Source: an uncultured Gammaproteobacteria bacterium
Lineage (GTDB): Bacteria; Patescibacteriota; Patescibacteriia; Magasanikbacterales; GWA2-37-8
Assembly (NCBI GenBank): GCA_964535515.1
Contig: CAZHTA010000004.1
Coordinates: 27,888-68,377, forward strand
Reading direction: 5' to 3'
Length of the DNA stretch: 40,490 bases
Part shown: one piece after another, positions 1 to 40,490 of the stretch
Layout of the letters: every line of letters begins with the position of its first letter
How positions within the stretch are numbered: position 1 is the first letter of the stretch
Position numbers and translations under genes: made by a program
Notes under the pieces: generated by a model
Seen by the model: the letters and a program-made list of their open reading frames with translations, nothing else
Databases searched by the model: none
Told to the model about the DNA's origin: nothing

Positions 1-366
1 CCTAATCATACGATATACGAAGATGAGAATTATTTAGCTTTTCTTGACATCTTCCCGCATGCCTTAGGGCATACGTTGTTAATTCCAAAAGTACATCATG
101 ATAACTTTATGGAATTAACCGAAGTAGAAGCACAACAGTTGTCGGTAGCACTTAAGAAAACCATGGAACGTATTAAAGTTGTTTTAAATCCGGGTAGTTT
201 TAATGTGGGTTGGAATGATGGTCCGATTGCTGGTCAGACAATACCACATTTACACGTGCTTATTTTCCCGCGTTACGAGGGTGATGGTGGTGGGAGTGTT
301 CATTCAATGATTAAAAATCCTAGTACTGTCCCTGTGTCAGAGGTAGCAGAAAAATTTAGTAAATAA
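1..366 (+). CDS. HIT (histidine triad) family hydrolase, 5'-partial (frame open from base 1)
   Basis: Frame 1 reads PNHTIYEDENYLAFLDIFPHALGHTLLIPK... from base 1. The HIT-type core is GQTIPHLHVLIFPRYEGD. The motif reads HLHVL, so the third His of the usual HxHxH appears to be Leu. Confidence 0.8.
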   Translation, partial: PNHTIYEDENYLAFLDIFPHALGHTLLIPKVHHDNFMELTEVEAQQLSVALKKTMERIKVVLNPGSFNVGWNDGPIAGQTIPHLHVLIFPRYEGDGGGSVHSMIKNPSTVPVSEVAEKFSK

Positions 367-369
367 TCT

Positions 370-1581
370 ATGAAATATATTTTAAAATTTGTTTGGGTAA
401 TTTTGTTGGCGATTTTGTTTGTTCCAATTTTGGCGAAGGCACAAAGCACAACCTCTGTTGGTCCAAGGGTAGATAAAGTTGAGTTTTCTTTGTTTCATTC
501 GGAAACGTGTCCACATTGTAAAGCCGAGATTGCTTTTATTAATTACACTTTAAAACCAAAGTATCAAGATCGAGTAGATTTTAAGATGTATGAAGTTGGT
601 ATAGAGGAAAATGTGAAGATGTTGTTTGATTATGCTAAACGTTACAACGCAAATATTAGCGGTGTACCAGTGACTTTTATTGACGGTCAGGTTATACATG
701 GTTTTAGTAGTAATGAAACTACGGGCGATGATTTAATGGATGCGATTGAAAAGGCAATTAAAGTAAGACAAAAAGAAAAAGTAGCGGCTGATACAGCGAC
801 TAACAATGTTGCTACCCCAGCAGGAGCAAAAATTACTGTTCCGGGTTTGGGAGAAATTGACCCGCACACCTTTTCTTTGCCTATTTTAACAGTGGTGATT
901 GGCTTGCTCGATGGTTTTAACCCTTGTGCGATGTGGGCGTTGTTGTTTTTGATTACTTTGTTATTGGGGATGGAGAATCGTCGGCGCATGTTGCTTTTGG
1001 GTGGTTTGTTTATCCTCGCCTCAGGTGCGGTATATTTTTTCTTCATGGCAGCTTGGCTCAATTTTATCATGTTTATTGGTACAATACTTTTGATTAGAGT
1101 TTTGATTGGAGTGGTAGCAGTAGTCATGGGAGGAAAAAATTTGTATGATTTTTGGAAAAATCGTAAGGCGGAAGGTGTGGTGTGTGAAGTGAGCGGTAAA
1201 GAAGGTACGAAAAAAACTTTTGAAAAGATAAAAGATATTGTTTATCGCCAAAGTTTGTGGTGGTCAATTGCCGGAATTTTGATTTTGGGTTTTTCTGTTA
1301 ATTTAGTTGAGCTCGCTTGTTCAGCGGGTTTTCCAGCAATTTATACACAAATACTTTCGATGTCTGGTATTCCAGTGTGGCAGAAGTATTTTTATATGTT
1401 GGGGTACATTATTTTCTACATGCTTGACGATATGATTGTGTTTGCGATTGCGATGGTAACTTTGAAACAAAAAGTATTTGGTACTAAGTATGCGAAATAT
1501 ACCAATTTAGTAGCAGGAGCTTTAATATTGATTTTAGGCTTACTTTTGATCTTTAAGCCAGAATGGATAATGTTCTCATAA
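370..1581 (+). CDS. Signal peptide + thioredoxin-fold domain (CPHC active site) fused to a DsbD/CcdA-like polytopic membrane domain; thiol-disulfide oxidoreductase
   Basis: N-terminal hydrophobic leader ending AKA. Contains SETCPHCKAE (DsbA-like CPHC) and VPVTFIDG. The membrane part has Cys residues in GFNPCAMW and ELACSAGFP, as in the DsbD_2/CcdA family. Confidence 0.6.
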   Translation: MKYILKFVWVILLAILFVPILAKAQSTTSVGPRVDKVEFSLFHSETCPHCKAEIAFINYTLKPKYQDRVDFKMYEVGIEENVKMLFDYAKRYNANISGVPVTFIDGQVIHGFSSNETTGDDLMDAIEKAIKVRQKEKVAADTATNNVATPAGAKITVPGLGEIDPHTFSLPILTVVIGLLDGFNPCAMWALLFLITLLLGMENRRRMLLLGGLFILASGAVYFFFMAAWLNFIMFIGTILLIRVLIGVVAVVMGGKNLYDFWKNRKAEGVVCEVSGKEGTKKTFEKIKDIVYRQSLWWSIAGILILGFSVNLVELACSAGFPAIYTQILSMSGIPVWQKYFYMLGYIIFYMLDDMIVFAIAMVTLKQKVFGTKYAKYTNLVAGALILILGLLLIFKPEWIMFS

Positions 1582-1584
1582 TTT

Positions 1585-2145
1585 ATGCCAAAACGTTTAA
1601 AAAAACTTTCGGAAGAAACATTGGCGAGCAATCCTTATTGGGATTATAAGCATGATGTGTACGAATTACCTAATGGGGCATCGGGTGATTTCTATTACGG
1701 TGAAAACAACGGTAGCGCAATGATTGTCCCCATTTTGGATGATGGACGATTGGTATTGGTAATGCAACAGCGATATTTACGTGAGAAGCCAAGTGTCGAA
1801 TTTCCGTGCGGTGGATTGGAAAAAGGCGAGTCTCCGCAAGAGGGGGCGGCGCGTGAGTTGTTGGAAGAAACGGGTTTTCAATCGAGTAATTTTGTTAAAT
1901 CTGGAGCTTTTGATGCTTTGAATGGTATATTTAAAGATACAACTCATGCATTCGTGGCGGATGAATTAACTCAGCAGTCAGCCCAAAAGCAGGATGCTAC
2001 GGAAGATCTGGAGGTTATTTATCGTCGGGTGGAAGAATTAGAAGAAATGATTCGTCGGGGTGAAATTTGGGACGGACAAACTTTGGCAGTGTGGGCATTA
2101 AGTCGTGAGCAGGTATTAAAAAAGATTTATGAACGACAAGGTTAG
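1585..2145 (+). CDS. Nudix hydrolase (ADP-ribose pyrophosphatase-like)
   Basis: Complete Nudix box GGLEKGESPQEGAARELLEETGF. Confidence 0.85.
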   Translation: MPKRLKKLSEETLASNPYWDYKHDVYELPNGASGDFYYGENNGSAMIVPILDDGRLVLVMQQRYLREKPSVEFPCGGLEKGESPQEGAARELLEETGFQSSNFVKSGAFDALNGIFKDTTHAFVADELTQQSAQKQDATEDLEVIYRRVEELEEMIRRGEIWDGQTLAVWALSREQVLKKIYERQG

Positions 2146-2947
2146 GATTGCTTGGTGGGGTAAGCATTTTGGTGAAGAGCCGCCCTTGGTTGGAAATGAA
2201 AACCAGGGTGCGGGTGGAATATTTTTTTCTGGGTGTCATTTGCATTGTGTTTTTTGTCAAAACCACCAAATTTCTCAGGAAAATTTTGGTTGTGATTATA
2301 CGATAGGGGAATTGGTTGAAATAATGCTGAAGTTACAAGATCAGGGTGCAGTGAATATTGACCTGGTAACGCCGACAATTTGGTGGCGACAAATCAAACA
2401 GGCAATTGTGTTAGCGAAGGAAAAAGGTTTGGTAATTCCAATTGTTTGGAATTCTAATGGTTATGAGGCAGTAAATATTTTGAAAGAAATTAAGGGGTTG
2501 GTTGATATCTATTTACCAGATTTTAAATATGGTGATAATGAGTTGGCGTGGAAATATTCAGGTGTAAAAAAATATTTAGAAGTAACAGTCAGTGCGATTA
2601 AAGAAATGTATGATCAGGTGGGGTTATTTAAAGAAGTTGATGGTATTGGAAAAAGTGGTTTAATCGTTCGTCACTTGGTACTACCAGGGGCAACAGACAA
2701 CAGCTATGTGGTGTTGGGGGAGTTAAGTAAGGTAGACAAACAAATACATATTGCCTTAATGAATCAATATACCCCGTTATATGGCGGTAAAGATCTTCCT
2801 GGGTTAAATCGGGCAGTGACTAGTGAAGAATTTAATTTAGTTTATGATCGATTGTTGGAATTAGGGTTTTCTAATGGTTGGGCACAGGACGAAGGCAGTC
2901 AGGGTGTGTTGGTACCAGATTTTAATAAAATAAATCCGTTTATTTGA
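2129..2947 (+). CDS. Radical SAM protein, PflX/COG1313-like (pyruvate formate-lyase activase homolog)
   Basis: HFGEEPPLVG...GGIFFSGCHLHCVFCQN contains the CxxxCxxC cluster in the PflX-type context. Overlaps the upstream gene by 17 nt. Confidence 0.75.
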   Translation: MNDKVRIAWWGKHFGEEPPLVGNENQGAGGIFFSGCHLHCVFCQNHQISQENFGCDYTIGELVEIMLKLQDQGAVNIDLVTPTIWWRQIKQAIVLAKEKGLVIPIVWNSNGYEAVNILKEIKGLVDIYLPDFKYGDNELAWKYSGVKKYLEVTVSAIKEMYDQVGLFKEVDGIGKSGLIVRHLVLPGATDNSYVVLGELSKVDKQIHIALMNQYTPLYGGKDLPGLNRAVTSEEFNLVYDRLLELGFSNGWAQDEGSQGVLVPDFNKINPFI

Positions 2948-3798
2948 TTGTTTGTATGTTTAATACGTCAATGGTAATTAGTTTCTTGATTCCGTTGTTG
3001 CTGACATCTTTTATTGTTTACAAAATGATGCGACGGGAAGATCTTAAAAAAAATGATGAGAGCGAGATAGTGATTACGGAATATGATATTCCTAAAAAAT
3101 TAACTCCAGCGGAAGCGGGGGCAATTTTTGATTTTAAAGTTTCTGGCCGTGATATTACTGCTGAACTTATCCATTTAGCAATTAAAGGATATATTTCGAT
3201 TAGCAAAGTTAAGAATAGTGGTACCGAAGACTTTGTGTTAACTCTTTTGAAAGATCCTGAGTCGGGTGTTATTTCTTTTGAACGTGATCTTTTGAAACAT
3301 CTTTTTTTACCTTTAAAACAAGTTAATCTTTCGAGTTTCAAATACAATTTCTTTGCTGAAGCTAATGATATTAATTACAAAGTATGGGATAGTGTGGTTC
3401 AGAAAGGTTATGCCTATGCTCGTCCAATTGACTATTTTATTAAATATGGTGGTGCGGGGGCGCTAATGGGAGCGCTTGGTGTAATATTGTTGTTTAATGA
3501 TTATTTGTTTTTAGCGGGTGTATATATATTTTGTTCTTTAGTTGTTTTATCAGTTGTGGAATTTTTACAACCTTTAACTTCCAAGGGCTTGCAGATGAAG
3601 AAGTATTTAAAAGGTTTAAAGAAGTATTTGGAAGTTGCGGAAAGGCAGCGTCTGTTATTTTTTTCTAGTCCAAATTTAGAAAATTTTGAATTTGATCCTT
3701 TGGTTCCGTATGCGATTGTTTTGGGTGTTGTCCCGGAATGGGCCAGAGCGTTTGGTGAACTTTATCAGGTTGACGAGAAGAGAACAAAGCGACATTAG
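2944..3798 (+). CDS. DUF2207-like membrane protein (start uncertain: TTG 2944 or ATG 2956)
   Basis: LTPAEAGAIFDFKVSGRDITAELIHLAIKGYISI and GLKKYLEVAERQRL resemble the conserved C-terminal half of DUF2207 proteins. Several TM segments. Confidence 0.55.
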   Translation: MIVCMFNTSMVISFLIPLLLTSFIVYKMMRREDLKKNDESEIVITEYDIPKKLTPAEAGAIFDFKVSGRDITAELIHLAIKGYISISKVKNSGTEDFVLTLLKDPESGVISFERDLLKHLFLPLKQVNLSSFKYNFFAEANDINYKVWDSVVQKGYAYARPIDYFIKYGGAGALMGALGVILLFNDYLFLAGVYIFCSLVVLSVVEFLQPLTSKGLQMKKYLKGLKKYLEVAERQRLLFFSSPNLENFEFDPLVPYAIVLGVVPEWARAFGELYQVDEKRTKRH

Positions 3799-3823
3799 TT
3801 GGTAAATACTTTTATATATCTGT

Positions 3824-4384
3824 ATGTTTAATGAAAGTGAGGCTAAATATATTTTAGACTTGGCACGTCGCTCCATTGAGTTTTATTTTAAAAATCAAGA
3901 ATTGTTGGTAGTTAATGAGACGGAAGTACCGGTGGGTAGGTTAAAAGAAAAGTTAGCTTGTTTCGTTACTTTGACAATTGGAGGAGAGTTGCGTGGTTGT
4001 ATTGGTCGCACGGAAGCAACTCAATTTTTATATTTAGATGTTATTGAAAATGCGGCGTTAGCCGCGTTTAATGATCCACGTTTTGCGCCATTGTCTGAGG
4101 AGGAATTAGAAAAGGTTAAGATCGAAGTATCAGTTTTGTCAGTAGCGCAACCGGTAGATTTTACTAACACAGAGGAATTATTAAAAAAGTTACGTCCGGG
4201 CATTGATGGTGTTGTTATTAAACGTGGCAGCCAATGGGCGACATATTTGCCACAAGTTTGGGAGGAGTTACCTGTTAAAGAAAAGTTTTTGAATTCTCTT
4301 TGTGAGAAAGCCGGTCTTCCTTTAGATGATTGGCAAAAAGCGGGTATTGAAGTGTTGGTATATCAAGTTGAGGTGATTGAATAG
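3824..4384 (+). CDS. AMMECR1 domain protein
   Basis: LACFVTLTIGGELRGCIGRTEA and PRFAPLSEEELEKVKIEVSVL are AMMECR1 hallmarks. Confidence 0.85.
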   Translation: MFNESEAKYILDLARRSIEFYFKNQELLVVNETEVPVGRLKEKLACFVTLTIGGELRGCIGRTEATQFLYLDVIENAALAAFNDPRFAPLSEEELEKVKIEVSVLSVAQPVDFTNTEELLKKLRPGIDGVVIKRGSQWATYLPQVWEELPVKEKFLNSLCEKAGLPLDDWQKAGIEVLVYQVEVIE

Positions 4385-4392
4385 TAAAAATA

Positions 4393-4401
4393 TGGTATAA
4401 T
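4393..4401 (+). promoter_or_regulatory. Extended -10 (TGgTATAAT) ending 6 nt before the ATG at 4408; implies a leaderless mRNA
   Basis: tatggtataatgtttttATG. No SD is possible in the 6-nt gap. Confidence 0.45.
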
Positions 4402-4407
4402 GTTTTT

Positions 4408-6441
4408 ATGGAAGAAAATATCTTGGAAAATCAAGCCGCACCAGCGGTGATACCAACCGACGCCGATATAAACTATTTCGGGTTGGTTAACTATCGTAAT
4501 CAAAATCGTAAGTTTGGTATTAAGACTGATGATCGCCGTCGACATATGTATGTTGTCGGTAAAACCGGTATGGGGAAAACGACGATTTTGGAGAATATGG
4601 TGTTAAATGACATCTACGCCGGACACGGGGTTGGTTTGGTTGATCCGCACGGTGATTTTGCTGAAAAGATTATTGACTATATCCCAGCTAATCGTATCAA
4701 CGATGTCGTATATTTCAATCCCGCGGATATTGATTTCCCGATTGGTTTTAATATTTTAGAAACTGTAAAGGCGGAGCACAAACATTTGGTGGCTTCTGGT
4801 TTGATGGGGGTATTTAAAAAGATCTGGCCAGATGTGTGGAGTTCACGTATGGAATATATCTTGAACAACACCCTTTTGGCATTGTTAGATTATCCTGGTA
4901 CAACTTTGCTTGGTATTAATCGTTTATTAGCCGATGCTGACTATCGTAAGCGCGTCGTGCATAATTTGAAAGATCCAGTAGTAAAAGCTTTTTGGCAAAA
5001 TGAGTTTGCGGCTTACAATGATAAATATCGCCAAGAAGCGGTAGCGCCAATTCAAAACAAAATTGGTCAGTTTTTGTCTGCTTCGGTCATCCGTAATATC
5101 GTCGCTCAAGTAAAATCACGAATTAACATTCGTGAGATTATGGATAGTAAAAAGATTTTTATCATGAACTTGTCTAAAGGAAGAATTGGTGAGGATAACT
5201 CGCGTCTTTTGGGTGGTATGCTTATCACCAAGATTCAGTTGGCAGCCATGGAACGCGTAGACACTCCAGAGAAGGATCGTAAGGATTTCTTTTTGTACGT
5301 TGATGAGTTTCAGAACTTTGCTACTGAGAGTTTTGCCAACATTTTGTCAGAAGCACGTAAATATCGCTTGGATTTGACCATGGCTCATCAGTATATGGAG
5401 CAACTAGAAGAGGAAGTCTTGGCGGCTGTTATCGGTAACGTAGGGAGTATTATCACTTTTCGGGTTGGTTCTACTGATGCAGAGATTTTGGCTAAGGAGT
5501 TTATTCCAACTTTTATTGAAGAAGACTTGATTAATTTACCAAAGTTTCATATTTACCTTAAACTAATGATCGACGGCATTGCTTCGCGACCATTTTCAGC
5601 TTTGACTTTGCCACCGATTGCTCAGACTACCCATAGTGAAGAAAAAGTAATTAAGGTTTCGCGTGAACGTTATGCTGTACCACGTGAAAATATTGAAGAC
5701 AAGATCGCGCGTTGGAGTGGCATGGTGATTATTCCAGAAGATGAAGCGAGCGAATTAGAAGTAGACGAAGAAGAGGAAATGTTTGAGAAACAGGTAAAGA
5801 AAGAAGAAAAGAAAGTGGTGGAAAAGCCAAAAGAAGAAGTGAGATCTGAGTCTAAGCCTGAACCAGCTGTTGTGGTGGAGGATACCGTAAAGCCAGAAGT
5901 TGTACAGGATTTACCAAAGACAGAACCAGCGCGGAATGTTTCAGAACCAATCGTGCAACCGCAGCCAGTTGTTAGACCGGTACAGTCTAGTTCGGCACCT
6001 CAAGTGAATCGGACATCCAATAATATTTCAGGGGGCAATCGAAATGGTGGTCAGGGTAGTAGCCAGAATTTTCAGTCTTCTGGTAAAAAGAAAAAAAAGA
6101 AACACCATAGTAGTCCAGGTGGTGGCACCGCGGTTTCTTTGGTGGATACAAGTCAAAAAGGTATTTCTCTAAATAGTTTAAGTCAAGAAAGAAACGGGGG
6201 AGGACAACAACGTGATCAGCAACGTTCGCAACAGCAGAGCGTGCAGTCTCCGGTAAAGGCACAAGAAGAAAGGAGAGAGGTTCCTCAAGTTCCAGTTGTT
6301 CAAAAACCACTTGGACCAGAGACGATCGGCTTGTTGCCAAAGGAGCAACATCAGAATCCGCCGGTTGGAGTTAAATCTCAATCACCCCATCAGCCAGTAA
6401 CGATTTTGCCTGGTCAGGTTAACAAGGTAGAAGAGAATTAA
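4408..6441 (+). CDS. P-loop NTPase of the TraD/TraG/VirD4 (type IV coupling protein-like) family with a roughly 230-aa low-complexity C-terminal tail
   Basis: Walker A is VVGKTGMGKTT and the Walker B-like motif is FFLYVDEFQNF, followed by LTMAHQYMEQL. No N-terminal TM segments. The tail is rich in E/K/P/Q/S/G and includes KKKKKKHH. Confidence 0.6.
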   Translation: MEENILENQAAPAVIPTDADINYFGLVNYRNQNRKFGIKTDDRRRHMYVVGKTGMGKTTILENMVLNDIYAGHGVGLVDPHGDFAEKIIDYIPANRINDVVYFNPADIDFPIGFNILETVKAEHKHLVASGLMGVFKKIWPDVWSSRMEYILNNTLLALLDYPGTTLLGINRLLADADYRKRVVHNLKDPVVKAFWQNEFAAYNDKYRQEAVAPIQNKIGQFLSASVIRNIVAQVKSRINIREIMDSKKIFIMNLSKGRIGEDNSRLLGGMLITKIQLAAMERVDTPEKDRKDFFLYVDEFQNFATESFANILSEARKYRLDLTMAHQYMEQLEEEVLAAVIGNVGSIITFRVGSTDAEILAKEFIPTFIEEDLINLPKFHIYLKLMIDGIASRPFSALTLPPIAQTTHSEEKVIKVSRERYAVPRENIEDKIARWSGMVIIPEDEASELEVDEEEEMFEKQVKKEEKKVVEKPKEEVRSESKPEPAVVVEDTVKPEVVQDLPKTEPARNVSEPIVQPQPVVRPVQSSSAPQVNRTSNNISGGNRNGGQGSSQNFQSSGKKKKKKHHSSPGGGTAVSLVDTSQKGISLNSLSQERNGGGQQRDQQRSQQQSVQSPVKAQEERREVPQVPVVQKPLGPETIGLLPKEQHQNPPVGVKSQSPHQPVTILPGQVNKVEEN

Positions 6442-6451
6442 TATTTAAATT

Positions 6452-6481
6452 ACCCGCCCACAATTTAGGGGGCGGGTTTTT
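6452..6481 (+). terminator. Intrinsic terminator
   Basis: ACCCGCCC-loop-GGGCGGGT followed by TTTT. Confidence 0.8.
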
Positions 6482-6509
6482 GACTTTTTTGGCTAAAATT
6501 TGGTAAGAT
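6480..6509 (+). promoter_or_regulatory. Sigma70-like promoter for the swivel-domain operon (TTGACT, 18 nt, TGgTAAGAT)
   Basis: The -35 TTGACT is at 6480-6485 and the extended -10 TAAGAT at 6504-6509. The ATG at 6519 is only 9 nt downstream. Confidence 0.5.
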
Positions 6510-6518
6510 ATACCCTAT

Positions 6519-7973
6519 ATGAAACAAGACTATATCCTCAAACAGCGCAAAAAGAACATGTATATTTTCCCTAATGTTTTTGTGATTGGGCGGGTTTTTA
6601 CGGGCAGTTTGAACAAAATATTGAATGGTAAGAATTTTGGAGAAACAATGTGTATTTACAAGGACGATATGATGTATTGGTATGCTTCGGATAGTATGGT
6701 AAAAGCGGCGGCGCAAGAATTTTTTAAGAAATTAAAAAAGAATTCAAATTTTGTTTCTTCGTCTATTCGTATTTTTTCTAAACGTAGTAATTTTTTTCTG
6801 TCTTGGGTAAAAAAAGTTAGTAAGAGGGATTTATCAAAAATGACCAACAAGGAGCTGGATGTTTTTTGGGATAAGTATTTAGAGCTCTATGAGTCTAGCT
6901 ATATCTATAGTGAAGCATTGGTAATTTGTTTTGAAGAATACCTTTCTGGTCTTTTGTCTTCGTATTTAAAGAAATTAGTAAAAAGTGATACTGAAGCATC
7001 TCGGGTTCAAAATGTTCTTGCTTCGCCTTTGGAAAAATCATTTGTGAAAAGAGAAGAAGATGATTTGTTGAATTTGGCGTTAAAGATTAAAAACGGCAAG
7101 GTGAAGGATGTAGAATTGGCGTTAGAAAAACACGTGGAGAAGTATCAATGGGTGCCGTTTGATTATGGTATGTATATTTGGGATAAAAAATATTTTAAAA
7201 AGATTTTGCAAGGGATGTTAAAAAATGCAGATTTAGAGAATCGGATTGTGGCTAGTAAGAAATATTTGAAGTATTTGTCTTTGGAACAGTTGCGTTTAGA
7301 AAAGGAATTAAAGATTGACAAGCAATACAAAAAATATTTTATGGCGATGCGCCAGACGGGGTATTTGTTAGATTACAAAAAGGAAATTTTTACCCAGATA
7401 CATTTTTATGCAGAGAAGGTATTGGCGGAGACAGGTAAACGTTTGGGTGTAAAAAGAGATCTGGTGCAATATTATTTGCCAGGAGAAATCAAGACTGCCT
7501 TAAAGGAAGGTAAAGTGGTTGGCAAGAAAATATTAGAAGCGAGACAAAAACATTGTTATGTTCGTTGGTTTGATAATAGTATCGAAGCAGTGATAGACAA
7601 GCCGGATAGTTTGTTGGCTAAATTTTTATTAAAAGAAGATCCGACTTCAGCTAAATTTGAGGGTATTATTGCTTCGGCGGGAAAATGTATTGGAAAGGTA
7701 AAGATTTTACATAGTGCGTTAGAAGTAGACAAGGTGAAATTGGGTGATATTTTAGTTGCACCAATGACTAGTCCAGATTATGTTCCGGCGATGCGTTTGG
7801 CTGGGGCAATTATTACTGATGAGGGCGGGGTGATGTGTCACGCGGCGATTGTGTCGCGTGAATTAGGTATCCCGTGTGTGGTTGGTACGAAAAATGCCAC
7901 AAAGTTTTTACATGACGGTGACGAAGTGGAAGTGGATGCTAATCATAATTCGGTGAGGATAATTCGCAGATAG
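6519..7973 (+). CDS. Swivel-domain paralog 1: uncharacterised N-terminal domain + C-terminal PEP-utilizer (phosphohistidine) mobile domain
   Basis: The C-terminus GDILVAPMTSPDYVPAMRLAGAIITDEGGVMCHAAIVSRELGIPCVVGT aligns with the E. coli PpsA His-domain (GGRTCHAAIIARELGIP). The N-terminal part carries KHVEKYQWVPFDYG. Confidence 0.85.
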   Translation: MKQDYILKQRKKNMYIFPNVFVIGRVFTGSLNKILNGKNFGETMCIYKDDMMYWYASDSMVKAAAQEFFKKLKKNSNFVSSSIRIFSKRSNFFLSWVKKVSKRDLSKMTNKELDVFWDKYLELYESSYIYSEALVICFEEYLSGLLSSYLKKLVKSDTEASRVQNVLASPLEKSFVKREEDDLLNLALKIKNGKVKDVELALEKHVEKYQWVPFDYGMYIWDKKYFKKILQGMLKNADLENRIVASKKYLKYLSLEQLRLEKELKIDKQYKKYFMAMRQTGYLLDYKKEIFTQIHFYAEKVLAETGKRLGVKRDLVQYYLPGEIKTALKEGKVVGKKILEARQKHCYVRWFDNSIEAVIDKPDSLLAKFLLKEDPTSAKFEGIIASAGKCIGKVKILHSALEVDKVKLGDILVAPMTSPDYVPAMRLAGAIITDEGGVMCHAAIVSRELGIPCVVGTKNATKFLHDGDEVEVDANHNSVRIIRR

Positions 7974-7974
7974 C

Positions 7975-9411
7975 ATGTTAAATAGCAGCGATTCAAAACA
8001 TATTCGTGAAACTAATTGGTATCGCCAAGGTGGGGCGATTAATTTGTTTTATTGTTTTAGTCCGTTTCAATCTATTCGCGAAACCATTGGTTATGATGGT
8101 TGTATTATGTATCAAGAGGATGCTGTTAATACTGCTTTTTTTGAACGAGACAGAGAGGATAAGTTAGCACTTAAATTTATCCGAGCAAGCGGGGAAGACA
8201 AATATTTGGTGGACAGATGGATAAGCGTTTGGCGTATACGCATATTAAAGTTAAATAAGTTTTTAGATAAAAGTTTTTCTAAACCATTGGAAACGTGGTC
8301 TGATGCGGAGTTGGTTAATTTTTTCCATCGTTATGATCATTTGGCTTTAAGTCATTGGAAGAAGGGTGTTTTGTGTGAATGGACTGACCCTAATGGCTGG
8401 AATATAGTAAAGACGGAGGCTTTAAAATATTGCCCTAATCTTAGTGATGAAGATATTAATCTGTTAACATCACCAGAAAAGTTAACTGTAGTGCAGAAAG
8501 AATTAGTTGATCGGTTGGTTTTAATGAAAAAACAAAAGCAGGGTTTAAGTATTGAGCGCGAGCTTAAGAAACATGTTAGTAAATATTTTTGGATTCGCAA
8601 TAATTGGGCGTTTGTTTATGATTTAAAAGAAAAAGATTTTCAAAAGGTTATTAACAAAGAAATGTTAAAGTTGGAGAAAGTTGAAAGACAAGTGAAAGAA
8701 ATTAATGAATATATACGTGAGATTAAGAAAAAGAAAAAGATTTTAATCAAGAAAAAATCAGTACCACGTAAAGTACAAAATGTTTTTTACTTTTTTACTC
8801 AATTAACCGATTGGCGCGATGAGAGGAAAAAATTTGCTGCTTGTTTGCCAAATCATTATTTATATAAAATATTGAAAGTATTGGCGAAGAGAAATAATAT
8901 TTCTGAGGAGTTGGTTGGTTTATTAATATGGTTTGAAATTAGTGGTTGGAAATTATCTGTAAAAACAATAGATAATTTAAAAAGACGAGGGCAGGGCTGG
9001 ATCTATTATTGTCGTAAAAATAAACAATGCCAACAAGTTTATGGTAGTGAGGCAAAAAAGATTTTTAATGATTTGGTTAAGGCGTTAGATAAAGGTGAAT
9101 TGCGAGGGTTAATAGCAAACAAGGGTGTTGTGATTGGTAAAGCGAAGATTGTGGAAGTACAAGCTGATTTTAGTAAAGTAAAAAAAGGGGATATTATTGT
9201 TGCTAACATGACGCGCCCAGATTATGTACCGATTATGAAATTGGCAGGTGGAATAATTACCAATGAGGGAGGGATTACTTGTCACGCGGCAATTGTTAGT
9301 CGTGAGTTAAATATTCCTTGTATAATTGGGACACAGGTGGCTACGGATGTTTTAAAAGACGGTGATGTTATAGAAGTTGATGCGGATAATGGTGTAATTA
9401 GAAAAAAATAA
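7975..9411 (+). CDS. Swivel-domain paralog 2
   Basis: GDIIVANMTRPDYVPIMKLAGGIITNEGGITCHAAIVSRELNIPCIIGT. N-terminal motif KHVSKYFWIRNNWA. 1-nt gap to the upstream gene. Confidence 0.85.
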   Translation: MLNSSDSKHIRETNWYRQGGAINLFYCFSPFQSIRETIGYDGCIMYQEDAVNTAFFERDREDKLALKFIRASGEDKYLVDRWISVWRIRILKLNKFLDKSFSKPLETWSDAELVNFFHRYDHLALSHWKKGVLCEWTDPNGWNIVKTEALKYCPNLSDEDINLLTSPEKLTVVQKELVDRLVLMKKQKQGLSIERELKKHVSKYFWIRNNWAFVYDLKEKDFQKVINKEMLKLEKVERQVKEINEYIREIKKKKKILIKKKSVPRKVQNVFYFFTQLTDWRDERKKFAACLPNHYLYKILKVLAKRNNISEELVGLLIWFEISGWKLSVKTIDNLKRRGQGWIYYCRKNKQCQQVYGSEAKKIFNDLVKALDKGELRGLIANKGVVIGKAKIVEVQADFSKVKKGDIIVANMTRPDYVPIMKLAGGIITNEGGITCHAAIVSRELNIPCIIGTQVATDVLKDGDVIEVDADNGVIRKK

Positions 9412-9414
9412 TTT

Positions 9415-10890
9415 ATGCAAGATATTAATAGGTTGACTGAGAAAGATTGGTATTTTCAAGGGTTCAATGGTGTCCCAGCTCTTTTGTATGGTCCCGCTTG
9501 GTCTATGGCGCGTGATATGCCAAAATTTTTAGGTTTTGGCTATTCTGTTTGTGTTGAATATTTCACTAAGGATGTTTGTTATTATCTATATTCTTGGGAT
9601 GATTTATATAAAATTCATGATGAATTATTAAAACGTGTTAAACGCGACAAAAATTATTTGCGTTATTTATCAAAATCAGATGAATGTTTATGTAAAGAAG
9701 TGATTAAAGAATATAAAATTTTAGGTGGGAAAGATTGGTGCAGTGCTTCCATAAAAGAATTATTTTCGGGTTGGCGTAAAGCCAATGATTTATATGCGCA
9801 TCTTTTAGGGGTTTCGCATATTGTAGAAGGGTTTAGTTTAACCACAGAAGATCGAATTAGAGCTTTGATTAATGAAGTTTTTCCTAATGATTCCGGAGCT
9901 TTGTCGTTGCTCACTACTCCCAAGACGCATTCTTTTATGTCTATTGAGCACTATGAGTTATGTTTAATAGCTCATGGTGTTAAACGTATTAAATTGGGTA
10001 AGTGTACTGTTGAAAATATTTTGGTTAATAAGGTGATAAATAAAAAAATATGTCTTCATCAGGAGAAATATTATTGGAAATTAAATGGTTATACGTCGGC
10101 TAAGTTTCTAGACGACAAGTATTTTGCCAAAGAAATATGTGGTTTGTTAAACAAGAAAGTTAATTTTGAAAAATTTATTCATGATTTTGAAAATTTGTCC
10201 AAAAGATTAGATGGAAAAAAGAAACTTCTTAAAAAAGTGAAAAATCAAGAATTACTTGATTTATTAAAAATTTCTGATGCGTTGTTTGTGATCCACGATC
10301 GTCGTAAAGAGCATATGACGCAATCAATTACTTATTTGGAATTAATTTTAAGTGAGATTGCTAAGCGATTTAAAATACCTTTATCTGATTTGCACTATAT
10401 TCGTCCGTCAGAGTTAGAAAAGTTACCTAAGATTTGGTCGGAGTTAAAAAAGAGGAAAGAACATAGCATATACATTTTATATCCAGAAGGAGAGATGCCA
10501 GTATTAACTGGTTTAAAAGCAAAAAAATATTTTGAAAAAATTGAAAAGAATAAAAAATTAGATAAGATTTCGGAGATTAAAGGGAATGGTGCGTCGCCAG
10601 GAAAAGTAAGAGGCGTAGTTAAGGTGTGCCGCGGTGAAAAAGAATTAGGTAAAATGAAAGAAGGAGATATTCTCGTGGCGTGTATGACACAGCCTGAATT
10701 TTTACCGGCTTTGAGAAAAGCTAAGGCCGTCATTACTGATGAGGGTGGTTTGACTTGTCATGCTGCGATAGTGGCAAGGGAGTTAGGAATTCCTTGTGTG
10801 ATTGGAACAAAAGTAGCTACTAAAGTTTTAAAAGATGGTGATATGGTAGAAGTTGATGCGGATAATGGTATAATTAGGAGAATAAAATAG
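9415..10890 (+). CDS. Swivel-domain paralog 3
   Basis: GDILVACMTQPEFLPALRKAKAVITDEGGLTCHAAIVARELGIPCVIGT. N-terminal motif HQEKYYWKLNGYT. Confidence 0.85.
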   Translation: MQDINRLTEKDWYFQGFNGVPALLYGPAWSMARDMPKFLGFGYSVCVEYFTKDVCYYLYSWDDLYKIHDELLKRVKRDKNYLRYLSKSDECLCKEVIKEYKILGGKDWCSASIKELFSGWRKANDLYAHLLGVSHIVEGFSLTTEDRIRALINEVFPNDSGALSLLTTPKTHSFMSIEHYELCLIAHGVKRIKLGKCTVENILVNKVINKKICLHQEKYYWKLNGYTSAKFLDDKYFAKEICGLLNKKVNFEKFIHDFENLSKRLDGKKKLLKKVKNQELLDLLKISDALFVIHDRRKEHMTQSITYLELILSEIAKRFKIPLSDLHYIRPSELEKLPKIWSELKKRKEHSIYILYPEGEMPVLTGLKAKKYFEKIEKNKKLDKISEIKGNGASPGKVRGVVKVCRGEKELGKMKEGDILVACMTQPEFLPALRKAKAVITDEGGLTCHAAIVARELGIPCVIGTKVATKVLKDGDMVEVDADNGIIRRIK

Positions 10891-10892
10891 TT

Positions 10893-10926
10893 CTTTAAAA
10901 CACAAGCACCCGACCGAAGTCGAGTG
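10893..10926 (-). terminator. Intrinsic terminator of the island gene
   Basis: The minus strand reads CACTCGAC-TTCG-GTCGGGTG followed by CTTGTGTTTT. It starts 35 nt after the stop codon. Confidence 0.6.
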
Positions 10927-10960
10927 CGTTGTGCACGTTGTTGGGGCCTGCTCCAATGAG

Positions 10961-11452
10961 CTAGGCCAGTCGCGTCGCGGTACCGTCGCCGAGGTGGAGC
11001 TCGTACACGGCGCTGCTCGCAGCCTCGAGCTTGAGGCTCTCGAGCACCGGACGTCCGGCCACGAGGACGACGTCCGGGCTGCCCTCGGCGAGGATCAGCA
11101 TGCCGTACGTTTCCCGCAGGTGCATGAGCGTGGCTTCGCGGGACGGCATTCGGAACCGGTCCAACGTCGTCTGCGCGTTGCAGGCGAGCGCGATGTTCCA
11201 CCCTCCGTTGCCGTTGGGGACGCCCGAGCTGGGGTCACCCAGCATGGGATCGTACCACTCGATCTCCTGGAAGATGTCCAGCGCCTCGGCCGTGTCGATG
11301 TGACGCCGGGCGGTCCCGCAGAAGACTCGACGCTTGTCGGGGAGGGGCAGGTGCGGTACGAGCCGTTCGATCTCGCTTCTTCCTTTGCTCGTGAGACCGG
11401 GGTCCGCACCGGGACCCTTCGAACCGTGGGTGATCAATAGGACTCGCGCCAT
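10961..11452 (-). CDS. SixA/PGAM-like histidine-phosphatase-fold protein (163 aa) with degenerate catalytic motifs; high GC3
   Basis: MARVLLITHGSKGPGADPGLTSKGRSEIERL...RRVFCGTARRHIDTAEAL follows the RHG...LTxxGRxQ...SPxxRAxxTA pattern. It has THG in place of RHG and VLVAGRPV in place of the distal SH motif. AGGAGAA lies 6 nt upstream of the ATG at 11452. The 198-aa track ORF is an upstream extension. Confidence 0.6.
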   Translation of the reverse strand: MARVLLITHGSKGPGADPGLTSKGRSEIERLVPHLPLPDKRRVFCGTARRHIDTAEALDIFQEIEWYDPMLGDPSSGVPNGNGGWNIALACNAQTTLDRFRMPSREATLMHLRETYGMLILAEGSPDVVLVAGRPVLESLKLEAASSAVYELHLGDGTATRLA

Positions 11453-11473
11453 CTCTCGTTCTCCTATGGTTGT

Positions 11474-11488
11474 GCGACACGCTGTCGC
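11474..11488. promoter_or_regulatory. Inverted repeat GCGACA-CGC-TGTCGC in the 5' region of the island gene (operator or hairpin candidate)
   Basis: Perfect 6-bp arms with a 3-nt spacer, about 20 nt upstream of the SD on the minus strand. Confidence 0.3.
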
Positions 11489-11605
11489 TTGGTCCCAAAT
11501 AAACGTGCAGTTTGTTTCAGATAGTGCTCGGATTTGGTTAAATCCAGGCAAAATCATGGTACCAAACGTTTCAGTATAGTATATTTTCGCTGTTTTGTCA
11601 ATATT

Positions 11606-13087
11606 ATGTACAAATCACCTCAATTTAAATCAAATAAACTAGAACTTACGGTTAGTCGTCCGTATGTTCCTTTGTGTGCTAACTATTTTTTCCAAAGCTA
11701 CAGTAATCCAGAATATTTTAAGAAGTTTTATAAAATTAACTTTTTTACTCGTTTATTAGCAATTAATGCGGATTTTTATTATGGCCTAGAAGCAAAAGAT
11801 TTTGGCTATGTTCTTTTTGGACAAGCGGCAAAGTATGGTAGTCATAGTAAAATTAAAAAGAAAAATCTTAAGGGTATTTTGCACATTTTTGATCGGACCT
11901 ATAAATTTGGTGATTCGTTATTGGAATTTACTTTGCAAGTTAAGAAAACAGATTTTTCTGAATATTCAAAGAAGCAATTATTAGAGGTGTTTGGAAAATT
12001 TTCGAAAGATTATGTTGTTTTTTGTACTGCTTTATTGGGTATGAATATGCAGTATGTTGTCGAAGATGGTTTGCGTGAGTTTCTACGAAGTGATAAAAAC
12101 GCAGAAGAGGAGCTTGCGATTTTGACTTTTCCTGATAAACAAAATGTTCTTGTTCAAGAACTAATGGACTTATTGCGTTTACGAATTAAATTAGAAAAAG
12201 TTGGTGTTAAGAATTTGGAAAAATGTAAGACCAAGGAGCTTGGCTTACTAAAGAAGCATGTTGATAAGTACGGTTGGATCAATGCTCGTGGTGCCATTAA
12301 TGAAGGATGGACGGTAAAAGAGGTTTTTGATCGGGCGATGGCAGAAAAGAATTGTGCTAAACGTTTGGTTGAGATAGTTAAGAATCAAAAAGAGCATCAA
12401 AAACAAGTTCGAGATATATTTAAAACAAAAAAACCTAATGCGGAAATTAGGGATTTAATAAAAATCGCCAAAGAGCTGGTATATTTTCGCACCTACCGTA
12501 CAGATTATCTTAATTGGATGTTTTTTAATATTCGTCCTTTATTAAATGCGTTGGCAGGTAAGATGGGTATTAGTTTTGAGGATATTATATATTATCTACC
12601 AAAAGAAATCATGACTAAGAAAAAAGTGTCTGAAAAAGAGGTTGTTCGTCGCAAGGAAGGTTACGCGATATTGTTAGCTAAACCTTATGAGGTATTATTC
12701 TCCTCTGATCCTAAGAAAATATTGGAATGGAAAAAGAAACATACTGAGGTATTAGGTGGCAATGTTACGGAAGTTAAGGGTATGTCTGCATACAAAGGTA
12801 TTGTTCGTGGTAAGGCTGTGTTGGTATTGAAAAAGGCTGATATGGTAAAGGTTAAGTCGGGGGATGTTTTAATCACTTTTATGACTACGCCAGATATGGT
12901 ATCGGTTATGCAGAAAGCAATAGCGTTTGTTACTGATGAGGGTGGTATTACATGCCATGCGGCGATTGTAGCACGGGAGATGAAGAGACCGTGTGTAACA
13001 GGGACCAAAATTGCTACTAAGGTTTTTAAAGATGGCGATGAAGTAGAAGTGGATGCGAATACTGGTGTAGTGAAAATTATTAAATAA
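11606..13087 (+). CDS. Swivel-domain paralog 4 (ATG 11606 preferred over the TTG 11534 of the track)
   Basis: GDVLITFMTTPDMVSVMQKAIAFVTDEGGITCHAAIVAREMKRPCVTGT. N-terminal motif KHVDKYGWINARGA. The 5' extension of the track ORF runs into island/intergenic sequence. Confidence 0.85.
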   Translation: MYKSPQFKSNKLELTVSRPYVPLCANYFFQSYSNPEYFKKFYKINFFTRLLAINADFYYGLEAKDFGYVLFGQAAKYGSHSKIKKKNLKGILHIFDRTYKFGDSLLEFTLQVKKTDFSEYSKKQLLEVFGKFSKDYVVFCTALLGMNMQYVVEDGLREFLRSDKNAEEELAILTFPDKQNVLVQELMDLLRLRIKLEKVGVKNLEKCKTKELGLLKKHVDKYGWINARGAINEGWTVKEVFDRAMAEKNCAKRLVEIVKNQKEHQKQVRDIFKTKKPNAEIRDLIKIAKELVYFRTYRTDYLNWMFFNIRPLLNALAGKMGISFEDIIYYLPKEIMTKKKVSEKEVVRRKEGYAILLAKPYEVLFSSDPKKILEWKKKHTEVLGGNVTEVKGMSAYKGIVRGKAVLVLKKADMVKVKSGDVLITFMTTPDMVSVMQKAIAFVTDEGGITCHAAIVAREMKRPCVTGTKIATKVFKDGDEVEVDANTGVVKIIK

Positions 13088-13117
13088 TTTGTTTATATAT
13101 TTTTAACTTATAAAAAT

Positions 13118-14200
13118 ATGGAAAGAGGACCAAGTTTAAGGCCAGAGGATATGCTAGTTGGCAATGATGGGGTGGATCAGAAAGCGCGAGGTGTAATTGA
13201 ATCACGTGATAGCGCCGTAGCTCATAATATTGAGCGTGGGGAAGGCTTATCATCTTCGCGTGTTGTTTTGGAGTTTATGCGTCATGGTAAAAAAGAAAAA
13301 GCGCCAGGCAAAGATGATCGTGATATACGCATTGTTCCGGAAGCGCGTGTGGCAGCAACGGAAAAAGGTAAAAAATTAGGAGCGCAAGCTGAGGTGTCGG
13401 TTGTTTATGCTAGTCCGCGTAACCGTACTCAGGAATCTGCTGGCCGAGTTGCTTTGGGTAATCAATCAGAAATTACTGCGGATATGAGCTTAGAGGATAT
13501 TATGGTTAAAACAATGGAGCATAATGCTATTTTAATGCCTGATCAGTTAGAACGTTTGCGCGAGCTGTTGTCTCATCCAATGGAAGAATTAAATGCTGAA
13601 GAAAAGAAGGAGCTAAAACTTTTGTCGAGTAAAGGTAAAAAAATCATGGTTGATGAACGTTTGGATTTTACTGATGAAACAGAGGAGGGTCTAAAAGCTT
13701 TTATGGCTGGTCGTTATTTAGATCATGCTGTAAAGGATAGTGATCAGTTGGCAATTGCAAAGCATGATACTAAATTATCTACCTATACTCGTTCGGCTGG
13801 TAAGATCGCGGAGATTGTTTCTAAATATATTCAGGTGGGTAAAAATTTTAACAAAAGAGTAAGTGTTGATCCAGAGAAATATAAAAAATTCGGTAATCAA
13901 TTAGAAAGATATTTTGGTTCACACCAAGGTGTTGTAGAATGTTTTTTGTTGAAAGCAATCGAGAAAATAAAAGGTGTAAAAGAGCGTGATGAGATTTTGG
14001 CTTTGATGCCAGCAGGTTTTAAAGAGTTACAAGGTGTAAGGATTGGCATTGAGAACAATGGCAAAGGAGAACAGGTGATTGTTTTAGATGCCGAAGTTGA
14101 AGGAAGAAAGATTAATTTAGAATTAACCCCAGAGATTTTAATGGGTATGGTTAGTGATAGAGATGTGCTGGATGAACAATGTAAGAGTAGTGTGGAGTAA
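13118..14200 (+). CDS. Histidine phosphatase superfamily (PGAM-like) protein with a large internal insertion
   Basis: LEFMRHGKK (RHG), VVYASPRNRTQESA and the distal YFGSHQGVVE (SH motif). About 150 extra residues lie between the two half-sites. Native low GC. Confidence 0.7.
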   Translation: MERGPSLRPEDMLVGNDGVDQKARGVIESRDSAVAHNIERGEGLSSSRVVLEFMRHGKKEKAPGKDDRDIRIVPEARVAATEKGKKLGAQAEVSVVYASPRNRTQESAGRVALGNQSEITADMSLEDIMVKTMEHNAILMPDQLERLRELLSHPMEELNAEEKKELKLLSSKGKKIMVDERLDFTDETEEGLKAFMAGRYLDHAVKDSDQLAIAKHDTKLSTYTRSAGKIAEIVSKYIQVGKNFNKRVSVDPEKYKKFGNQLERYFGSHQGVVECFLLKAIEKIKGVKERDEILALMPAGFKELQGVRIGIENNGKGEQVIVLDAEVEGRKINLELTPEILMGMVSDRDVLDEQCKSSVE

Positions 14201-14210
14201 TATTGTTGTT

Positions 14211-15281
14211 ATGTCTATCGTTCCTGATAAATTTTTAAAAGGAGAGTGTTGGCTGAAAGATTGGGCGGGTCAGTGGGATCTTTTTATTTGTTTTTATTCA
14301 GGAGAAGATTATACCACCTTACTTAAAAAGTGGTTGGGTATTAATTTTGATAAATGTCTTTTTATTTATCACGATGGGTTTGTGGAGTGTTATTTAAATA
14401 AAAGATGTTTAGATATTTTGGGTAGAGAGATTAACGCGAGGGTTAAAGAGGATGTTTTGTGGATTGATAGGAATTGTAAAGATCTTAAAAAGAATACACA
14501 AATTTTCCTAAAATATTTTGCTGAGCATAAAAACGATTTGGTTGCGGAAGAGACATTGAAGAAGTTTTTGCAGTTGGTTAGCAATTGTTTTGCTGCGTAT
14601 ATTTCTAATAAATTAGCATTTGATTATTTGTCAGCAGATATATTAAAGAAAAAATGGAATGTGATGGAATCGGCACGTGTATACTCAGAATCGGTTTATA
14701 CGGCGTGTATAGAGTTTGTTCACAATTGGGGTAAACAAATGGCGAAAAAAGTTAAGATACCAAAGGATCTCTTTCTTTGTTGTTCGTTAAATGAAATTGA
14801 AACTTATTATCGATCGGGTAGATTACCAAGTGTTAGCGAGTTAAAGCGACGGTATTCGTTTAATGTGATACTTTCACAGAATGGTCAGAGTTTTTTATTG
14901 ACTGGCTCAGAGGCTAAGGCTGTTGAGAAAAAGATTATTAGTTCATTTGGCGACAGTAAAACCATTAAAGGCACCTGTGCCTATCCGGGGAAAGTAACGG
15001 GGCGGGTTAGAATTGTTTTTGATCCTAAAAAGATAAAAGATTTTAAAGATGGGGATATCTTGGTAACACCGATGACGCGACCGGAGTATCTTTCTCTAGT
15101 TAAAAAATCCGCTGGTTTTATTACTGATGCTGGCGGTATGCTTTCTCACGCCGCTATTACAGCGCGCGAGTTAAAGAAGCCGTGCGTGGTAGGTACCCAA
15201 GTGGCTACGCGTTTGTTAAAAAATGGAGATGAGGTGGAAGTGGATGCCAACAAAGGGATAGTTAATGTGATTAAAAGATAA
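14211..15281 (+). CDS. Swivel-domain paralog 5 (short, 356 aa; ATG 14211 preferred)
   Basis: GDILVTPMTRPEYLSLVKKSAGFITDAGGMLSHAAITARELKKPCVVGT. Confidence 0.85.
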   Translation: MSIVPDKFLKGECWLKDWAGQWDLFICFYSGEDYTTLLKKWLGINFDKCLFIYHDGFVECYLNKRCLDILGREINARVKEDVLWIDRNCKDLKKNTQIFLKYFAEHKNDLVAEETLKKFLQLVSNCFAAYISNKLAFDYLSADILKKKWNVMESARVYSESVYTACIEFVHNWGKQMAKKVKIPKDLFLCCSLNEIETYYRSGRLPSVSELKRRYSFNVILSQNGQSFLLTGSEAKAVEKKIISSFGDSKTIKGTCAYPGKVTGRVRIVFDPKKIKDFKDGDILVTPMTRPEYLSLVKKSAGFITDAGGMLSHAAITARELKKPCVVGTQVATRLLKNGDEVEVDANKGIVNVIKR

Positions 15282-15288
15282 TGATTTT

Positions 15289-16839
15289 ATGAAGGTGCTA
15301 AAAACTTTTCCTTTGGCTTTGACCAAAAAAACTGCTAGTCAGTTTAATAAGGCGTTTCATGCCAAGTTATTTACTTTGTTTGCTTCTTCGATGAGTGAAC
15401 TAATGCAGTTGGCTAAGGATTTTCCTGTGCATTATAAACATTGTTTGTGTTTTATTAAAGATGATTTAGGCCAGTGGTTTTTGGGCGCAGATAGCATCGA
15501 AAGAGTTAGGCGGTATATCATAAAAAAAGCTGATGAGGATTTTTCTCAGATAAATAAATATTATTTACGTTGGCAGAAAGACTGGGGTAAGTTTTTAATA
15601 TTAAACAGAAAATTAATTAGTTCAGATTTTAGTTCTTTGACTGACAAGCGGTTGTATAAAGTTTTTGATGAGTTTTATGATCTATATTTAAAAGTAGGTG
15701 GTGTGGCATATATTAGTGATGCCTTTATGTCCTCTGGGGAAAAAGATTGGCTGCAAGAGGTTATAAACCAAGAATTAAAACGCATTTATAAAGATATTGA
15801 AAAAGTAAAAAGGGTGGCGGCGGATTTGATTTCGCCAGTTCATCTTTCTTTTGTTTTGGAAGAAGAACTTGAATTATTAAAACTAGCTCCGGCGTTTATT
15901 AATCTTACTGGTAAATTGGTGGGTTTTAATAAGTTGTCCGCTAAACAACTAGCGCAGCTGGAACGTCATGCTGACAAATATTATTGGATGAATAATAACT
16001 ACTATAACGTAGAATTTTACGATGCATTTTCAGTATATACACATCTGGTCAATCTTTTAGATGGTTTGCAACAAGAAAAACGTAGCCTTAGTGATTTTTT
16101 GGCGGAGAGACAGCGCGAATTAAAGGAAAATAAAACGAGGCGTGAGGGGTTGATTAGTGATATTAAGCTACCAAAAAAGATTAAGAGCTTAATTCGGGTA
16201 GCTAATTTGTTTAGCAAGTGGAAAGACGTTCGGAAAAGTGGTGTGTATCGTGGCATGGCAATTTTTGATAAATTTTTGGGCGAGATAGCAATGCGTACTG
16301 GTTATACAAAAAAGGAAATTACTTTTTTAGTTTTTCCGGAGTTCAAGGATTTATTGTTAAATAGAAAAGATTTTCGGTTGGTTATAAAAGATCGTCAAAA
16401 GCAAATATTTTTTGTGGTGCGTCCGCACGACTATCTTTTGGTTAGCGGTCAAAAGGCGGATAAATATTTTGCTTGTTTGTCCGAAGGACTCAATGCTGAG
16501 ATGAAAGAATTCAAAGGAGCAGTGGCCTCCAAAGGAATCGCGCGCGGGGTGGTGCGGATGATAAGGAAAACAGAAGAGATGAAAGACTTTAAAAAAGGTG
16601 AAATTTTAGTTACCAACAATACTACACCAGAGTTTGTTCCAATCATGAAAAAGGCCGCAGCGATCATTACTGAACAAGGTGGTATAACCTCACATGCTGC
16701 TGTAGTTTCGCGTGAATTGCGTAAGCCGTGTATTATTGGTGTTAAAGGTATTACAACCATTTTAAAAACAGGGGTAGAGGTTGAAGTAGATGCTAATCAT
16801 GGTATAATTAAGATTATTAATAAAAGTTTAAAGAAATAA
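15289..16839 (+). CDS. Swivel-domain paralog 6
   Basis: GEILVTNNTTPEFVPIMKKAAAIITEQGGITSHAAVVSRELRKPCIIGV. N-terminal motif RHADKYYWMNNNYY. Confidence 0.85.
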   Translation: MKVLKTFPLALTKKTASQFNKAFHAKLFTLFASSMSELMQLAKDFPVHYKHCLCFIKDDLGQWFLGADSIERVRRYIIKKADEDFSQINKYYLRWQKDWGKFLILNRKLISSDFSSLTDKRLYKVFDEFYDLYLKVGGVAYISDAFMSSGEKDWLQEVINQELKRIYKDIEKVKRVAADLISPVHLSFVLEEELELLKLAPAFINLTGKLVGFNKLSAKQLAQLERHADKYYWMNNNYYNVEFYDAFSVYTHLVNLLDGLQQEKRSLSDFLAERQRELKENKTRREGLISDIKLPKKIKSLIRVANLFSKWKDVRKSGVYRGMAIFDKFLGEIAMRTGYTKKEITFLVFPEFKDLLLNRKDFRLVIKDRQKQIFFVVRPHDYLLVSGQKADKYFACLSEGLNAEMKEFKGAVASKGIARGVVRMIRKTEEMKDFKKGEILVTNNTTPEFVPIMKKAAAIITEQGGITSHAAVVSRELRKPCIIGVKGITTILKTGVEVEVDANHGIIKIINKSLKK

Positions 16840-16840
16840 T

Positions 16841-17827
16841 ATGCCAAAAGTTTCTCATATTAAGTTTTTTAAGAATATCTCTAAAAGTGATGTTGATATT
16901 GCTGGTGGTAAGGGTGCGTCTTTAGGTGAGATGACACAAGCCAAGATTCCAGTACCAAATGGTTTTGTGGTTTTAGCCGCAGCCTTTGATCGTTTTTTAG
17001 AAGAGACACAATTAAAAGAGGAAATTGTGGCACGGCTAAAGGAAGTTAACCCAGAAGATACTAATTCGGTTGATCGTATTAGTGCGGTTATTCGTGATGC
17101 GATTCATGATCGGTCAATGCCTAAAGATTTGCAGAAAGAAATTTTAGGAGCATTTACTAAGTTAGATGCTAAATTTGTGGCTGTACGTTCATCGGCTACA
17201 GCAGAGGACTCATCTGTTGCTAGCTGGGCAGGGGAGCTGGAGAGTTATTTAAATACGAGTAAAAAAGATTTGATTGAACGGGTGCGTCGTTGTTGGTCGT
17301 CGTTGTTTACTCCGCGTGCTATTTTTTATCGTCATGAAAAAGGGTTAATTGACCATTATGTCTCAGTAGCGGTAGTAGTACAAAAAATGGTGCAGTCAGA
17401 AATTTCTGGCATTGCTTTTACTGTTCATCCAGTAACGGAAGATTATGACCAGATGATTATTGAAGCGGGGTATGGTTTGGGTGAAGCGATTGTCTCTGGA
17501 CAAATTACACCTGATAGCTATGTGATTAGCAAGGGTAGTATGGAGATTATGGATACTTATGTTAGTTCACAAGCTCGTCAGTTAATTCGTAAGAAATCTG
17601 CTAAGAGCAAAGGGGATGAAGAAAACACTTCAAATGAGTGGGTAAATTTAGGTAAAAAAGGTGAAAAACAAAAGGTCGACAACAAAACGGTCTTGGCCCT
17701 GGCCAAAGTATTTAAACGGATTGAGGACCATTACAAGTTTCCGTGTGATATCGAATGGGCTATGGAAAAGAAAAAAATATATATTACCCAAAGTCGTCCG
17801 ATTACTACTTTAAAGAAGAAAAAGTAG
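16841..17827 (+). CDS. Stand-alone PpsA/PPDK N-terminal ATP-grasp (nucleotide-binding) domain protein
   Basis: Collinear with E. coli PpsA residues about 1-345: GGKGASLGEM, IPVPNGFVV, VAVRSSATAEDS..SWAGE, AVVVQKMV, GIAFTVHP, EAGYGLGEAIVSG and DIEWAMEKKKIYITQSRPIT. It ends there, with no His or TIM-barrel domain. 1-nt gap to paralog 6. Confidence 0.9.
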   Translation: MPKVSHIKFFKNISKSDVDIAGGKGASLGEMTQAKIPVPNGFVVLAAAFDRFLEETQLKEEIVARLKEVNPEDTNSVDRISAVIRDAIHDRSMPKDLQKEILGAFTKLDAKFVAVRSSATAEDSSVASWAGELESYLNTSKKDLIERVRRCWSSLFTPRAIFYRHEKGLIDHYVSVAVVVQKMVQSEISGIAFTVHPVTEDYDQMIIEAGYGLGEAIVSGQITPDSYVISKGSMEIMDTYVSSQARQLIRKKSAKSKGDEENTSNEWVNLGKKGEKQKVDNKTVLALAKVFKRIEDHYKFPCDIEWAMEKKKIYITQSRPITTLKKKK

Positions 17828-17852
17828 TTATGGGTATTTAACTTATTGAACT

Positions 17853-18974
17853 ATGAAAGGAAATAGCAGGTTAGTGATAATTAGTTTAGCGTTATTAGTG
17901 CTTGGTGTTTTAAGTCGTAGTGCTTACTTAATTATCTTTGGTATTATTGGTTTGTATATTACTTACAAAAAGAATCAGGCCAGTTATCCAACAGGAACGA
18001 ATTTCCTGGTGGTCATATTTTCTGACCTATTGGATGAATTAAAAAAGAAATATCCACAATTTAATTTGGATAAGTTTTTACATAATATAAAAGTCAACAA
18101 AGTCGATGATAATCAAAATGTTAATTTTAATCGTATGCCTTTGAATAATGCCGGTAGTGCCAAAAAAGTTTTGGGGATAATTTTTGGTGTTATTATCTTA
18201 GTAATTTTAGTTGCTAAGTTTGTTATTGTTATCCCTGCTGGATATGTTGGTGTTTACAACCTGTTTGGTAAAGTAAGTGATCGACCGTTGTATTCAGGTT
18301 TGAATTTTGTTAACCCACTTGGTTCGGTAGAAAAGATGGATGTCAGAATCCAGGATTACACCATGAGTATCGCTCCTAACGAAGGAGCAAAAACAGGGGA
18401 CGATTCGATTTATGCCCTCAGTAAAGAAGGTTTAAGTGTTTCGTTGGACATTACCGTTCTTTATCGTTTGTCTCAAGAAAAAGCACCAGTATTGTTTAAA
18501 GAGATTGGACAGAACTATAGTGAAATTGTTGTTCGTCCAGAAATTCGTAGTGCGATTCGTGAGATAGTGGCCACTTATGATGTAAAAGATATTTATTCAG
18601 AAAAACGAGCGGAAGCTAATCAAAAACTTGTTGATTTACTAAAGAGTAAAGTTGAGCCACGCGGGATAATTATTGAGGAAGTGTTGTTACGTAATGTTCA
18701 GTTGCCAAAAAATTTAGCGGACAGTATTGAGTTAAAATTACAGTCCGAACAAGAAGCTCAGCGTTATGATTTCTTGCTTGAGCAAGAAACAAAAGAAGCG
18801 GAGAGGAAAAGGATCGAAGCTGCTGGCCAGCGAGATTCACAGAAGATTATTAGCGAAGGTTTAACTCCGGCATACTTGCAGTATCTGTATATTACTAGCT
18901 TGAAAGACCGTCAGGGCACGATATATATCCCAACTAATCCAAGCAATGGTTTGCCATCTTTTAAAGGTCTTTAG
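17853..18974 (+). CDS. SPFH/band-7 (prohibitin/HflC-like) membrane protein
   Basis: TM segments followed by IPAGYVGVYNLFGKV..., LSVSLDITVLYR, VRPEIRSAIREIV and a coiled-coil tail. Confidence 0.8.
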   Translation: MKGNSRLVIISLALLVLGVLSRSAYLIIFGIIGLYITYKKNQASYPTGTNFLVVIFSDLLDELKKKYPQFNLDKFLHNIKVNKVDDNQNVNFNRMPLNNAGSAKKVLGIIFGVIILVILVAKFVIVIPAGYVGVYNLFGKVSDRPLYSGLNFVNPLGSVEKMDVRIQDYTMSIAPNEGAKTGDDSIYALSKEGLSVSLDITVLYRLSQEKAPVLFKEIGQNYSEIVVRPEIRSAIREIVATYDVKDIYSEKRAEANQKLVDLLKSKVEPRGIIIEEVLLRNVQLPKNLADSIELKLQSEQEAQRYDFLLEQETKEAERKRIEAAGQRDSQKIISEGLTPAYLQYLYITSLKDRQGTIYIPTNPSNGLPSFKGL

Positions 18975-18980
18975 AACGCA

Positions 18981-19009
18981 TTGACAGAAACACGTTTTTG
19001 TGCTATAAT
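18981..19009 (+). promoter_or_regulatory. Consensus sigma70 promoter TTGACA-17 nt-TATAAT
   Basis: ttgacagaaacacgtttttgtgctataat. The -35 is at 18981-18986 and the -10 at 19004-19009. Confidence 0.7.
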
Positions 19010-19149
19010 GTCAACAATTAACTTGGGCAATGTAGTAAGGGCCTAAAAGCCAACAGGACGTTCCCAGTATTTCCAGGCTGGATTAAACCAGTCGGAGGTC
19101 GAATTTATCTATCTCAAACAACATTTTGGGAACAAAACAATCAAAATAT

Positions 19150-19479
19150 ATGGCTTTTGGTACTGACAGACAAATGTTTGATGTTGACTTGACCTGTGCT
19201 AAGTGCGGGTCTCACATCGCTCAGTTGCCTTTTCAACCATCTGGTGATCGACCGGTTTACTGTTCTGACTGCAACCGTGCTTTCCGCCAGAGTCGTCCTG
19301 ATGATCGTGGTAGCCGTGGTGGTAGTTTTGGTGGACGCTCAGATGGCCCTCGCCAGATGTACAGCGTTAACCTAAGCTGCGCTTCCTGCGGAACTGCGAT
19401 TACCCAACTACCGTTCCAGCCAACTGGTGATAAGCCAGTTTACTGCCGGGACTGTATGCAGGCTCGTCGTAATGGTTAA
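19150..19479 (+). CDS. Tandem CxxC-x18-CxxC zinc-ribbon protein with an RGG-like linker (ATG 19150 preferred over TTG 19126)
   Basis: Two repeats, CAKCGSHIAQLPFQPSGDRPVYCSDC and CASCGTAITQLPFQPTGDKPVYCRDC, joined by DDRGSRGGSFGGRSDG. G+C is visibly higher than in the neighbours. Confidence 0.75.
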   Translation: MAFGTDRQMFDVDLTCAKCGSHIAQLPFQPSGDRPVYCSDCNRAFRQSRPDDRGSRGGSFGGRSDGPRQMYSVNLSCASCGTAITQLPFQPTGDKPVYCRDCMQARRNG

Positions 19480-19491
19480 AATGGAAATCAA

Positions 19492-19523
19492 ATCCTCTCG
19501 AGTAATATCGGGAGGATTTTTTT
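19492..19523 (+). terminator. Intrinsic terminator
   Basis: ATCCTCTCG-agtaatat-CGGGAGGAT followed by TTTTTT. Confidence 0.85.
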
Positions 19524-19527
19524 AATC

Positions 19528-19555
19528 TTGAAAAAAACATTAAAGCTGGTATAAT
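19528..19555 (+). promoter_or_regulatory. Promoter TTGAAA-16 nt-TGgTATAAT; -10 ends 8 nt before the ATG at 19564 (leaderless or near-leaderless)
   Basis: cttgaaaaaaacattaaagctggtataatacttcaatATG. Confidence 0.55.
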
Positions 19556-19563
19556 ACTTCAAT

Positions 19564-20184
19564 ATGTATACTAAAAAAGAAAAAGAGCTTGTTTCCTATA
19601 CACGCAATAAAGTGCGTGAACTTTTTGCTAACTATCCAGCTCCAGCACATGGTTTTGACCATGTTGTTAGAGTTACAAATTGGGCCAAGTTAATTGCCAC
19701 TAAAGAAAAGGCAAATCCTTTTTTATCGGAAATGAGCGGTTGGTTGCATGATGTGGGTCGTACTTTAGAAACAGGTGCTAATTTGATGAGTGAGCATCAT
19801 GAATTGTCATATGAAATGTGTCAGAAATGGTTTAAAGAGGATGAAGTGTTACGTGGTGGTTTAACCAAACAACAGAAGTTAGTTATTCTTTATTCGGTTC
19901 GTTATCATTGGAACAACGCGGCAGAAAAATATCCAGAGGCTTGGGTTTTACGAGATGCGGATAAGATAGACGCTCTGGGGTTAGTTGGTATTAAGCGTTT
20001 GCAAAAATTTTGTGATGGCGACATGAAGAAAGTCGATTTTGGTCTTCGACTTTTTTACGATAACTTTTATTGGTTAAAAACCAAAGCTGCTAGAGATATT
20101 GTTAAGAAAAGAGGTTTAGAGAAAGAAACTAATCGTTTTTATCTCAATTTTTTGCGTAAGATGGTTAAACCAGTGGAATTGTAA
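19564..20184 (+). CDS. HD-domain phosphohydrolase
   Basis: HGFDHVVRV and WLHDVGR (the H...HD motif), with LRDADKIDALG downstream. Confidence 0.75.
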   Translation: MYTKKEKELVSYTRNKVRELFANYPAPAHGFDHVVRVTNWAKLIATKEKANPFLSEMSGWLHDVGRTLETGANLMSEHHELSYEMCQKWFKEDEVLRGGLTKQQKLVILYSVRYHWNNAAEKYPEAWVLRDADKIDALGLVGIKRLQKFCDGDMKKVDFGLRLFYDNFYWLKTKAARDIVKKRGLEKETNRFYLNFLRKMVKPVEL

Positions 20185-20189
20185 GTGAT

Positions 20190-21257
20190 ATGGTTTTAAA
20201 GAAAAAAGAGAAAATTTTAGTTGCCATGAGTGGCGGAGTTGATTCATCGGTTGTTGCTGCGCTGTTAGTTAAGGTGGGATATGATGTCACCGGCGCATAC
20301 ATGGTTAATTACGACGGTCAATTACCAGGCGGTGAATCTTGTTGGCATGGTGATTATCAGGATGCTTTGCGAGTGGCAGCTCATCTTGGTATTTCTTTAA
20401 TTCGTTTAGATTTTGTACCAGAGTACAAAAAGTCTGTTTTGGATTATCTTTTTAAAGAGTATTCTGCCGGACGTACACCTAATCCAGATGTGATGTGTAA
20501 CAAGTTTGTTAAGTTTGGTTTTTGGTTAAAGGCGATGGAAAAGTTGGGGTTTGATAAATTAGCGACTGGACATTATGCAAATTTGGTTAAGCGTGGTGGC
20601 GGGTTTAAATTGTTAGAAGCAAAAGATAAGAATAAGGATCAAACATATTTTCTTCATCAATTAAACCAAAAACAATTAAGCAAGGTTTTATTTCCAATTG
20701 GTGGGTACACTAAAGATGAGGTGAGAAAGCTGGCGAGGAAATTTAATTTGCCGACAGCCGAAAAGGAAGAGAGTATGGGAATTTGTTTTATTGGTGAAGT
20801 TTCAATGCGGGATTTTCTAAAAGGCAAGGTAAAAGCTAAGCCAGGGAAGATTGTTAATACCAGCGGTGAGATTATTGGCGAACATACTGGTTTGCCGTTC
20901 TATACTATTGGTGAACGGGGTTTAAATTTAGATAAAAGTGGTGGCCAGCCATATTTTGTAGTGGAAAAGAATGTAAAAAAGAATCAGTTGGTTGTTGGAT
21001 TTGAAGATGATCCGGCTTTGTTTAAAAAAGAGGTACTAATTAAAACATTGAATTGGGTTAGTGGACAAACACCTAAATTTCCGTTAAAATGCCAGATAAG
21101 GATGCGACATCGTCAGTCGCTAGTTAATTGTATTTTGAACAACAAGGGACGTGATATTTTAATTAATTTTAATAAACCAGAACGAGCAGTCACCCCCGGT
21201 CAGTTTGCAGTATTTTACAAGAATGGTGAATGTTTGGGTGGGGGAGCTGTTAAGTAG
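20190..21257 (+). CDS. mnmA: tRNA-specific 2-thiouridylase
   Basis: PP-loop VAMSGGVDSSV, TPNPDVMCN, ATGHYA and KDQTYFL. Confidence 0.93.
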   Translation: MVLKKKEKILVAMSGGVDSSVVAALLVKVGYDVTGAYMVNYDGQLPGGESCWHGDYQDALRVAAHLGISLIRLDFVPEYKKSVLDYLFKEYSAGRTPNPDVMCNKFVKFGFWLKAMEKLGFDKLATGHYANLVKRGGGFKLLEAKDKNKDQTYFLHQLNQKQLSKVLFPIGGYTKDEVRKLARKFNLPTAEKEESMGICFIGEVSMRDFLKGKVKAKPGKIVNTSGEIIGEHTGLPFYTIGERGLNLDKSGGQPYFVVEKNVKKNQLVVGFEDDPALFKKEVLIKTLNWVSGQTPKFPLKCQIRMRHRQSLVNCILNNKGRDILINFNKPERAVTPGQFAVFYKNGECLGGGAVK

Positions 21258-21260
21258 ATT

Positions 21261-21953
21261 ATGAAGATTGGTTTTAATACAAGCCAGATAGATGTTGTCT
21301 CTCTTGATCAAAAAATTAAATTATTTTTAGAGTTAGGATGCAATGCTATAGAATTTAGTATGGCCTATCTCGAGAGAGAAAAGCAATTGGCGGAAAACTG
21401 GGACAAAGTACCTTGGGATAAATTTGTTTATAAGTCATTGCACGCGCCAGTTCGAGATACTGCTTATAAAGATGATCAAGGTACTCATGATTTATTGGGC
21501 AGACTAGAAAAATTACAGGAGAAATATGGTTTTGATTTAATGGTTTTTCATCCGGATGTTGTAGAAGATTTTTCAATTTTTAAAAGGTACAACCTCCCGG
21601 TTGCTTTTGAAAATATGGATAATAGGAAAAAGACAGCAAGAGACGTGGAAAGTTTCAAAGGAATTTTTTCTTTAATTGATGCAGCGATGGTGTTAGATTT
21701 GAGTCATTGCTATGTTAATGATAATTCGATGAATTTGGCCAATGAATTTTATTTAAATTTTAAAGACAGGATTAAAGAAATCCACTTAAGTGGCCACAGC
21801 ACATTGCACGATCCGTTATACAAGACGAAACAAATAGAAATAATCAAAGCTATTCCAAATAAAGAGATTCCGATTATTATTGAAAGTCTGCAGGAGACCA
21901 TGGATGATGTTAAAAAGGAGTTTGCGTACGTTACAGATATTTTGAATAAATAA
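21261..21953 (+). CDS. Xylose-isomerase-like TIM-barrel (AP endonuclease 2 / sugar-phosphate isomerase-epimerase) family protein
   Basis: Spaced motifs LHAP, FHPD, FENMD, LDLSHCY and EIHLSGH, typical of this fold. Confidence 0.5.
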   Translation: MKIGFNTSQIDVVSLDQKIKLFLELGCNAIEFSMAYLEREKQLAENWDKVPWDKFVYKSLHAPVRDTAYKDDQGTHDLLGRLEKLQEKYGFDLMVFHPDVVEDFSIFKRYNLPVAFENMDNRKKTARDVESFKGIFSLIDAAMVLDLSHCYVNDNSMNLANEFYLNFKDRIKEIHLSGHSTLHDPLYKTKQIEIIKAIPNKEIPIIIESLQETMDDVKKEFAYVTDILNK

Positions 21954-21954
21954 T

Positions 21955-23808
21955 ATGATTACCTCAGTACAACTTCGTGAAAAATATTTAGAGTTTTTTA
22001 AAAGCAAAGGGCATGGAGTGATCCCCTCGGCTTCTTTGATTCCAGAAAATGATCCAACAGTATTGTTTACTACTGCAGGTATGCATCCATTGGTGCCGTA
22101 TTTACTTGGAGAAAAGCATCCTTCTGGTACACGGTTGGTTAATGTACAAAAATGTATTCGTACTCAAGATATTGATGAAGTAGGAGACAATCGTCATGAT
22201 ACTTTCTTTGAAATGATGGGAAATTGGTCTTTGGGTGATTATTTTAAAAAAGAAGCAATTGAGTGGAGTTTTGAATTTTTAACTAATAAAGAAACTGGTT
22301 TGGGGCTAGATATTAATAAGTTGGCGGTTTCAGTGTTTGCTGGGGATGATAATGCTCCACGTGATGAAGAATCAGCGGGTATTTGGAAATCACTGGGTAT
22401 GCCAGAGGAACGTATCGCCTATTTACCTAAAAGTAATAACTGGTGGGGACCAGCTGGTCAGACTGGTCCTTGTGGACCAGATACAGAAATGTTTTTTTGG
22501 AAAGGTGAAGGTGAATATCCACCGGCTGGTAGTAATCCTGGCACAGATGAAGATAACTGGTTGGAGATCTGGAATGATGTGTTTATGGAATATGAGAAAA
22601 CAAAAGAAGGCACATTTGTTCAACTTAAACAAAAGAACGTTGACACTGGTATGGGTTTAGAGCGTACATTAATGACGTTGAATGGTTTTGCTGATGTTTT
22701 TCAAATTGACACTTTTTGGCCGTTAATTCAAAAAATTCAAGATATTTCGGGGCATGAATATATTGAAAGTGTAGCGGTAACCAAGTCCATGCGTATTATT
22801 GCTGACCATATTCGTACGGCTACAATGATTACGGGGGATGACCATAGTATTGCTCCAAGTAATGTTGATCAGGGATATATTGTTCGCCGTATGATTCGTC
22901 GGGCAGTACGTCATGGGCGTAGTCTTGGTATTACTGAAAATTTTTGTTCTCAAATTGCTGGTGAGGTAATTAAAATATTTACAGAAGTTTATCCAGAAGT
23001 AGCACGTAACAAAGAATTCGTTTTAACGGAAATTGCTAAAGAAGAAAGTAAGTTTAGAAATACTATTGAGCAGGGTTTGAAAGAATTTGAAAAATTGATT
23101 AATGGTTTTAGAATTGCTTTTGAAAAAACTGGTCGTCAGATGGAAGAAATTTCTGGTAAGCAAGCTTTCAAGCTTTTTGATACCTATGGTTTTCCTTTGG
23201 AGATGACACAAGAACTTGCTTTAGAAAACAATTTAAAAGTTAATGTGGCAGAATTTGAAGAAGCATTTAAAGCGCACCAAAGTTTGTCGCGTGCGGGTGC
23301 TGAACAGAAATTTAAGGGTGGTTTGGCTGATACTTCTGAGATGTCCACAAAATATCATACAGCAACACATTTATTGCAAGCGGCATTGCGTACAGTGCTA
23401 GGAAATCATATTGGTCAAAAAGGGAGCAACATCACAGCTGAACGGTTACGTTTTGATTTTTCGCATCCCGAAAAAATGACTGATGAACAGAAAAAGCAGG
23501 TAGAAGATTTGGTAAATTATGCTATTCAACATAATTACGAAGTGACTTTTGAGGAAATGAGTTTGGAGGACGCGGAGAAGCGCAATGCCACCGGTTTGTT
23601 TGTTGATCGCTATGGCGCCAAAGTTAAGGTGTATTCAGTCGGTGATCCTTTAACTCCACCGGCAGCACATGAGAATTCACTTACGTTTAGTAAGGAAGTG
23701 TGCGGTGGTCCACACGTAGAACACACTGGTGTATTAGGAACTTTCAAGATTATTAAAGAAGAAGCGGTTTCATCGGGTGTGCGTCGTATTAAAGCAATTT
23801 TAGAATAA
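21955..23808 (+). CDS. alaS: Alanine--tRNA ligase, short form (617 aa; catalytic + editing domains, no C-Ala domain)
   Basis: FFKSKGHGVIPSASLIPENDPTVLFTTAGMHPLVPYLLG, the editing-domain motif HTATHLL and CGGPHV. Ends soon after the editing domain. Confidence 0.93.
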   Translation: MITSVQLREKYLEFFKSKGHGVIPSASLIPENDPTVLFTTAGMHPLVPYLLGEKHPSGTRLVNVQKCIRTQDIDEVGDNRHDTFFEMMGNWSLGDYFKKEAIEWSFEFLTNKETGLGLDINKLAVSVFAGDDNAPRDEESAGIWKSLGMPEERIAYLPKSNNWWGPAGQTGPCGPDTEMFFWKGEGEYPPAGSNPGTDEDNWLEIWNDVFMEYEKTKEGTFVQLKQKNVDTGMGLERTLMTLNGFADVFQIDTFWPLIQKIQDISGHEYIESVAVTKSMRIIADHIRTATMITGDDHSIAPSNVDQGYIVRRMIRRAVRHGRSLGITENFCSQIAGEVIKIFTEVYPEVARNKEFVLTEIAKEESKFRNTIEQGLKEFEKLINGFRIAFEKTGRQMEEISGKQAFKLFDTYGFPLEMTQELALENNLKVNVAEFEEAFKAHQSLSRAGAEQKFKGGLADTSEMSTKYHTATHLLQAALRTVLGNHIGQKGSNITAERLRFDFSHPEKMTDEQKKQVEDLVNYAIQHNYEVTFEEMSLEDAEKRNATGLFVDRYGAKVKVYSVGDPLTPPAAHENSLTFSKEVCGGPHVEHTGVLGTFKIIKEEAVSSGVRRIKAILE

Positions 23809-23809
23809 A

Positions 23810-24277
23810 ATGGTAAAAAGATTTATTTGTTATCTTTGGAAAAAGAAGTTTCTACAATATTCTATTGTTGGAAGCTCTGCTTTTGTTTTAGATTTTGCTT
23901 CGTTGATTATTTTGAAAGAAGTTTTTAATTTTAATCCGATTGTGGCAGTAGCAGTGGATCAGATTATTACAATTAATTATGTTTTCTTTTTAAATAAGTA
24001 TTGGTCATTTAAATCTAACGGTCAAACAACTAAGCAGTTAGTTAAATTTTTAGTTTTGATGCTTTGGAATTATGTTTTCGCTGTTTTTTGGATGTGGTTG
24101 TTCACAAGTGTAGTTTCTTTTTCTATAGAAGTAAGTTTGTTTGGCAAAACACGTGATCTTTGGTATTTGGTAGTTAGACTAGCGAATATCCTTTTGGCCA
24201 TCAGTTGGAACTTTTTAATTTACAAATATTGGGTGTACAAGGCAGAAGTTTTGGAAAACAAAAATCCGACCGCATAA
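23810..24277 (+). CDS. GtrA-family membrane protein
   Basis: Four TM helices. FLQYSIVGSSAFVLDFASLIIL and FFLNKYWSFKS match the GtrA-like pattern. Confidence 0.6.
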   Translation: MVKRFICYLWKKKFLQYSIVGSSAFVLDFASLIILKEVFNFNPIVAVAVDQIITINYVFFLNKYWSFKSNGQTTKQLVKFLVLMLWNYVFAVFWMWLFTSVVSFSIEVSLFGKTRDLWYLVVRLANILLAISWNFLIYKYWVYKAEVLENKNPTA

Positions 24278-24331
24278 AACCTCCTGCTTTGTCTCCAAAT
24301 ATTTAGAGATAAAACAGTAGGGCGGTCGGAT
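24253..24331 (-). terminator. Possible terminator for the island-2 ORF: 10-bp inverted repeat with a large loop and a U-rich tail on the minus strand
   Basis: ATCCGACCGC (24264-24273, inside the 3' end of the GtrA-like CDS) pairs with GCGGTCGGAT (24322-24331, the island edge). The 48-nt loop holds an inner palindrome, GTCTCCAAATATTTAGAGAT (24291-24310). The minus strand continues TTTTGTTTTCC. Confidence 0.3.
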
Positions 24332-24641
24332 ATGTATCCTTTGTCCCACTGCGCTCTGGATCGAACGATCCTGGGCGGGGGGGCACGGGCCTCTTCAGTC
24401 GTTGCGCTCGATCGGCTCGCCGTCGGACTCGGTGCGTACGCGATGGTGTGCGCCAGCCCAGGTGCGAAGAACGCCGCGACTGCCTTCGGTGCCACGAAGA
24501 TGTCGCACAGACGGCGGGGTCGAGACGTCTTTGGCTTTGGCCGCACGTTCGAGGATCTCTTCCCAGCAGTCCGCGCACGGAGCCGTTTCCGAACAGTCCG
24601 GATTGTTGCAAGGCATTATGATGCCCTTTCAAAAGTTGAAG
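24316..24641. other. High-GC compositional island 2
   Basis: 42/60 G+C counted at 24421-24480. The 8-mer GATAAAAC occurs on both sides (24308-24315 and 24642-24649). Confidence 0.8.
24395..24616 (-). CDS. Small (73 aa) Cys-rich hypothetical protein, C-x4-C-x5-C-x2-C at the N-terminus; high GC
   Basis: MPCNNPDCSETAPCADCWEEILERAAKAKD... This is the frame with G/C-rich third positions and a protein-like composition. AAAGGG lies 8 nt upstream of the ATG. The other overlapping frames look like high-GC shadows. Confidence 0.5.
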   Translation of the reverse strand: MPCNNPDCSETAPCADCWEEILERAAKAKDVSTPPSVRHLRGTEGSRGVLRTWAGAHHRVRTESDGEPIERND

Positions 24642-24727
24642 GATAAAACTATTAAACATTAAAAAAAGTGTTTAGTCAAGAACTGTGGGTTAATTAGAAA
24701 AATACTAAATTTATGCATATTTAAGCC

Positions 24728-24757
24728 AAAAAACGGCAAAAATAGTCGAATTTTGCC
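24728..24757 (-). terminator. Textbook intrinsic terminator oriented on the minus strand with no obvious gene to terminate
   Basis: The minus strand reads GGCAAAA-ttcgactat-TTTTGCC-G-TTTTTT. Confidence 0.45.
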
Positions 24758-24763
24758 TAACTA

Positions 24764-24792
24764 TTGACAAAAAAAGGGTTTTATATTAAAAT
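24764..24792 (+). promoter_or_regulatory. Promoter TTGACA-17 nt-TAAAAT upstream of infA
   Basis: ttgacaaaaaaagggttttatattaaaat. The TTG start of the track ORF is the -35 hexamer itself. Confidence 0.6.
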
Positions 24793-24811
24793 ATTGAATG
24801 TAATTTTTTAC

Positions 24812-25030
24812 ATGGTTGGAAAACAAGATACAATCGAAATCAAGGGTGTAATTGAAGAGCTTTTGCCGGCTGGTACTTTCCGAGTAAAATTGGAAAGCGG
24901 CCAGACTATCATTGCTCATCTCTCTGGTAAAATGCGGATGAACAAAATCCGTTTGAGCCTAGGAGACACGGTCAAAATGGAAATGACCCCATACGATTTA
25001 ACCAAGGGGAGAATCACGTTTCGATTCTAA
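24812..25030 (+). CDS. infA: Translation initiation factor IF-1 (72 aa)
   Basis: [72 protein letters not shown]. Confidence 0.95.
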
Positions 25031-25057
25031 GGACAAATTAAAATTCAACAAACTAAT

Positions 25058-25148
25058 CAACCAGTGCGGTGTAGTTTGGCTCAGTAATCTGATTTCGATC
25101 AGACGAAAAGAGTCGGACGCGGATATCGCGGCAGTGGTTGGTGTTTTT
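25058..25148 (+). promoter_or_regulatory. Candidate structured RNA (three-way junction + U-tract) between infA and rpmJ: attenuator, terminator or ribosomal-protein leader
   Basis: The outer stem is CAACCAGTGC/GCAGTGGTTG. Hairpin 1 is GGCTC...TCTGAT-TTCG-ATCAGA...GAGTC. Hairpin 2 is CGCGG-ATA-TCGCG. The structure is followed by GTGTTTTTGC. Confidence 0.4.
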
Positions 25149-25211
25149 GCATTATACACAATTTATTAAGCTATTTAATTAATATACACTTTAGTATTTA
25201 AGTAATCTACT

Positions 25212-25325
25212 ATGAAAGTGCAAGCGTCCGTAAAGAAAATTTGCATGAAGTGCAAAACCGTTCGTCGCAAAGGTCGGATATTCGTTATTTGTTCCAATCC
25301 TAAACATAAACAACGTCAGGGTTAA
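25212..25325 (+). CDS. rpmJ: 50S ribosomal protein L36 (37 aa; absent from the ORF track)
   Basis: [37 protein letters not shown]. Confidence 0.95.
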
Positions 25326-25339
25326 TTTTACATACATTT

Positions 25340-25723
25340 ATGCGTATCGCTAGTACAAACATTCCTAACGAGAAAAAAATCGGCATTTCCCTACGCTATA
25401 TTTTTGGCATAGGTCCTACTTTAGCTAAAAGTGTTTTAGCTCAAGCTGGTGTAGATCCAGAGAAAAGAACAAAGGATCTTACTGAGGCCGAACAAGACAA
25501 ACTACGAGCAATCGTAGAAAAAGGTCATAAAACCGAAGGTGACTTACGTCGCGAAATCATGTCCAACATTAAACGCTTGAAAGATATCAAGTGTTATCGC
25601 GGCATTCGCCATATGCGTCACTTACCGGTTCGTGGTCAACGCACCAAGACGAACTCTCGTACTGTGCGTGGCAACACCAGAAAGACCGCTGTTTCCGGAA
25701 AGAAACCGGTTTCTAAGACCTAA
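25340..25723 (+). CDS. rpsM: 30S ribosomal protein S13
   Basis: [28 protein letters not shown]...[20 protein letters not shown]. Confidence 0.97.
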
Positions 25724-25737
25724 TTTTTACTAATATT

Positions 25738-26199
25738 ATGACTGAAGAAGTAAAAAATTCTCCCGTCGTGGCTGCTGCTGAACCAGCTAAGGCCGAAGGG
25801 GAGAAAGGAAAAAAGGTAGCAAAGGCAAAAAAGAAGAAGACCGTTGCTCGTCAAGTGCCACGTGCTAATGCTTATATCCAAGCTACTTACAACAATACTA
25901 TCATTACCATGACTGATTTAAACGGCAACGTTTTAGGTTGGTCATCTTCTGGTAAAGTAGGTTTTAAAGGTCCAAAGAAAGCTACTCCTTATGCCGCTTC
26001 CTTGGTTGCCAAAGATTTGGCTGAGAAGATTATCGATTACGGCATCAAAGAAGTGAGTGCTTTTGTTAAAGGTATTGGCGGTGGTCGTGAAGGTGCGATT
26101 CGCGCTTTACACACCAACGGCTTTAATGTGGTATCAATTAACGATGTTACTCCGATCCCACATAATGGTTGCCGTCCTCCTAAACGCCGTCGCGTTTAA
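25738..26199 (+). CDS. rpsK: 30S ribosomal protein S11 (with a Lys/Ala-rich N-terminal extension)
   Basis: [30 protein letters not shown]...[16 protein letters not shown]. Confidence 0.97.
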
Positions 26200-26220
26200 C
26201 AAGTAATTAATTCTTGAAAT

Positions 26221-26847
26221 ATGCCTAATTTAGATCGACAATGTTCTCAATGCCGTCGTGCCAAAGAAAAGCTTTTCTTAAAAGGGGACAAGTGTGCTGG
26301 ACCAAAATGTCCAATGCTAAAACGTCCTTATGCTCCTGGTCAACATGGACCAAACAAAAAAGGTGCTCGTAAGCTTTCTGATTACGGAAAACAGTTGAAA
26401 GAGAAACAAGAAGCAAAACGCAGCTATGGTTTACGCGAACGTCAGTTTGCTAACTATGTTGTTGAAGCTTCTGGTAAGACTGGTGATACCGGTAAATTCC
26501 TTTTACAATATTTAGAATCCCGTTTAGATAATGTGGTATACCGCATGGGCTTAGCCAAATCACGTGCACTTGCACGTCAGTTGACTAACCATGGTCATAT
26601 CACTGTAAACGGTAAAAAAGTTGATATTCCTTCTTATCGCGTCCGCGTTGGTGAGGTTATCGCCTTATCACCAAAGGCCATGAAAAAGAAGTCGTTTGAG
26701 AATATCAGCGAAATTTTGAGTAAAGTTGAAGCGCCAATTTGGTTAGGGCTTGAAGCCAAAACCGCTAGCGCTAAGATTTTAAACACACCTTCAGTTGAGA
26801 GTACACCATTCTCAGCGAAGATGATCATTGAGTTTTATTCTCGTTAA
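26221..26847 (+). CDS. rpsD: 30S ribosomal protein S4 (Cys4 zinc-ribbon type N-terminus)
   Basis: CSQCRRAKEKLFLKGDKCAGPKCP, YGLRERQFANY and LESRLDNVVYRMG. Confidence 0.97.
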   Translation: MPNLDRQCSQCRRAKEKLFLKGDKCAGPKCPMLKRPYAPGQHGPNKKGARKLSDYGKQLKEKQEAKRSYGLRERQFANYVVEASGKTGDTGKFLLQYLESRLDNVVYRMGLAKSRALARQLTNHGHITVNGKKVDIPSYRVRVGEVIALSPKAMKKKSFENISEILSKVEAPIWLGLEAKTASAKILNTPSVESTPFSAKMIIEFYSR

Positions 26848-26863
26848 TTATTAATTCTATTTT

Positions 26864-27682
26864 ATGGAGAATTTCTTATTACCTTCCAAAATAGAATTCC
26901 AGCCGGGCACCAATCCAATGACTGGATCCTTAGTAGTTACACCATGTTATCATGGCTATGGCACTACTTTAGGCAACGCTTTGCGTCGGGTGCTTTTATC
27001 TTCTCTCCCAGGAGGGGCAGTGGAATCTTTTAAGGTCAAAGGGGCGCAACATGAATTCAGCACCGTTGAAGGTGTGCAAGAAGATGTTGTGGAGATAATC
27101 TTGAGTTTGAAGCAATTGGCGGTTAAGGTATTTTCTGAAGAGCCAGTGTTGTTAACATTGTCCAAAAAAGGTCCAGGTCCAGTTACTGCTGCTGACATTG
27201 CCAAAGATGCGCGCGTAGAAATCGCGAACAAAGATTTGGTGATTGCCAACTTAACTAGTAACAAGACTTTGGAAATGGAAATTATGGTAGCTAATGGTCG
27301 TGGCTATCGTCCGGTAGAAGAAAAAGATCGTAAAAACTATGATCTCGGTACAATCGTAGTGGATTCGGTCTACAGTCCAGTTAAAGATGTTGGTTACAAG
27401 GTTGAATATACTCGTGTTGGTGATATCACTGACTATGAAAAATTGATCGTCAACATCGAAACTGATGGTACTGTTTCTCCGGAAGAAGCCGTTAATCAGG
27501 CAACCAGAATTTTGATGGATCATTTTGCGGTAATCGCGGAGAGTGTTGCACACCCCGTTAAATCTGCCCCAGTAGTAGAAGAGGAAATTTCTGTTGAACC
27601 AGAAATACAAGAGGAAGTAAAGGAAGAAGGGGAAGTAGAGGCAGAAAAAACTACTAAGAAAAAAGCAACTAAGAAGAAATAA
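26864..27682 (+). CDS. rpoA: DNA-directed RNA polymerase alpha subunit, N-terminal domain only (acidic/Lys tail instead of the alpha-CTD)
   Basis: GYGTTLGNALRRVLLSSLPGGAV, EGVQEDVVEIILSLK and GPGPVTAADI align with the E. coli alpha NTD. After about residue 232 only VEEEISVEPEIQEEVKEEGEVEAEKTTKKKATKKK remains. Confidence 0.92.
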   Translation: MENFLLPSKIEFQPGTNPMTGSLVVTPCYHGYGTTLGNALRRVLLSSLPGGAVESFKVKGAQHEFSTVEGVQEDVVEIILSLKQLAVKVFSEEPVLLTLSKKGPGPVTAADIAKDARVEIANKDLVIANLTSNKTLEMEIMVANGRGYRPVEEKDRKNYDLGTIVVDSVYSPVKDVGYKVEYTRVGDITDYEKLIVNIETDGTVSPEEAVNQATRILMDHFAVIAESVAHPVKSAPVVEEEISVEPEIQEEVKEEGEVEAEKTTKKKATKKK

Positions 27683-27686
27683 TTTT

Positions 27687-28037
27687 ATGCGTCACCAATC
27701 GAATAAAGTCACATTGGATCGCAAAGCTGCACCACGTCGTGCTCTTTTAGCTAATTTAGTGGAGAGTTTGGTTCTATACGAAAAAATTACCACTACTTTA
27801 GCAAAAGCTAAAGCTTTACGTCCAAGAGCAGAAAAGTTGATTACTATTGCTAAAGGTAATACCTTGGCTTCACGTCGTCAAATTTTGAAAGTTCTGTATA
27901 CCAAAAATGCCGTTAAGAAATTAATGGAAGTTTTGGGCCCACGTTATGCTGAACGAAAAGGTGGTTATACCCGTATCATTAAGCTCGGCGTTCGTAAGGG
28001 CGACGGTGCGGAAGAGGCGGTTATTGAATTAGTATAA
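27687..28037 (+). CDS. rplQ: 50S ribosomal protein L17
   Basis: MRHQSNKVTLDRKAAPRRALLANLVESLVLYEKITTTLAKAK...GGYTRI. Confidence 0.96.
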   Translation: MRHQSNKVTLDRKAAPRRALLANLVESLVLYEKITTTLAKAKALRPRAEKLITIAKGNTLASRRQILKVLYTKNAVKKLMEVLGPRYAERKGGYTRIIKLGVRKGDGAEEAVIELV

Positions 28038-28041
28038 TCCT

Positions 28042-28392
28042 ATGTCAAGACATAAATTTACTTTTGATGCTACTGGTTTAGCACCGGGGAGATTAGCCAC
28101 CAAGATCGCGATGATTTTGATGGGTAAACACAAACCAACCTATGCCCCATATTTAGATGAGGGTGATAAGGTGGAGATTGAGAATGTTTCCTTGTTACGT
28201 TTTACTGGTAAGAAGATTGATCAAAAACTTTATCGACATCACTCAAATCACCCAGGTGGTTTGAAAGAAATTCCAGCGAAGAAGATGTTGAAAGAGAAGC
28301 CACAAGATGTTATCAAATTGGCTGTGATCAAGATGTTGCCAAAGAACAAGTTGCGTACTTTACGCATGAAGAGATTGACTTTTAAAAAGTAA
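28042..28392 (+). CDS. rplM: 50S ribosomal protein L13 (short, 116 aa)
   Basis: DATGLAPGRLATKIAMILMGKHKPTYAPYLDEGD...YRHHSNHPGGLKE...MLPKNKL. Confidence 0.95.
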   Translation: MSRHKFTFDATGLAPGRLATKIAMILMGKHKPTYAPYLDEGDKVEIENVSLLRFTGKKIDQKLYRHHSNHPGGLKEIPAKKMLKEKPQDVIKLAVIKMLPKNKLRTLRMKRLTFKK

Positions 28393-28395
28393 CCT

Positions 28396-28803
28396 ATGAC
28401 TAAAGTTGCGAAAAAAACTGATGAGAATCGCGCTGTCGGTCGTCGCAAGCGCGCTTCCGCTCGGGTACGTATTACAAAAGGAGAAGGCAAGATTGTTGTG
28501 AATGGAAAAGATTTTAAAGTATATTTTCCACACTTTTCACAGCAAGATGCTGTCATGGCACCATTAGTCGCTTTGGCTAAAGAAAAAGATTTGGATGTTT
28601 CGGTCAAAGTAGTTGGTGGCGGCAAGAAGGGTCAGTCTGTGGCTGTAGGCCATGGTATTGCCCGGGCTTTAGTGGTTTGGAACGAAGAGTTCAAGAAAAC
28701 CCTAAAGACACTTGGTCTTCTTACTCGTGATTCACGTATTAAGGAAAGAAAGAAATTTGGTTTGAAGAAAGCTAGACGTGCACCACAGTGGTCAAAGCGT
28801 TAA
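28396..28803 (+). CDS. rpsI: 30S ribosomal protein S9
   Basis: GRRKRASARVRI...VVGGGKKGQSVAVGHGIARAL...KKARRAPQWSKR. Confidence 0.97.
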   Translation: MTKVAKKTDENRAVGRRKRASARVRITKGEGKIVVNGKDFKVYFPHFSQQDAVMAPLVALAKEKDLDVSVKVVGGGKKGQSVAVGHGIARALVVWNEEFKKTLKTLGLLTRDSRIKERKKFGLKKARRAPQWSKR

Positions 28804-28829
28804 GCTGTTATATATTTTCAAAAGAAAAT

Positions 28830-28853
28830 CCTCCGGAAACGGAGGCTTTTTTT
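28830..28853 (+). terminator. Intrinsic terminator of the ribosomal-protein operon
   Basis: CCTCCG-GAAA-CGGAGG-C-TTTTTTT. Confidence 0.9.
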
Positions 28854-28874
28854 ATCTTTGCTTTTTTTATCTTT
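28845..28874. repeat. Perfect tandem duplication of 15 nt (GCTTTTTTTATCTTT x2)
   Basis: 28845-28859 is identical to 28860-28874. The first copy includes the terminator U-tract. Confidence 0.9.
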
Positions 28875-28897
28875 TTGCGCTAAAATACAGGGGAAAT

Positions 28898-29893
28898 ATG
28901 GAAATAAAAATTGCCAACAATAAAGCTGTTTGGGATGATTTTTTGCTTAAAAACAAAGCGGTTTTTACGCAGTCTTGGGATTGGGGTAGTGTTTTGTTGT
29001 CAGAGGGTAAAAAAGTTGAAAGATTGCTGGTTTTGGATGGGTCTGAAATAACGGCTGCTATTTTAATAGTGTATAATTTTTTCCCTTTTGGTATTAAATA
29101 TGTGGCTAGTGCTTGGGGGCCAGTGTTTGCTGAGGGTTTGGAATCTAAGAGCGGGGAGTGTTTAGATTGTTTAGGTAAATATTTTAAAGATAACGGTTGT
29201 GTGTTTGCTCGAATTGAACCAATGGTTTCTCTTGGTGTTAAAAGTGTTTACAAATTGAGGCCAGTTAAGGACGTTAGCCCAAGTCATACATTGATTTTAG
29301 ATCTTACTTCTAGCGAAGATCAAATTATGTTGGGAATTGAGAAAAAAACCCGTTATGAAATTCGTCAGGCACAGAAAAACAATTTAGAAGTTAGAGAACA
29401 AAAGGATGAAAATATTTTTTGGAGTTTGATGAAAAAAACGGCGAGTCATGATGGTTTTCGCACTCACCCAGAAGAACATTACAAAAAAATATTAGCCAGT
29501 GAAAATAGTGTGCAGTTAAATGCGTATTATCATGGCCAACCAATTGCTACAGCGATCTTTTGGGGTTGGGGTAATATGTTTACATATTTATTTGCGGCAA
29601 CGGATCGTAATTTTAGTAGTTTGTCTGCTGCTTATTTAATTCAGTGGGAAGCGATTAAATTAGCGAAGAGTCGTGAATTTGCGTTATATGATTTTTTTGG
29701 TGTAGCACCAAAGACGTCGGCAGTAGATGCGCCTTATGATTATGATCGCAAACATCGTTATGCTGGTTTTACTAAATTCAAAGTAGGCTTTGGTGGTCAG
29801 TACAAGAAATTTCAAGGTACCTATGATTTAGTGTTAGATTCAAGCAAATATTATTTTTATTTACTCTTACGTTTAATTAAGCGGATATTCTAG
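28898..29893 (+). CDS. FemAB-family peptidoglycan bridge-forming aminoacyltransferase, paralog 1 (ATG 28898 preferred)
   Basis: FTQSWDWGSVL, KTRYEIRQAQKN, GFRTHPEEHY and YLIQWEAIKLAKSREFALYDFFGV. AGGGG lies upstream of the ATG. The track's 5' extension crosses the terminator. Confidence 0.75.
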   Translation: MEIKIANNKAVWDDFLLKNKAVFTQSWDWGSVLLSEGKKVERLLVLDGSEITAAILIVYNFFPFGIKYVASAWGPVFAEGLESKSGECLDCLGKYFKDNGCVFARIEPMVSLGVKSVYKLRPVKDVSPSHTLILDLTSSEDQIMLGIEKKTRYEIRQAQKNNLEVREQKDENIFWSLMKKTASHDGFRTHPEEHYKKILASENSVQLNAYYHGQPIATAIFWGWGNMFTYLFAATDRNFSSLSAAYLIQWEAIKLAKSREFALYDFFGVAPKTSAVDAPYDYDRKHRYAGFTKFKVGFGGQYKKFQGTYDLVLDSSKYYFYLLLRLIKRIF

Positions 29894-29898
29894 TTGGT

Positions 29899-30897
29899 AT
29901 GCTAAAAGTGATTGATAACAAAAATGAGTGGGACAGATTGTTGACGTGTTTTGTTGCTTCTTTTTTACATTCGTGGGAATGGGGCTGTGTCTTGGTTGGT
30001 AGCGGACAAAAGATTGAGCGAATATTAATTGAGAATAACGGCGCAAGTTTGTTGGCTTTGTTAGTTTTTAAAAGTTTACCTTTTGATAAGAAATTTGTTT
30101 TTATTCCTACTGGTCCGTTAATGATTGGTGGTGGGGTTGAAAGTGAAAAGAATTGGCAAGAGTTAATTGCGTATGTAAAAGAAAAAGGAAATATATTTTT
30201 AAAGATTGAACCAAACAATACTGAATTGTTACCTAAGTTTGTTAAACGTTTATCTAAAACAGTTAAAGATGTTAATCCAATGGCAACAATGGTATTGGAT
30301 TTATCTAAGTCAATTGAGGAGATTTCCCAAGCGCTTCATCAAAAGACTAGGTACAATATTAACTTGGCGGAAAAGAAGGGTTTAGTTGTGAAGTGGGAAA
30401 AGAATTTTCCGATATTTTGGGAGTTGATGAAAAAAACCGGTAGTCGTGATGGTTTTGCGTTGCATCCAGGAAAAAATTATCAAGCAGCGATTAATAGTCC
30501 AGTTACGCGTCAGGTAACAATTTATTCGGGTAATATTCCAATAGCGACAGGGTGCTTTTGGATCTTTAAAGATACCTGTTATTATCTCTATGGCGCGTCT
30601 GACCATGATCACCGTCAATTAATGGCGCCATATTTAGTACAATGGGAAGCCATTAGAATGGCTAAAGGCTCAGGTTGTAAGTATTATGATTTTTTTGGTG
30701 TAGCACCGAAGATTAGCAGCAAGAGTGATGAGGAGTATGATTATGACCCAAAGCATCGTTATGCGGGTGTAACCCGCTTTAAATTGGGTTTTAATGGTGT
30801 TGTTAAGGAAACACCGGGTACGTTTGATTTGCCATTAAACCGGTTTTGGTATTGTGTATATTATTTATCACGTCGAATCCGCGGATTAAAAGTTTAG
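29899..30897 (+). CDS. FemAB-family aminoacyltransferase, paralog 2
   Basis: FLHSWEWGCVL, KTRYNINLAEKKG and YLVQWEAIRMAKGSGCKYYDFFGV. Collinear with the upstream paralog. Confidence 0.75.
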   Translation: MLKVIDNKNEWDRLLTCFVASFLHSWEWGCVLVGSGQKIERILIENNGASLLALLVFKSLPFDKKFVFIPTGPLMIGGGVESEKNWQELIAYVKEKGNIFLKIEPNNTELLPKFVKRLSKTVKDVNPMATMVLDLSKSIEEISQALHQKTRYNINLAEKKGLVVKWEKNFPIFWELMKKTGSRDGFALHPGKNYQAAINSPVTRQVTIYSGNIPIATGCFWIFKDTCYYLYGASDHDHRQLMAPYLVQWEAIRMAKGSGCKYYDFFGVAPKISSKSDEEYDYDPKHRYAGVTRFKLGFNGVVKETPGTFDLPLNRFWYCVYYLSRRIRGLKV

Positions 30898-30899
30898 TT

Positions 30900-32351
30900 A
30901 TGTCTTACAGTGTTGCACAAAATGCTACTTTTTTAACAGTTGCCTCTATCTTTCAGCGGATCATTTCTTTTGGCTATTTTATTTTTATTGCCCGAACCAT
31001 TGGGGTAGAGAATACGGGGCAGTATTTTTTTGCGATCGCGTTTACTGCAGTGTTTACGGTAGTTGCTGATTTTGGTTTAAATTTGGCGTTGACACGCGAA
31101 GCAGCACGTAATGATAAAGATTTTGAAACTTATGCTAGCACAATTTTTTGGTCTAAAATTGTTTTTGGTATTTTGTCTTACGGGTTGGTTGTTTTATTTG
31201 CTAATTTACTAGGTTATCCAGTTGCTTTAAAACATCTAATATATTTATCGGGTGTAACAATGTTTTTAGATAATATTCATGCCATTTTTTATAGTTTATT
31301 TCGGGCGCGTAAGAATTTATTATTTGAAGGTATTGGTTTTATTGGTTCACAATTTTTAACTTTGGTGGTGGGTAGTGTGGCGCTATTAATGCACCTGCCG
31401 TTGTATTGGTTAATTTTGGCTTATACTATTCCTTCGGCGTGTAATGTTTTGTATGTTTCTATTGCTGCTCGATTAAAATTGGGGATAAGAATTCGTTGGC
31501 AGTGGGACAGTAAAATGGCTTGGTGGTTTTTAGGTATAGCTGTGCCATTCGCAATTGCTGGGATTATCAATCGGTTGTATTCATACAGTGATTCAATTTT
31601 GATGTCTAAATTACTCACTCACACTGAACTTGGTTTGTGGAGCGTTCCGTACAAGATTAATTTTGCTTTTCAGTTTATCCCTGCAGCCTTGACTGCTAGT
31701 ATTTATCCGGCCATGAGCACGTTGTTTATAACCGATCGCGAGCAGATTGGTGTTTTGTTTGTTAAGGCTTGGCGATATTTGCTGTTAGTAGTGTTGCCGA
31801 TTACTTTTGGGTTATGGGCGGTGGCTGAACCAGTAATTGTGAAGTTGTATGGCCAATCATATTTACCGTCAGTTCCAGTATTAAAAATATTATTAATTAG
31901 TCTGGTGTTAAGTTTCTTGAGTTTTGTTACTGGGGCTACCTTAAATGCAGTCAACAAACAAAAGGTGCAGACTATGTTGTTGGCGGCATCATTGTTAGTG
32001 AGTGTAACCATGAATTTAATTCTGTTGCCAATTTTTGGAATTTTGGGAGCGGCAATTACTGCTGGAGTTAGTAATATCATTTTAACTGGTGGGGGAGCGA
32101 TAATGGTAAGACGTAATGTTGTTATTCGTTGGCGAACGATTTTGGATTATTTGTGGCGTATTTTGTTGTCAGCTGGGATAATGGGGATAGTGGCATATTT
32201 ATTAATACAAAAGATTAGTTTTGTTATTGTGATTCCAGTGGCGGGTGTAATATATTTTGCCTTATTATTTTTAACACGAGCAGTAACAAAAGATTTATTG
32301 TTATCAGTAATTAGAAAAACAAAAATTGAAGATACAAATAATGTAGTATGA
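30900..32351 (+). CDS. MOP-superfamily oligosaccharide/lipid-linked glycan flippase (Wzx/MurJ-like; ATG 30900 preferred)
   Basis: Polytopic, with about 12-14 TM segments. The N-terminus NATFLTVASIFQRIISFGYFIFIARTIGVENTGQYFF is typical of polysaccharide-biosynthesis flippases. Confidence 0.65.
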   Translation: MSYSVAQNATFLTVASIFQRIISFGYFIFIARTIGVENTGQYFFAIAFTAVFTVVADFGLNLALTREAARNDKDFETYASTIFWSKIVFGILSYGLVVLFANLLGYPVALKHLIYLSGVTMFLDNIHAIFYSLFRARKNLLFEGIGFIGSQFLTLVVGSVALLMHLPLYWLILAYTIPSACNVLYVSIAARLKLGIRIRWQWDSKMAWWFLGIAVPFAIAGIINRLYSYSDSILMSKLLTHTELGLWSVPYKINFAFQFIPAALTASIYPAMSTLFITDREQIGVLFVKAWRYLLLVVLPITFGLWAVAEPVIVKLYGQSYLPSVPVLKILLISLVLSFLSFVTGATLNAVNKQKVQTMLLAASLLVSVTMNLILLPIFGILGAAITAGVSNIILTGGGAIMVRRNVVIRWRTILDYLWRILLSAGIMGIVAYLLIQKISFVIVIPVAGVIYFALLFLTRAVTKDLLLSVIRKTKIEDTNNVV

Positions 32352-33460
32352 AAACTTTAATTATCACTCTTGAATATCCACCGCAGATTGGTGGAATCGC
32401 CTCGTATGTTTACAATTTTGTTAAGCACTATTCTTTAGGTGAAGTAATGGTGTATGCGCCGACTATGCCAGGTGGAACTGAGTTTGACATTAAGAATTCT
32501 TGGAAAACAATTCGCCTTAAGCCTTTTTGGGGTTTGCGTCCAAGGTGGTTTAAGTTGTTGTTGCAATTACGTAAGATTATTAAGCAAGAACAAATTAGCG
32601 AGTTGTTTGTTCACCATGTTTTACCCGTTGGTTATGTTGCATATTTGTTGAAGAAAAATTTAGGTATTTCTTATACAATATTTTTGCACGGTACTGATTT
32701 GGAAATGGCGACTAACAAACGTAGTAAAACAAAAAAGTTTGCTAAGATTTGTTTGAATGCGAATAGAGTGGTAGTGAATAGCGAATTTTTGAAAAACAAA
32801 TTATCGAATAAAGTGGAGGGTTTAAAAAATGTTGTGGTATTGTATCCGTGTCCAGGTGATCAATTTTTACAGCCTACTAATCAAGAAGAATTAGAAATAT
32901 TACGTTCTAAGTTAGCTTTAAATGGTAAGAAAGTTTTGTTGACCGTGGCACGTATGGCAGAAGGCAAGGGTTTTCCACATTTAATTCGTTTGTTGCCACA
33001 GATTTTGCAAAAGGTGCCAAATTTAGTTTGGTTAGTGATTGGCGATGGCCCGAAACGGCCAATGTTAGTAGATATGGTGCAGCAAAATAGTCTGCAAAAT
33101 GTTACGCGCTTTTTAGGGGTAGTGCCATATGAAGATTTGGCTAAATACTACAAGCTAGCTGATTTGTTTGTTTTGTTAACCCACAAAGATGAAAGTTCGG
33201 AAGAAGGATGGGGGACAGTATTTTTAGAAGCTGCCGCTAGCAGTCTCCCGGTAGTAGCGGGACGTGTGGGTGGAGTGGAAGAGGTAGTTGATAATTTACG
33301 TACGGGAATTTTAGTGGATGTGTATCAGGATATGAGTGTAGTATCGGGAGTGGCGGACTTATTGCGAGAAGAAAAATATGCGAAAGAGTTAGGAATGGCA
33401 GGGCACGAACGGGTGTTAGCTGAATTTACTTGGGAAAAACAGATTGATAAATTGAAGTAG
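32348..33460 (+). CDS. Glycosyltransferase family 4 (GT-B, 'group 1')
   Basis: EGWGTVFLEAAASSLPVVAGRVGGVEEVV (the E-x7-E region), plus the GT4-type N-terminal half. Confidence 0.8.
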   Translation: MKTLIITLEYPPQIGGIASYVYNFVKHYSLGEVMVYAPTMPGGTEFDIKNSWKTIRLKPFWGLRPRWFKLLLQLRKIIKQEQISELFVHHVLPVGYVAYLLKKNLGISYTIFLHGTDLEMATNKRSKTKKFAKICLNANRVVVNSEFLKNKLSNKVEGLKNVVVLYPCPGDQFLQPTNQEELEILRSKLALNGKKVLLTVARMAEGKGFPHLIRLLPQILQKVPNLVWLVIGDGPKRPMLVDMVQQNSLQNVTRFLGVVPYEDLAKYYKLADLFVLLTHKDESSEEGWGTVFLEAAASSLPVVAGRVGGVEEVVDNLRTGILVDVYQDMSVVSGVADLLREEKYAKELGMAGHERVLAEFTWEKQIDKLK

Positions 33461-33468
33461 TTTGTTAT

Positions 33469-34830
33469 ATGGAACAGGTGAATATTAAAAGATACAAAGA
33501 TTCTTTTAAGTGGCAGTTTGGTGCTTATCCTTTTTTTACTTCGGTTTTTACTAAATGCGCTGATTTGAAAATTAAAAAGAAACATCATCTTTGTTTTAAT
33601 GAATATATTAGTAATTTTGAAAATGATTCAGTAACAGCGTTTATTCCATGGGAAGTTTTTGAAACACCTGGTAGGAAGATTATTAAAAAAATACTAGCAG
33701 GGGACAAGTATTATTATAACGAAATAAAAAGAACACATAGTGCAGTTAAAAAAGCTATTGCAGCATGTTTGTTGGCGCGGTCTAAAAATGTTAATGAATT
33801 GGGTAGGTGGTGGAGATTAACTCAGGATGCGCTATCGGATGTTAGTCGTGTATTATATTCATTTGATTTTACTTTTGATTTATTTTTAAATGAATTAAGA
33901 GCGAAGGATCAGGATTTGTTTGTGGTGTTGTTAGAGAATATAAAAACAAAAGAAAAATCTTTTCTTGAGGAAGCCTCGGCTAAGTTGTTAAAATTAAAAT
34001 CAGAAAGCAGTGATTTTAAAAAGGTCTATATTAAATTTGTTAAAGAGTTTGGGTGGTTTCAAAATAGTTATAGAGGAGTTTTTAAATTCGATGAGACTTG
34101 GTTGAAACAGTATTTAAAAAATATTTTGCAGCCAAATAAAAAGGACAAAGCAAAGGCGCCGGGCGTTGTTCCGTCTAAATACAAGTTATTAGTTAAGTTG
34201 GCGAAAGAAACGATAGTGTTTAGAGATGACAAGAAAAAATTATTACTAGTCGCAGCAGATGTGATGGATAGTTGGCTAAGGAGAGTTTGCAAAGAACACG
34301 GTTGGTCTTTTGAAGCAATGCGTTGGTTAACAGTAGATGAGATATTGGATGTAATAGAAAATGGTAATAAAAAGAATTTGGTGTTGGCAGAAAAATATTA
34401 CAAAGCCAAGCGACGCATTGGTGTTATGGTCAGTACAGGTTATTTAGATATTAGTAAAAAAGATTGGGACAAAATATATTTGTTGTACTTTACTTCTAAG
34501 AGTGGTTTGGTAAAAGGATTGGCAGCTAACAAAGGTGTCTATAGAGGAACGGTGCGAGTAATTTTAGATCCAGTGAAGGATGCAAAAAAGTTTTATCCAG
34601 GAGATGTTTTAGTCGCCTCGATGACTCGTCCGGAGTATATTAGTCTAATGAGTAAGGCGGGTGCTTTTGTGACTGATGAAGGTGGAATATCTTGTCATGC
34701 TGCTATTGTGGCTAGAGAAATGGGGAAGCCGTGTATTATTGGCACCAGAAATGCTACTAAGATGTTAAAGGATGGTGATTTTGTGGAGGTGGATGCTAAT
34801 ATTGGAATTATTAAAGTCGTTAAAAATTAA
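33469..34830 (+). CDS. Swivel-domain paralog 7
   Basis: GDVLVASMTRPEYISLMSKAGAFVTDEGGISCHAAIVAREMGKPCIIGT. N-terminal motif FVKEFGWFQNSYRG. Confidence 0.85.
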   Translation: MEQVNIKRYKDSFKWQFGAYPFFTSVFTKCADLKIKKKHHLCFNEYISNFENDSVTAFIPWEVFETPGRKIIKKILAGDKYYYNEIKRTHSAVKKAIAACLLARSKNVNELGRWWRLTQDALSDVSRVLYSFDFTFDLFLNELRAKDQDLFVVLLENIKTKEKSFLEEASAKLLKLKSESSDFKKVYIKFVKEFGWFQNSYRGVFKFDETWLKQYLKNILQPNKKDKAKAPGVVPSKYKLLVKLAKETIVFRDDKKKLLLVAADVMDSWLRRVCKEHGWSFEAMRWLTVDEILDVIENGNKKNLVLAEKYYKAKRRIGVMVSTGYLDISKKDWDKIYLLYFTSKSGLVKGLAANKGVYRGTVRVILDPVKDAKKFYPGDVLVASMTRPEYISLMSKAGAFVTDEGGISCHAAIVAREMGKPCIIGTRNATKMLKDGDFVEVDANIGIIKVVKN

Positions 34831-34843
34831 TTTACGATTGTAA

Positions 34844-35461
34844 ATGATTATGAATAAGTCTTTTATCTTTGATTGGTCTGGGACGCTAAGTGACAATTTC
34901 AACTGCTTTTGTAAAGTGTGTGATTTGATGTTTCCGGAATTAGGGCGAGAAAAAATTACTCCTGAAGAAATTAGGAAGGAGTTTACTTTACCGTATATGT
35001 CTTTTTGGAATAAATATTTTCCGGAATTATCCCAAGAAAAACAATGTGGAATGTATGTAAAATATATTCATCAGGTTGGTAATCCGAATCTTTATCCGGG
35101 TGTAAAAGAAGTAATTACAGCATTGCATGGCGGTGGTCATAAGATATTTATTGCAAGTTCCGATCCAGAATCAAAGATAACAGAAGAAATTGAAGCTTCA
35201 GGTTTAAAGGATTTTTTAAGTGGGTATTATTTTGAATTACAAGATAAGACTGAAAAGATTATGGAGCTGGTTAATAATACGCCTTTAGATATTAACAGTA
35301 CTTACTATATTGGTGATACTTTTGGTGATGTTGAGATGGGTAAAAAAGCGGGTGTTAAAACAGTTGGTATTTCTTGGGGGTTTCAGAGTCGTGAGGGTTT
35401 GGCTCTGAGTAAACCGGATTTTTTAATTGATGATATTTTAGAGATTAAAAATATTATATAA
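34844..35461 (+). CDS. HAD-superfamily hydrolase-fold protein with atypical motif I (DWSGT)
   Basis: Motif I is FIFDWSGTL, with Ser at Asp+2. Also IASSD (motif II-like) and YIGDTFGDVEMGKKAGV (motif IV). Confidence 0.75.
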   Translation: MIMNKSFIFDWSGTLSDNFNCFCKVCDLMFPELGREKITPEEIRKEFTLPYMSFWNKYFPELSQEKQCGMYVKYIHQVGNPNLYPGVKEVITALHGGGHKIFIASSDPESKITEEIEASGLKDFLSGYYFELQDKTEKIMELVNNTPLDINSTYYIGDTFGDVEMGKKAGVKTVGISWGFQSREGLALSKPDFLIDDILEIKNII

Positions 35462-35466
35462 ATTTT

Positions 35467-36561
35467 GTGCGTTCAGTATTGAATACAATTAAAAAATTTG
35501 ATTTAGAAGTGGCCACTAAAAGACCTCTACCTTTGTTTACCTTGAGTTGTATAGGGAAAACCTATGTGGATGTATTAAAAAAGAAATATTTTAAGTGTAA
35601 TTATGAGGCTGTAGCTGGTTGGGGTGATAAAAATGGTTTTGTATCTTTACTTAATGAAGAGGCGGTGGTGGATACAATGGCAAATAAGTTAAAAAAAGAA
35701 AAAGATATAAAAAAGAAGTTTGTGGTACCTCTACAAACCAATTTTGTAAAGTTTAAGAAAGAATTTAATGTATTGTTGTCTAATTTGGGAAGAAAGAATG
35801 CGTTGTTAAGTTTAAAACTTTTGTCTAAGTATTATATTGACTATCTCGTGATCTTAGGTAGCTTGAATTGTCTTTGGCGATATATTGGTGATAACGCCGT
35901 AACAAAGTGTAACAAAAAAGACATTGAATATTTTGCCAAAGCCAGGGGAAATGTTGCAGAAATATATCCGCAGATGGAAGGGGCTCTTTCTTTGTTGTGT
36001 AACAAAATTGGTGAGCAGCAAAAATTTGACGGCGATTTGTTGCGATATTTTACTCGCGCAGAGTTAGATAATTTTTTAGACAAAAAGGAATTGTTAAATT
36101 TGGAAAAGCAACAAAAGTTAAAGAAGAGGAAAGTTGGATATTTTTATATTTACACTAAAAATACTGAAGAAGTTGTAACTGAGGACAACGTTTTAATAAA
36201 AAAGATCAAACAGTTTGCACTTAAAAATAGCCAGCCCAAGTCAGGATTAAAAGGTACAGTTGTTTATCTAGGCAAGGTAGAAGCAAAGGTGTTTAATTTT
36301 GATCAAAATTTTAAGAAAGCACCTGCTGGTAAATTTATTTTGGTAACACACATGACTCATCCTAAAGATTTAACGTTGATTAAAAAATCACTAGGGATAA
36401 TTACTGATGAAGGGGGAGTGTTGTGTCATGCGGCGATTATGGCGCGTGAACTCAAGAAGCCGTGTATAATTGGTACAAAGGTGGCTACGCAATTATTAAA
36501 AACCGGTATGAGTGTTGAATTAGATTGTTACAAAGGAACTATTAAAATAATTAAAAAATAA
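35467..36561 (+). CDS. Swivel-domain paralog 8 (GTG start; short, 364 aa)
   Basis: GKFILVTHMTHPKDLTLIKKSLGIITDEGGVLCHAAIMARELKKPCIIGT. Confidence 0.8.
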   Translation: MRSVLNTIKKFDLEVATKRPLPLFTLSCIGKTYVDVLKKKYFKCNYEAVAGWGDKNGFVSLLNEEAVVDTMANKLKKEKDIKKKFVVPLQTNFVKFKKEFNVLLSNLGRKNALLSLKLLSKYYIDYLVILGSLNCLWRYIGDNAVTKCNKKDIEYFAKARGNVAEIYPQMEGALSLLCNKIGEQQKFDGDLLRYFTRAELDNFLDKKELLNLEKQQKLKKRKVGYFYIYTKNTEEVVTEDNVLIKKIKQFALKNSQPKSGLKGTVVYLGKVEAKVFNFDQNFKKAPAGKFILVTHMTHPKDLTLIKKSLGIITDEGGVLCHAAIMARELKKPCIIGTKVATQLLKTGMSVELDCYKGTIKIIKK

Positions 36562-36564
36562 AAT

Positions 36565-37422
36565 ATGCCAGATAAATATACTGCCGTTTGGGTTTCACAC
36601 TCTTCGATTAGTGATTGGTTGCATTGTCCGCAGGCATATTTTTTGCAAAATGTGTATCGTGATCCTAAGACCAATCATAAGATAAGAATAACACGCCCCA
36701 GTTTGTCTTTGGGTAGTGCGGTGCATGAAGTTTTAGAAGGAATTTCTTTGTTACCAAAAGAAACTCGTTTTAACGAATCACTTGTTTCTAAGCTTGAAGA
36801 TGCTTGGAAAAGAGTCAGTGGTAAAAGAGGTGGGTTTTTAGATTCAGAAAGTGAGTACCGGTATAAAATGCGTGGTCAGGAGATGCTGCGTCGAGTAATG
36901 AACCACAAAGATGTTTTAGCTGGTCCAGCGGTAAAAATCAAAGAAGATTTACCCCATTTTTGGTTGTCAGAAGAAGATAACATAATTTTGTGTGGTAAGA
37001 TTGACTGGTTGGAATATTTACCAGAGATTGACAGTGTGCATATTATCGATTTTAAGACGGGGAAAAGTGAAGAGGATCCAGATTCACTGCAGTTACCAAT
37101 ATATCATTTGTTGGTTCACAATTGTCAAAAACGTAAAGCCGTAAAAGCTAGTTATTGGTATGTAGAATCAAGTGATGGTTTAACAGAAAAAGTTTTGCCT
37201 GACTTAGAATCATCAAGAAAAAAAGTTTTGGCAATCGCTCGTGATATTAAAATGGCGCGACAATTGAAACGTTTTAAATGCCCAGAAGGGGAGAGTTGTA
37301 AATTTTGTCAGCCACTTTTGAATGTAACCAAAGGTTTGGGTGAATTAGTTGGGACGGACGATTACAAAAGTGACATATATATCTTGCCGGTGGCTGAGGA
37401 AAAGGAAAGTGTTATACTTTAA
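36565..37422 (+). CDS. PD-(D/E)XK nuclease with a Cas4/AddB-type four-Cys cluster
   Basis: SHSSISDWLHCPQAYFL (N-terminal Cys), GKIDW...HIIDFKTGK (D...DxK), QLPIYHLL and the C-terminal CPEGESCKFCQP. Confidence 0.7.
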   Translation: MPDKYTAVWVSHSSISDWLHCPQAYFLQNVYRDPKTNHKIRITRPSLSLGSAVHEVLEGISLLPKETRFNESLVSKLEDAWKRVSGKRGGFLDSESEYRYKMRGQEMLRRVMNHKDVLAGPAVKIKEDLPHFWLSEEDNIILCGKIDWLEYLPEIDSVHIIDFKTGKSEEDPDSLQLPIYHLLVHNCQKRKAVKASYWYVESSDGLTEKVLPDLESSRKKVLAIARDIKMARQLKRFKCPEGESCKFCQPLLNVTKGLGELVGTDDYKSDIYILPVAEEKESVIL

Positions 37423-37429
37423 TCTTTTT

Positions 37430-38137
37430 ATGGATTTAATTTCTGTTATTATCCCAGTTTACAACCAAGCGCAAGTGTTGCGCCGATCTTTGGTTTCGCT
37501 TTTGCATCAAACATATCGACCGCTAGAAGTTATTGTAGTAAATGATGGTAGTACGGATAATTTTTCTACGGTGATGAATGAAATCTTAGCAGAAGAACAA
37601 TTTAAAGATTTAAAGATCAAAGTTATTAATCAGCCAAACCAGGGCGCTCCATCGGCACGCAATCACGGGTTTAGTGAATCACTTGGTCATTATATTATAT
37701 TTTGGGATGCTGATACTATCGCTAAGTCAGAAATGTTAACAATCATGCATCAAGTATTAACTGGTAATCCAACAGCCAGCTGGGTGTATTCGCAATTTTG
37801 TTTTGGTTGGAAGAAGATGCGTGGAGCAGCTTTTGATGTTGAGTTATTAAAAAAGAATAATTATATTGATGTTACGAGTTTAATTCGTCGTGATGCTTTT
37901 GTTCCGTTTGATGAAAAGCTAAAACGTTTTCAAGATTGGGATTTGTGGTTGTCTTTAACTGAGAAAGGTAAGAGCGGTGTTTTTATTCCTAAAGTGTTGT
38001 ACAAAAAAATAACTAACCCGGTTGGGATTAGCGCGTGGCTTCCAAGTTTCTTTTTTAAGTTACCTTGGAAAGTTGGCAAGGTAGAAAAATATGAGGCAGC
38101 TGCTCAGATTGTTAAGAAGAAACATGGTTTGGCTTAG
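37430..38137 (+). CDS. Glycosyltransferase family 2 (ATG 37430 preferred)
   Basis: ISVIIPVYNQAQVLRRSL, VIVVNDGSTD, APSARNHG and FWDADT. Confidence 0.85.
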   Translation: MDLISVIIPVYNQAQVLRRSLVSLLHQTYRPLEVIVVNDGSTDNFSTVMNEILAEEQFKDLKIKVINQPNQGAPSARNHGFSESLGHYIIFWDADTIAKSEMLTIMHQVLTGNPTASWVYSQFCFGWKKMRGAAFDVELLKKNNYIDVTSLIRRDAFVPFDEKLKRFQDWDLWLSLTEKGKSGVFIPKVLYKKITNPVGISAWLPSFFFKLPWKVGKVEKYEAAAQIVKKKHGLA

Positions 38138-39500
38138 TTGCTGTGGCAGCAATAAGGGTAAGTAAAATTATTCCAAAGACATGGAAAAGTGCCGGCGAAG
38201 TAAGGGTGCTAATCATTAAGACGGAGATGGTTGTAAAAGCAAGAGTTTGATACTCTGCTTTTTTTATTATCTCCAAAATTAATGTGAACCACAATATTAA
38301 ACCAACCAAACCTAATTCTGCCCAGATTTCTAAATATCCCCAATCAAAATGTGGTGTGGTGATAGTTTGTTTAAATATGGGGCTGTAAGCAGAAACAGTA
38401 TCTCCCAAACCTTGGCCAATAACCGGGGTGGCCATAATCTTCTTTTTTATTTCCGGCAACAGCAACATGCGACTAAGAGAACTTTCTTCAATCGATGGAC
38501 TGGTAATACTTTGTAAGCGTAATCCAAATATTTCCCAACCTAGACTTTGTCCACGGCTAGCGATGAAATGAACAGCGGTGAATCCGATTATTAAGATCAA
38601 GACAAAAGTAGCACTACATTTTAACCAGGTCAGCCAGTATTCTTTTTTGAAGAGTAGTAATATACCAACAAAAAATGCTAAATAATATATTCGTGTTAAG
38701 TTTACAGCCAAAACTAAGATGGTTATGGCTGCTAAAGTCCAATTAAGTTTGGTGTTTTTCTTTTTTAATATCTCAAGCATCAGCCAGAGTAGTATTGGAA
38801 CAATTAGCAGGTGCTCATTTAAAACCAAACGAACAAAGTGAAAAGGTAAGGCAGTGATTTTTCCTCCCGCAACATCACGATACCAATGGTAGTAATTATC
38901 TTGTAAGGCAAAGAGGTTAAGAGAAAATCCACAGAAAGTAAAAAAGATAATAATAAAATTACCAACTAGAGCAGCAATTAAAATATTTTTTGTTGTATTT
39001 AAAAATTTTGAATCACGAGTAATAATTTCTTTGAGCGGAAAATAGTAACAAAAAAAGAAATAGGGGACAGTGTCGGCAATGATACTACTTAAAGCGTGCC
39101 CATTTTTAATACCAATGAGTGCTGAAATAACTGCCCAACCAATTAGTGTGAGAATGATAAAAAAAAGTTTGTCGCTAGTGATATCTTTAATTTTTTTATC
39201 TTGTATTTTTTTAACCAAAAAGATAATGAGGGAAAAAACTAGAAGAAGTGTGCGAAGTGATATGCTACCGACTCCTAGGTAACTACCAGATCCACCCAGT
39301 ATGATTTCAGCGGCAATAATATACCAACCACGTGAATCGTCGTTAATTAAAAGATAACTAACAGTTATTGCGATAATTCCTGATACAAAGATATTAATGA
39401 TGCTGGCACCTAAAAGTGGAGTATCAGGTGTAAAAACAAAAGAAAAGATTCTTAAGACAAAGAAGGCAATGAGAGATAGGCTAAAAATCTTTTTATCCAT
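38112..39500 (-). CDS. Polytopic membrane protein, O-antigen ligase/polymerase (Wzy_C)-like
   Basis: About 11-12 TM segments with a larger loop near the C-terminal third. Sits next to glycosyltransferases. This is a weak family call. Confidence 0.4.
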   Translation of the reverse strand: MDKKIFSLSLIAFFVLRIFSFVFTPDTPLLGASIINIFVSGIIAITVSYLLINDDSRGWYIIAAEIILGGSGSYLGVGSISLRTLLLVFSLIIFLVKKIQDKKIKDITSDKLFFIILTLIGWAVISALIGIKNGHALSSIIADTVPYFFFCYYFPLKEIITRDSKFLNTTKNILIAALVGNFIIIFFTFCGFSLNLFALQDNYYHWYRDVAGGKITALPFHFVRLVLNEHLLIVPILLWLMLEILKKKNTKLNWTLAAITILVLAVNLTRIYYLAFFVGILLLFKKEYWLTWLKCSATFVLILIIGFTAVHFIASRGQSLGWEIFGLRLQSITSPSIEESSLSRMLLLPEIKKKIMATPVIGQGLGDTVSAYSPIFKQTITTPHFDWGYLEIWAELGLVGLILWFTLILEIIKKAEYQTLAFTTISVLMISTLTSPALFHVFGIILLTLIAATATKPNHVSS

Positions 39501-39502
39501 AG

Positions 39503-40255
39503 TTAAACCATTTTAACGTCAGCTAAGTTATGAATACCGTTTATCCAAGACAAGGCCGGCATAGTATTTTTACCTTCGGGTTGTAAGGTGATAATTTCTA
39601 ATGATCCAACTTTACACCCGATTAGTACTTTACTTTTTTCTAATACTATTTTCCCAGTTGGCATTTCAGTGTCAGTTGGTAGTACTTCTAAGAGTTTGAT
39701 TCGCTTGTCTTGAAAAGTGGTCCATAGCCCTGGCCAGACTTCTAAACCACGACCAAGATTGTAAATTTCAGTAGCAGTTTTGTTCCAATCGATGTGTCCG
39801 CTTTCTTTGGTAAACATGGTACAAAAAGTTGCTTGGGACTCATCCTGGATTTGGGGTTTAATTGTACCTGCCAAATAGTTTGGGATAGTCTCTGTAAGCC
39901 CTAAAATTGCCGTTTTAAGCAGTTTTCCAGCCAAAGTAGTGTAAGTGTCAGTTGGATCGATTTTTACTATGCCAGAATGTAAAATTGGTCCATGATCCAT
40001 CTTTTCGTCCATAAGCATAATCGAGACGCCGGTTTCAGTTTCGCCATTAATTAAAACTGACTGAATAGGGGAGGCACCACGATATTTTGGTAAAAGTGAG
40101 GGGTGGACATTGATTGACCCAAATTTAGGTGCTTCAACAATCCGTTTCGGGATAATGAGTCCATATTCGCAGACAATATTTAACTCAATATTTTCCGGGA
40201 AGATGTATTCTTTTAATTTTAGAAATGGATATGGGTTTTTAAACAATTGCGACAT
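39503..40255 (-). CDS. fmt: Methionyl-tRNA formyltransferase, N-terminally short (250 aa)
   Basis: YGLIIPKRIV..GSINVHPSLLPKYRGASPIQSVLINGETETGVSIMLMDEKMDHGPIL, plus the C-terminal tRNA-binding domain. The first roughly 40-60 residues of canonical Fmt (the GTPxFA region) are absent, and an in-frame stop lies 2 codons upstream of the ATG. Confidence 0.85.
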   Translation of the reverse strand: MSQLFKNPYPFLKLKEYIFPENIELNIVCEYGLIIPKRIVEAPKFGSINVHPSLLPKYRGASPIQSVLINGETETGVSIMLMDEKMDHGPILHSGIVKIDPTDTYTTLAGKLLKTAILGLTETIPNYLAGTIKPQIQDESQATFCTMFTKESGHIDWNKTATEIYNLGRGLEVWPGLWTTFQDKRIKLLEVLPTDTEMPTGKIVLEKSKVLIGCKVGSLEIITLQPEGKNTMPALSWINGIHNLADVKMV

Positions 40256-40284
40256 ATATTAATGATATAAATTTTTGGGATAAG

Positions 40285-40315
40285 TTTAAGTATTTGATAA
40301 GAAAAAATACTTAAA
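40285..40315. repeat. Perfect 11-bp AT-rich inverted repeat (TTTAAGTATTT-9 nt-AAATACTTAAA) in the divergent intergenic region
   Basis: Read directly: arms at 40285-40295 and 40305-40315. Confidence 0.6.
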
Positions 40316-40345
40316 CAAGATAAACAAATGTCATATAACTTATAA

Positions 40346-40490
40346 ATGTCAATCAACATAGAATCATCGCTTGCGGCAAAATTAACAAATACGAGTTCAA
40401 TTAACGACGTATTTAGTGTGGACCATCGTGTTTATGAGCAACGTGTACGCACAACATACGGCCTTAAACTGAGACTGAAGTCAGATGACA
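40346..40490 (+). CDS. Possible 5' end of an unidentified CDS running off the window
   Basis: ATG at 40346, open to the window end (MSINIESSLAAKLTNTSSINDVFSVDHRVYEQRVRTTYGLKLRLKSDD...). I see no recognisable homology. Confidence 0.25.
   Translation, partial: MSINIESSLAAKLTNTSSINDVFSVDHRVYEQRVRTTYGLKLRLKSDD

Follow-up and report, generated by a model that had tools for sequence, protein, structure and literature searches.

The stretch of DNA analysed here (40,490 nucleotides, referred to below as the window), which belongs to a tiny-genome host from the Magasanikbacteria (CPR), encodes one stand-alone ATP-grasp protein, G, and eight partner proteins, W1-W8. We put at roughly 70% the probability that together they form a split small-molecule dikinase of the rifampin phosphotransferase (RPH) type, with G as the hub and the partners as its many spokes; the arrangement suggests one "charger" that supplies phosphate to many acceptor-specific modules. 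The split architecture of dikinases as such is already known; the unusual feature is the one-to-many wiring, unlike the one-to-one organization of the known pairs.

Six of the partners and G are encoded on the plus strand of one array. W1 (6519-7973, 484 aa) consists of an RPH-like substrate-binding N-domain and a swivel His domain carrying His441. It is followed by W2 (7975-9411, 478 aa, PF00391 E 8e-26), also built of an N-domain and a swivel, W3 (9415-10890, 491 aa, E 4e-28), W4 (11606-13087, 493 aa, E 1e-23), the short-class W5 with a truncated N-domain (14211-15281, 356 aa, E 3e-25) and W6 (15289-16839, 516 aa, E 5e-26), and the array is closed by G (16841-17827, 328 aa). Our ORF check reproduced the coordinates and the common direction of the six partner genes as given in a preliminary description of this DNA, and the PF00391 domain that it expected at each C-terminus was found in all six (E 1e-23 to 4e-28). 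Alternative upstream starts are present for W4 (TTG at 11534) and W5 (GTG at 14154); the protein database contains a 493-aa version of the former and a 375-aa version of the latter. The six paralogs listed in that description do exist, but two more had been overlooked, W7 (33469-34830, plus strand, 453 aa, PF00391 E 5e-25) and the short-class W8 (35467-36561, plus strand, 364 aa, E 1e-22), which brings the total to eight. The six-frame scan accordingly gave eight swivel motifs and a single copy of the ATP-grasp domain, counts that refer to the 40-kb window; the genome may encode further ATP-grasp proteins. Clear domains could be assigned to seven of the nine genes in the array, PF00391 to six and PF01326 alone to one. 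As to the spacing, described earlier as mostly 1-10 nt, this holds for the gaps of 1, 3, 10, 7 and 1 nt, but not for one of 30 nt (third in the order 1, 3, 30, 10, 7, 1) or for the 715-nt stretch between W3 and W4. Directly upstream of the array lies a gene for a VirD4/TrwB-like ATPase with a low-complexity tail (4408-6441, plus strand, PF10412 E 3e-10), which we mention as context only; such a gene occupies the same position in the loci L001, L006, L010 and L011.

G is the ATP-grasp domain alone, as had been proposed (PF01326 E 1e-95, profile 2-315 of 328), and matches the PpsA model (E 3e-101) and the RPH model (E 5e-81) in their N-terminal parts. Its orthologs, 65-90% identical and about 325 aa long, fall into more than 100 Magasanikbacteria protein clusters and are all stand-alone proteins. 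This conservation bears directly on the idea that the array is pseudogene debris, i.e., pieces of broken full-length PpsA or RPH genes. The summed length of G and W1 (328 + 484 aa) is indeed near the 867 aa of RPH, and the best sequence matches of G and of the swivel domains are PpsA models. However, the partner genes begin and end at proper start and stop codons, their orthologs are conserved, and their N-domain family comprises 4453 cluster representatives, mostly of about 480-520 aa; the paralogs, which the preliminary description had feared might be fragments, are full substrate-domain plus swivel modules. We regard the debris reading, whose probability is negligible, as effectively refuted by the conserved stand-alone G and the intact partner ORFs.

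The swivel motif T/S-x-x-G-G-x-x-x-H (e.g., ITDEGGVMCH) is present in all eight window paralogs; the conserved phospho-acceptor histidine noted earlier stands in a GG..[CS]HAA context in six out of six array members, and the PpsA-type threonine preceding it is kept by 92% of the family members. W1 and W2 can be aligned end to end. Mean identity among the paralogs is 52% for the swivel domains and 25% for the N-domains: the similarity of the former is consistent with docking on one common ATP-grasp protein, and the divergence of the latter with differing substrates. The N-domain HMM matches W5 in three pieces, and W7 is recognized by the local swivel HMM with E 9e-47 and by the N-domain HMM with E 3e-6. 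The N-domains, previously considered unassignable, have a fold like that of the RPH rifampin-binding domain. When a partner protein was compared by Foldseek, as had been recommended for the RPH substrate-binding domain, the best six matches were all RPH (E 4e-14, TMq 0.61), and the paralog profile aligns onto RPH residues 648-866. In this alignment the family-conserved D285 and K288 (84% and 90%, respectively, of 126 family members) coincide with Glu667 and Lys670 of RPH, which are part of its block-9 catalytic motif (PMC4844700). The position of RPH Arg666 is not conserved, and a conserved arginine lies three residues further on. The R-D-x-R-K motif is retained in W2 and is degenerate in W4 (R-T-Y-R-T); W4, W5 and W8 do not keep the acid and the lysine of block 9, and some partners may be inactive or work by another route.

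The survey of co-occurrence that had been suggested gave one conserved ATP-grasp gene per locus: in the Magasanikbacteria loci G is preceded by 11, 5, at least 6, 3-4, 1 or 0 partners, and in every array it is the terminal gene, separated from its neighbor by 1 to about 20 nt. The minimal locus, L010, consists of G and one partner, D1, which is the ortholog of W3 (69% identity; W3 and R6 share 53%). Ortholog pairs are also kept for W1 (R1) and W6 (R5, 45% identity). The relationship of W2 to R2 is weak (28%), as is the resemblance of W5 to A3 and B4, both of them short paralogs; W8 is 33% identical over 258 aa to R11, which adjoins the ATP-grasp gene in RIFOXYC2_FULL_42_28. For W4, no ortholog was found in five other genomes, and its one distant metagenome relative is 20% identical. 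In other genomes, one ATP-grasp domain is joined to 2-4 partner modules within a single ORF; the architectures among the best 148 family representatives are G-(N-H)3, G-(N-H)2, (N-H)2-G and (N-H)3-G-N-H, and the reading frame of a 2309-aa fusion is open throughout under the standard code.

One could suppose that just one partner, e.g., W3, works with G and that the remaining copies are redundant or decaying duplicates without distinct function. The locus with D1 alone would fit this, as would L011 with no partner at all, the paralog of L007 divided into two ORFs (B5a and B5b), the degenerate catalytic motifs of W4, W5 and W8, and the several members that lack an ortholog in the other genomes compared. 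We nevertheless find it unlikely, since the ORFs of the eight copies in the window are all intact and encode the catalytic histidine and a well-conserved swivel domain, several have orthologs elsewhere at 45-69% identity, and the A5/B6 ortholog pair of the relatives has a dN/dS of 0.11. The maintenance of 8-11 genes, each about 1.5 kb long, in the typically small genomes of this group points to selection as well, and the multi-module fusion ORFs have been maintained too.

A partnership of G with many spokes also has to be weighed against independence of the two components, with the partners served by another donor or acting as small-molecule shuttles, regulators or pseudo-enzymes, and G playing a separate role. 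HpeH by itself shifts phosphate between phosphorylated and unphosphorylated small-molecule substrates (PMC12167813), which makes an activity independent of the ATP-grasp protein conceivable for the partners as well, and a PPS-like protein is reported to be a regulator in Haloferax (PMC10948481). In L011, the nearest of the relatives that have a long contig, G has no adjacent partner, so either the partners are encoded elsewhere or G has another role there; W7 and W8 are about 16-19 kb distant from G. Still, such independence seems improbable to us: the window has no PEP-binding domain or HPr-like carrier, G always closes the array at close range, the fusion ORFs tie it physically to several partner modules, and both components are required in all characterized split relatives (PMC12167813). 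The one-charger, many-carriers scheme of the preliminary description is supported by the full modules, by the loci with 0-11 partners and by the fusion ORFs.

The 715-nt stretch between W3 and W4 contains a GC-rich gene on the minus strand (10961-11452, 163 aa, 67% GC, GC3 0.85) with 'THG...AGR' motifs. Its link to histidine phosphatases is weak (His_Phos_1, E 0.005); it aligns over its full length with a minus-strand gene of another array, L007:1862-2359 (34% identity), and its product is absent from the protein database. On the same strand, a terminator-like hairpin with a T-run (10906-10927; a 9-pair stem with 6 GC pairs, tail TTGTGTTTTA) lies 3' of the gene, and a promoter-like site, a consensus match only (11573-11601, TTGACA-17-TATACT, 11/12), lies upstream. 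With such an opposite-strand gene in its midst, which has a promoter-like site and a terminator of its own, the array may not be transcribed as a single uninterrupted operon. The opposite-strand genes of the arrays have a GC3 near 0.85, although the genomes have 37-40% GC.

Two phosphatases had gone unrecognized. The first, a histidine phosphatase superfamily protein encoded between W4 and W5 (13118-14200, plus strand, 360 aa, PF00300 E 8e-6), has an intact RHG motif and is 41% identical over 323 aa to the product of an equivalently placed gene of RIFOXYC2_FULL_42_28. The second, a HAD-family phosphatase (34844-35461, plus strand, PF13419 E 6e-21), is flanked by W7 and W8 within a glycan-biosynthesis cluster with glycosyltransferase, Wzx, Wzy and FemAB genes. 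Genes of both types recur in the arrays, and their products probably dephosphorylate the reaction products or reset the phospho-His carriers. As for the substrate, it is probably a sugar or an envelope precursor or decoration, at least for W7 and W8.

The reaction cycle that we infer would proceed as follows. G would bind ATP and transfer its beta-phosphate in trans to the swivel histidine of any of W1-W8, with the release of AMP and Pi; the swivel domain would then swing back to its own N-domain of the RPH rifampin-binding type, where the phosphate would pass to an acceptor specific to each partner.

Among the known systems, RPH (PDB 5hv1, 5fbs) is the best structural match of the partner for both the substrate-binding and the swivel domains, and most members of the partner family keep counterparts of its block-9 acid and lysine, W4, W5 and W8 being exceptions. 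However, RPH forms one polypeptide chain and has a single substrate domain while the window genes are split, and its sequence identity to the partners is just 15-19%. The RPH equivalog model gave 60-72 bits against a cut-off of 999, and the NF041857 and NF000283 scores (60-273 and 45-196 bits) were likewise below their cut-offs of 999 and 1700. PEP synthase and PPDK are the nearest sequence relatives of G (E 3e-101) and likewise of the swivel domains, with E about 1e-38 and a score of 160 bits to PDB 8a8e, but they possess the PF02896 TIM barrel, whereas the acceptor domain here is RPH-like. PF02896 is absent from all the proteins scanned, in agreement with the earlier statement that the window has no PEP/pyruvate-binding barrel. 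The NCBIfam PpsA and PPDK models cover the ATP-grasp or swivel parts only, with scores that fall far short of their cut-offs, and this identity was rejected in view of the lacking barrel and the PpsA equivalog scores of 108-340 bits against cut-offs of 598-740.

With the PTS the system shares the logic of one general phosphoryl charger and many substrate-specific modules, an analogy and not a membership. Enzyme I of the PTS carries a homologous swivel domain, but the PTS donor is PEP, while here it is presumably ATP via the ATP-grasp domain; no HPr, EII or transport component was found among the window proteins scanned, and identity with enzyme I was rejected because its models match the swivel part alone (31-42 bits, with cut-offs of 342-824). 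For the location of W7 and W8 in a glycan cluster there is a precedent in Cj1418, a single-chain enzyme of the ATP-grasp/phospho-His dikinase family. This L-glutamine kinase (EC 2.7.3.13) is ATP-dependent and is encoded in a surface-polysaccharide locus, where it serves the synthesis of the capsule O-methyl phosphoramidate of Campylobacter (PMC6429109); the remaining genes of the phosphoramidate pathway were not found in the window.

A parallel in organization is provided by HpeHI, CreHI and the phenylphosphate synthase PpsAB. A subfamily of two-component dikinases has now been described to which CreHI and HpeHI belong, and the literature bears out both the domain order of RPH (ATP-grasp, substrate-binding, His domain) and the use of phenylphosphate synthase as a split precedent in the preliminary description (PMC12167813, PMC4844700). 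As in the window, where PF01326 stands alone, the ATP-grasp component of these systems is a separate protein, and the second component combines an RPH-like substrate domain with a C-terminal swivel bearing T/S-x-x-G-G-x-x-x-H (PMC12167813). Their reaction, ATP + acceptor -> AMP + Pi + phospho-acceptor via phospho-His, is presumed here too. The catalytic histidine of HpeH is residue 581, near the C-terminus (PMC12167813), while the partners described here have about 490 or 360 aa and are matched by the NCBIfam PRK08296 models at the swivel end only; the PpsA-type threonine kept by 92% of their family is a further point of difference. HpeHI, CreHI and PpsAB act on phenolics and belong to catabolic operons, whereas the present array is found in a CPR host with phosphatase genes alongside. 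Above all, they are one-to-one pairs, in contrast to the ratio of one ATP-grasp protein to eight partners in the window and to 0-11 in its relatives.

The array consists of six plus-strand ORFs encoding the partner proteins W1-W6 (6519-7973, 7975-9411, 9415-10890, 11606-13087, 14211-15281 and 15289-16839), each with a C-terminal swivel domain (PF00391 in six of six, E-values from 1e-23 to 4e-28), and of the plus-strand gene G (16841-17827), whose product is the PF01326 ATP-grasp domain alone (E 1e-95). To this extent the preliminary description was accurate, as it was in denying the presence of a PEP/pyruvate TIM barrel, which occurs in none of the window proteins scanned. The six partners align over their whole length at ~27-30% identity, the catalytic His lying within an invariant C-terminal block with the motif GG..[CS]HAA; among the window paralogs, mean identity is 52% for the swivel domains and 25% for the N-terminal domains. 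Matches to the NCBIfam models of PpsA, PPDK and RPH (rifampin phosphotransferase) are confined to the ATP-grasp or swivel parts and fall far under the cut-offs. In PADLOC, neither the paralogs nor G nor the phosphatases matched a defence system. The count of six paralogs holds for the array but not for the whole window: a six-frame scan of the 40 kb with purpose-built HMMs yields eight swivel motifs in all and a single ATP-grasp domain, the two additional partners, W7 (453 aa, 33469-34830) and W8 (364 aa, 35467-36561), being encoded downstream of the array with a HAD phosphatase gene between them (34844-35461). This trio is embedded in a cluster of FemAB, Wzx, GT4, GT2, Wzy and formyltransferase genes. 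A single operon without interruption is not established, because a minus-strand gene with its own promoter-like site and terminator hairpin (10961-11452) is interposed. Also encoded within the array, at 13118-14200, is a member of the histidine phosphatase superfamily whose RHG motif is intact; it has an ortholog (41% identity) at the equivalent relative position in another genome. The window is part of a Candidatus Magasanikbacteria contig. Nearly all its genes are on the plus strand, and Rfam gave no match in it. GC skew is strongly positive along the window (0.2-0.4 per kb), the exceptions being the GC-rich islands and the stretches at 25-27 kb and 38-40 kb.

The N-terminal domains, initially regarded as unassignable, are placed by structure comparison and profile alignment as RPH-like. 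The AF2 model of W1, built from a 13-sequence alignment, is confident (pLDDT 86, pTM 0.85), RPH-Lm structures fill the first six places among its Foldseek matches (E 4e-14, TMq 0.61), and the paralog profile aligns to RPH residues 648-866. The N-domain profile alone has no PDB match by sequence, so that the link to RPH requires either the swivel anchor or structure comparison. Conserved polar residues of the N-domain in the 126-member family alignment are H205, D285, R287, K288, E304, R308, E323 and R342; in the HMM alignment D285 falls on RPH Glu667 and K288 on RPH Lys670, both part of the block-9 Arg-Glu...Lys motif, which Stogios et al. (PMC4844700) found to be critical to the second phosphotransfer step and to be shared by clades as far apart as the distant ones. 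The block-9 Arg is displaced in the family by three positions relative to RPH, and W4, W5 and W8, three of the eight partners, have a degenerate form of the motif. Fold and profile alignment thus identify the partners as complete members of the RPH superfamily, each joining a substrate domain to a swivel domain, and not as fragments.

Loci of other genomes were fetched via orthologs of G, of which there are more than 100 stand-alone ones (~325 aa, 65-90% identity), and their gene neighbourhoods were compared at the locus level. The common order is a VirD4/TrwB-like ATPase gene, the array, G and a zinc-finger gene, while the number of partners before G varies. There are 11 in RIFOXYC2_FULL_42_28 (L001 + L005), together with two histidine phosphatases, a Fic protein and a HAD protein; five in L006, with a minus-strand histidine phosphatase; at least six in L007, one of them split into two ORFs, with histidine phosphatases; three to four in L009, from a 55% GC genome, with a HAD protein and two minus-strand histidine phosphatases; one, 69% identical to W3, in L010; and none in L011, whose G is 86% identical to that of the window, the last two loci containing no other array genes. 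Orthologous pairs exist for some partners: W1, W3 and W6 correspond to R1 (56%), R6 (53%) and R5 (45%) of RIFOXYC2_FULL_42_28, and A5 of L006 to B6 of L007 (62%); for other partners, the genomes examined contain no counterpart. Identity among W1 orthologs is 56-68%, and a scan of a genome collection with them found a single genome, already among those compared, while a metagenome scan with the W4 N-domain found just one relative (20% identity). The split paralog of L007 (L007:5030-5632 + 5764-6492), an ortholog of A4 of L006 (77-82% identity), suggests a frameshift or ongoing pseudogenisation within the array. The Fic-domain protein of RIFOXYC2_FULL_42_28, encoded among the swivel paralogs (L001:16838-17878) and possibly having an N-terminal HTH, has no counterpart in the window.

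The VirD4/TrwB-like ATPase gene lies directly upstream of the array (window 4408-6441; L001:8009-9934, L006:1-1807, L010:6473-8470, L011:8028-9962) or, where the array is missing, directly upstream of G. Its product has no obvious N-terminal membrane segment, possesses a long low-complexity Q/S/P/K-rich tail and gave HerA/mad8-like matches in PADLOC, the only such matches among the genes checked; its position next to the array may reflect either a functional link or plain synteny. After G, every locus encodes a small protein whose treble-clef zinc finger (PF23477) is duplicated (window 19126-19479; L005:11127-11459, L006:11144-11467, L007:11141-11464, L010:11144-11464, L011:11162-11485). In the window a gene of an SPFH/Band-7 membrane protein (17853-18974) is located between the two, and a perfect -35/-10 promoter match is predicted at 18981-19009.

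The minus-strand gene at 10961-11452 (163 aa) lies inside an island of 63-68% GC (10900-11530), and its GC3 is 0.85 vs 0.29-0.37 in the neighbours. The reading of the island as an assembly chimera or a foreign insert was rejected, as the protein can be aligned from end to end (34% identity) with the product of a minus-strand gene of the L007 array (L007:1862-2359) and as comparable GC-rich minus-strand genes occur in independent assemblies. Among them are orthologous histidine phosphatase genes just upstream of G (L006:9054-9683, L007:8143-8775 and L009:9056-9952, all on the minus strand), with 62-65% GC in genomes of 37-55% GC; overall, the opposite-strand array genes of this kind have 62-67% GC and GC3 of 0.81-0.85. 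For the L006/L007 phosphatase pair dN/dS is 0.34 and pS 0.45, which we estimate to be near the saturation level for such skewed third-position composition, and the flanking genes are synonymously saturated (pS 0.71-0.78). Since high GC3 is kept while synonymous sites of the pair and its flanks are near or at saturation, the high GC looks, from these sequence comparisons, to be something maintained and not the remnant of a recent transfer. The 10961-11452 protein itself has no homolog, not even an identical entry, in a 5.8-billion protein set, was not found by exact-sequence look-up in a protein database, and is without relatives among metagenome contigs and plasmids; hhalign showed no relation to the RHE-type phosphatases of loci L006, L007 and L009, and its single-sequence AF2 model gave no usable fold (pLDDT 40). 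A second GC-rich segment (~24330-24615, up to 66% GC) lies between a GtrA-like gene and infA, in an intergenic gap of ~535 nt in the window vs 42-180 nt in four relatives. Its likeliest ORF, a 73-aa minus-strand candidate (24395-24616), has no Pfam or PADLOC match and is absent from the protein collection. Neither island has flanking direct repeats.

Judging from its homologs, RPH and the two-component small-molecule dikinases HpeHI, CreHI and PpsAB (phenylphosphate synthase), the system is expected to catalyse the reaction ATP + acceptor -> AMP + Pi + phospho-acceptor, via phospho-His on the swivel domain, and we infer that a single G could charge all partners in trans. With HpeHI, CreHI and PpsAB, neither component is dispensable, and an HpeH variant with Gln in place of the His is inactive (PMC12167813). 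Among the indirect evidence, what most strongly favours the one-to-many reading is the existence of fusions that physically tie one ATP-grasp domain to several partner modules. Among the best 148 representatives of the N-domain family, which comprises 4453 cluster representatives at E <= 1e-3 and 264 at E <= 1e-30, most are single N-H proteins (N, substrate-binding domain; H, swivel domain), fifteen are N-H-N-H and three (N-H)3; those including the ATP-grasp domain are G-(N-H)3 (two cases), G-(N-H)2, (N-H)2-G and (N-H)3-G-N-H. Giant single ORFs (P0017, P0016, P0019, P0021, P0030, P0056, P0077, P0143) contain two to four partner modules, several with one ATP-grasp domain, and reach 2309 aa; the ORF of this length (P0017; L008:2012-8941, GCA_053531335.1) is not interrupted by any stop when read in the standard code. 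Caveats to charging by G are the degenerate catalytic motif in three of the eight partners, the G of L011 without adjacent partners, and the ability of HpeH alone to shuttle phosphate between small molecules (PMC12167813).

As for the substrates, the glycan cluster and the HAD phosphatase neighbour of W7 and W8, along with the location of R11, the nearest relative of W8, adjoining G in RIFOXYC2_FULL_42_28, suggest that the acceptor of at least these two partners may be sugar- or envelope-related. L-glutamine kinase is a member of the same ATP-grasp/phospho-His dikinase family. In Campylobacter it makes the first intermediate of capsule decoration, a precedent for a kinase in a surface-glycan locus (PMC6429109). 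Two roles would fit the recurrent array phosphatases: they may dephosphorylate the product, which happens in the Hpe and phenol pathways (PMC12167813), or they may reset the phospho-His carriers. Taken as a whole, the system of Magasanikbacteria and other CPR bacteria might be an ATP-driven, PTS-like phosphorylation hub, in which one conserved ATP-grasp charger would serve fast-turning-over, acceptor-specific swivel proteins (0-11 per locus, some fused into giant multi-headed forms); these would act on a wide variety of small molecules from the host or the environment and on envelope precursors by trapping, activating or neutralising them, with dedicated phosphatases, including the extreme-GC opposite-strand genes, as resetters or brakes; we consider this reading tentative, with a probability of about 0.3. 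The glycan-gene link and the recurrent phosphatases offer starting hypotheses on function, and the GC-rich opposite-strand genes are a separate compositional puzzle.

CPR bacteria are described as possessing reduced genomes and few biosynthetic pathways (PMC11665869), which makes an array of 8-11 genes of ~1.5 kb each a notable investment. The literature search returned nothing specific on this arrangement in CPR, and one resistome survey merely counted rph-like genes. The N-domain family, with more than 4,000 cluster representatives and an acceptor domain for which Pfam has no model, is likewise undescribed in the literature searched. The split architecture as such is already known, and the precedents named in the preliminary description are correct; what appears undescribed in that literature is the one-to-many wiring, the copy-number variation from 0 to 11 among relatives, the fusions with several heads, the accompanying phosphatases and the occurrence in CPR bacteria. 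If one ATP-grasp subunit is shared by the acceptor modules, ATP-dependent phosphorylation would here follow a modular logic that is new. The known split RPH-type dikinases are one-to-one pairs only and act on phenolic substrates, whereas here one ATP-grasp gene is accompanied by up to eleven diverged acceptor modules and by natural multi-headed fusions.

Follow-up and report, generated by a model that had tools for sequence, protein, structure and literature searches.

Two-component small-molecule dikinases have been characterized as HpeHI in Rhodococcus, CreHI in Corynebacterium, and PpsAB, the phenylphosphate synthase of Thauera and Aromatoleum. These relatives are split into two components, both of which are required (PMC12167813): a stand-alone ATP-grasp protein and a protein that carries a substrate-binding domain like that of rifampin phosphotransferase (RPH) ahead of a swivel His domain at its C-terminus. 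The window analyzed here, a 40,490-nucleotide (nt) stretch of DNA, shares this split and likewise encodes the components in adjacent genes. It carries eight intact, forward-strand paralogs (P1 to P8), each ending in a phospho-His domain (Pfam PF00391, E values of 1e-22 to 4e-28). We consider it likely that the eight are the substrate-binding and swivel-His components of a split RPH-superfamily small-molecule dikinase, and that they share the ATP-grasp subunit encoded at 16841-17827. The preliminary description had placed all eight copies within 6519-16839; this holds for six of them, while P7 and P8 lie outside those coordinates.

The N-terminal regions had been described as one diverged but homologous family, and this stands. 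All eight match a profile HMM built from 92 relatives from outside the window (P1, 1e-107; P3, 4e-84; P6, 6e-78; P2, 5e-58; P4, 4e-54; P7, 5e-43; P5, 4e-21; and P8, in two pieces, 8e-9), and the best of 1600 shuffled control sequences reached an E value of 1e-3. The homology is thus far beyond chance. The N-domain also shares homology with the RPH substrate-binding domain, as would be expected of a specificity domain.

Six paralogs are long forms. P1 (6519-7973, 484 amino acids [aa]) consists of an RPH-like helical substrate-binding domain (residues 1 to 378) and the swivel phospho-His domain, with the motif KHVEKYQW at residues 204 to 211 (nt 7128-7151), the block D285-Y-K-K288, and the catalytic His441 (nt 7839-7841). 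The corresponding motif and block are KHVSKYFW and R-D-E-R-K in P2 (7975-9411, 478 aa), LHQEKYYW and H-D-R-R-K in P3 (9415-10890, 491 aa), and RHADKYYW and K-D-V-R-K in P6 (15289-16839, 516 aa). P4 (11606-13087, 493 aa from the ATG at 11606 in a frame that opens with TTG at 11534) keeps the motif as KHVDKYGW, and its catalytic block is changed to R-T-Y-R-T. In P7 (33469-34830, 453 aa) the block is kept as R-D-D-K-K and the motif is degenerate (KFVKEFGW), with Phe at the His position. The motif strings quoted in the preliminary description for P1 to P4 and P6 were correct, and there the motif takes the form (K/R/L)HxxKYxW; its extension to the whole set fails at P7 and at P5 and P8, which do not contain it. 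Across 100 family members, the motif His is conserved in 91%, the Trp in 93%, and a Tyr five residues further on in 89%; in the family the D, R/K, and K of the block are conserved at 90%, 98%, and 85%.

P5 (14211-15281, 356 aa, in a frame that opens with GTG at 14154) has no counterpart to long-form columns from about 170 to 295, which include both the KHxxKYxW and D-x-R-K blocks, and instead shows a short-form A-R-x-x-x-E motif (SARVYSES). P8 (35467-36561, 364 aa, PF00391 E value of 1e-22) can be aligned to the same short subfamily and carries A-R-x-x-x-x-E as AKARGNVAE. P5 and P8 represent a distinct, conserved short form without the central motif-bearing segment. With the start of P5 corrected, the reported length range of 356 to 516 aa is accurate. 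The N-terminal Cys/aromatic strings are likewise present as quoted, but other family members do not consistently keep the Cys; modeling places a beta-hairpin here, hydrophobic and with D/N-G/D at its turn.

The swivel domain is the more constrained part of these proteins, as had been proposed. All eight copies keep the catalytic His, in GG-x-x-x-H-A-A. Mean identity between paralogs is 51% in the C-domain versus 24% in the N-domain, and pN is 0.33 versus 0.54. Synonymous sites are saturated in both domains (pS of 0.69 in the C-domain and 0.70 in the N-domain), so dN/dS is not computable and the duplications must be old, in line with the earlier proposal; synonymous differences in both domains gave no sign of gene conversion among the window paralogs. 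The DNA-level conservation reported near the C-terminal end amounts only to the codons for EVEVDA, and the 17-mer given as identical in P1 and P5 reads GAGGTGGAAGTGGATGC in P5, one mismatch from the quoted string. That the copies are not decaying duplicates holds up, because every copy is intact and the long as well as the short forms are members of large, conserved families. The family comprises more than 6000 clusters at 50% identity and is concentrated in CPR.

Three of the four paralogs compared have clear counterparts in another Magasanikbacteria genome (L001). N-domain identity to these is 45 to 56% for P1, P3, and P6, versus about 24% between paralogs. The P3 counterpart lies at 19444-20931 (53% identical in the N-domain) and that of P6 at 17909-19441; orthology of P2 is doubtful because its N-domain identity is only 28%. 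We infer that the paralogs differ in specificity.

The shared subunit would be encoded directly after P6, by a forward-strand gene (16841-17827, 328 aa) whose product is a complete PPDK_N domain, matching Pfam PF01326 with an E value of 1e-95 over positions 2 to 315. This gene had been overlooked in the first reading. Its nearest solved structures are PEP synthase (8a8e, 1e-71), the RPH ATP-grasp domain (5hv6, 3e-50), and a stand-alone protein (9goj, 7e-49); for both it and the partner His domains, PEP synthase is nearer than RPH or HpeI. Relatives of these proteins are labeled "phosphoenolpyruvate synthase/pyruvate phosphate dikinase" or "PEP-utilizing enzyme" in databases, and the top NCBIfam and PDB sequence matches for the His domain and for the ATP-grasp domain are to PEP synthase. 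It is nevertheless extremely improbable that the genes are, as those names would have it, fragments or degenerating copies of one for PEP synthase or pyruvate phosphate dikinase. None of the nine proteins contains the PEP/pyruvate-binding domain (Pfam PEP-utilizers_C), the partners score 76 to 134 bits against equivalog cutoffs of 598 to 740 (340 against 598 for the ATP-grasp protein), all frames are uninterrupted and have conserved counterparts in other genomes, and the N-domain is RPH-like. This reading is already contradicted.

Gene order points to the shared-subunit dikinase. Spacing is 1 to 3 nt at the P1/P2, P2/P3, and P6/ATP-grasp junctions: P2 starts 1 nt past the P1 stop, and P6 stops 1 nt ahead of the ATP-grasp start. 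Each of the best 80 related CPR loci contains exactly one ATP-grasp gene, at least 58% identical across these loci, which span many CPR lineages. Among the 40 loci that span 18 kb or more, 37 have at least one partner gene nearby and 12 have five or more, and as many as nine occur within 10 kb; 193 of 194 partners match the ATP-grasp orientation. Natural fusions also occur. One locus (L055) encodes ATP-grasp, a short N-domain, and the His domain within a single frame, and an uninterrupted 1836-codon frame in two assemblies has the architecture ATP-grasp-(N-His)x3. The arrangement of one ATP-grasp gene with many partners thus recurs across tiny-genome CPR bacteria. The ATP-grasp protein is presumed to be the common charging subunit for the catalytic His of its partners, and all eight are apparently charged by it. 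Because HpeH and HpeI did not associate stably in vitro (PMC12167813), sequence alone does not reveal which proteins pair physically.

Close relatives differ in whether they have the array. In the nearest one (L004), the ATP-grasp gene is retained and no partner lies within 10 kb of it, so the subunit may have other partners or roles; window positions 6445-16838 correspond to about 1 kb there, and copy number and gene order vary from genome to genome. Such variability would suit a battery of RPH-like enzymes that inactivates antibiotics or toxic small molecules of hosts and neighbors, as would the facts that RPH is the sole solved structural match of the N-domain and that rph-like matches in CPR have been catalogued as resistance-like genes (PMC8651080). 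We nonetheless consider this role unlikely: scores against RPH NCBIfam models are only 42 to 72 bits (cutoffs, 999 and 1700), the conservation of the ATP-grasp protein over the best 80 loci looks more core than accessory, the number of family clusters seems too large for that role alone, and a distant RPH clade member does not confer rifampin resistance (PMC4844700).

Other genes are interleaved with the paralogs. Within the array, a 360-aa divergent histidine-phosphatase superfamily protein (13118-14200, forward strand) has R-H-G in EFMRHGKKE and matches His_Phos_1 with an E value of 8e-6 (26 bits; cutoff, 21.7). Its L001 counterpart is at 12930-13859, and its family is present in 7 of 77 related loci. 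An antisense gene (10961-11557, reverse strand, 198 aa) resembles this superfamily weakly (His_Phos_1 E value of 0.005, under the cutoff), with T-H-G instead of R-H-G; it sits where G+C content is raised (0.42 versus about 0.35), its relatives are similarly placed in four other loci, and a Pfam search with a representative of those relatives gave zero matches. Between P7 and P8 lies a HAD-family hydrolase gene (34844-35461, forward strand, 205 aa; HAD_2 E value of 6e-21). At least 28 of the 77 arrays contain or adjoin divergent His_Phos_1 genes, which belong to the superfamily that includes SixA-type phospho-histidine phosphatases. Together with a match of the His domain to PTS Enzyme I, this recurrence could suggest a protein phosphorelay, in which various proteins receive phosphate from the swivel His, much as HPr does from Enzyme I, and the phosphatases act on phospho-histidine. 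This is quite improbable, as the N-domain is folded like the substrate-binding domain of RPH and not like the HPr-binding subdomain of Enzyme I, the block that in RPH moves phosphate to a small-molecule hydroxyl is kept, and no HPr-like or receiver genes were found in the window.

The recurrent phosphatase-like and HAD genes would also fit a scavenging role for the same enzymes. Here, host nutrients or metabolites (sugars, nucleosides, phenolics) would be trapped or activated, partly replacing kinases that CPR lack, and released later by the phosphatases. Scavenging was proposed for HpeHI by its authors from sub-micromolar Km values (PMC12167813), glucokinase and phosphofructokinase are reported missing in one CPR genome paper (PMC7143001), and both the strong conservation of the ATP-grasp protein across CPR and the large, CPR-concentrated family agree with it. 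The case is circumstantial, however; the window has no linked pathway genes for using such products, and two phosphoanhydride bonds per phosphorylation are costly given poor energy metabolism. We regard this role as a tentative possibility.

For the split dikinase itself, homology to RPH, PpsAB, and HpeHI suggests a course of reaction. The ATP-grasp subunit would bind ATP and phosphorylate the conserved swivel-domain His of a partner, and that swivel domain would then swing back to its own helical N-domain. There, the D-x-R/K-K block of long forms, or A-R-x-x-x-E of short forms, would help transfer the phosphate to a hydroxyl of the bound small molecule (overall, ATP + X-OH + H2O -> AMP + Pi + X-O-P), and the acceptor pocket would be distinct in each paralog. 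The interleaved histidine-phosphatase-type and HAD genes may reverse or regulate this phosphorylation. As P5 and P8 have no D-x-R-K block and P4 has T-Y-R-T instead, their chemistry may differ.

Compared with RPH, the long-form block aligns with R666-E667-x-x-K670 of RPH-Lm (PDB 5FBS/5FBT/5FBU and 5HV1), with D285 opposite Glu667 and K288 opposite Lys670 in the profile alignment. The second transfer in RPH depends on Arg666 and Glu667, as determined by mutagenesis, and Lys670 is part of that conserved network as well (PMC4844700). The RPH counterpart of KHxxKYxW in the alignment is the block DYLQKYGMR. Identity to RPH is only 16 to 19%, and RPH joins its ATP-grasp, RIF-binding, and His domains in a single chain of 867 residues, whereas the window system is split. 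The closest sequence matches are to PEP synthase (pyruvate, water dikinase; PDB 8A8E and 2OLS), at 1e-71 for ATP-grasp and 2e-52 for the swivel profile, and the swivel domains have GGxT(S/C)HAAI(V/I)(A/S)RE in common. Unlike PEP synthase, the window proteins are without the PEP/pyruvate-binding TIM-barrel domain, and their His domain is C-terminal, behind an unrelated helical domain.

HpeHI, CreHI, and PpsAB are 1:1 pairs in aromatic-catabolism operons, whereas the window combines one ATP-grasp subunit with eight partners and contains no carboxylase or other phenol-pathway genes. The window N-domains are shorter (about 250 to 410 aa), and in the NCBIfam search no model matched the partners outside the last part of the N-domain and the His domain. 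Long forms mostly retain a Thr at the second position ahead of the His, where HpeH, CreH, and PpsA have Met; the window His and ATP-grasp domains are PEP-synthase-like, and the host lineage is CPR/Patescibacteria. A dikinase mechanism through a phospho-His intermediate would be expected here, as in HpeHI, CreHI, and PpsAB (PMC12167813).

Each of the eight paralogous partners is encoded on the plus strand by an intact open reading frame (ORF): P1 at 6519-7973, P2 at 7975-9411, P3 at 9415-10890, P4 at 11606-13087 (an earlier TTG opens the frame), P5 at 14211-15281 (the frame opens at an earlier GTG that overlaps the upstream gene), P6 at 15289-16839, P7 at 33469-34830, and P8 at 35467-36561. All eight end in a PEP-utilising mobile (swivel) domain (Pfam PF00391, E about 1e-23 to 4e-28). 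The catalytic His within this domain is kept in 8/8 copies, as the preliminary description had claimed, and the surrounding motif T-[DNE]-x-G-G-x-x-x-H-A-A is invariant in the paralog alignment. Among named proteins, P1 is most closely related to one from Candidatus Magasanikbacteria. The window as a whole has a G+C content of ~0.37, nearly all of its genes lie on the plus strand, and its GC skew is strongly positive, at 0.15-0.40 where plus-strand genes lie and moving toward 0.07 at two minus-strand genes (38112-40255) and at 24-27 kb. Strong strand compositional asymmetry of this kind has been reported for another CPR genome (PMC7143001). Immediately upstream of P7 is a cell-envelope cluster, in which tandem ORFs of similar sequence (28778-29893 and 29899-30897, the first of the FemAB family, Pfam E 7e-34) are followed by a flippase-like membrane protein and a GT4 glycosyltransferase.

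The N-terminal 250-410 residues of all eight paralogs matched no family in a Pfam scan. To compare them, we used an HMM built from 92 family members with the window's own sequences excluded, and 1600 shuffles served as the control (best shuffle, 1e-3). This model recovered every N-domain, with E values of 1e-107 for P1, 4e-84 for P3, 6e-78 for P6, 5e-58 for P2, 4e-54 for P4, 5e-43 for P7, 4e-21 for P5, and 8e-9 for P8; the last two are two-piece matches that skip the centre of the model. The N-domains are thus a single homologous family, as first proposed. When the N-regions alone were compared by BLASTP, P1, P2, P3, P4, and P6 were mutually linked and collinear (E mostly 1e-5 to 4e-14), and P5, P7, and P8 joined the other paralogs weakly. 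The KHxxKYxW motif had been read correctly in P1, P2, P3, P4, and P6, but it is degenerate in P7, with Phe for His, and absent from P5 and P8. The Cys/aromatic patch noted near the N terminus is real, but it amounts to a hydrophobic beta-hairpin with a D/N-G/D turn, and its Cys is not conserved family-wide.

P5 and P8 belong to a distinct short class. Profile-profile alignment joins the long and short families with a probability of 100% and shows that the short forms are without long-form columns ~170-295, the segment bearing both KHxxKYxW and a D-x-R-K block. Across 80 related loci from other genomes, the length of the N-part is bimodal, with ~60 short (200-300 aa) and ~114 long (330-470 aa) examples. 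A short-form profile matched >1000 database clusters, the top 120 of which are nearly all ~350 aa, and the short family has its own invariant residues, A-R-x-x-x-E among them. The short class is a conserved form of its own and no set of wrecks. The N-domain family is large and has no Pfam model: an N-domain-only profile matched 6202 cluster representatives (50% identity) at E <=1e-3 and 1173 at E <=1e-30, mostly proteins of ~480-520 aa. Among 100 family members, conserved positions (P1 numbering) include R/K287 (98% conserved), R342 (95%), E323 (94%), W211 (93%), H205 (91%), D285 (90%), Y216 (89%), and K288 (85%).

The two domains have diverged to different degrees. Mean paralog identity is 24% in the N-domain versus 51% in the C-domain, with pN of 0.54 versus 0.33. 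Synonymous differences between paralogs are saturated in both (pS 0.70 for the N-domain, 0.69 for the C-domain), as they are between the window and L001, a locus from another Magasanikbacteria genome (pS 0.64-0.83), so neither comparison yields a usable dN/dS ratio by domain. The N-domains of P1, P3, and P6 are 45-56% identical to their L001 counterparts, well above the paralog level, and that of P2 is 28% identical to its presumed counterpart. Along the N-domain, linear conservation is lowest at residues 1-101 and 345-358 and highest at 169-222, around the motif, and at 284-309, the catalytic block. The preliminary description had also seen conservation at the DNA level near the end of the C-domain, in a shared 17-mer. 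This string is exact in P1 and has one difference in P4, but P5 carries one mismatch that had gone unmentioned. The claim of DNA-level conservation did not survive, as the 17-mer corresponds to the codons of EVEVDA within a domain whose synonymous sites are saturated. Recent gene conversion as the origin of the 17-mer was rejected because pS is as saturated in the C-domain as in the N-domain.

The fold of the N-domain points to rifampin phosphotransferase (RPH). AlphaFold, given a 100-sequence alignment, modelled P1 with very high confidence (pLDDT 94.8, pTM 0.92), and fold comparison places a helical substrate-binding domain, with the fold of the RIF-binding domain, N-terminal to the swivel domain. 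By sequence, a 100-sequence full-length profile aligned with RPH from profile position 107 to the end, and an N-domain-only profile found no match among PDB sequences; the RPH link is seen only through the full-length profile and the fold comparison. In the profile alignment, KHxxKYxW lines up with the RPH 'DYLQKYGMR' block, D285 with RPH Glu667, and K288 with RPH Lys670 (P1 numbering). Mutagenesis has shown that Arg666 and Glu667 of RPH are required for the second phosphotransfer; these two residues and Lys670 are retained even by remote branches of the RPH superfamily (PMC4844700). The corresponding D-x-R/K-K block, with Asp where RPH has Glu, is present in P1, P2, P3, P6, and P7 and altered to T-Y-R-T in P4; A-R-x-x-x-E replaces it in the short forms P5 and P8.

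The gene for the ATP-grasp protein (16841-17827, 328 aa) begins 1 nt past the P6 stop (16839). It encodes a complete stand-alone PPDK_N domain (PF01326, E 1e-95, profile positions 2-315 of 328), whose closest solved structures are PEP synthases (1e-71), the RPH ATP-grasp 5hv6 (3e-50), and 9goj (7e-49), a 387-residue stand-alone ATP-grasp structure. With this protein, the window contains three features of the RPH-type small-molecule dikinase superfamily (RPH, PpsAB, CreHI, HpeHI): an ATP-grasp module, a C-terminal swivel domain whose catalytic His fits T/S-x-x-G-G-x-x-x-H, and a helical substrate-binding domain. NCBIfam models of the PRK08296 type match only the partners' His domain and a short stretch just before it. 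Two other identities were rejected. PEP synthase (TIGR01418 / NF005057) scores 76-134 bits against the partners and 340 against the ATP-grasp protein, with a cut-off of 598, and the PEP/pyruvate-binding domain PEP-utilizers_C was found by Pfam scan in none of the nine proteins (partners plus ATP-grasp); split PEP synthase is effectively excluded, and so are decaying duplicates. Rifampin phosphotransferase proper is opposed by the split architecture and by partner scores of 42-72 bits where 999 is required and of 33-57 where 1700 is (NF041857 / NF000283), and the ATP-grasp protein alone reaches 273 bits against the RPH equivalog (cut-off, 999).

To place the system more broadly, we used the ATP-grasp protein to scan a single genome for each species and analysed the best 80 of 206 relatives, which are 58-90% identical to it. 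Most of these 80 derive from MAGs of CPR bacteria (Magasanikbacteria, Falkowbacteria, Uhrbacteria, Komeilibacteria, Parcubacteria, Saccharibacteria, Gracilibacteria, and others), and a few loci bear other taxon labels, some of them doubtful. An HMM search found exactly one ATP-grasp copy in each of the 80 loci, and 64/80 carry one or more partners no farther than 10 kb from it. In the 40 loci of >=18 kb, partners number one or more in 37, three or more in 21, and five or more in 12, with a maximum of nine. Partner genes lie on the same strand as the ATP-grasp gene in 193 of 194 cases. One Uhrbacteria ORF (L055) fuses the ATP-grasp domain to a short N-part and a His domain, and concatenations such as A-(N-H)3 are numerous in databases; one of these, P0027, is an 1836-codon uninterrupted ORF in the standard code that occurs in two independent assemblies. 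Natural fusions support a functional link between the ATP-grasp protein and its partners.

Several features of these records deserve mention. P0012, P0021, P0027, P0091, and L084 3001-8511 are giant polyproteins of up to 2309 aa that join an ATP-grasp domain to two, three, or four N-His modules. The system also occurs in a few records assigned to Nanoarchaeia, Bathyarchaeia, Nanoarchaeota, or Micrarchaeota, which implies either mislabelled bins or a system that DPANN archaea have too. Many TPA MAG records with this locus (L004, L006, L007, L012, and others) are titled 'uncultured Gammaproteobacteria bacterium', titles that look wrong or like placeholders because L004 is syntenic with the window.

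L004 also holds the closest ATP-grasp relative, 90% identical at the protein level. In place of the window's 10.4-kb P1-P6 array with its two phosphatase-like genes (6445-16838), L004 has ~1 kb of unrelated sequence (9001-9998) between a TrwB-like ATPase gene and the ATP-grasp gene, and the flanks are syntenic on both sides at 71-93% nucleotide identity. The P1-P6 array is thus an indel between close relatives, and the array is fluid. L004 is also missing the Band_7 gene (window 17853-18974), and L001 has a syntenic array in a different gene order. In L001, a Fic-domain gene, of a kind absent from the window, lies between partner genes (16838-17878). Immediately before the array in the window (4408-6441) is a TrwB/VirD4-like coupling-protein ATPase (TrwB_AAD_bind, DUF87) with a long low-complexity Q/P/S/K-rich C-terminal tail, and such an ATPase also precedes the array in L001 and 7 other loci. 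A gene 1.3 kb downstream of the ATP-grasp gene (19126-19479) encodes a small protein whose treble-clef zinc fingers are repeated (zf_Tbcl_2, E 7e-29), and a similar protein occurs near the ATP-grasp gene in 5 other loci, perhaps as mere local synteny.

Phosphatase-like genes accompany the partners. Inside the array is a divergent His_Phos_1 gene (13118-14200, Pfam E 8e-6), a weaker His_Phos_1 match lies antisense at 10961-11557 (minus strand, Pfam E 0.005), and a HAD hydrolase gene separates P7 from P8. The antisense gene is the array's sole minus-strand gene and encodes 198 aa with T-H-G replacing R-H-G; it sits in a patch (10931-11557) with a G+C content of 0.42 versus ~0.35, and 4 other loci have relatives of its product in similar positions (e.g., L005 1865-2392, minus strand). 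Among the 77 other loci analysed, several unrelated-looking small families with an R-H-G-type motif recur in or beside arrays; for four of them, together present in 28/77 loci, the sole Pfam match is His_Phos_1 (E 3e-5 to 2e-3). Such proteins could dephosphorylate either the products or the phospho-His.

The domain identity, folds, conserved blocks, linkage, and fusions observed here are best read as those of a split, RPH-like water dikinase whose single ATP-grasp subunit acts for many substrate modules. Judging by homology, the chemistry would convert ATP to AMP and Pi through a phospho-His intermediate; the single ATP-grasp protein would be shared by all partners, and each paralog would have a different small-molecule acceptor. 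A more ambitious scheme, which we put forward only tentatively, is a hub-and-spoke system in CPR and possibly some DPANN archaea. In it, one highly conserved ATP-grasp subunit would charge a large, fast-diversifying set of long and short swivel-His adaptors, each phosphorylating its own acceptor, and divergent histidine phosphatases dedicated to the task would undo the phosphorylation. Such a modular kinase toolkit, if it exists, would have a central part in the trapping, activation, or neutralisation of host molecules by these reduced-genome symbionts.

As for its role, the system could serve detoxification or resistance, and one survey placed rph-like BLAST hits from CPR among resistance-like genes (PMC8651080). 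Alternatively, it could trap or activate host-derived metabolites; a protein phosphorelay is less likely. Anti-phage defence was rejected, since PADLOC assigned no family to 7 of the 8 proteins scanned and P8 gave a chance-level match (E 0.002). Our literature search found no paper on this dikinase system in CPR. Genomes of CPR/Patescibacteria are ~1 Mb and have very few recognisable kinases or pathways. In the window, ~12 kb is devoted to eight partners of one dikinase, and the RPH-like, two-component, one-to-many reading provides a specific hypothesis about a sizeable part of CPR 'dark matter'. Database names such as 'PEP synthase' or 'PEP-utilizing enzyme' can lead to gluconeogenesis being wrongly inferred in metabolic reconstructions. 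Were the substrates host metabolites or antibiotics, the system would bear directly on the epibiotic life of CPR on hosts.

The closest characterised parallels are HpeHI, CreHI, and PpsAB, two-component small-molecule dikinases. Their genomic context is phenolic catabolism (a carboxylase and the like), whereas the window has no such genes and its neighbours are phosphatase-like genes, the TrwB-like ATPase, the Band_7 protein, an HD protein, and housekeeping genes. HpeH, CreH, and PpsA share ~45% mutual identity; in all three systems both components are needed, and mutation of the His abolishes activity (PMC12167813). Like the window, they pair an ATP-grasp protein on its own with a separate, adjacent protein that joins an RPH-like substrate domain to the swivel His domain. 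A split RPH-like dikinase in CPR would extend this recently defined two-component subfamily well past aromatic catabolism.

What the first reader, a model, noticed from the sequence alone, without database searches (positions are those of the whole stretch)
10891..11535. About 70% G+C island inserted antisense in the middle of the swivel-domain operon, encoding a SixA-like histidine-phosphatase-fold protein with degenerate active-site motifs
Seen:
- G+C jumps abruptly, to 44/60 at 11041-11100 versus 21/60 in the flanking genes. This is the only large gap between operon genes.
- The island carries one minus-strand ORF (10961-11452, 163 aa) with strongly G/C-biased third positions.
- It has its own canonical SD (AGGAGAA), although native genes in this window mostly lack an SD.
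- It also has an upstream perfect inverted repeat (GCGACA-CGC-TGTCGC) and its own UUCG-loop terminator.
- The protein follows the histidine-phosphatase pattern (xHG...LTSKGRSEIERL...GTARRHIDTAEAL) at SixA-like size. However, it reads THG instead of RHG and AGRP where the distal SH motif should be.

Established: SixA is a phosphohistidine phosphatase of this fold.

Inference:
- This is a recently acquired, unameliorated gene from a high-GC donor, for example an actinobacterial host of an epibiont.
- Its fold fits the phospho-His chemistry of the surrounding operon, either as a phosphatase or as a catalytically altered binder or regulator.
- The same data could also reflect an assembly chimera.
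Basis: partly seen in the sequence, partly recalled or inferred. Interest (0 to 1): 0.72.

Follow-up and report, generated by a model that had tools for sequence, protein, structure and literature searches.

The report
GC-rich phosphatase-fold gene in dikinase array
The GC-rich island is a real, self-contained gene for an unnamed type of histidine-phosphatase-fold protein that repeatedly sits backwards inside phosphate-carrier (dikinase) gene arrays of ultra-small Patescibacteria, so it belongs to that system and is neither a random foreign insert nor an assembly error.

Summary
Bases 10900-11498 are 65% G+C in a 37% window. They carry one intact minus-strand gene (10961-11452, 163 aa; GC1/2/3 = 0.67/0.49/0.85) with an AGGAG ribosome-binding site, a 6-bp inverted repeat, a UUCG-loop terminator and a near-consensus promoter in the AT-rich flank.

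In 5 of 10 independent loci the family gene lies antisense next to swivel-domain or PPDK_N genes. One locus repeats the window's architecture exactly. That argues strongly against a chimera or a random insertion.

The flanking array looks like a two-component RPH/HpeHI-type dikinase set.

No donor was found. The best relative is 40% identical, and the one actinobacterial hit is a different protein. Family genes next to the array are GC3-rich, and 8 of 10 carry a Shine-Dalgarno site in hosts that lack them.

Likely function: a phosphatase or phosphoryl acceptor for this dikinase system. This allele probably came from an unsampled high-GC lineage.

The parts
10900..11498 (.). High-G+C island (65% against 37% background). 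It covers exactly the terminator, the ORF, the SD and the proximal 5' UTR.
10961..11452 (-). 163-aa ORF: a histidine-phosphatase-fold protein of an unnamed 'T-H-G-x-K / R-H / G-R-P' family.
11459..11465 (-). Shine-Dalgarno AGGAGAA, 6 nt upstream of the ATG.
   Evidence: Native genes have an SD core in 2 of 36 cases.
11474..11488 (-). Perfect 6-bp inverted repeat GCGACA-CGC-TGTCGC in the 5' UTR. It could be a hairpin or an operator. It is not significant on its own.
11573..11601 (-). Sigma-70-type promoter TTGACA-17-TATACT (11/12 matches). It lies in AT-rich DNA about 121 nt upstream of the ATG and back-to-back with the start of the next swivel gene.
10890..10934 (-). Intrinsic terminator: a 15-bp stem with a UUCG loop (10900-10934), followed by a U-tract that abuts the stop codon of the upstream swivel gene.
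   Evidence: z = -4.4
9415..10890 (+). Upstream neighbour, convergent with the island gene. A 491-aa protein with a helical N-domain and a C-terminal PEP-utilizers swivel domain (..GGLTCHAAIVARE..). It resembles RPH/HpeH.
11606..13087 (+). Downstream neighbour, divergent from the island gene across a 153-bp spacer. A paralogous swivel-domain protein.
6519..9411 (+). Two further swivel-domain paralogues (6519-7973 and 7975-9411).
13118..14200 (+). Canonical (RHG) His_Phos_1 protein, 360 aa, inside the same array in the sense orientation.
14154..16839 (+). Two further swivel-domain paralogues (14154-15281 and 15289-16839).
16841..17827 (+). Stand-alone PPDK_N ATP-grasp protein (like HpeI and the RPH N-domain). 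It is the presumed phosphoryl donor for all six swivel proteins.
   Evidence: (E = 1e-95)

Best explanation
The island is a genuine monocistronic transcription unit on the minus strand: promoter, 5' UTR, SD, 163-aa ORF and intrinsic terminator.

It encodes an intact member of an undescribed, apparently Patescibacteria-associated branch of the histidine-phosphatase fold. In this branch the canonical R-H...R...H catalytic set is replaced by a conserved T-H...R(H)...R set. The nucleophile His9 and Arg50 are kept. The first Arg is Thr8. Arg134 sits where the second His would be.

This gene family is a recurrent antisense partner of arrays that encode a split, RPH/HpeHI-type dikinase. Such an array has one ATP-grasp PPDK_N protein and several '[substrate domain + phospho-His swivel domain]' proteins.

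Inferred mechanism: PPDK_N loads the swivel histidines from ATP. The island protein then removes or accepts that phosphoryl group, either from the phospho-His carrier or from the phosphorylated small-molecule product. That would reset or limit the system. Its convergent/divergent placement lets it be expressed independently of the array, and possibly in opposition to it.

This particular allele has the codon and amino-acid composition of long residence in a genome of about 65% G+C. It was therefore most likely brought in by horizontal transfer (xenologous gain or replacement) into the slot this gene normally occupies. The donor is an unsampled high-GC lineage that has the same family, and nothing shows it to be an actinobacterium.

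Shown: the transcription-unit anatomy, the coding signal, the family, the fold, the motif conservation, the neighbourhood conservation and the composition anomaly.

Inferred: the substrate, the catalytic competence, the direction and source of transfer, and any regulatory role of the antisense layout.
For: Coding and signals.

Family: 69 credible representatives, all about 117-210 aa, with an invariant-like H9, P18, G24, G46, R50, G72 and G133. The window protein keeps every conserved residue.

Motif register: T8-H9 aligns to SixA R7-H8 and R50 to R55 (hhalign). G133-R134 aligns to SixA S107-H108 and to the 'THGG' of the Kineococcus protein.

Neighbourhood:
- L003 has the same swivel-stop | <-gene | swivel-start layout, with spacers of 95 and 150 bp against 70 and 153 bp in the window.
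- L009, a Patescibacteria MAG, has the gene convergent with a run of swivel genes.
- L013-L016 have it convergent with a swivel gene.
- L001 has it divergent from a PPDK_N gene 54.5% identical to the window's.
- That is 5 of 10 independent loci. The chance probability is about 7e-7 to 6e-5 at assumed base rates of 2-5%.
- The linked members are scattered over a star-like tree, so the linkage is not the legacy of one clade.

Array identity: PPDK_N matches the PEP synthase and RPH ATP-grasp domains at E = 1e-50 to 1e-72. A model of the swivel paralogue finds rifampin phosphotransferase as its top six Foldseek hits, over about 470-560 columns. Two-component dikinases (HpeHI, CreHI, PpsAB) are described in PMC12167813, where the phosphorylated products are later dephosphorylated. 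A canonical RHG phosphatase also sits in the array.

Foreign composition of this allele: GC1/2/3 z-scores are 3.8, 2.1 and 9.3 against host ORFs. The GARP/FYMINK ratio of 2.15 is at the top of the family's range. The gene has an SD, against 2 of 36 host genes.
Against: - No biochemical data exist, and the family lacks two of the four canonical catalytic residues. It could be inactive or could do something other than hydrolysis.
- The sequence match to PF00300 is below threshold (17.0 against 21.7 bits).
- No donor or close relative was found anywhere. There is no integrase, no tRNA and no flanking direct repeats. HGT therefore rests on composition alone.
- Elevated GC3 (z = 2.8-5.8) and an SD recur in other family members that have host-like amino-acid composition. 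That is not what simple amelioration predicts, and it hints at a systematic cause other than one-off transfer.
- Half of the family loci are not next to dikinase genes.
- The context sample is small (10 loci) and several contigs are short.
- Residue positions in the active site come from sequence and secondary-structure register, not from inspected coordinates.
Confidence: 0.55

Rival explanations
1. One reading: a recent, essentially random insertion of an unameliorated gene from a high-GC actinobacterial host of an epibiont. It disrupts the operon, and its motifs have decayed.
For: GC3 is 0.85 and the amino-acid composition is GC-shifted. The gene has a canonical SD in a genome without SDs. 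A second high-GC islet in the same window suggests repeated uptake. The only hit among species genomes is an actinobacterium, Kineococcus.
Against: The Kineococcus protein is an ordinary, longer histidine phosphatase with SP..R..QTA and THGG motifs. It is 33% identical over only 63 residues. The best relatives, at 35-41% identity, come from low-GC contigs, one annotated as Patescibacteria. The same slot and orientation are occupied by a homologue in L003 and in similar layouts elsewhere. The motifs are family-conserved, not decayed.
Confidence: 0.1
2. Composition is maintained in place. Family genes embedded antisense in dikinase arrays are kept GC3-rich and SD-bearing by selection or by a biased process. 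Candidates are very high or independent expression, resistance to antisense read-through or RNase attack, and biased gene conversion. On this view the island is an old resident, not a recent import.
For: GC3 is anomalous in all 5 array-linked loci (z = 2.8-9.3, or 0.50 against 0.34) and in none of the 5 unlinked loci (Fisher p = 0.004). An SD core is present in 8 of 10 family genes against 7 of 98 host genes (p = 7e-7). In L001 the protein has a host-like amino-acid composition (ratio 0.8) yet its GC3 is 0.50 against 0.23. That is the opposite of what amelioration predicts. The consensus promoter lies in native AT-rich DNA.
Against: No known mechanism produces GC3 of 0.85 in a genome with GC3 of 0.33. 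Highly expressed host genes reach only about 0.37-0.43. Here the non-coding UTR and terminator are also GC-rich. GC1 and GC2 are shifted beyond the family norm. No conserved antisense ORF exists. Hosts at 32-37% G+C would make any import look GC-rich.
Confidence: 0.2
3. The protein is a catalytically dead pseudo-phosphatase. It would bind phospho-His, phospho-Thr or phosphate and regulate the swivel proteins or PPDK_N without hydrolysing anything.
Against: The nucleophile His9 (61/64) and Arg50 (63/64) are almost invariant, and a new conserved Arg134 replaces the lost charge. That looks like a remodelled active pocket rather than a lost one.
Confidence: 0.2
4. Assembly chimera or contaminant fragment.
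For: There are abrupt composition boundaries. The exact protein and its neighbours are not in the public gene index. Read data are not available.
Against: The fragment is a complete gene of a family that sits in the same antisense position relative to swivel genes in four other independent assemblies. It fits exactly between a stop codon and a native promoter. There are no repeats at the junctions.
Confidence: 0.02
5. The island is a structured non-coding RNA rather than a protein gene.
For: GC-rich islands in AT-rich genomes are often RNA genes. Several frames are open.
Against: There are no Rfam matches even at E <= 5. The codon-position G+C periodicity is strong. The translated product has 69 credible homologues and folds with pLDDT 94.
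Confidence: 0.01

Closest known systems
SixA phosphohistidine phosphatase (E. coli; PDB 1UJC)
   Different: Identity is 21%. Thr replaces Arg7 and Arg134 replaces His108. There is an extra beta-meander at residues 72-96, carrying the conserved G-x-P-x-S and L-A-D-G motifs. There is no match to any NCBIfam model. The partners are dikinase swivel domains, not HPt domains of two-component sensor kinases.
Histidine phosphatase superfamily branch 1 (Pfam PF00300; e.g. M. tuberculosis Gpm2/Rv3214, PhoE, the fructose-2,6-bisphosphatase domain)
   Different: The score is below the Pfam gathering threshold, and only 5 of 64 family members reach E < 0.01. The catalytic set is T-H/R/R instead of R-H/R/H. 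The protein is much shorter than most members.
Two-component small-molecule dikinases HpeHI, CreHI and PpsAB, and single-chain rifampin phosphotransferase RPH (PMC12167813, PMC4844700). This is the system the island gene accompanies.
   Same: A stand-alone ATP-grasp subunit plus a '[substrate-binding + swivel His]' subunit with the GGxT(S/C)HAA motif. In the Hpe pathway the phosphorylated product is later dephosphorylated.
   Different: Here six paralogous swivel subunits share one ATP-grasp gene. The substrates are unknown. The host is a reduced Patescibacteria genome, not an aromatic-compound degrader. The accompanying phosphatase-fold genes (one canonical, one T-H type) have no described counterpart.
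PPDK / PEP synthase regulatory protein (PDRP/PSRP, DUF299)
   Same: It is a dedicated regulator that acts on the phospho-carrier loop of a dikinase, at the Thr two residues before the catalytic His. The window's swivel domains keep T-C-H. This comparison draws on established knowledge.
   Different: The fold and chemistry are unrelated: PDRP is a P-loop kinase/pyrophosphorylase. This is an analogy of role only, and it was not tested.

Membership tests
Histidine phosphatase superfamily (fold level) | Alpha/beta fold with the phosphoglycerate-mutase-like topology | tested here: met
Histidine phosphatase superfamily (fold level) | Nucleophilic His directly after strand 1 (the H of RHG) | tested here: met
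   H9 is present and conserved in 61 of 64 family members. It aligns to SixA H8.
Histidine phosphatase superfamily branch 1 (Pfam PF00300) | Score at or above the curated gathering threshold | tested here: not met
   17.0 bits against 21.7, over the N-terminal residues 14-59 only. Only 5 of 64 relatives reach E < 0.01.
Histidine phosphatase superfamily branch 1 (Pfam PF00300) | Full catalytic core: Arg-His, a second Arg and a second His | tested here: not met
   T8 replaces the first Arg. R50 is kept. R134 sits at the second-His position. The register comes from alignment, not from inspected coordinates.
SixA (phosphohistidine phosphatase) | Sequence membership in the NCBIfam/TIGR SixA models | tested here: not met
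   No NCBIfam family matches at E <= 1. PDB SixA chains are seen only at E = 0.25 with the family profile.
SixA (phosphohistidine phosphatase) | Phosphatase activity on a phospho-His protein substrate | not testable with these tools
   This needs biochemistry. Only the gene neighbourhood suggests phospho-His carriers as targets.
Horizontally acquired genomic islet | Composition, codon usage and expression signals that deviate from the host | tested here: met
   GC3 z = 9.3, GC1 z = 3.8 and GC2 z = 2.1. The gene has an SD, against 2 of 36 host genes.
Horizontally acquired genomic islet | An identifiable close homologue in a candidate donor clade | tested here: not met
   The best hit is 40% identical among about 15 billion proteins. 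The GTDB species-genome scan found only Kineococcus, at 33% over 63 aa. There are no plasmid, phage or viral-contig hits.
Horizontally acquired genomic islet | Empty site in related genomes, or mobility hallmarks (integrase, tRNA, direct repeats) | tested here: not met
   Homologues occupy the equivalent slot in L003 and similar slots in L009, L014 and L001. There are no flanking direct repeats, no tRNA in the window and no integrase nearby. True orthologous genomes were not available (one search found only a relative at 34% identity).
Two-component RPH/HpeHI-type dikinase system (accessory gene of) | Conserved adjacency to PEP-utilizers (swivel) or PPDK_N genes across genomes | tested here: met
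   5 of 10 independent loci. The chance probability is about 1e-6 to 6e-5.

The most novel reading that the evidence does not exclude
The T-H/R-H/G-R-P proteins are a previously unrecognised class of phosphoryl-handling partner for multi-paralogue two-component dikinases in Patescibacteria. They could be a His-to-His phosphoryl acceptor or a dedicated phospho-carrier phosphatase.

Their genes behave as self-contained expression cassettes, each with its own promoter, SD and terminator, and always antisense. Their G+C content and translation signals are systematically alien to their SD-less, AT-rich hosts.

This would mean either that a gene circulates horizontally and is repeatedly captured at dikinase arrays, or that an unknown process keeps one gene compositionally distinct inside a streamlined genome.
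Probability: 0.2. Interest if true: 0.75.

Novelty: new variant of a known kind. Interest (0 to 1): 0.55.

Why it matters
Patescibacteria have tiny genomes, yet this one spends about 11 kb on six paralogous phospho-carrier proteins, one ATP-grasp loader and two phosphatase-fold proteins. Nobody knows what these arrays phosphorylate.

A conserved antisense partner with a remodelled histidine-phosphatase active site gives a concrete handle on the system. It can be expressed and tested against the swivel proteins in vitro.

The family also shows that the 'RHG' signature is not obligatory for a conserved branch of this fold. That matters for annotation, because these proteins are currently labelled 'hypothetical' and have no Pfam or NCBIfam hit.

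Finally, the family-wide combination is an unexplained compositional phenomenon: GC3 excess only when the gene is array-linked, and SD sites in SD-less hosts. It could inform how gene transfer or expression control works in episymbiotic bacteria.

Tried and rejected
- Word-indexed homology search with the protein found nothing. The alignment query recovered only 5 proteins.
- Exact-sequence look-ups of the window's own proteins found nothing, so the window is not in the gene index.
- Plasmid and phage tblastn found nothing. Three viral-contig scans found nothing. The BFVD fold search returned only generic histidine-phosphatase folds. PADLOC and PHROGs found nothing. A phage, plasmid or defence-system origin therefore has no support.
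- The search for related loci with the family alignments failed because no stretch was conserved enough. The single genome scan was then spent on the window protein. As a result the family's taxonomic spread across GTDB could not be measured.
- The metagenome scan with the flanking swivel protein gave only a 34%-identical relative, L008, with no family gene. A true orthologous 'empty site' test was not possible.
- The ncRNA reading is rejected: Rfam found nothing at the gathering threshold or at E <= 5.
- I tested whether the operon-sense strand keeps an ORF through the island, which might avoid polarity. The long antisense ORF exists only in the window, as expected from high G+C, and not in homologous loci. 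Rejected.
- I checked for an integron attC-like site at the 3' hairpin by eye. There are no R''/R' core sites, so this is a plain terminator. Rejected.
- A target-site duplication or terminal inverted repeats would indicate a mobile element. Only short, chance-level repeats were found.
- There is no DNA similarity between the two GC islets.
- The family tree is star-like and gives no usable clade structure.
- The AFDB50 fold library was unavailable.
- Literature searches for this family or for such arrays in Patescibacteria found nothing relevant.
Full report

Yes. The window averages 37.4% G+C. Bases 10900-11498 are 65% G+C (391/599), and 11041-11100 has exactly 44/60 G+C as reported.

The 715-bp space between the stop of the gene ending at 10890 and the ATG at 11606 is the only large gap in a run of tightly packed plus-strand genes. 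The other gaps are -47 to 77 bp.

Several ORFs are open across the island, as expected for high-GC DNA. Only the minus-strand frame 10961-11452 shows the coding signature GC3 > GC1 > GC2 (0.85/0.67/0.49). The other frames have shifted or mirror-image versions of that pattern. Its GC3 lies about 9 standard deviations above 41-43 host ORFs.

The other stated features are confirmed:
- The SD AGGAGAA lies at 11459-11465, 6 nt from the ATG.
- The inverted repeat GCGACA-CGC-TGTCGC lies at 11474-11488.
- A 15-bp-stem, UUCG-loop hairpin at 10900-10934 is followed by a U-tract. It folds at -30.5 kcal/mol with z = -4.4, and 0 of 200 shuffles fold as well.

The inverted repeat alone is not statistically remarkable, and the 5' UTR as a whole folds no better than shuffles (z = -1.0).

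Two things were added. First, a near-consensus promoter, TTGACA-17-TATACT, lies at 11601-11573 on the minus strand. It sits in the AT-rich flank, back-to-back with the next gene's start. Second, the claim that native genes lack an SD holds: only 2 of 36 have even a 4-nt core.

Rfam finds nothing in the island, even at E <= 5.

**2. What is the protein?**

Pfam gives only a sub-threshold N-terminal His_Phos_1 match (17.0 bits against a cut-off of 21.7). NCBIfam gives nothing. PDB sequence searches are marginal.

An exhaustive phmmer scan of 1.84 billion cluster representatives found 70 hits. All but one repeat artefact are 117-210 aa. The best is 40% identical at E = 3e-15.

Aligned, the hits define a clear family. 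Its motifs are (V/I)-T-H-G-x-K, (N/D)-P-G-(L/M)-T-x-x-G, C-G-T-G-(R/K)-R-H, G-x-P-x-S, L-A-D-G and G-R-P. Conservation counts out of 64:

| Residue | Conserved in |
|---|---|
| T8 | 56 |
| H9 | 61 |
| K12 | 55 |
| P18 | 63 |
| G46 | 63 |
| R50 | 63 |
| H51 | 53 |
| G133 | 58 |
| R134 | 57 |

The window protein keeps all of these.

Profile alignment puts T8-H9 on SixA R7-H8 and R50 on SixA R55. Adding SixA and a canonical actinobacterial homologue to the family alignment puts G133-R134 on S107-H108 and on the H of 'THGG'.

The fold claim is therefore right. The canonical R-H/R/H tetrad has become T-H/R/R, with an adjacent conserved His51. That looks like a remodelled pocket, not a decayed one. 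I could not inspect coordinates, so the spatial arrangement is inferred.

**3. Where does the family live, and next to what?**

The one organism name attached to a relative is 'Patescibacteria group bacterium', for P0002 (MFH1366575.1, 41% identical). P0004 lies on an 831-kb contig.

I recovered DNA context for ten independent family loci, counting the window. All of these contigs are low-GC (32-44%).

- **L003.** The gene lies antisense between two genes whose products are homologues of the window's swivel paralogues (27-57% identity). The spacers are 95 bp (convergent) and 150 bp (divergent), against 70 and 153 bp in the window. This is the same architecture, although the phosphatase-fold proteins are only 29% identical.
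- **L009.** The gene is convergent with a run of three PEP-utilizers genes.
- **L013-L016.** The gene is convergent with a PEP-utilizers gene.
- **L001.** The gene is divergent from a PPDK_N gene 54.5% identical to the window's.

Five of ten loci adjacent to such genes has a chance probability of about 1e-6 to 6e-5, even if 2-5% of genes had such a neighbour. In nine of the ten loci the gene is solitary and opposite in strand to at least one immediate neighbour; in L010 it runs the same way as its neighbours.

The array-linked members are scattered over a star-like family tree. The linkage is therefore not one clade's accident.

This result does three things:
- It makes an assembly chimera very unlikely.
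- It contradicts 'random insertion into the middle of an operon'.
- It gives independent support to a functional tie with the array.

**4. What is the array?**

The window carries six paralogues of 375-516 aa, at 6519, 7975, 9415, 11606, 14154 and 15289. Each has a C-terminal PEP-utilizers swivel domain with the catalytic ..GG(L/I)TCHAAIVARE.. motif. Downstream is one stand-alone PPDK_N ATP-grasp protein (16841-17827). A canonical RHG His_Phos_1 protein (13118-14200) sits among them.

PPDK_N matches the PEP synthase and rifampin-phosphotransferase ATP-grasp domains at E = 1e-50 to 1e-72. An AF2 model of the 9415 paralogue is only moderately confident (pLDDT 67.6, from a six-sequence alignment). 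Its top six Foldseek hits are Listeria rifampin phosphotransferase, over about 470-560 columns, well beyond the swivel domain.

This is the domain logic of the two-component small-molecule dikinases HpeHI, CreHI and PpsAB. In those, an ATP-grasp subunit loads a swivel His on a substrate-binding subunit, and the phosphorylated product is dephosphorylated later in the pathway (PMC12167813; RPH, PMC4844700).

The most economical function for the island protein is therefore to remove or accept phosphoryl groups handled by this system. The target could be the phospho-His carrier (a SixA-like role) or the phosphorylated product. This step is inference.

**5. Why is it so GC-rich?**

For this allele all three codon positions are shifted (z = 3.8, 2.1 and 9.3). 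The amino-acid composition sits at the GC-rich extreme of the family (GARP/FYMINK 2.15). The UTR and terminator are also GC-rich, and the gene carries an SD that the host does not use. Together these indicate long evolution in a genome of about 65% G+C, and so horizontal arrival.

No donor can be named:
- Nothing closer than 40% identity exists among about 15 billion proteins.
- The scan of 185,579 species genomes found one hit, in Kineococcus. It is an ordinary, longer histidine phosphatase that shares only the 'KGPGADPGLT' stretch.
- There are no plasmid, phage or viral hits.
- There are no mobility hallmarks.

A puzzling family-level pattern also emerged.
- The gene's GC3 exceeds the host's in all five array-linked loci: window z = 9.3, L001 5.4, L014 5.8, L009 2.8, and L003 0.50 against 0.34. 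It does so in none of the five unlinked loci (Fisher p = 0.004).
- Eight of ten family genes carry an SD core, against 7 of 98 host genes (p = 7e-7).
- In L001 the protein's amino-acid composition is host-like while its synonymous sites are GC-enriched. That is the reverse of what amelioration predicts.

The window is therefore the extreme case of a trend. The cause could be recurrent transfer into low-GC hosts or some in-place constraint. It remains unexplained.

A second GC islet of about 300 bp (24320-24615) lies in the same window. It is also antisense, and it has no homologues and no clear coding periodicity. It shows that such islets are not unique here, but it does not settle their origin.

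**6. Verdict**

The fold and the functional association hold. 'Degenerate motifs', 'actinobacterial donor' and 'chimera' do not.
- I rate this a new variant of a known kind: an unannotated branch of the histidine-phosphatase fold with an altered, conserved active-site set, tied to Patescibacteria dikinase arrays.
- Interest is moderate (0.55). The protein family and its linkage are new and testable. The compositional and SD anomaly is curious. The function is still inferred, and the context sample is small.

Noticed in passing
window 24320-24615 (minus strand; candidate ORF 24395-24616, 73 aa, MPCNNPDCSETAPCADCWEE...): A second small high-G+C islet (peak 0.71 per 100 nt) between a GtrA-like gene and infA. 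It is again antisense to its neighbours. It has a possible TTGACT-17-TTTAAT promoter, read by eye rather than taken from a tool scan. Codon-position G+C is nearly flat (0.66/0.58/0.68), so coding is uncertain. It has no protein homologues, no Pfam, PADLOC or PHROGs hit, no Rfam hit and no DNA similarity to the first island.
   Followed up: partly
window 24258-24337: A long near-perfect palindrome (ATCCGACCGC...GCGGTCGGAT, with an inner AAAT/ATTT stem). It straddles the stop of the GtrA-like gene and the 3' end of the second islet. It looks like a bidirectional terminator. Rfam matched it only spuriously, to miRNA hairpin models.
   Followed up: partly
window 6519-17827: An array of six paralogous '[~400-aa helical domain + PEP-utilizers swivel domain]' genes plus one stand-alone PPDK_N gene. 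It resembles a multi-substrate two-component RPH/HpeHI-type dikinase set. The substrates are unknown. A TrwB/DUF87/HerA-like ATPase (4408-6441) lies just upstream, and a similar ATPase lies within a few kb of the family gene in L001 and L010.
   Followed up: partly
window 13118-14200 (+): A canonical RHG histidine phosphatase (His_Phos_1, E = 8e-6; 360 aa with a long C-terminal extension) sits in the sense orientation inside the same array. The array therefore carries two different phosphatase-fold proteins.
   Followed up: no
whole window; also L001, L002, L010: Native genes almost entirely lack Shine-Dalgarno sequences: 2/36 in the window, 0/15 in L001, 0/8 in L002 and 0/12 in L010. The T-H family gene carries AGGAG or GGAGG in 8 of 10 loci.
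   Followed up: partly
L004 1031-1258, L006 746-991, L011 2857-3111: In three family loci that are not array-linked, a ParE-like toxin gene lies next to or near the phosphatase-fold gene (directly convergent in L004 and L006; one gene away in L011). This hints at variable or mobile genome regions.
   Followed up: no
window about 19150-19480 (+): A small protein with a duplicated CxxC...CxxC zinc-ribbon module, at 54% G+C. It has what looks like its own consensus promoter (TTGACA...TATAAT near 18983-19010, read by eye) and a terminator. It is probably a highly expressed small protein.
   Followed up: no
L007 9989-10891 (Kineococcus sp. DHX-1, NZ_CP170445.1): An actinobacterial histidine-phosphatase homologue with QH in place of RH (MSVTVVLAQHAEKGPGADPGLT...) but with the normal SP..R..QTA and THGG motifs. 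It shares the 'KGPGADPGLT' stretch with the island protein and little else.
   Followed up: partly

Follow-up and report, generated by a model that had tools for sequence, protein, structure and literature searches.

A capped histidine phosphatase family, found almost only in Patescibacteria, is encoded in conserved association with arrays of dikinase modules

The locus described here raises the question of why a histidine phosphatase gene should lie within a row of swivel-domain genes, and on what its product acts. The gene, designated HP (its uncharacterised capped His_Phos_1 subfamily is referred to as the HP family), was analysed in a window of 40,490 nucleotides, which is the whole stretch of DNA under study; the coordinates of all features are given in Table 1. 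A sequence-only reading had placed HP between swivel paralogs 4 and 5, with gaps of 30 nt upstream (the previous stop is at 13087) and 10 nt downstream (the next ATG is at 14211), and had regarded its composition as native. The analysis reproduced these observations, the GC content of 39.3% and the GC3 of 29% being similar to those of the adjoining genes. The three motif strings listed in that reading were likewise located in the protein, i.e. FMRHGKK at residues 53–59, ASPRNRTQESA at 98–108, and GSHQGVVE at 267–274. It is possible that translation starts instead at Met12 (13151).

Table 1. Features of the HP gene and of the dikinase-type genes in the window
Feature	Coordinates	Strand	Comment
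HP	13118..14200	+	360 aa; capped His_Phos_1 subfamily member, almost only Patescibacteria
HP N-terminal 45 residues	13118..13252	+	Unconserved, predicted disordered, absent from homologues; pLDDT <50 at residues 1–41
R55-H56-G57 codons (RHG motif, nucleophilic His56)	13280..13288	+	R55/H56 kept in 132–133 of 134 representatives
R103 codon (second phosphate-pocket Arg, SPRxR motif)	13424..13426	+	Kept in 133/134
Helical cap, residues ~112–258, between half-sites	13451..13891	+	Model secondary structure; near-invariant S208-D209, D217, A227, A231
Charged helical insert, residues ~136–168, inside cap	13523..13621	+	Lineage-specific; pLDDT 74–85
R264–H269 codons (ERYxGSH: third Arg, second catalytic His)	13907..13924	+	R264 and H269 each 132/134
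C-terminal three-strand and long-helix subdomain, residues 301–357	14018..14188	+	Family-specific; G306 99% conserved
Swivel paralog 1	6519..7973	+	Substrate-binding-like N-domain and PEP-utilizers His domain; PF00391 E=1.2e-26
Swivel paralog 2	7975..9411	+	PF00391 E=7.6e-26
Swivel paralog 3	9415..10890	+	Modelled; resembles rifampin-binding and swivel domains of RPH
Swivel paralog 4	11606..13087	+	First ATG; ORF open from TTG 11534; PF00391; NCBIfam match to RPH C-terminal 250 aa
Swivel paralog 5	14211..15281	+	Short form, ~356 aa; 10 nt downstream of HP; PF00391
Swivel paralog 6	15289..16839	+	PF00391
Stand-alone ATP-grasp (PPDK_N)	16841..17827	+	PF01326 E=1.1e-95; NCBIfam matches to N-termini of PEP synthase and RPH
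Second mini-cluster	33469..36561	+	Swivel 33469–34830, HAD_2 hydrolase 34844–35461, swivel 35467–36561; inside glycan-biosynthesis locus

Judged from their sequences, the neighbours of HP are modules of two-component small-molecule dikinases of the HpeHI/CreHI/PpsAB/RPH type. In HpeHI, CreHI, and PpsAB, the ATP-grasp protein is separate from the protein carrying the binding and swivel domains (PMC12167813), and the window encodes the corresponding parts, a stand-alone PPDK_N subunit and separate subunits with an RPH-like binding domain and a His swivel domain. Six such modules belong to the HP array and two are found elsewhere in the window, and each of them has a C-terminal PEP-utilizers domain with the catalytic His. 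The ATP-grasp gene is present in the window as a sole copy, and its product is presumed to be the ATP-binding partner common to all modules. The swivel domains of the paralogs are 50% identical, with an invariant GG..H.A motif, as against approximately 18% on average for their N-domains. Profile homology extends beyond the swivel domain, reaching ~130–250 residues further upstream and into the part of RPH/PigC/RedH that binds the substrate, and a window paralog could be aligned with RPH over 301 residues. The system shares the ATP-grasp, the substrate-binding domain, and the C-terminal His swivel with RPH, PigC/RedH, and PpsAB, and differs from them in its separate genes, its array organization, and its hypervariable binding domains. 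The partnership of ATP-grasp and module was confirmed by two fusion proteins from other loci, one joining the ATP-grasp with a module (L011) and the other, of 1875 aa, joining it with four modules and followed after 32 nt by an HP-family gene (L012).

Some other features of the region were also inspected. A high-GC island is found at 10.9–11.6 kb of the window; since an Rfam search over the whole window gave no RNA family, the island is not a known structured RNA, and a search with the high-GC 163-aa ORF found no homologues. A reading of the locus as a defence system was rejected, as PADLOC gave no match to HP, the paralogs, or the ATP-grasp gene. The PADLOC matches were confined to the upstream TrwB-like ATPase (HerA/mad8-like).

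The sequence-only reading had proposed that HP is a dedicated partner of the swivel paralogs, a proposal against which orthologues lying away from swivel genes would speak. We surveyed 18 HP loci, one genome per GTDB species, with neighbours annotated by HMM; 14 of them were labelled Patescibacteria, two only "bacterium", and two came from probably mislabelled MAGs. A swivel gene was located directly beside HP in 16 of the 18 loci, often with overlapping junctions or junctions of <20 nt. In one further locus (L013), HP abuts the ATP-grasp gene and the swivel genes are 1.9 kb off, and in a single locus (L018) HP has no swivel neighbour. When the contigs of three distant homologues (35–40% identity) were inspected, all three genes were inside arrays. 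With protein identities of 31–41%, the adjacency holds in no fewer than eight named candidate phyla of Patescibacteria and persists among differing surrounding genes. The orthologues are thus not generally remote from swivel genes, and this conserved neighbourhood supports the proposal, so that the HP family is very likely the dedicated phosphatase of dikinase arrays. Arrays without HP also exist: on the three contigs reached via homologues of paralog 3 (one taken as Patescibacteria by gene content alone, two DPANN-type archaeal), no HP-family member was present within 10 kb. HP is therefore an accessory of a subset of arrays.

A word-indexed search gave 49 relatives of HP with E values from 1e-107 to 1e-36, nearly all of them 292–315 aa long; the few named ones were all entered as "histidine phosphatase family protein" from Patescibacteria. 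An exhaustive search of 1.84 billion cluster representatives with the HP-family HMM yielded 235 matches at E ≤ 1e-30 and 460 at E ≤ 1e-3. In size the family is small, and its boundary is sharp. HP itself matched Pfam His_Phos_1 (PF00300) above the gathering score (26 bits versus 21.7; E=8.4e-6), the match being limited to residues 53–136, i.e. positions 3–88 of 194 and thus the N-terminal half of the profile, and a PDB sequence-profile search matched the N-terminal 70 core residues and nothing more. His_Phos_1 was matched in 25 of 26 relatives, and His_Phos_2 (PF00328) in none of 26 family members at E ≤ 1.

Conservation was assessed in 134 HP-family representatives with pairwise identities of <50%. 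The residues R55, H56, R103, R264, H269, S208, D209, L182, and G306 were ~99–100% conserved (D209 99%), and E274 was conserved in 94%. Such strong conservation of the nucleophile and the phosphate pocket indicates strong selection and makes an inactive pseudo-enzyme unlikely, and HP is thus probably enzymatically active. The earlier claim of a complete catalytic set was upheld for these two parts, but it is doubtful for the acid. In branch 1, the proton donor is a Glu after β-strand 3 (LxE motif; E82 in the Aquifex phosphatase HFP, Glu in PhoE), whereas motif alignment places a conserved Phe, F184, at this position of HP. The family motif is D-x-R-L182-x-F184, and among 26 aligned sequences at least 90% have Phe two places beyond its invariant Leu. 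If this placement is correct, another residue must supply the acid. Histidine phosphatase families are known to vary in their proton donor (PMC12051542), and the alternative acid in HP is probably D209 of the cap or E274.

The AlphaFold model of HP (pLDDT 86.3, pTM 0.81) is confident except at residues 1–41. It contains the α/β/α sandwich core, with core strands at residues 47–55, 94–98, 176–178, and 261–268, the first of which leads into the RHG nucleophile (F-M-R55-H56-G57). The cap is all-helical and comprises ~147 residues, and the C-terminal unit consists of three strands and a long helix. In the sequence-only reading, a charged helical insertion of ~150 aa between the half-sites accounted for the length of ~360 aa, but an insertion of this size proved to be too large a claim. 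The distance from R58 to H149 in HFP is 91 residues (PMC12051542), compared with 166 residues from R103 to H269 of HP, so that the excess is ~75 aa in HP and ~40 aa in typical family members, the length of which is ~290–315 aa. Residues ~136–168 were found only in HP among 26 aligned sequences, and this stretch of ~33 residues is private to the genome; only five of these columns are occupied in the HP-family alignment. The length of 360 aa is further due to the C-terminal unit and to the first 45 aa, which are unconserved. The insert had been put forward as a candidate specificity or docking module; the charged stretch noticed in that reading is absent from other family members. In the portion of the cap that all members share, conservation equals that of the catalytic core (34% mean identity). 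A Foldseek search with the model gave TM-scores of at most 0.36, and the cap therefore has no close solved counterpart from which specificity could be read.

HP resembles the branch-1 enzymes (PF00300: PhoE, CobC, Aquifex HFP, RosC, GpgP, dPGM) in its RHG nucleophile, its SPxxR-like second Arg, the second His after a β-strand, and the α/β core fold. It differs from them in that the N-terminal half alone matches Pfam and PDB profiles, the cap is approximately twice as long (40–75 residues more), S208-D209, R264, E274, and G306 are additional near-invariant residues, a C-terminal β/helix subdomain is added, and the family is Patescibacteria-confined and linked to dikinase arrays. With branch 2 (PF00328; acid phosphatases, phytases, MINPP), HP has in common a large α-helical domain inserted over the active site and a residue, K59, at the position of the second Arg of the RHGxRxP motif. 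In contrast with branch 2, the HP motif is RHGKKEK, with Lys for Arg and no Pro, the HD motif is lacking (the residue after H269 is Q or variable), and the protein is cytoplasmic, with no evident signal peptide.

The fold, the conserved catalytic residues, the synteny, and the character of the adjoining genes are established by the results above. As to the enzymatic activity of HP, the identity of its acid, and its substrate class, we infer the following scheme. With a probability of about 45%, HP hydrolyses a small phospho-ester made by the dikinase modules, or a derivative one further step on, and we favour this reading over the removal of phosphate from the swivel histidine. The many HpeH/RPH-like modules would all have their conserved His charged by the single ATP-grasp protein (16841–17827), and the charged modules, each with a divergent substrate-binding domain and a near-identical swivel domain, would phosphorylate small molecules. 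The phosphate would then serve as a temporary handle; the Hpe pathway offers a parallel, with HpeHI as its kinase and HpeD as the phosphatase that acts later. In HP, His56 would accept the phosphoryl group, which R55, R103, R264, and H269 would hold, with the non-canonical acid probably being D209 or E274 and the conserved helical cap forming the substrate pocket.

Several observations are in favour of hydrolysis of a small ester by HP. The majority of the branch-1 enzymes characterised so far have small-molecule substrates. The HP cap is large and includes near-invariant residues, and insertions set specificity in histidine phosphatases, the protein phosphatase SixA being a capless core (PMC12051542). 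HpeD provides a precedent for a product phosphatase encoded beside a split ATP-grasp and binding/swivel dikinase: this HAD enzyme takes off the dikinase-installed phosphate after an intermediate step (PMC9618137, PMC12167813), namely carboxylation (PMC9618137). HpeD is, however, HAD/NagD-like and unrelated to HP in fold, and its operon combines a single kinase pair with a carboxylase that intervenes, in contrast with the 6–8 modules, the one ATP-grasp, and the lack of an obvious modifying enzyme in the HP system. Fusions with amidohydrolases (Peptidase_M20, FGase) occur in two HP-family members, an arrangement consistent with a small ester and ill-suited to a protein substrate, although each fusion comes from a single short contig. 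In the glycan locus of the window, the place corresponding to that of HP, between the two swivel paralogs, is taken by a HAD_2 hydrolase. The swivel gene behind this HAD has its closest relative in another locus (L016), where that relative follows HP, and a HAD–swivel fusion occurs in Woesearchaeota (P0303). Since the HAD–swivel adjacency recurs in only one of three related loci (in L028, not in L029 or L030), the HAD argument is modest.

Other observations count against a small ester and at the same time for the main alternative, in which HP acts in a SixA-like manner and strips the swivel His of any module by His-to-His56 phosphoryl transfer followed by hydrolysis. No modifying enzyme is encoded between kinase and phosphatase in the array, so that plain phosphorylation and dephosphorylation of a product would be a futile cycle. 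An array, which may have as many as six divergent modules with the swivel domain alone common to all, has one HP, and a single phosphatase with a cap as conserved as its core fits one shared protein target better than diverse products. The swivel orthogroups obtained by BLAST clustering were many and small and none universally adjoined HP; one fixed orthogroup beside HP was not found, and in iterated HMM searches the N-domains all fell into a single superfamily. The apparent lack of the canonical Glu is also in line with a phospho-His substrate. The cap would then be a docking surface for the swivel domain, and the whole array would be throttled or reset; combined with the reverse half-reaction of the modules, the array could even act as a set of substrate-specific phosphatases.

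Precedents for such a reset exist. SixA removes phosphate from NPr, a carrier of the PTS (PMC7948535, PMC6282199), and from the catalytic phospho-His of Ndk (PMC12934123), and HpeH alone exchanges phosphate between substrates via its His (PMC12167813). SixA, with ArcB HPt, NPr, and Ndk as targets, belongs to the same superfamily as HP and uses the same catalytic His chemistry, and it serves phospho-His carriers of the PTS, the Enzyme I of which has a homologous swivel domain, making it a conceptual model for the reset. Against this, SixA is a minimal core of ~160 aa, whereas HP-family proteins have 300–360 aa including the cap and the C-terminal subdomain, and HP gave no NCBIfam SixA match. 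The preference of branch 1 for small molecules and the amidohydrolase fusions also weigh against a phospho-His target. Moreover, removing phospho-His would waste ATP (to AMP + 2 Pi) in energy-poor organisms, and many arrays as well as the characterised HpeHI, CreHI, and PpsAB function without such a protein. We therefore consider a reset of the swivel His the less probable of these two readings and rather doubtful on the whole. It is still less probable, though worth stating, that dikinase swivel domains have in HP their first dedicated phosphohistidine phosphatase, and that a modular phosphorelay discharges by hydrolysis through this one shared outlet. The His of a module would in that case be loaded either from ATP by the shared ATP-grasp or from the module's own phospho-metabolite, a reverse half-reaction that has been demonstrated for HpeH, and HP would drain the phospho-His, so that the array would be a switchable set of substrate-specific kinases or phosphatases scavenging host metabolites or phosphate in ultra-small symbionts.

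Quite unlikely is a third reading, in which HP is a phosphomutase or an integral third component instead of a plain hydrolase. As a dPGM-type mutase, HP would shift the phosphate on the dikinase product, e.g. from sugar-6-P to sugar-1-P for envelope glycan synthesis; as a third component, it would resolve a pyrophosphoryl-His intermediate by removing the terminal phosphate within the dikinase cycle. Either function would escape the futile cycle. Phenylphosphate synthase has a stimulatory third protein. The superfamily includes mutases (PMC12051542), and swivel paralogs are found fused to UDP-GlcNAc 2-epimerase and HAD-IA domains and adjoin glycan-synthesis genes. However, no specific mutase sequence feature supports this reading, arrays without HP exist, and the characterised two-component dikinases need two proteins only (PMC12167813).

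It is very improbable that HP is a regulatory phospho-Thr phosphatase that takes an inhibitory phosphate off the Thr at position −2 relative to the catalytic His (the PPDK/PEPS regulatory site) and thereby reactivates the modules: T-(C/S)-H is found at the catalytic site of five of the eight window paralogs, but three lack that Thr, no DUF299/PSRP-type kinase appeared among the Pfam-scanned genes, which comprise the array and the flank upstream of it (all of the window but ~20 kb), or among the called genes of three homologue contigs, and the known PPDK/PEPS regulator removes the phosphate by phosphorolysis and is not a histidine phosphatase. The notion of an unrelated housekeeping phosphatase that merely shares the operon could draw on the locus without a swivel neighbour and on the arrays without HP, but it has hardly any likelihood given the adjacency retained over at least eight candidate phyla at 31–41% identity and a small family essentially limited to array contexts.

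The literature searched on Patescibacteria/CPR/DPANN, on swivel/PEP-utilising domains, and on histidine phosphatases gave neither a link between histidine phosphatases and swivel-domain arrays nor a description of the arrays in Patescibacteria or DPANN. The novelty thus lies in a structurally distinctive subfamily of a well-known superfamily, present in a new conserved genomic association. As far as can be told from sequence, the HP family pairs a branch-1 core with a branch-2-like helical cap and a putatively relocated acid catalyst. Tiny Patescibacteria (CPR) and DPANN genomes retain rows of 6–10 divergent HpeH/RPH-like modules with a single ATP-grasp, and a phosphatase that has coevolved with the arrays offers an experimental handle, as the substrate of HP would reveal either the products of the arrays or their control. 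If the substrate is the swivel phospho-His, the enzymatic removal of phospho-His, in bacteria so far a matter of SixA, would extend to the dikinase/PEP-utilising family. If it is a small ester, the arrays would follow a logic of "phosphorylate, use, dephosphorylate", by which host-dependent organisms would salvage metabolites or build their envelope glycans.

In L012, one of the loci carrying the capped phosphatase, a giant ORF (1875 aa) was found to unite one PPDK_N ATP-grasp domain with four consecutive binding-plus-swivel modules, and the capped phosphatase follows it directly. A smaller fusion of ATP-grasp and module (667 aa), with an RPH-like domain order, was observed in L011, another such locus. 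Some members of the capped-phosphatase family also carry C-terminal fusions: in two cases, P0066 (encoded on contig L025) and P0077, the fusion partners were Peptidase_M20 and N-formylglutamate amidohydrolase (FGase), and six further members (P0060, P0149, P0153, P0176, P0181, and P0188) had C-terminal extensions of 150–220 aa that gave no Pfam match. The gene next after P0066 is, judged by eye, putatively PTA_PTB-like.

The swivel paralogs form a family of more than 4200 members, and large arrays of 8–10 paralogs without the capped phosphatase were found in L026 and L027 (DPANN-type contigs) and on the contig of P0228, probably a Patescibacteria contig judging by gene content. Interspersed in these arrays were genes for methyltransferase, hexapeptide transferase, PTA_PTB, isochorismatase, LMW phosphatase, Carb_kinase, ATP-grasp_IQCH, and GATase, and some of the paralogs carried a fused UDP-GlcNAc 2-epimerase or HAD domain.

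The array of the window also contains a second, short His_Phos-like gene on the opposite strand, in a sharply delimited island with 63% GC (GC3 77%) between flanks of 34–36%. THG replaces RHG in this gene, and AGRP stands at the expected position of the second His. No homologues were found in a large-database search, and an Rfam scan gave no match for the island. A counterpart with 33% identity in L015 is likewise GC-rich (56% versus 37–40%), and in L003 a more canonical short histidine phosphatase (53% GC versus 43–45%) occupies the equivalent position.

A TrwB/DUF87-type ATPase, for which PADLOC gave weak mad8/HerA-like matches, repeatedly adjoins the arrays in several genomes; in the window and L001, NUDIX and AMMECR1 genes come before it. 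Further downstream, the window holds a glycan/envelope locus with two FemAB genes and others for a Wzx-like flippase, GT4, GT2, Wzy_C, and a formyltransferase; inside this locus, a second mini-array consists of a HAD_2 hydrolase between two swivel paralogs. Motif I of this hydrolase is DWSGT, the second Asp being changed to Ser. The HAD–swivel adjacency recurred in L028, and was absent in L029 and L030.

Nearly all long ORFs at window positions 1–38000 lie on the + strand, and over the same range the GC skew is strongly positive, with the cumulative skew climbing monotonically. Both features are consistent with a segment of the leading strand in a Patescibacteria genome of low GC content (37%).

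Features by locus
Locus	Positions	Strand	Feature
Window	1585–6441		region of the TrwB/DUF87-type ATPase
Window	10961–11557	-	short His_Phos-like gene
Window	28778–40255		glycan/envelope locus
Window	especially 32348–36561		part of this locus that includes the second mini-array
L001	6613–9904		region of the TrwB/DUF87-type ATPase
L003	4279–4959	-	short histidine phosphatase
L005	8000–8896		capped phosphatase
L005	10001–10936		capped phosphatase
L009	4724–5614		capped phosphatase
L011	13936–15939		667-aa fusion
L012	4288–9915		1875-aa fusion
L013	316–1239		capped phosphatase
L015	12371–12970	-	short-gene counterpart
L016	12954–15527		region of the TrwB/DUF87-type ATPase
L025	373–2643		P0066

The capped phosphatase is present in two copies in one Patescibacteria array (L005), with a short swivel paralog between them. 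In two loci, L009 and L013, its orientation is opposite to that of the swivel and ATP-grasp genes flanking it; thus, co-transcription with the array is not universal.

Follow-up and report, generated by a model that had tools for sequence, protein, structure and literature searches.

A stand-alone ATP-grasp protein as the probable common charging subunit of a split RPH-like dikinase in CPR bacteria

A 328-aa protein encoded within a 40,490-nt stretch of DNA (the whole stretch analysed, hereafter the window) is, as judged from sequence, probably the ATP-grasp subunit of a split RPH-like small-molecule dikinase, and would serve as the common charging subunit for several carrier proteins. The domain identities, folds, motif conservation, gene arrangement with its conservation, and natural fusions on which we draw were observed directly. 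Annotations in CPR MAGs regularly give genes of this kind the name 'phosphoenolpyruvate synthase' or 'pyruvate, water dikinase', so that gluconeogenic PEP synthesis can be wrongly attributed to the organisms. One metabolic survey across the CPR had already hand-tuned its calls of PEP synthase by means of extra Pfam domains (PMC7304191).

The central gene of this study is:
16841..17827, + strand: stand-alone ATP-grasp (PPDK_N) subunit, 328 aa, ATG start (Pfam PF01326, E 1.1e-95)

PF01326 covers residues 19–327, corresponding to model positions 2–315 of 328. A sequence-only reading of this DNA had described the protein as collinear with the N-terminal domain of PpsA and stopping just after QSRPIT, with a short KKKK tail. 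Indeed, solved PEP synthases are collinear with it over their N-terminal domain (8a8e, E 1e-71), and it aligns with positions 2–336 of 784 in the NCBIfam PEP_synth model. It terminates at QSRPITTLKKKK, the letters before the stop being ...YITQSRPITTLKKKK, and the counterpart of this end in 8a8e is ...QSRPITTLKE, at residue 364 of 817. Besides PEP synthases, its PDB matches comprise RPH and HpeI (9goj, E 7e-49, aligned over residues 6–328). The motifs GGKGASLGEM, VAVRSSATAED, DIEW and QSRPITTL are at least 95% conserved among 82 CPR orthologues, and the best 120 database homologues are all 313–413 aa long with PF01326 as their sole domain. The NCBIfam PEP synthase models score 340 and 122 bits against cut-offs of 598–740, and the RIF_Ptrans_rph model gives 273 bits for the ATP-grasp protein and 65 bits for its upstream neighbour W6 against a cut-off of 999.

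The remaining proteins of interest carry a His swivel domain, referred to here as carriers. A swivel-domain HMM, a motif scan and Pfam PF00391 identified exactly eight such ORFs in the window, six of them upstream and adjoining the ATP-grasp gene (6519–16839) and two located 15.6–18.7 kb downstream:
6519..7973, + strand: carrier W1, 484 aa, which opens the array (PF00391 E 1.2e-26)
7975..9411, + strand: carrier W2, 478 aa (PF00391 E 7.6e-26; 71% orthologue in related locus L086)
9415..10890, + strand: carrier W3, 491 aa (PF00391 E 4e-28)
11534..13087, + strand: carrier W4, 517 aa as called (PF00391 E 1.4e-23)
14154..15281, + strand: carrier W5, short type, 375 aa as called (PF00391 E 3e-25)
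15289..16839, + strand: carrier W6, 516 aa, with an RPH-like helical substrate-binding domain and a C-terminal His swivel
33469..34830, + strand: carrier W7, 453 aa, away from the array and within a cell-envelope gene cluster (PF00391 E 4.8e-25)
35467..36561, + strand: carrier W8, short type, 364 aa (PF00391 E 9.6e-23)

The PF00391 E values run from 1e-23 to 4e-28, with 9.6e-23 for W8. A six-frame phmmer search found no second ATP-grasp in the window even at E<=10; together with the swivel HMM, this bears out the claim that the protein is the sole ATP-binding module for eight His-domain proteins there. Two of the carrier starts probably lie downstream of those called. W4 more likely begins at ATG 11606, giving 493 aa, the same as its collinear, 57% identical orthologue in L086 (493 aa). 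For W5 (AF2 pLDDT 83.6), ATG 14211, giving a predicted 356 aa, is favoured because model residues 1–22 are disordered with pLDDT <50. W7 has two FemAB genes, a flippase, GT4, GT2 and Wzy_C as neighbours.

The W6 stop codon TAA occupies 16837–16839 and a single T at 16840 precedes the ATG at 16841, leaving the 1-nt spacer that had been noted. The further claim of an end-of-operon position needs qualifying: an SPFH/Band_7 gene follows 25 nt 3' of the ATP-grasp gene, which is thus not strictly the last of the co-oriented block, and its place in the array varies among genomes (first, middle or last). Related loci often place one carrier <=20 nt from the ATP-grasp gene, which makes translational coupling to the immediate neighbour plausible; it says nothing of the other seven carriers.

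The catalytic His of the T/SxxGGxxxH swivel loop is present in all eight carriers (GGITSH in W6, His469) and is invariant in a 97-sequence alignment as well. Identity among the eight is 51% over the swivel (pairwise 42–61%) and 24.5% over the rest of the protein. A profile of the eight aligns to RPH residues 632–865, a stretch that takes in the swivel and, before it, the final ~130 aa of the rifampin-binding domain. Beyond the swivel, Foldseek matched the carrier AlphaFold models (pLDDT 95 and 84) to RPH only, and the top six PDB matches of W5 are all RPH entries. A carrier motif, [R/K]-[D/E]-x-x-K, aligns with Arg666-Glu667...Lys670 of RPH, the second-site residues R666/E667/K670 (PMC4844700), and is at least 90% conserved in 97 W6-type and related sequences; in alignment A2, conservation of D313/R315/K316 is likewise 90% or more. 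W2, W3, W6 and W7 have the whole RPH-type catalytic motif and W1 and W4 part of it, and the short W5 and W8 retain the Arg alone.

Stand-alone ATP-grasp orthologues of 310–380 aa and 58–90% identity occur throughout CPR/Patescibacteria, in at least 80 species, and almost always adjoin co-oriented arrays of swivel proteins. Among 80 related loci the ATP-grasp is stand-alone in 79, and a second one within ±10 kb was found in none. Most loci with full flanks (37 of 40) have 1–7 carriers within 10 kb (median 3), almost all of them co-oriented; in 25 of the 40 a carrier is directly adjacent (within 300 bp). Six carriers form the array of the window, five accompany the ATP-grasp of one close relative (L001) and 14 that of another (L085/L086). 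L004, the closest in the genome collection with a 90% identical ATP-grasp, has zero carriers within 10 kb and thus keeps its ATP-grasp without adjacent partners; these may lie elsewhere in the genome, or the protein may have another role.

In the L085/L086 relative the ATP-grasp is 92% identical, with collinear orthologues of W1–W4 and W6 at 57–83%. W3 has orthologues at 82% in L086 and 58% in L009, and W1 at 66% (P0242). The best-conserved carrier is W6 (83% orthologue), the 'core' carrier immediately 5' of the ATP-grasp, whose type is spread CPR- and DPANN-wide. A view taken from L001 and L085, that carrier repertoires of close relatives are almost entirely non-orthologous, was overturned by the collinear orthologues in L086. 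By sequence comparison, the carriers have diverged faster and undergone large gains and losses, rather than total turnover. A highly conserved ATP-grasp beside faster-evolving carriers, in variable number (0, 5, 6 or 14), reads as the signature of a hub. The earlier proposal of a shared, trans-acting charging subunit fits the single ATP-grasp, the 80-locus survey, the 14-carrier relative and the fusions described below; sharing in trans is probable, being well supported by this comparative evidence.

The ATP-grasp might instead serve W6 only, the other carriers using ATP-grasps encoded elsewhere or other donors. The characterised split dikinases are all 1:1, W6 is both tightly coupled through its 1-nt spacer and the best conserved of the carriers, and HpeH alone moves phosphate between substrates by ATP-independent phosphotransfer. 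In addition, two ATP-grasp loci, 86% identical and each beside its own carriers, are present in one related MAG; this may reflect duplication or a mixed bin. We nevertheless consider such a dedicated pair unlikely. Across the 80 loci, the 10 kb around the ATP-grasp contained no second one, yet up to seven carriers, and there are 14 in the relative; at many loci the adjacent carrier belongs to another subfamily, 191 carriers falling into 96 clusters. Moreover, the swivels of all eight carriers are conserved, as expected if all dock to the same partner.

Somewhat less probable still is that the carriers mostly act without charging by the ATP-grasp, as phosphotransferases, phosphate shuttles or ligand sensors, with the ATP-grasp as an occasional primer or in a separate role. 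The carrier-free surroundings of the L004 ATP-grasp, the incomplete catalytic motif of the short carriers and the phosphotransfer by HpeH would agree with this, and P0292, in which a carrier is joined to an XRE-type HTH domain, hints at a sensory or regulatory role. Against it stand the strong co-orientation and adjacency at most loci, the invariant catalytic His and the natural single-chain ATP-grasp+carrier fusions, namely L055 (673 aa) and, among the W1 homologues, P0321 and P0335. On sequence grounds these fusions tie both parts together; they also show that some carriers have a dedicated ATP-grasp, which speaks against a common charging subunit. Other carriers are fused to HAD (P0351), nucleotidyltransferase (P0175, of the W6 type) or methyltransferase domains. 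Apparent fusions to UDP-GlcNAc 2-epimerase (PF02350 on P0281, P0317, P0345 and others), taken up as a sugar-kinase clue, were rejected as spurious because every weak match overlaps the swivel domain itself.

Pfam found no match to PF02896, the PEP/pyruvate TIM barrel, among the scanned proteins. Likewise, neither the window nor 1.34 Mb of related loci contains the motif G[ST]ND[LIVM]xQ, which we take to be the PROSITE signature of PEP-utilizers_C. Given that the carrier folds match only RPH beyond the swivel and that no PEP/pyruvate domain is nearby, we assign the system to split RPH-like small-molecule dikinases; the carriers are not PEP synthase parts. The sequence-only reading was right that the gene truly encodes, as a protein in its own right, the nucleotide-binding half of a His-swivel dikinase, but 'half of PpsA' is the wrong frame: the substrate-binding domain of the carriers is of RPH type, and a PEP/pyruvate domain is lacking. 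True PEP synthases do outscore RPH against both the ATP-grasp and the carrier swivel, and databases label such proteins 'pyruvate, water dikinase', in keeping with a split PEP synthase in which a separately encoded TIM-barrel protein joins the ATP-grasp and swivel proteins to make PEP. This is very improbable in view of the missing barrel and signature, the N-terminal RPH-type substrate domain with the RPH domain order, and the 8–14 paralogues, which would be senseless for one central reaction. Although the ATP-grasp ends at an exact domain boundary, as a fragment or pseudogene of a broken full-length PpsA or RPH might, that origin is effectively refuted: at least 80 species encode a protein of the same length, 58–90% identical and with every catalytic motif preserved.

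Three phosphatase-like genes accompany the carriers of the window:
13118..14200, + strand: histidine-phosphatase-superfamily protein, 360 aa, with an RHG motif, inside the array (PF00300 E 8e-6)
10961..11452, − strand: small His_Phos-like gene, 163 aa, on the opposite strand (weak PF00300, E 0.005)
34844..35461, + strand: HAD-family phosphatase between W7 and W8 (PF13419 E 6e-21)

Homologues of the 360-aa protein, ~300–370 aa in length, sit inside carrier arrays at other CPR loci, and 22 of the 80 scan loci have a His_Phos-like gene (24 once L001/L002 are counted). This protein and the small opposite-strand gene would be associated parts of the dikinase array, and the HAD phosphatase is possibly one too. 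The PADLOC anti-phage defence models had zero matches to the ATP-grasp, three carriers and the His_Phos protein. The small opposite-strand gene has 67% GC in a window of 37% GC, with a GC3 of 0.84, and its homologues adjoin ATP-grasp or carrier genes in L026, L040, L046 and L005. Promoter-like and terminator-like sites of its own were seen, but the consensus promoter scan of the window (47 sites against 39.6 ± 5.8 in shuffled sequence) was not relied on because it is barely above the shuffled expectation. The two GC-rich islands show no mutual similarity; a permissive Rfam scan of the second gave only chance-level miRNA matches, and across the window neither ARAGORN nor Rfam at gathering thresholds gave a match.

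These observations enable us to propose a putative charging cycle. Initially, ATP would be bound by the ATP-grasp protein. The C-terminal swivel of a carrier would then dock transiently, its conserved His taking the beta-phosphate while the gamma-phosphate is freed as Pi and AMP remains. Afterwards, the phospho-swivel would return to the carrier's own helical RPH-type substrate-binding domain, where the [R/K]-[D/E]-x-x-K motif may orient the phosphohistidine so that its phosphate can pass to a hydroxyl group on the bound small molecule. Each carrier would contribute a different substrate pocket, with the conserved ATP-grasp as the hub. What we infer in this cycle is that more than one carrier is charged in trans, that the stoichiometry is that of a dikinase and that the substrates are small-molecule hydroxyls.

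The fusion partners (nucleotidyltransferase, HAD phosphatase and methyltransferase) and the embedded phosphatases point to small-molecule metabolism, to salvage or activation in the case of the W6-type carriers and possibly to xenobiotic or antibiotic modification in that of the variable ones. More tentatively, CPR and DPANN might employ a hub-and-spoke kinase platform, in which one slowly evolving ATP-grasp charges a changeable set of up to ~14 substrate-specific carriers and replaces many conventional single-substrate kinases. In such a platform the W6 type could provide some essential phosphomonoester, such as an envelope precursor or a cofactor that undergoes nucleotidylation afterwards, and the fast-turnover carriers with the embedded phosphatases could handle metabolites derived from hosts or neighbours, or antibiotics. 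The ATP-grasp is among the best-conserved proteins at its loci (58–90% across many CPR classes), beside fast-changing RPH-like arrays, and together they constitute a major uncharacterised enzyme system of CPR bacteria. If one ATP-grasp does charge many carriers, kinases would be built in a modular way from one energy module and interchangeable specificity modules, a scheme that would bear on how reduced genomes evolve, on the antibiotic 'proto-resistome' formed by RPH-like enzymes and on phosphorylation in biocatalysis.

Separately encoded ATP-grasp subunits are already known in HpeI, CreI and PpsB (PMC12167813); what appears new is the hub-and-spoke layout of one ATP-grasp with many carriers, often with embedded phosphatase genes. 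In the literature searched, we found no description of CPR/Patescibacteria swivel-domain arrays with one charger beside 6–14 partners. The closest likeness is to HpeHI (Rhodococcus), CreHI (Corynebacterium) and phenylphosphate synthase PpsAB (Thauera/Aromatoleum), in which, as in the window, a free ~40-kDa ATP-grasp is encoded next to a partner whose RPH-like substrate-binding domain precedes a C-terminal His swivel; in the window these genes are co-oriented. In those systems both proteins are needed, only transient complexes form and the His is essential (PMC12167813), a mechanism to which the window system is likened from sequence. They are 1:1 pairs of aromatic-compound catabolism in free-living Actinobacteria and Proteobacteria, whereas the arrays here belong to CPR/DPANN with minimal metabolism, include phosphatase genes and reach ratios of 1:8 in the window (six in the array plus two) and 1:14 in L085/L086, with a median of 1:3 within 10 kb.

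RPH of Listeria (PDB 5FBS, 5FBT, 5HV1), the sole solved fold matching the carriers beyond the swivel, has the same modules fused in the same order: ATP-grasp, helical substrate domain and swivel. The wider RPH-like dikinase family, which includes the prodigiosin ligases PigC/RedH/HapC, shares this three-module order. In RPH, too, the substrate domain is divergent and the ATP-grasp and swivel are conserved (PMC4844700). RPH is, however, a single chain of ~865 aa with a substrate domain of ~430 aa, whereas the window system is split, scores far below the NCBIfam RPH cut-off and has substrate domains of about 260–410 aa. To the NCBIfam PRK08296 'hypothetical protein' models (~600 aa, swivel C-terminal) the carriers match in the swivel only, the N-terminal domains being without detectable sequence similarity. 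Compared with HpeI and RPH, the ATP-grasp and swivel of the window are closer to true PEP synthases; PpsA and pyruvate phosphate dikinase give the best sequence matches of both (for the swivel, 9dae, E 4e-25) and would, by analogy, share the phosphohistidine chemistry. Unlike PpsA, the window system is without the TIM barrel, places the swivel C-terminal to a different substrate domain, and is split and multiplied. As an analogy only, the layout is reminiscent of the PTS, in which a general component (Enzyme I/HPr) feeds phosphate via a homologous swivel to many specificity components (Enzymes II). In the PTS, PEP is the donor and the general component bears the swivel, whereas in the window each specificity subunit bears one and the donor would be ATP.

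The only ATP-grasp gene of the window encodes a 328-aa protein that constitutes a full-length PPDK_N/ATP-grasp domain. It is collinear with the N-terminal domains of solved PEP synthases (8a8e, E 1e-71) and rifampin phosphotransferase (RPH; 5fbs/5hv1, E 7e-50), and with the free ATP-grasp protein HpeI (9goj, E 7e-49). Its C-terminus (...QSRPITTLKKKK) has the same end point as the PpsA ATP-grasp domain, and its ATG at 16841 is separated by a 1-nt spacer from the TAA (16837-16839) of the upstream paralog. A six-frame search of the whole window found no second ATP-grasp and exactly eight phosphohistidine swivel domains, those of the carriers W1-W8. The sequence-only reading, which had placed the end of the protein at the PpsA domain boundary, its start 1 nt past the paralog, and a sole ATP-binding module beside eight His-domain proteins, was thus borne out. 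The window has ~37% GC and nearly all of its genes lie on the plus strand; those relevant here are as follows.

Genes of the ATP-grasp/carrier system and associated phosphatases
6519-16839, + strand: swivel carriers W1-W6 (PF00391)
10961-11452, - strand: His_Phos-like protein, 163 aa, on the strand opposite to the array
13118-14200, + strand: His_Phos_1 protein, 360 aa, RHG motif, histidine-phosphatase superfamily, between W4 and W5
16841-17827, + strand: ATP-grasp subunit, 328 aa (Pfam PF01326, E 1.1e-95, model positions 2-315 of 328)
33469-34830, + strand: swivel carrier W7 (PF00391)
34844-35461, + strand: HAD phosphatase, between W7 and W8
35467-36561, + strand: short swivel carrier W8 (PF00391)

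A scan with one genome per species yielded 80 related loci (58-90% identity) from many CPR classes and a few archaeal-labelled MAGs, none of which has a second ATP-grasp within ±10 kb. Carriers were counted at the 40 loci whose flanks reach 8 kb or more on both sides; 37 of these hold 1-7 carriers (median 3), nearly all co-oriented. A carrier directly adjoins the ATP-grasp gene in 25 of the 40, and the latter may open the array, lie within it or close it, depending on the locus. Carrier number varies among close relatives, with a single ATP-grasp at each locus: none in locus L004 (ATP-grasp 90% identical, flanking proteins 86-95%), five in L001, six in the window array and 14 on contig SRR22388057_31833 (loci L085 and L086). 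On the last contig, the ATP-grasp is 92% identical to that of the window, and the Band_7, zinc-finger and MnmA neighbours 86-98%; collinear orthologues of W1 (66%), W2 (71%), W3 (82%), W4 (57%) and W6 (83%) are joined by nine more carriers without a window counterpart. Across loci, clustering at a strict threshold divides 191 carriers into 96 groups. A slowly evolving, locally single-copy ATP-grasp accompanies conserved swivels and substrate domains that diverge fast and vary in number, and the parts are at times fused. Such a pattern would be expected of one ATP-grasp obliged to dock with many swivels. From the observed domains, folds, motifs, gene order and conservation, we infer that this subunit charges several carriers in trans, with the stoichiometry of a dikinase. 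A protein dedicated to W6 only is unlikely, a point in its favour being one MAG with two ATP-grasp loci (86% identical). It is also rather improbable that the carriers act largely without the ATP-grasp, as might be read from L004, which retains the gene with no carriers nearby, and from the fusion of an XRE-type HTH to a carrier (P0292).

All eight carriers (364-517 aa as called) have the swivel at the C-terminus (PF00391, E 1e-23 to 4e-28). The mechanical ORF list probably mis-called the starts of W4 (11534-13087; likely ATG 11606, for a length of 493 aa, that of its orthologue) and W5 (14154-15281; likely ATG 14211, ending the overlap with the phosphatase gene); residues 1-22 of the W5 model are disordered. 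Mean pairwise identity is 51% for the swivels and 24.5% for the divergent N-terminal regions, for which no Pfam match was found in any of the eight. A profile built from all eight aligns with RPH residues 632-865, which comprise the final ~130 residues of the rifampin-binding domain and the swivel, and the best Foldseek matches of the W5 model (pLDDT 83.6) are the six RPH entries. In RPH, Arg666 and Glu667 are essential in the second phosphotransfer, and Lys670 belongs to their hydrogen-bond network (PMC4844700). They line up with the motif [R/K/H]-D-x-[R/K]-K of the carriers. W2, W3, W6 and W7 have all of this motif, W1 and W4 have part of it, and the short W5 and W8 keep only an Arg; in a 97-sequence alignment, conservation of the D, R and K is at least 90%. 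W6 belongs to a conserved subfamily present in CPR bacteria and in DPANN archaea.

Because the carriers align with RPH, the W5 model matches its fold and no PEP/pyruvate TIM barrel was found, the system is RPH-like, not a PEP synthase in pieces. The barrel domain PF02896 was not reported for any protein scanned, and its PROSITE signature, G[ST]ND[LIVM]xQ, occurs neither in the window nor in 1.34 Mb of related loci. A split PEP synthase is therefore very unlikely, although the ATP-grasp and swivel sequences nonetheless score best against true PEP synthases. Among 5.8 billion proteins, the 120 best homologues (313-413 aa, 65-100% identity) each have PF01326 as their sole Pfam domain, the named entries being Candidatus Magasanikbacteria or other Patescibacteria. 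The ORF stands alone in 79 of the 80 loci (287-380 aa, one truncated by a contig end) and is joined to a short carrier in the remaining one, L055. Furthermore, 34% of positions are at least 95% identical across 82 aligned sequences, including GGKGASLGEM, VAVRSSATAED, DIEW and QSRPITTL. Stand-alone homologues of like length and these conserved motifs contradict a pseudogene, which is practically untenable.

By homology with RPH and HpeHI, the ATP-grasp protein would bind ATP, upon which a carrier swivel would dock and its His take the beta-phosphate, with release of AMP and Pi. The swivel would then swing back to the carrier's own helical domain and phosphorylate a bound small molecule on a hydroxyl. 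Natural fusions include single-chain ATP-grasp-carrier proteins (L055, 673 aa; P0321, 829 aa; P0335, 820 aa) and tandem carriers (P0206, P0211). Carriers are also fused to a HAD phosphatase (P0351), weakly to a methyltransferase (P0277) and, for a W6-type carrier, to a cytidylyltransferase-like nucleotidyltransferase (P0175), the closest solved relatives of which are ethanolamine-phosphate cytidylyltransferase and the 143-aa protein 3glv. Fusions to phosphomonoester- or small-molecule-acting enzymes argue for small-molecule substrates; P0175, a single protein cluster, suggests that W6-type products are nucleotidylated afterwards. Genes of a cell-envelope cluster (two FemAB, a Wzx-like flippase, GT4, GT2 and a Wzy_C protein) surround W7 and W8, a gene context in which envelope precursors may be the substrates.

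Of the 80 scan loci, 22 have His_Phos-like genes; with L001 and L002 added, the number is 24. The 13118-14200 protein, with ~300-370-aa relatives inside carrier arrays of L009, L037, L056, L063, L072, L074 and L081, may be a phosphatase of a pathway or one that "resets" phosphohistidine. The 163-aa His_Phos-like protein is encoded in a 67% GC island (10900-11480, GC3 0.84) within the 37% GC window, and its gene comes with promoter-like and terminator-like sites of its own. Small homologous genes in other CPR loci exceed their own loci in GC, as do ~210-220-aa His_Phos_1 genes beside the ATP-grasp (for such phosphatase genes, L001 0.65 vs 0.40, L005 0.62 vs 0.37, L040 0.53 vs 0.36); recurrent transfer or nucleotide-level selection could account for this. 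A second island (24350-24600, ~250 bp, 62-70% GC, no codon-position bias) sits in a 487-bp gap between a GtrA-like gene and infA that spans only 85-130 bp in relatives. Its plus strand folds better than shuffles (z -4.0), with no Rfam match and no similarity to the first island; a structured RNA not yet annotated, or an insertion, may account for it.

Directly upstream of the carrier array, a TraD/VirD4/TrwB-like ATPase (4408-6441) with a long low-complexity C-terminal tail and weak PADLOC matches to mad8 and HerA keeps its position in the Magasanikbacteria relatives L001, L004, L011 and L086. In L086, a 205-aa ORF and an AbiEii toxin-type gene (3403-4798), absent from the window, lie between it and the first carrier. 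A radical SAM enzyme (2129-2947) near an AMMECR1 protein (3824-4384), with a DUF2207_C membrane protein between, is reminiscent of the AmmeMemoRadiSam system; a Cas4-like PD-(D/E)XK nuclease gene (36565-37422) follows W8. Many MAG records (L004, L006, L007, L012 and others) with proteins 70-95% identical to those of this Magasanikbacteria-like window are titled "uncultured Gammaproteobacteria bacterium", which looks like mislabelled source-record taxonomy.

The conserved one-to-many architecture across CPR and DPANN is worth follow-up, as is the misannotation of such genes as "PEP synthase" in CPR. A CPR metabolism survey set its "PEP synthase" HMM cut-offs with extra Pfam domains or manual inspection (PMC7304191), and another genome paper just counts a PEP synthase gene among those of a CPR genome. 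Split RPH-like dikinases are already known, namely HpeHI, CreHI and the phenylphosphate synthase PpsAB; therefore, an ATP-grasp half with a gene of its own is not in itself new. In HpeHI, the free ATP-grasp protein is HpeI (9GOJ), and HpeH carries the substrate-binding and swivel domains of RPH; both components are needed, the swivel His is indispensable, and the two proteins associate only transiently (PMC12167813). The multi-carrier arrangement seems undescribed, none being found in the searchable literature. The described split cases are all 1:1 pairs of aromatic catabolism, whereas in the present system one ATP-grasp protein stands beside many carriers.

Follow-up and report, generated by a model that had tools for sequence, protein, structure and literature searches.

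Several described classes of bacterial loci resemble, in one respect or another, the one analysed here. ORFan islets that derive from horizontal transfer are of atypical composition, absent from close relatives and without homologues, and they may occupy the spacer of a conserved block. Hypervariable loci, such as those encoding immunity to bacteriocins and polymorphic toxins or surface and recognition functions, combine conserved flanks with divergent, mosaic alleles of patchy occurrence. DGRs, which are common in CPR genomes, diversify a coding segment that is followed by an IMH and a hairpin. The genomes of CPR/Patescibacteria are themselves tiny and streamlined, and their accessory genes are mostly unexplained.

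In this study, we have analysed a window of 40,490 nucleotides, by which we mean the whole stretch of DNA, and within it a G+C-rich, minus-strand module lying between a GtrA-like gene and infA. Comparison with related assemblies leads us to regard the module as probably an accessory gene, self-contained and restricted to one subclade of Magasanikbacteria-like CPR/Patescibacteria, and our best guess for its product is a predicted small metal-binding protein under diversifying selection. Nothing comparable was found in the literature.

A site fixed in position and patchily filled among relatives

The module (24247..24720, minus strand) spans about 470 bp that are lineage-specific and without counterpart in empty-site relatives. 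It follows the GtrA-like coding sequence (23810..24277, plus strand; 155 aa; Pfam GtrA_DPMS_TM, E=8.5e-16), and its right-hand bound is the native infA promoter, TTGACA-17-TAAAAT (24764..24792, plus strand; 11/12 match), which is kept in filled and empty relatives alike. Five independent assemblies, which stem from different sequencing runs, carry the module at one and the same site: the window, L102, L103, L105 and L107. L102 is 92.3% identical to the window over 5.4 kb, and the GtrA proteins of the filled-site assemblies are 66-96% identical. Empty sites, which the initial annotation had suggested looking for, were found among close relatives (L081, L104, L083, L082, L002-L004, L023 and others), with GtrA-infA spacers of ~60-250 bp as against ~535 bp here, so that the segment is indeed extra DNA, as the term insertion had implied. 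When the window is aligned with L081, L083 and L082, the alignment breaks past the YKYWVYK codons and picks up again at TAAGCCAAAAAAC. The GtrA tail ending in NKNPTA occurs only in filled-site proteins (P0003, P0008, P0016), the empty-site tails being all different. Filled and empty sites are interleaved on both the GtrA and the infA trees, and the conserved block takes other accessory genes too (L001, L081/L104, L096). The module exists as such and keeps to one position, and close relatives have or lack it in a patchy manner. A contrast in composition this extreme, in a metagenome-assembled genome, might raise the suspicion of an assembly chimera or contaminant read-through, the probability of which is negligible: the same junctions, with conserved sequence, recur in five assemblies from different runs and pipelines, and the module sits precisely between genes, with regulatory signals of its own.

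The G+C-rich core (24332-24620) comprises 289 bp at 63.3% G+C, with 0.68 in the peak 200-bp interval, compared with 37.4% for the whole window. The figure given originally, roughly 70% over ~310 bp, was slightly high; the count of 42/60 G+C at 24421-24480 is correct. Only four of the low-GC related loci scanned have G+C spikes that exceed background by 0.20 or more in a 200-bp interval. The excess is confined to the ORF and the 3' UTR, at 62-69% in all five alleles, and GC3 of the ORF alleles is 0.64-0.78, against ~0.3 in native genes. No tandem repeats were found. Stop codons across the six frames are depleted in the window allele (2 versus 10.7), a signal that was dropped as it is not repeated in L102 or L103.

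A second G+C-rich minus-strand unit, island 1 (10906..11601), contains a 163-aa ORF (10961-11452) with weak His_Phos_1 matches, the SD AGGAGA, and both a promoter, TTGACA-17-TATACT (11601-11573), and a terminator (10927-10906) found by scan. Up to 38.1 kb, no plausible minus-strand gene lies outside the two islands, in agreement with the remark that they are the only minus-strand coding sequences of the first 38 kb. Their compositional signatures, a comparison of which had been proposed, are alike in dinucleotides and unlike native DNA, TA and CC/GG being depleted and GA/TC and CG enriched, at or above the native 95th percentile. No donor, phage or plasmid relative of island 1 was found, and it could not be traced in relatives through rpsM, rpmJ, rpsK and the zinc-finger gene, exact look-ups of which gave no hit.

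These observations bear on the view that the segment is an unameliorated foreign insertion, recently acquired from a high-G+C donor that may be shared with island 1. Sharp G+C boundaries, absence from close relatives, a dinucleotide signature common to the module and island 1, and a further G+C-richer minus-strand ORF within the same syntenic block in L096 are what such an event might leave, and the segment does look foreign. However, the same site is filled in lineages that share only 66-77% identity in GtrA and whose ORF alleles can no longer be aligned, from which it follows that the insertion is old, or repeated; G+C richness has outlasted deep allele divergence and is thus not a sign of recency. 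Moreover, the GC3 excess of a high-G+C donor gene is not seen, the promoter-like pair and the predicted terminator resemble native DNA in composition and have been conserved, and neither an integrase, a transposase, a tRNA nor a real target-site duplication accompanies the module. Recent acquisition is therefore unlikely. A single old entry into the lineage from a G+C-rich source is probably closer to the history of the module, its composition being now upheld by a force other than recency.

The homology searches also speak against a recent donor. The BLAST comparisons of peptide and segment that had been recommended, together with wider searches, yielded no homologue, donor, phage or plasmid relative: ORF73, the protein predicted from the minus strand, had no homologue in ~5.8 billion proteins (word-indexed search) or in 1.84 billion cluster representatives (exhaustive phmmer), tblastn found no relative in plasmids, and blastn of the segment against phages and plasmids gave compositional matches only (E >= 0.3). 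No family in Pfam, NCBIfam, PHROGs or PADLOC matched any allele, and a four-sequence ORF73 profile had no match in the PDB. The earlier idea of a phage- or plasmid-type small protein has thus found neither a PHROGs family nor a phage or plasmid relative. One IMG/VR match (L101) was discarded, having been seeded by the search pattern and falling within an unrelated protein of 197 aa, at its C-terminus.

As regards mobile elements, the possible target-site duplication of the initial annotation is the 8-mer GATAAAAC at 24308 and 24642. A shared 8-mer arises in 10.7% of random trials with two 60-bp native windows 350 bp apart (P~0.11), so the accompanying caution that it could be due to chance was right; L102, L103 and L105 lack the repeat, and its left copy lies within the stem of a long hairpin, and for these reasons it is not a target-site duplication. 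A MITE or IS-derived element was rejected because the inverted repeat is found at one end only, the 8-mer is at chance level, and the element is in single copy in the window plus 106 loci. No integrase, transposase or reverse transcriptase is encoded among the 40 window proteins. An integron cassette with attC was likewise rejected: no integrase is present, the arms ATCCGACCGC/GCGGTCGGAT are without RYYYAAC/GTTRRRY, and the hairpin is conserved between the "cassettes", unlike attC.

Coding evidence for ORF73

ORF73 (24395..24616, minus strand) would encode a Cys-rich, net acidic protein of 73 aa, hypervariable between alleles, with the four-Cys cluster C3-x4-C8-x5-C14-x2-C17, just as first described. 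The reading frame is open in 5/5 alleles, at 73-81 aa and with ATG or GTG as start. Its dN/dS is 0.27 against L102 (0.15 in the Cys-motif region) and 0.45 against L107, where the centre (0.24) and N-terminus (0.35) are more constrained than the tail (0.9). Codon position 3 holds more than its share of the differences within the ORF. The remaining frames have pN/pS of 1.1-2.2; the ORF73 frame alone combines low pN/pS with openness in every allele, and the mirror frame that shares its wobble positions has 2 stops in 4/5 alleles. This frame-specific selection, together with the openness of the frame in all five alleles, bears out the initial choice of the minus strand. The indels (12, 9, 3 and 3 nt) are all multiples of three. 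C3, C8, C14 and C17 are common to the window, L107 and L102, with synonymous TGT/TGC changes at Cys codons; the spacing differs in L103 and L105, all five alleles being Cys-rich at the N-terminus. On these comparisons, ORF73 is to be considered a genuine protein-coding gene.

It might be argued that the core is non-coding, being a small RNA or a fast-turnover spacer between hairpins, and that the ORF is a by-product of G+C richness. In this regard, codon-position G+C is flat in ORF73, at 0.66/0.58/0.68, with an unusually high GC2 and no compositional periodicity (the island 1 ORF has 0.68/0.47/0.83), a pattern typical of spurious ORFs in G+C-rich DNA; at 63-69% G+C, more than one phase may be expected to stay open over a long distance. 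The core is also mostly ignored by gene callers, 3/4 runs at the other filled loci having called no gene and one an antisense shadow frame, and the hairpins, as RNA or DNA, are the most conserved parts. Nevertheless, purifying selection is specific to one frame, 4/4 indels within it are in frame, the start codon and SD are kept in five alleles, and Cys residues are retained through synonymous changes, all of which makes a non-coding core improbable. The fold of the core is no better than that of shuffles (z = -0.45, -0.75; other alleles +0.28 to -2.46, not significant). Rfam gave no match at gathering score over the whole window and chance-level matches only (E<=10) in 24100-24800, and ARAGORN found no tRNA or tmRNA in the window. 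A structured RNA was rejected for the core on these grounds, only the two 3' hairpins being conserved. The JGI annotation of a gene on the plus strand of L103 was also rejected: this gene is the exact-antisense shadow frame, a phase with pN/pS of 1.1-2.2 in the window, L102 and L107.

As for function, the N-terminal Cys cluster may bind a metal ion, most likely at one Zn(Cys)4 site. The centre of ORF73, with an RHL..EG motif, would be moderately constrained, and the acidic C-terminal tail is probably disordered and nearly neutral. The AlphaFold model, obtained from the single sequence, is poor (pLDDT 59).

Control elements and allele divergence

The predicted control elements flank the ORF on both sides. 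Upstream, an SD-like GAAAGGG (24624..24630, minus strand) lies 7 nt from the ATG, and a purine-rich SD occupies the matching position in every allele (GAAAGGG, GAAAGG, AAGAGGG, AAGGAGG). Further upstream, a promoter-like pair (24651..24679, minus strand) consists of TTGACT (24679-24674), a 17-nt spacer and TTTAAT (24656-24651). The TTGACY-17-TTTAAT hexamers and their spacing are kept in 5/5 alleles, with varying spacer letters. The consensus scan called no promoter here because the -10 element TTTAAT has T instead of the canonical A at position 2.

Downstream, a long hairpin of 68 nt (24264..24331, minus strand) is built of a 10-bp outer stem that does not vary, an internal loop, and an inner stem in which changes are compensated. 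The 10-bp inverted repeat reported at the outset, ATCCGACCGC (24264) / GCGGTCGGAT (24322), is real and forms this outer stem. The hairpin (-36.3 kcal/mol; z = -7.0 on the minus and -6.3 on the plus strand versus shuffles) is followed on the minus strand by UUUUUGUUUU; the U-tract UUUUGUUUU (24255..24263, minus strand), directly after the hairpin, is nearly invariant in four alleles, and the orientation is that of a terminator for the ORF, as had been suggested. The outer arms are identical in all alleles, and in the inner stem both partners of pairs 81/96 and 82/95 have changed. The long hairpin occurs at this locus only, among 106 loci and the window, and was missed by the simple terminator scan since its stem and loop exceed the limits of the scan. 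Hairpin and U-tract together are a predicted Rho-independent terminator for the minus-strand unit, and the hairpin may possibly terminate both strands; the last GtrA codons (ENKNPTA*) coincide with the U-tract and the 3' arm. A short hairpin with a GGATC-GAAC-GATCC core (24351..24378, minus strand) lies in the 3' UTR, with a G/C-rich tract extending from there to the stop codon. Every allele has kept this short hairpin, in which pairs 19/26 and 13/32 are compensatory. The module also contains an invariant 17-mer, CAGTAGGGCGGTCGGAT. Conservation of this kind indicates strong purifying selection on the regulatory parts of the module.

The regulatory flanks are 80-100% identical between alleles, whereas the ORF falls to 23-60% nucleotide identity. 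Between the window and L102, identity is 0.87 in the hairpin, 0.80 in the 3' UTR, 0.51 in the ORF, 0.79 in the 5' region and 0.98 in the infA promoter. The ORF evolves 10-50 times faster than its neighbours, with dN of 0.21-0.41 compared with 0.003-0.019 in neighbouring genes. L103 and L105 align to the window allele through short motifs only (pairwise E 0.05-0.08), so that the homology of all five ORFs is deduced partly from position. L107 is a mosaic, its flanks grouping with L102 and its ORF core with the window; GtrA dS is 0.43 between L102 and L107 and 0.70 between the window and L107. As judged from these genealogies, the alleles have been reshuffled by homologous recombination. The dN/dS is below 1 wherever measurable, and positive selection is thus not demonstrated. 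Allele diversity, mosaicism and patchiness taken together point to diversifying or frequency-dependent selection, of the sort known from conflict or recognition proteins, among them immunity-like or inhibitor-like binders.

A more directed process is conceivable, namely diversification or cassette exchange (DGR-like, integron-like or otherwise site-specific) in which the conserved structures on either side would guide the replacement or mutation of what lies between promoter and hairpins. The segment that varies is the ORF itself, elements that hardly vary enclose it, it diverges far more than its flanks, and just 3' of it lie a G/C-rich tract and a 4-nt-loop hairpin, reminiscent of the IMH and hairpin of DGRs. 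Such a process is very improbable, given that no reverse transcriptase, integrase or template-repeat copy exists in 40 kb, that indels and all base types differ and the differences are not limited to certain positions, and that the hairpin has no GTTRRRY/RYYYAAC core sites. Ordinary homologous recombination explains the L107 mosaic, and the window-L107 ORF dS of 0.48 is not above the GtrA dS of 0.70. A DGR variable region proper was rejected, as the window holds neither RT nor template repeat or second copy, and the alleles differ by indels and dense substitutions.

All together, we propose that the accessory gene would be transcribed on the minus strand from the module's own promoter-like element, translated from the conserved SD and start codon into a cytoplasmic protein of 73-81 aa, and terminated at the long hairpin and U-tract, which overlap the 3' end of the convergent GtrA gene. 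A broader reading, speculative and in our opinion unlikely, would make the module a diversification or conflict locus of CPR bacteria, with metal-binding alleles kept hyperdiverse by frequency-dependent selection or by a mechanism guided by the flanking hairpins, with G+C actively maintained, and with island 1 and the L096 gene as further cases. G+C could then be kept up, for example, through biased conversion in a recombination hotspot, or because genes are captured over and over from the G+C-rich pool of a host or partner, and the process common to all these cases would be one that places G+C-rich, reverse-oriented genes into core operon blocks.

Comparison with known systems

The predicted protein resembles Cys4 zinc-knuckle or zinc-ribbon and metallothionein-like proteins in its size of ~75 aa, its 4-6 Cys in the first 30 residues, its extra His and its acidic remainder. 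C-x4-C-x5-C-x2-C is found in three ORF alleles, the ligands being predicted only. Unlike those proteins, ORF73 matches no zinc-finger or zinc-ribbon family in Pfam, NCBIfam or the PDB, and the spacing is not kept in L103 and L105. Like DGR variable regions, the module has a coding segment of extreme variability, after which come a G/C-rich tract and a small 4-nt-loop hairpin; it differs in having no RT or template repeat, in its indels, in variation that is not position-restricted, and in the extent of this variation, which takes in the entire small protein, whereas in DGRs it concerns the C-terminal region of a lectin-fold protein.

The traits of ORFan islets listed above, i.e., atypical composition, absence from close relatives, lack of homologues and a position in the spacer of a conserved block, all apply to the module. 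In contrast to such islets, it measures only ~470 bp and carries no mobility genes, its composition is unameliorated despite deep allele divergence, and its regulatory flanks surpass the core gene beside them in conservation. From a practical point of view, ORF73 was mostly missed by gene callers and by every homology resource tried, and it is the comparison of five assemblies that reveals it as real and selected, with the looks of an expressed gene. G+C-rich patches in AT-rich MAGs should be neither dismissed as contamination nor automatically called recent transfer. Should a mechanism lie behind the lasting G+C richness, this locus would offer a tractable model for it.

Hypervariable loci, such as bacteriocin and polymorphic-toxin immunity genes or surface and recognition genes, differ from the module in that neither a cognate toxin, nor a secretion signal, nor a partner gene is adjacent to it, and in its dN/dS below 1. 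The likeness to them lies in the conserved flanks, the divergent mosaic alleles, the patchiness, a dN 10-50 times that of the neighbours and an ORF genealogy discordant with the flanks, as in the L107 mosaic. The module adds to this a rarely combined set of features: regulatory elements that outdo an adjacent core gene in conservation, a fast-evolving mosaic protein, and a G+C excess of 25-30 points that does not decay.

A lineage-specific segment at a conserved site

The window (37.4% G+C) comes from a genome of Candidatus Magasanikbacteria-like type (Patescibacteria/CPR), its nearest AlaRS relatives being Magasanikbacteria and Patescibacteria MAGs. Up to 38.1 kb all plausible genes lie on the plus strand, with the exception of two G+C-rich patches. 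The second of these, island 2, lies between the GtrA-like gene (23810-24277, plus strand) and infA, and every item that the initial annotation listed for it is in the sequence: a core of 289 bp (24332-24620) with 63.3% G+C (42/60 at 24421-24480), a minus-strand open reading frame of 73 aa with a C-x4-C-x5-C-x2-C cluster (ORF73, 24395-24616), the 8-mer GATAAAAC at 24308 and 24642, and a 10-bp inverted repeat at 24264 and 24322.

The AlaRS-GtrA-infA-rpmJ-rpsM order is kept across relatives. In many of the related loci (L002, L003, L004, L023, L081, L083, L082/L005, L104 and others) the GtrA-infA spacer is AT-rich, measures about 60-250 bp and has no G+C-rich segment; these empty sites bear out the proposal that the segment is an insertion relative to near relatives. 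Two of them, L081 and L083, are near kin of the window (identities of 88-91% in AlaRS, 95% in infA and 94-98% in rpsM). Their alignment with the window is lost just past the conserved YKYWVYK codons of GtrA (~24247) and regained at the conserved TAAGCCAAAAAAC...TTGACA block of the infA promoter (~24721), so that about 470 bp are lineage-specific, a stretch broader than the G+C-rich core. At the empty site of L082 (4510-4565; also in L005 and L084), GtrA is followed by another hairpin (TTGTCATCCCGAGCG...CGGTCGGGATGACAA) and a T-run; the core of its arms is similar to ATCCGACCGC/GCGGTCGGAT of the module. This hairpin may represent the ancestral terminator of GtrA or else a remnant.

Filled sites were located by exact-match look-up of infA (L102, Logan SRR16110226) and through GtrA homologues (L103, JGI 3300037810; L105, Logan DRR438493; L107, Logan ERR14064755). 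L102 aligns with the window at 92.3% identity over 5.4 kb, in one alignment that crosses the island. Because all four independent assemblies carry a segment of 62-69% G+C at the same position, and the filled-site GtrA proteins have in common the hairpin-encoded tail ...NKNPTA, an assembly chimera is ruled out. Filled and empty sites are intermixed on the GtrA and infA trees, where L081/L104, the sister of window/L102, is empty and L103 and L105, which branch further away, are filled; the module must therefore have undergone repeated loss or lateral gain.

Two other readings of the patch can be set aside. A known structured RNA is ruled out by the lack of any Rfam match in the whole window at the gathering score, by chance-level matches only in 24100-24800 at E<=10, by the absence of tRNA and tmRNA in the ARAGORN search, and by the folding of the core, which is no better than that of dinucleotide shuffles (z = -0.45 and -0.75 for the two strands); the cores of the other alleles behave likewise. 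The hairpin of 68 nt at 24264-24331 folds in a highly non-random way (z = -6.3 and -7.0), and on the minus strand UUUUUGUUUU comes after it. The suggestion that the 8-mer marks a target-site duplication fails: its chance probability is about 0.11, as the original caution about a fortuitous repeat anticipated, it sits in the hairpin stem, and it is lost in other alleles. No reverse transcriptase, integrase or transposase is encoded in the window.

Architecture and coding capacity of the minus-strand unit

Four- and three-way alignments, together with upstream sequences, reveal a common anatomy in the five alleles. A promoter-like pair, TTGAC(T/C) and TTTAAT separated by exactly 17 variable bases, is present in 5/5. 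A purine-rich Shine-Dalgarno sequence (GAAAGGG, GAAAGG, AAGAGGG or AAGGAGG) lies 28-34 nt past TTTAAT and 6-9 nt ahead of an ATG or GTG, which opens a reading frame of 73-81 codons. A G/C-rich tract comes next, and then a short hairpin (24351-24378 in the window) of the form GGATC-GAAY-GATCC, with compensatory GGCAGC/GCGCC in L105. The long hairpin of 24264-24331, found in all five, has invariant outer arms and compensatory changes in its inner stem, and a nearly invariant U-tract ends the unit. The U-tract and the 3' arm are antisense to the final GtrA codons, so the structure is common to both convergent genes. A consensus scan reported neither a promoter (the -10 has T at position 2) nor a terminator (stem and loop exceed its limits); conservation and geometry are the basis for both putative assignments, and on these grounds we retain the hairpin as the terminator originally proposed for the ORF. 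The hairpin motif was not found in the rest of the window, in the 106 loci or in IMG/VR.

Several observations count against coding. G+C is flat across the codon positions of ORF73 (0.66/0.58/0.68, versus 0.68/0.47/0.83 in the ORF of island 1), the protein collection lacks ORF73 as well as two overlapping frames tested (24303-24659 minus, 24332-24646 plus), and gene callers omitted the ORF in the three Logan contigs and called an antisense shadow frame in L103. The latter, a JGI-annotated 97-aa plus-strand 'gene' at 3184-3477, is exactly antisense to the minus-strand ORF. Genes of this kind, small and G+C-rich in an AT-rich genome, are systematically missed or mis-annotated.

On the other side, dN/dS between the window and L102 is 0.27 (0.15 in the Cys motif), with Pro, Cys, Thr, Ala and Arg residues kept through synonymous changes, and between the window and L107 it is 0.45 overall (centre 0.24, N-terminus 0.35, tail 0.9). 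In gapless blocks the differences cluster at codon position 3. Apart from the sense frame, only the mirror frame that shares its wobble positions has low pN/pS (other frames 1.1-2.2), and four of the five alleles carry two stops in that mirror frame. The only ORF indels among the window, L102 and L107 measure 12, 9, 3 and 3 nt. Frame-specific dN/dS, in-frame indels and mirror-frame stops uphold the minus-strand ORF as a genuine reading frame. From these sequence comparisons we conclude that the feature is real, reproducible and protein-coding, that ORF73 is in all likelihood translated, and that its N-terminus and centre appear to be under purifying selection while the acidic tail is nearly neutral.

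The existence and architecture of the gene are thus well supported. Searches with each allele and with their profile gave no family, defence, phage or structure match, and the single-sequence AlphaFold model is poor (mean pLDDT 59). The proteins are small, have no signal peptide on inspection, and contain 4-6 Cys in the first 30 residues, 1-6 His and 11-13 Asp+Glu. With low confidence, the N-terminus probably forms a single Zn(Cys)4 metal site and the acidic tail could be disordered; the product might tentatively be a binding or inhibitor-type factor under diversifying selection.

Allelic exchange and persistent G+C richness

The ORF diverges far faster than its surroundings (dN 0.21-0.41, versus 0.003-0.019 in neighbouring genes). 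Between the window and L102, identity falls to 0.51 in the ORF, against 0.87 for the hairpin, 0.80 for the 3' UTR, 0.79 for the 5' region and 0.98 for the infA promoter. The window, L107 and L102 have MPCxxPxCxxTxPCAxCW and HLRxxEG in common; L103 and L105 have CVRRxxGAC, and RHL..EG also occurs in L103. The remaining pairs show no significant similarity, the five alleles being described as three groups. Informative sites show L107 to be a mosaic: the two flanks and part of the Cys-motif region are L102-like, and the ORF core and the surroundings of the start codon are window-like. GtrA dS (0.43 for L102-L107, 0.70 for window-L107) agrees with the flank grouping, and the mosaic is direct evidence of allelic exchange by homologous recombination. 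Across the module (22666-27682), window-L102 dS steps down from 0.66-0.72 on the left (AlaRS, GtrA) to 0.09-0.23 on the right (infA, rpsM, rpsK, rpsD, rpoA), a step that may stem from recombination with a breakpoint at the module, or from codon bias or constraint in ribosomal genes.

All island 2 alleles and island 1 have a dinucleotide signature in common (TA 0.25-0.55, CC/GG 0.67-0.89, GA/TC 1.16-1.39, CG mostly >1.2). Their delta* from native DNA (0.20-0.32) lies at or above 0.22, the 95th percentile of native DNA, and the islands differ from one another (0.07-0.18) by no more than the sampling noise expected for a single source. A shared foreign style is consistent with these values, in a test that is weak at such lengths. 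No donor candidate emerged for ORF73 (0/1.84 billion representatives at E<=0.001), the island 1 ORF had no significant match, and phage and plasmid searches were negative for the islands. Alleles that have diverged past alignment still have 62-69% G+C (GC3 0.64-0.78, versus ~0.3 in native genes), and recency therefore cannot be read from composition. Of the foreign insertion first proposed, the insertion and the foreign-like composition stand; the step from unameliorated to recent does not. Either something maintains the composition or the site is refilled repeatedly.

A hotspot for accessory genes

Lineage-specific genes recur in the AlaRS-GtrA-infA block, an insertion hotspot. Those without a Pfam match include a 1271-aa gene between GtrA and infA in L001 (8478-12293), a 304-aa gene between AlaRS and GtrA in L104 (1036-1950; also in L081), and a minus-strand 118-aa ORF at the latter position in L096 (3540-3930), with a strong SD (AGGAGGG) and a region of 55-63% G+C in a related CPR genome of 38%. 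G+C-rich, reverse-oriented accessory genes may thus recur in this block. The infA-rpmJ spacer of the window (25040-25150), G+C-richer and palindrome-rich (ACCAGTGCGG...CGCGGCAGTGGTTGGTG), has no Rfam match at the gathering score and might serve the ribosomal-protein operon as a structured leader or attenuator.

Island 1 (10906-11601, minus strand) is a complete unit with a TTGACA-17-TATACT promoter (11/12 match), SD AGGAGA, a 163-aa ORF of strong codon periodicity (GC3 0.83) and a canonical terminator. Its product is weakly His_Phos_1-like (SixA/PhoE-type), with THG for the usual RHG motif, and no close homologue was detected in 5.8 billion proteins. It sits in an array of eight paralogues with a terminal PEP-utilizers mobile (phosphohistidine) domain (6519-16839 and 33469-36561), beside a native His_Phos_1 gene (13118-14200), and therefore looks integrated rather than accidental; a phosphohistidine phosphatase-like gene in such an array would be functionally coherent. 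A separate PPDK_N gene lies at 16841-17827. Elsewhere, a 109-aa protein with two treble-clef zinc fingers (19150-19479; Pfam zf_Tbcl_2, E=7e-29; 50% G+C) explains the third, milder G+C spike of the window, and a TrwB/VirD4-like type IV coupling-protein ATPase homologue (4408-6441) lies amid housekeeping genes, with no other conjugation genes seen in the window.

All together, island 2 is a new small-gene module, G+C-rich and hypervariable, that occupies a fixed site in a CPR subclade and is easy to follow up. Its gene is an orphan, and what is unusual is the combination of ultra-conserved control elements, a mosaic, hyperdiverse coding region and a G+C excess that does not decay.
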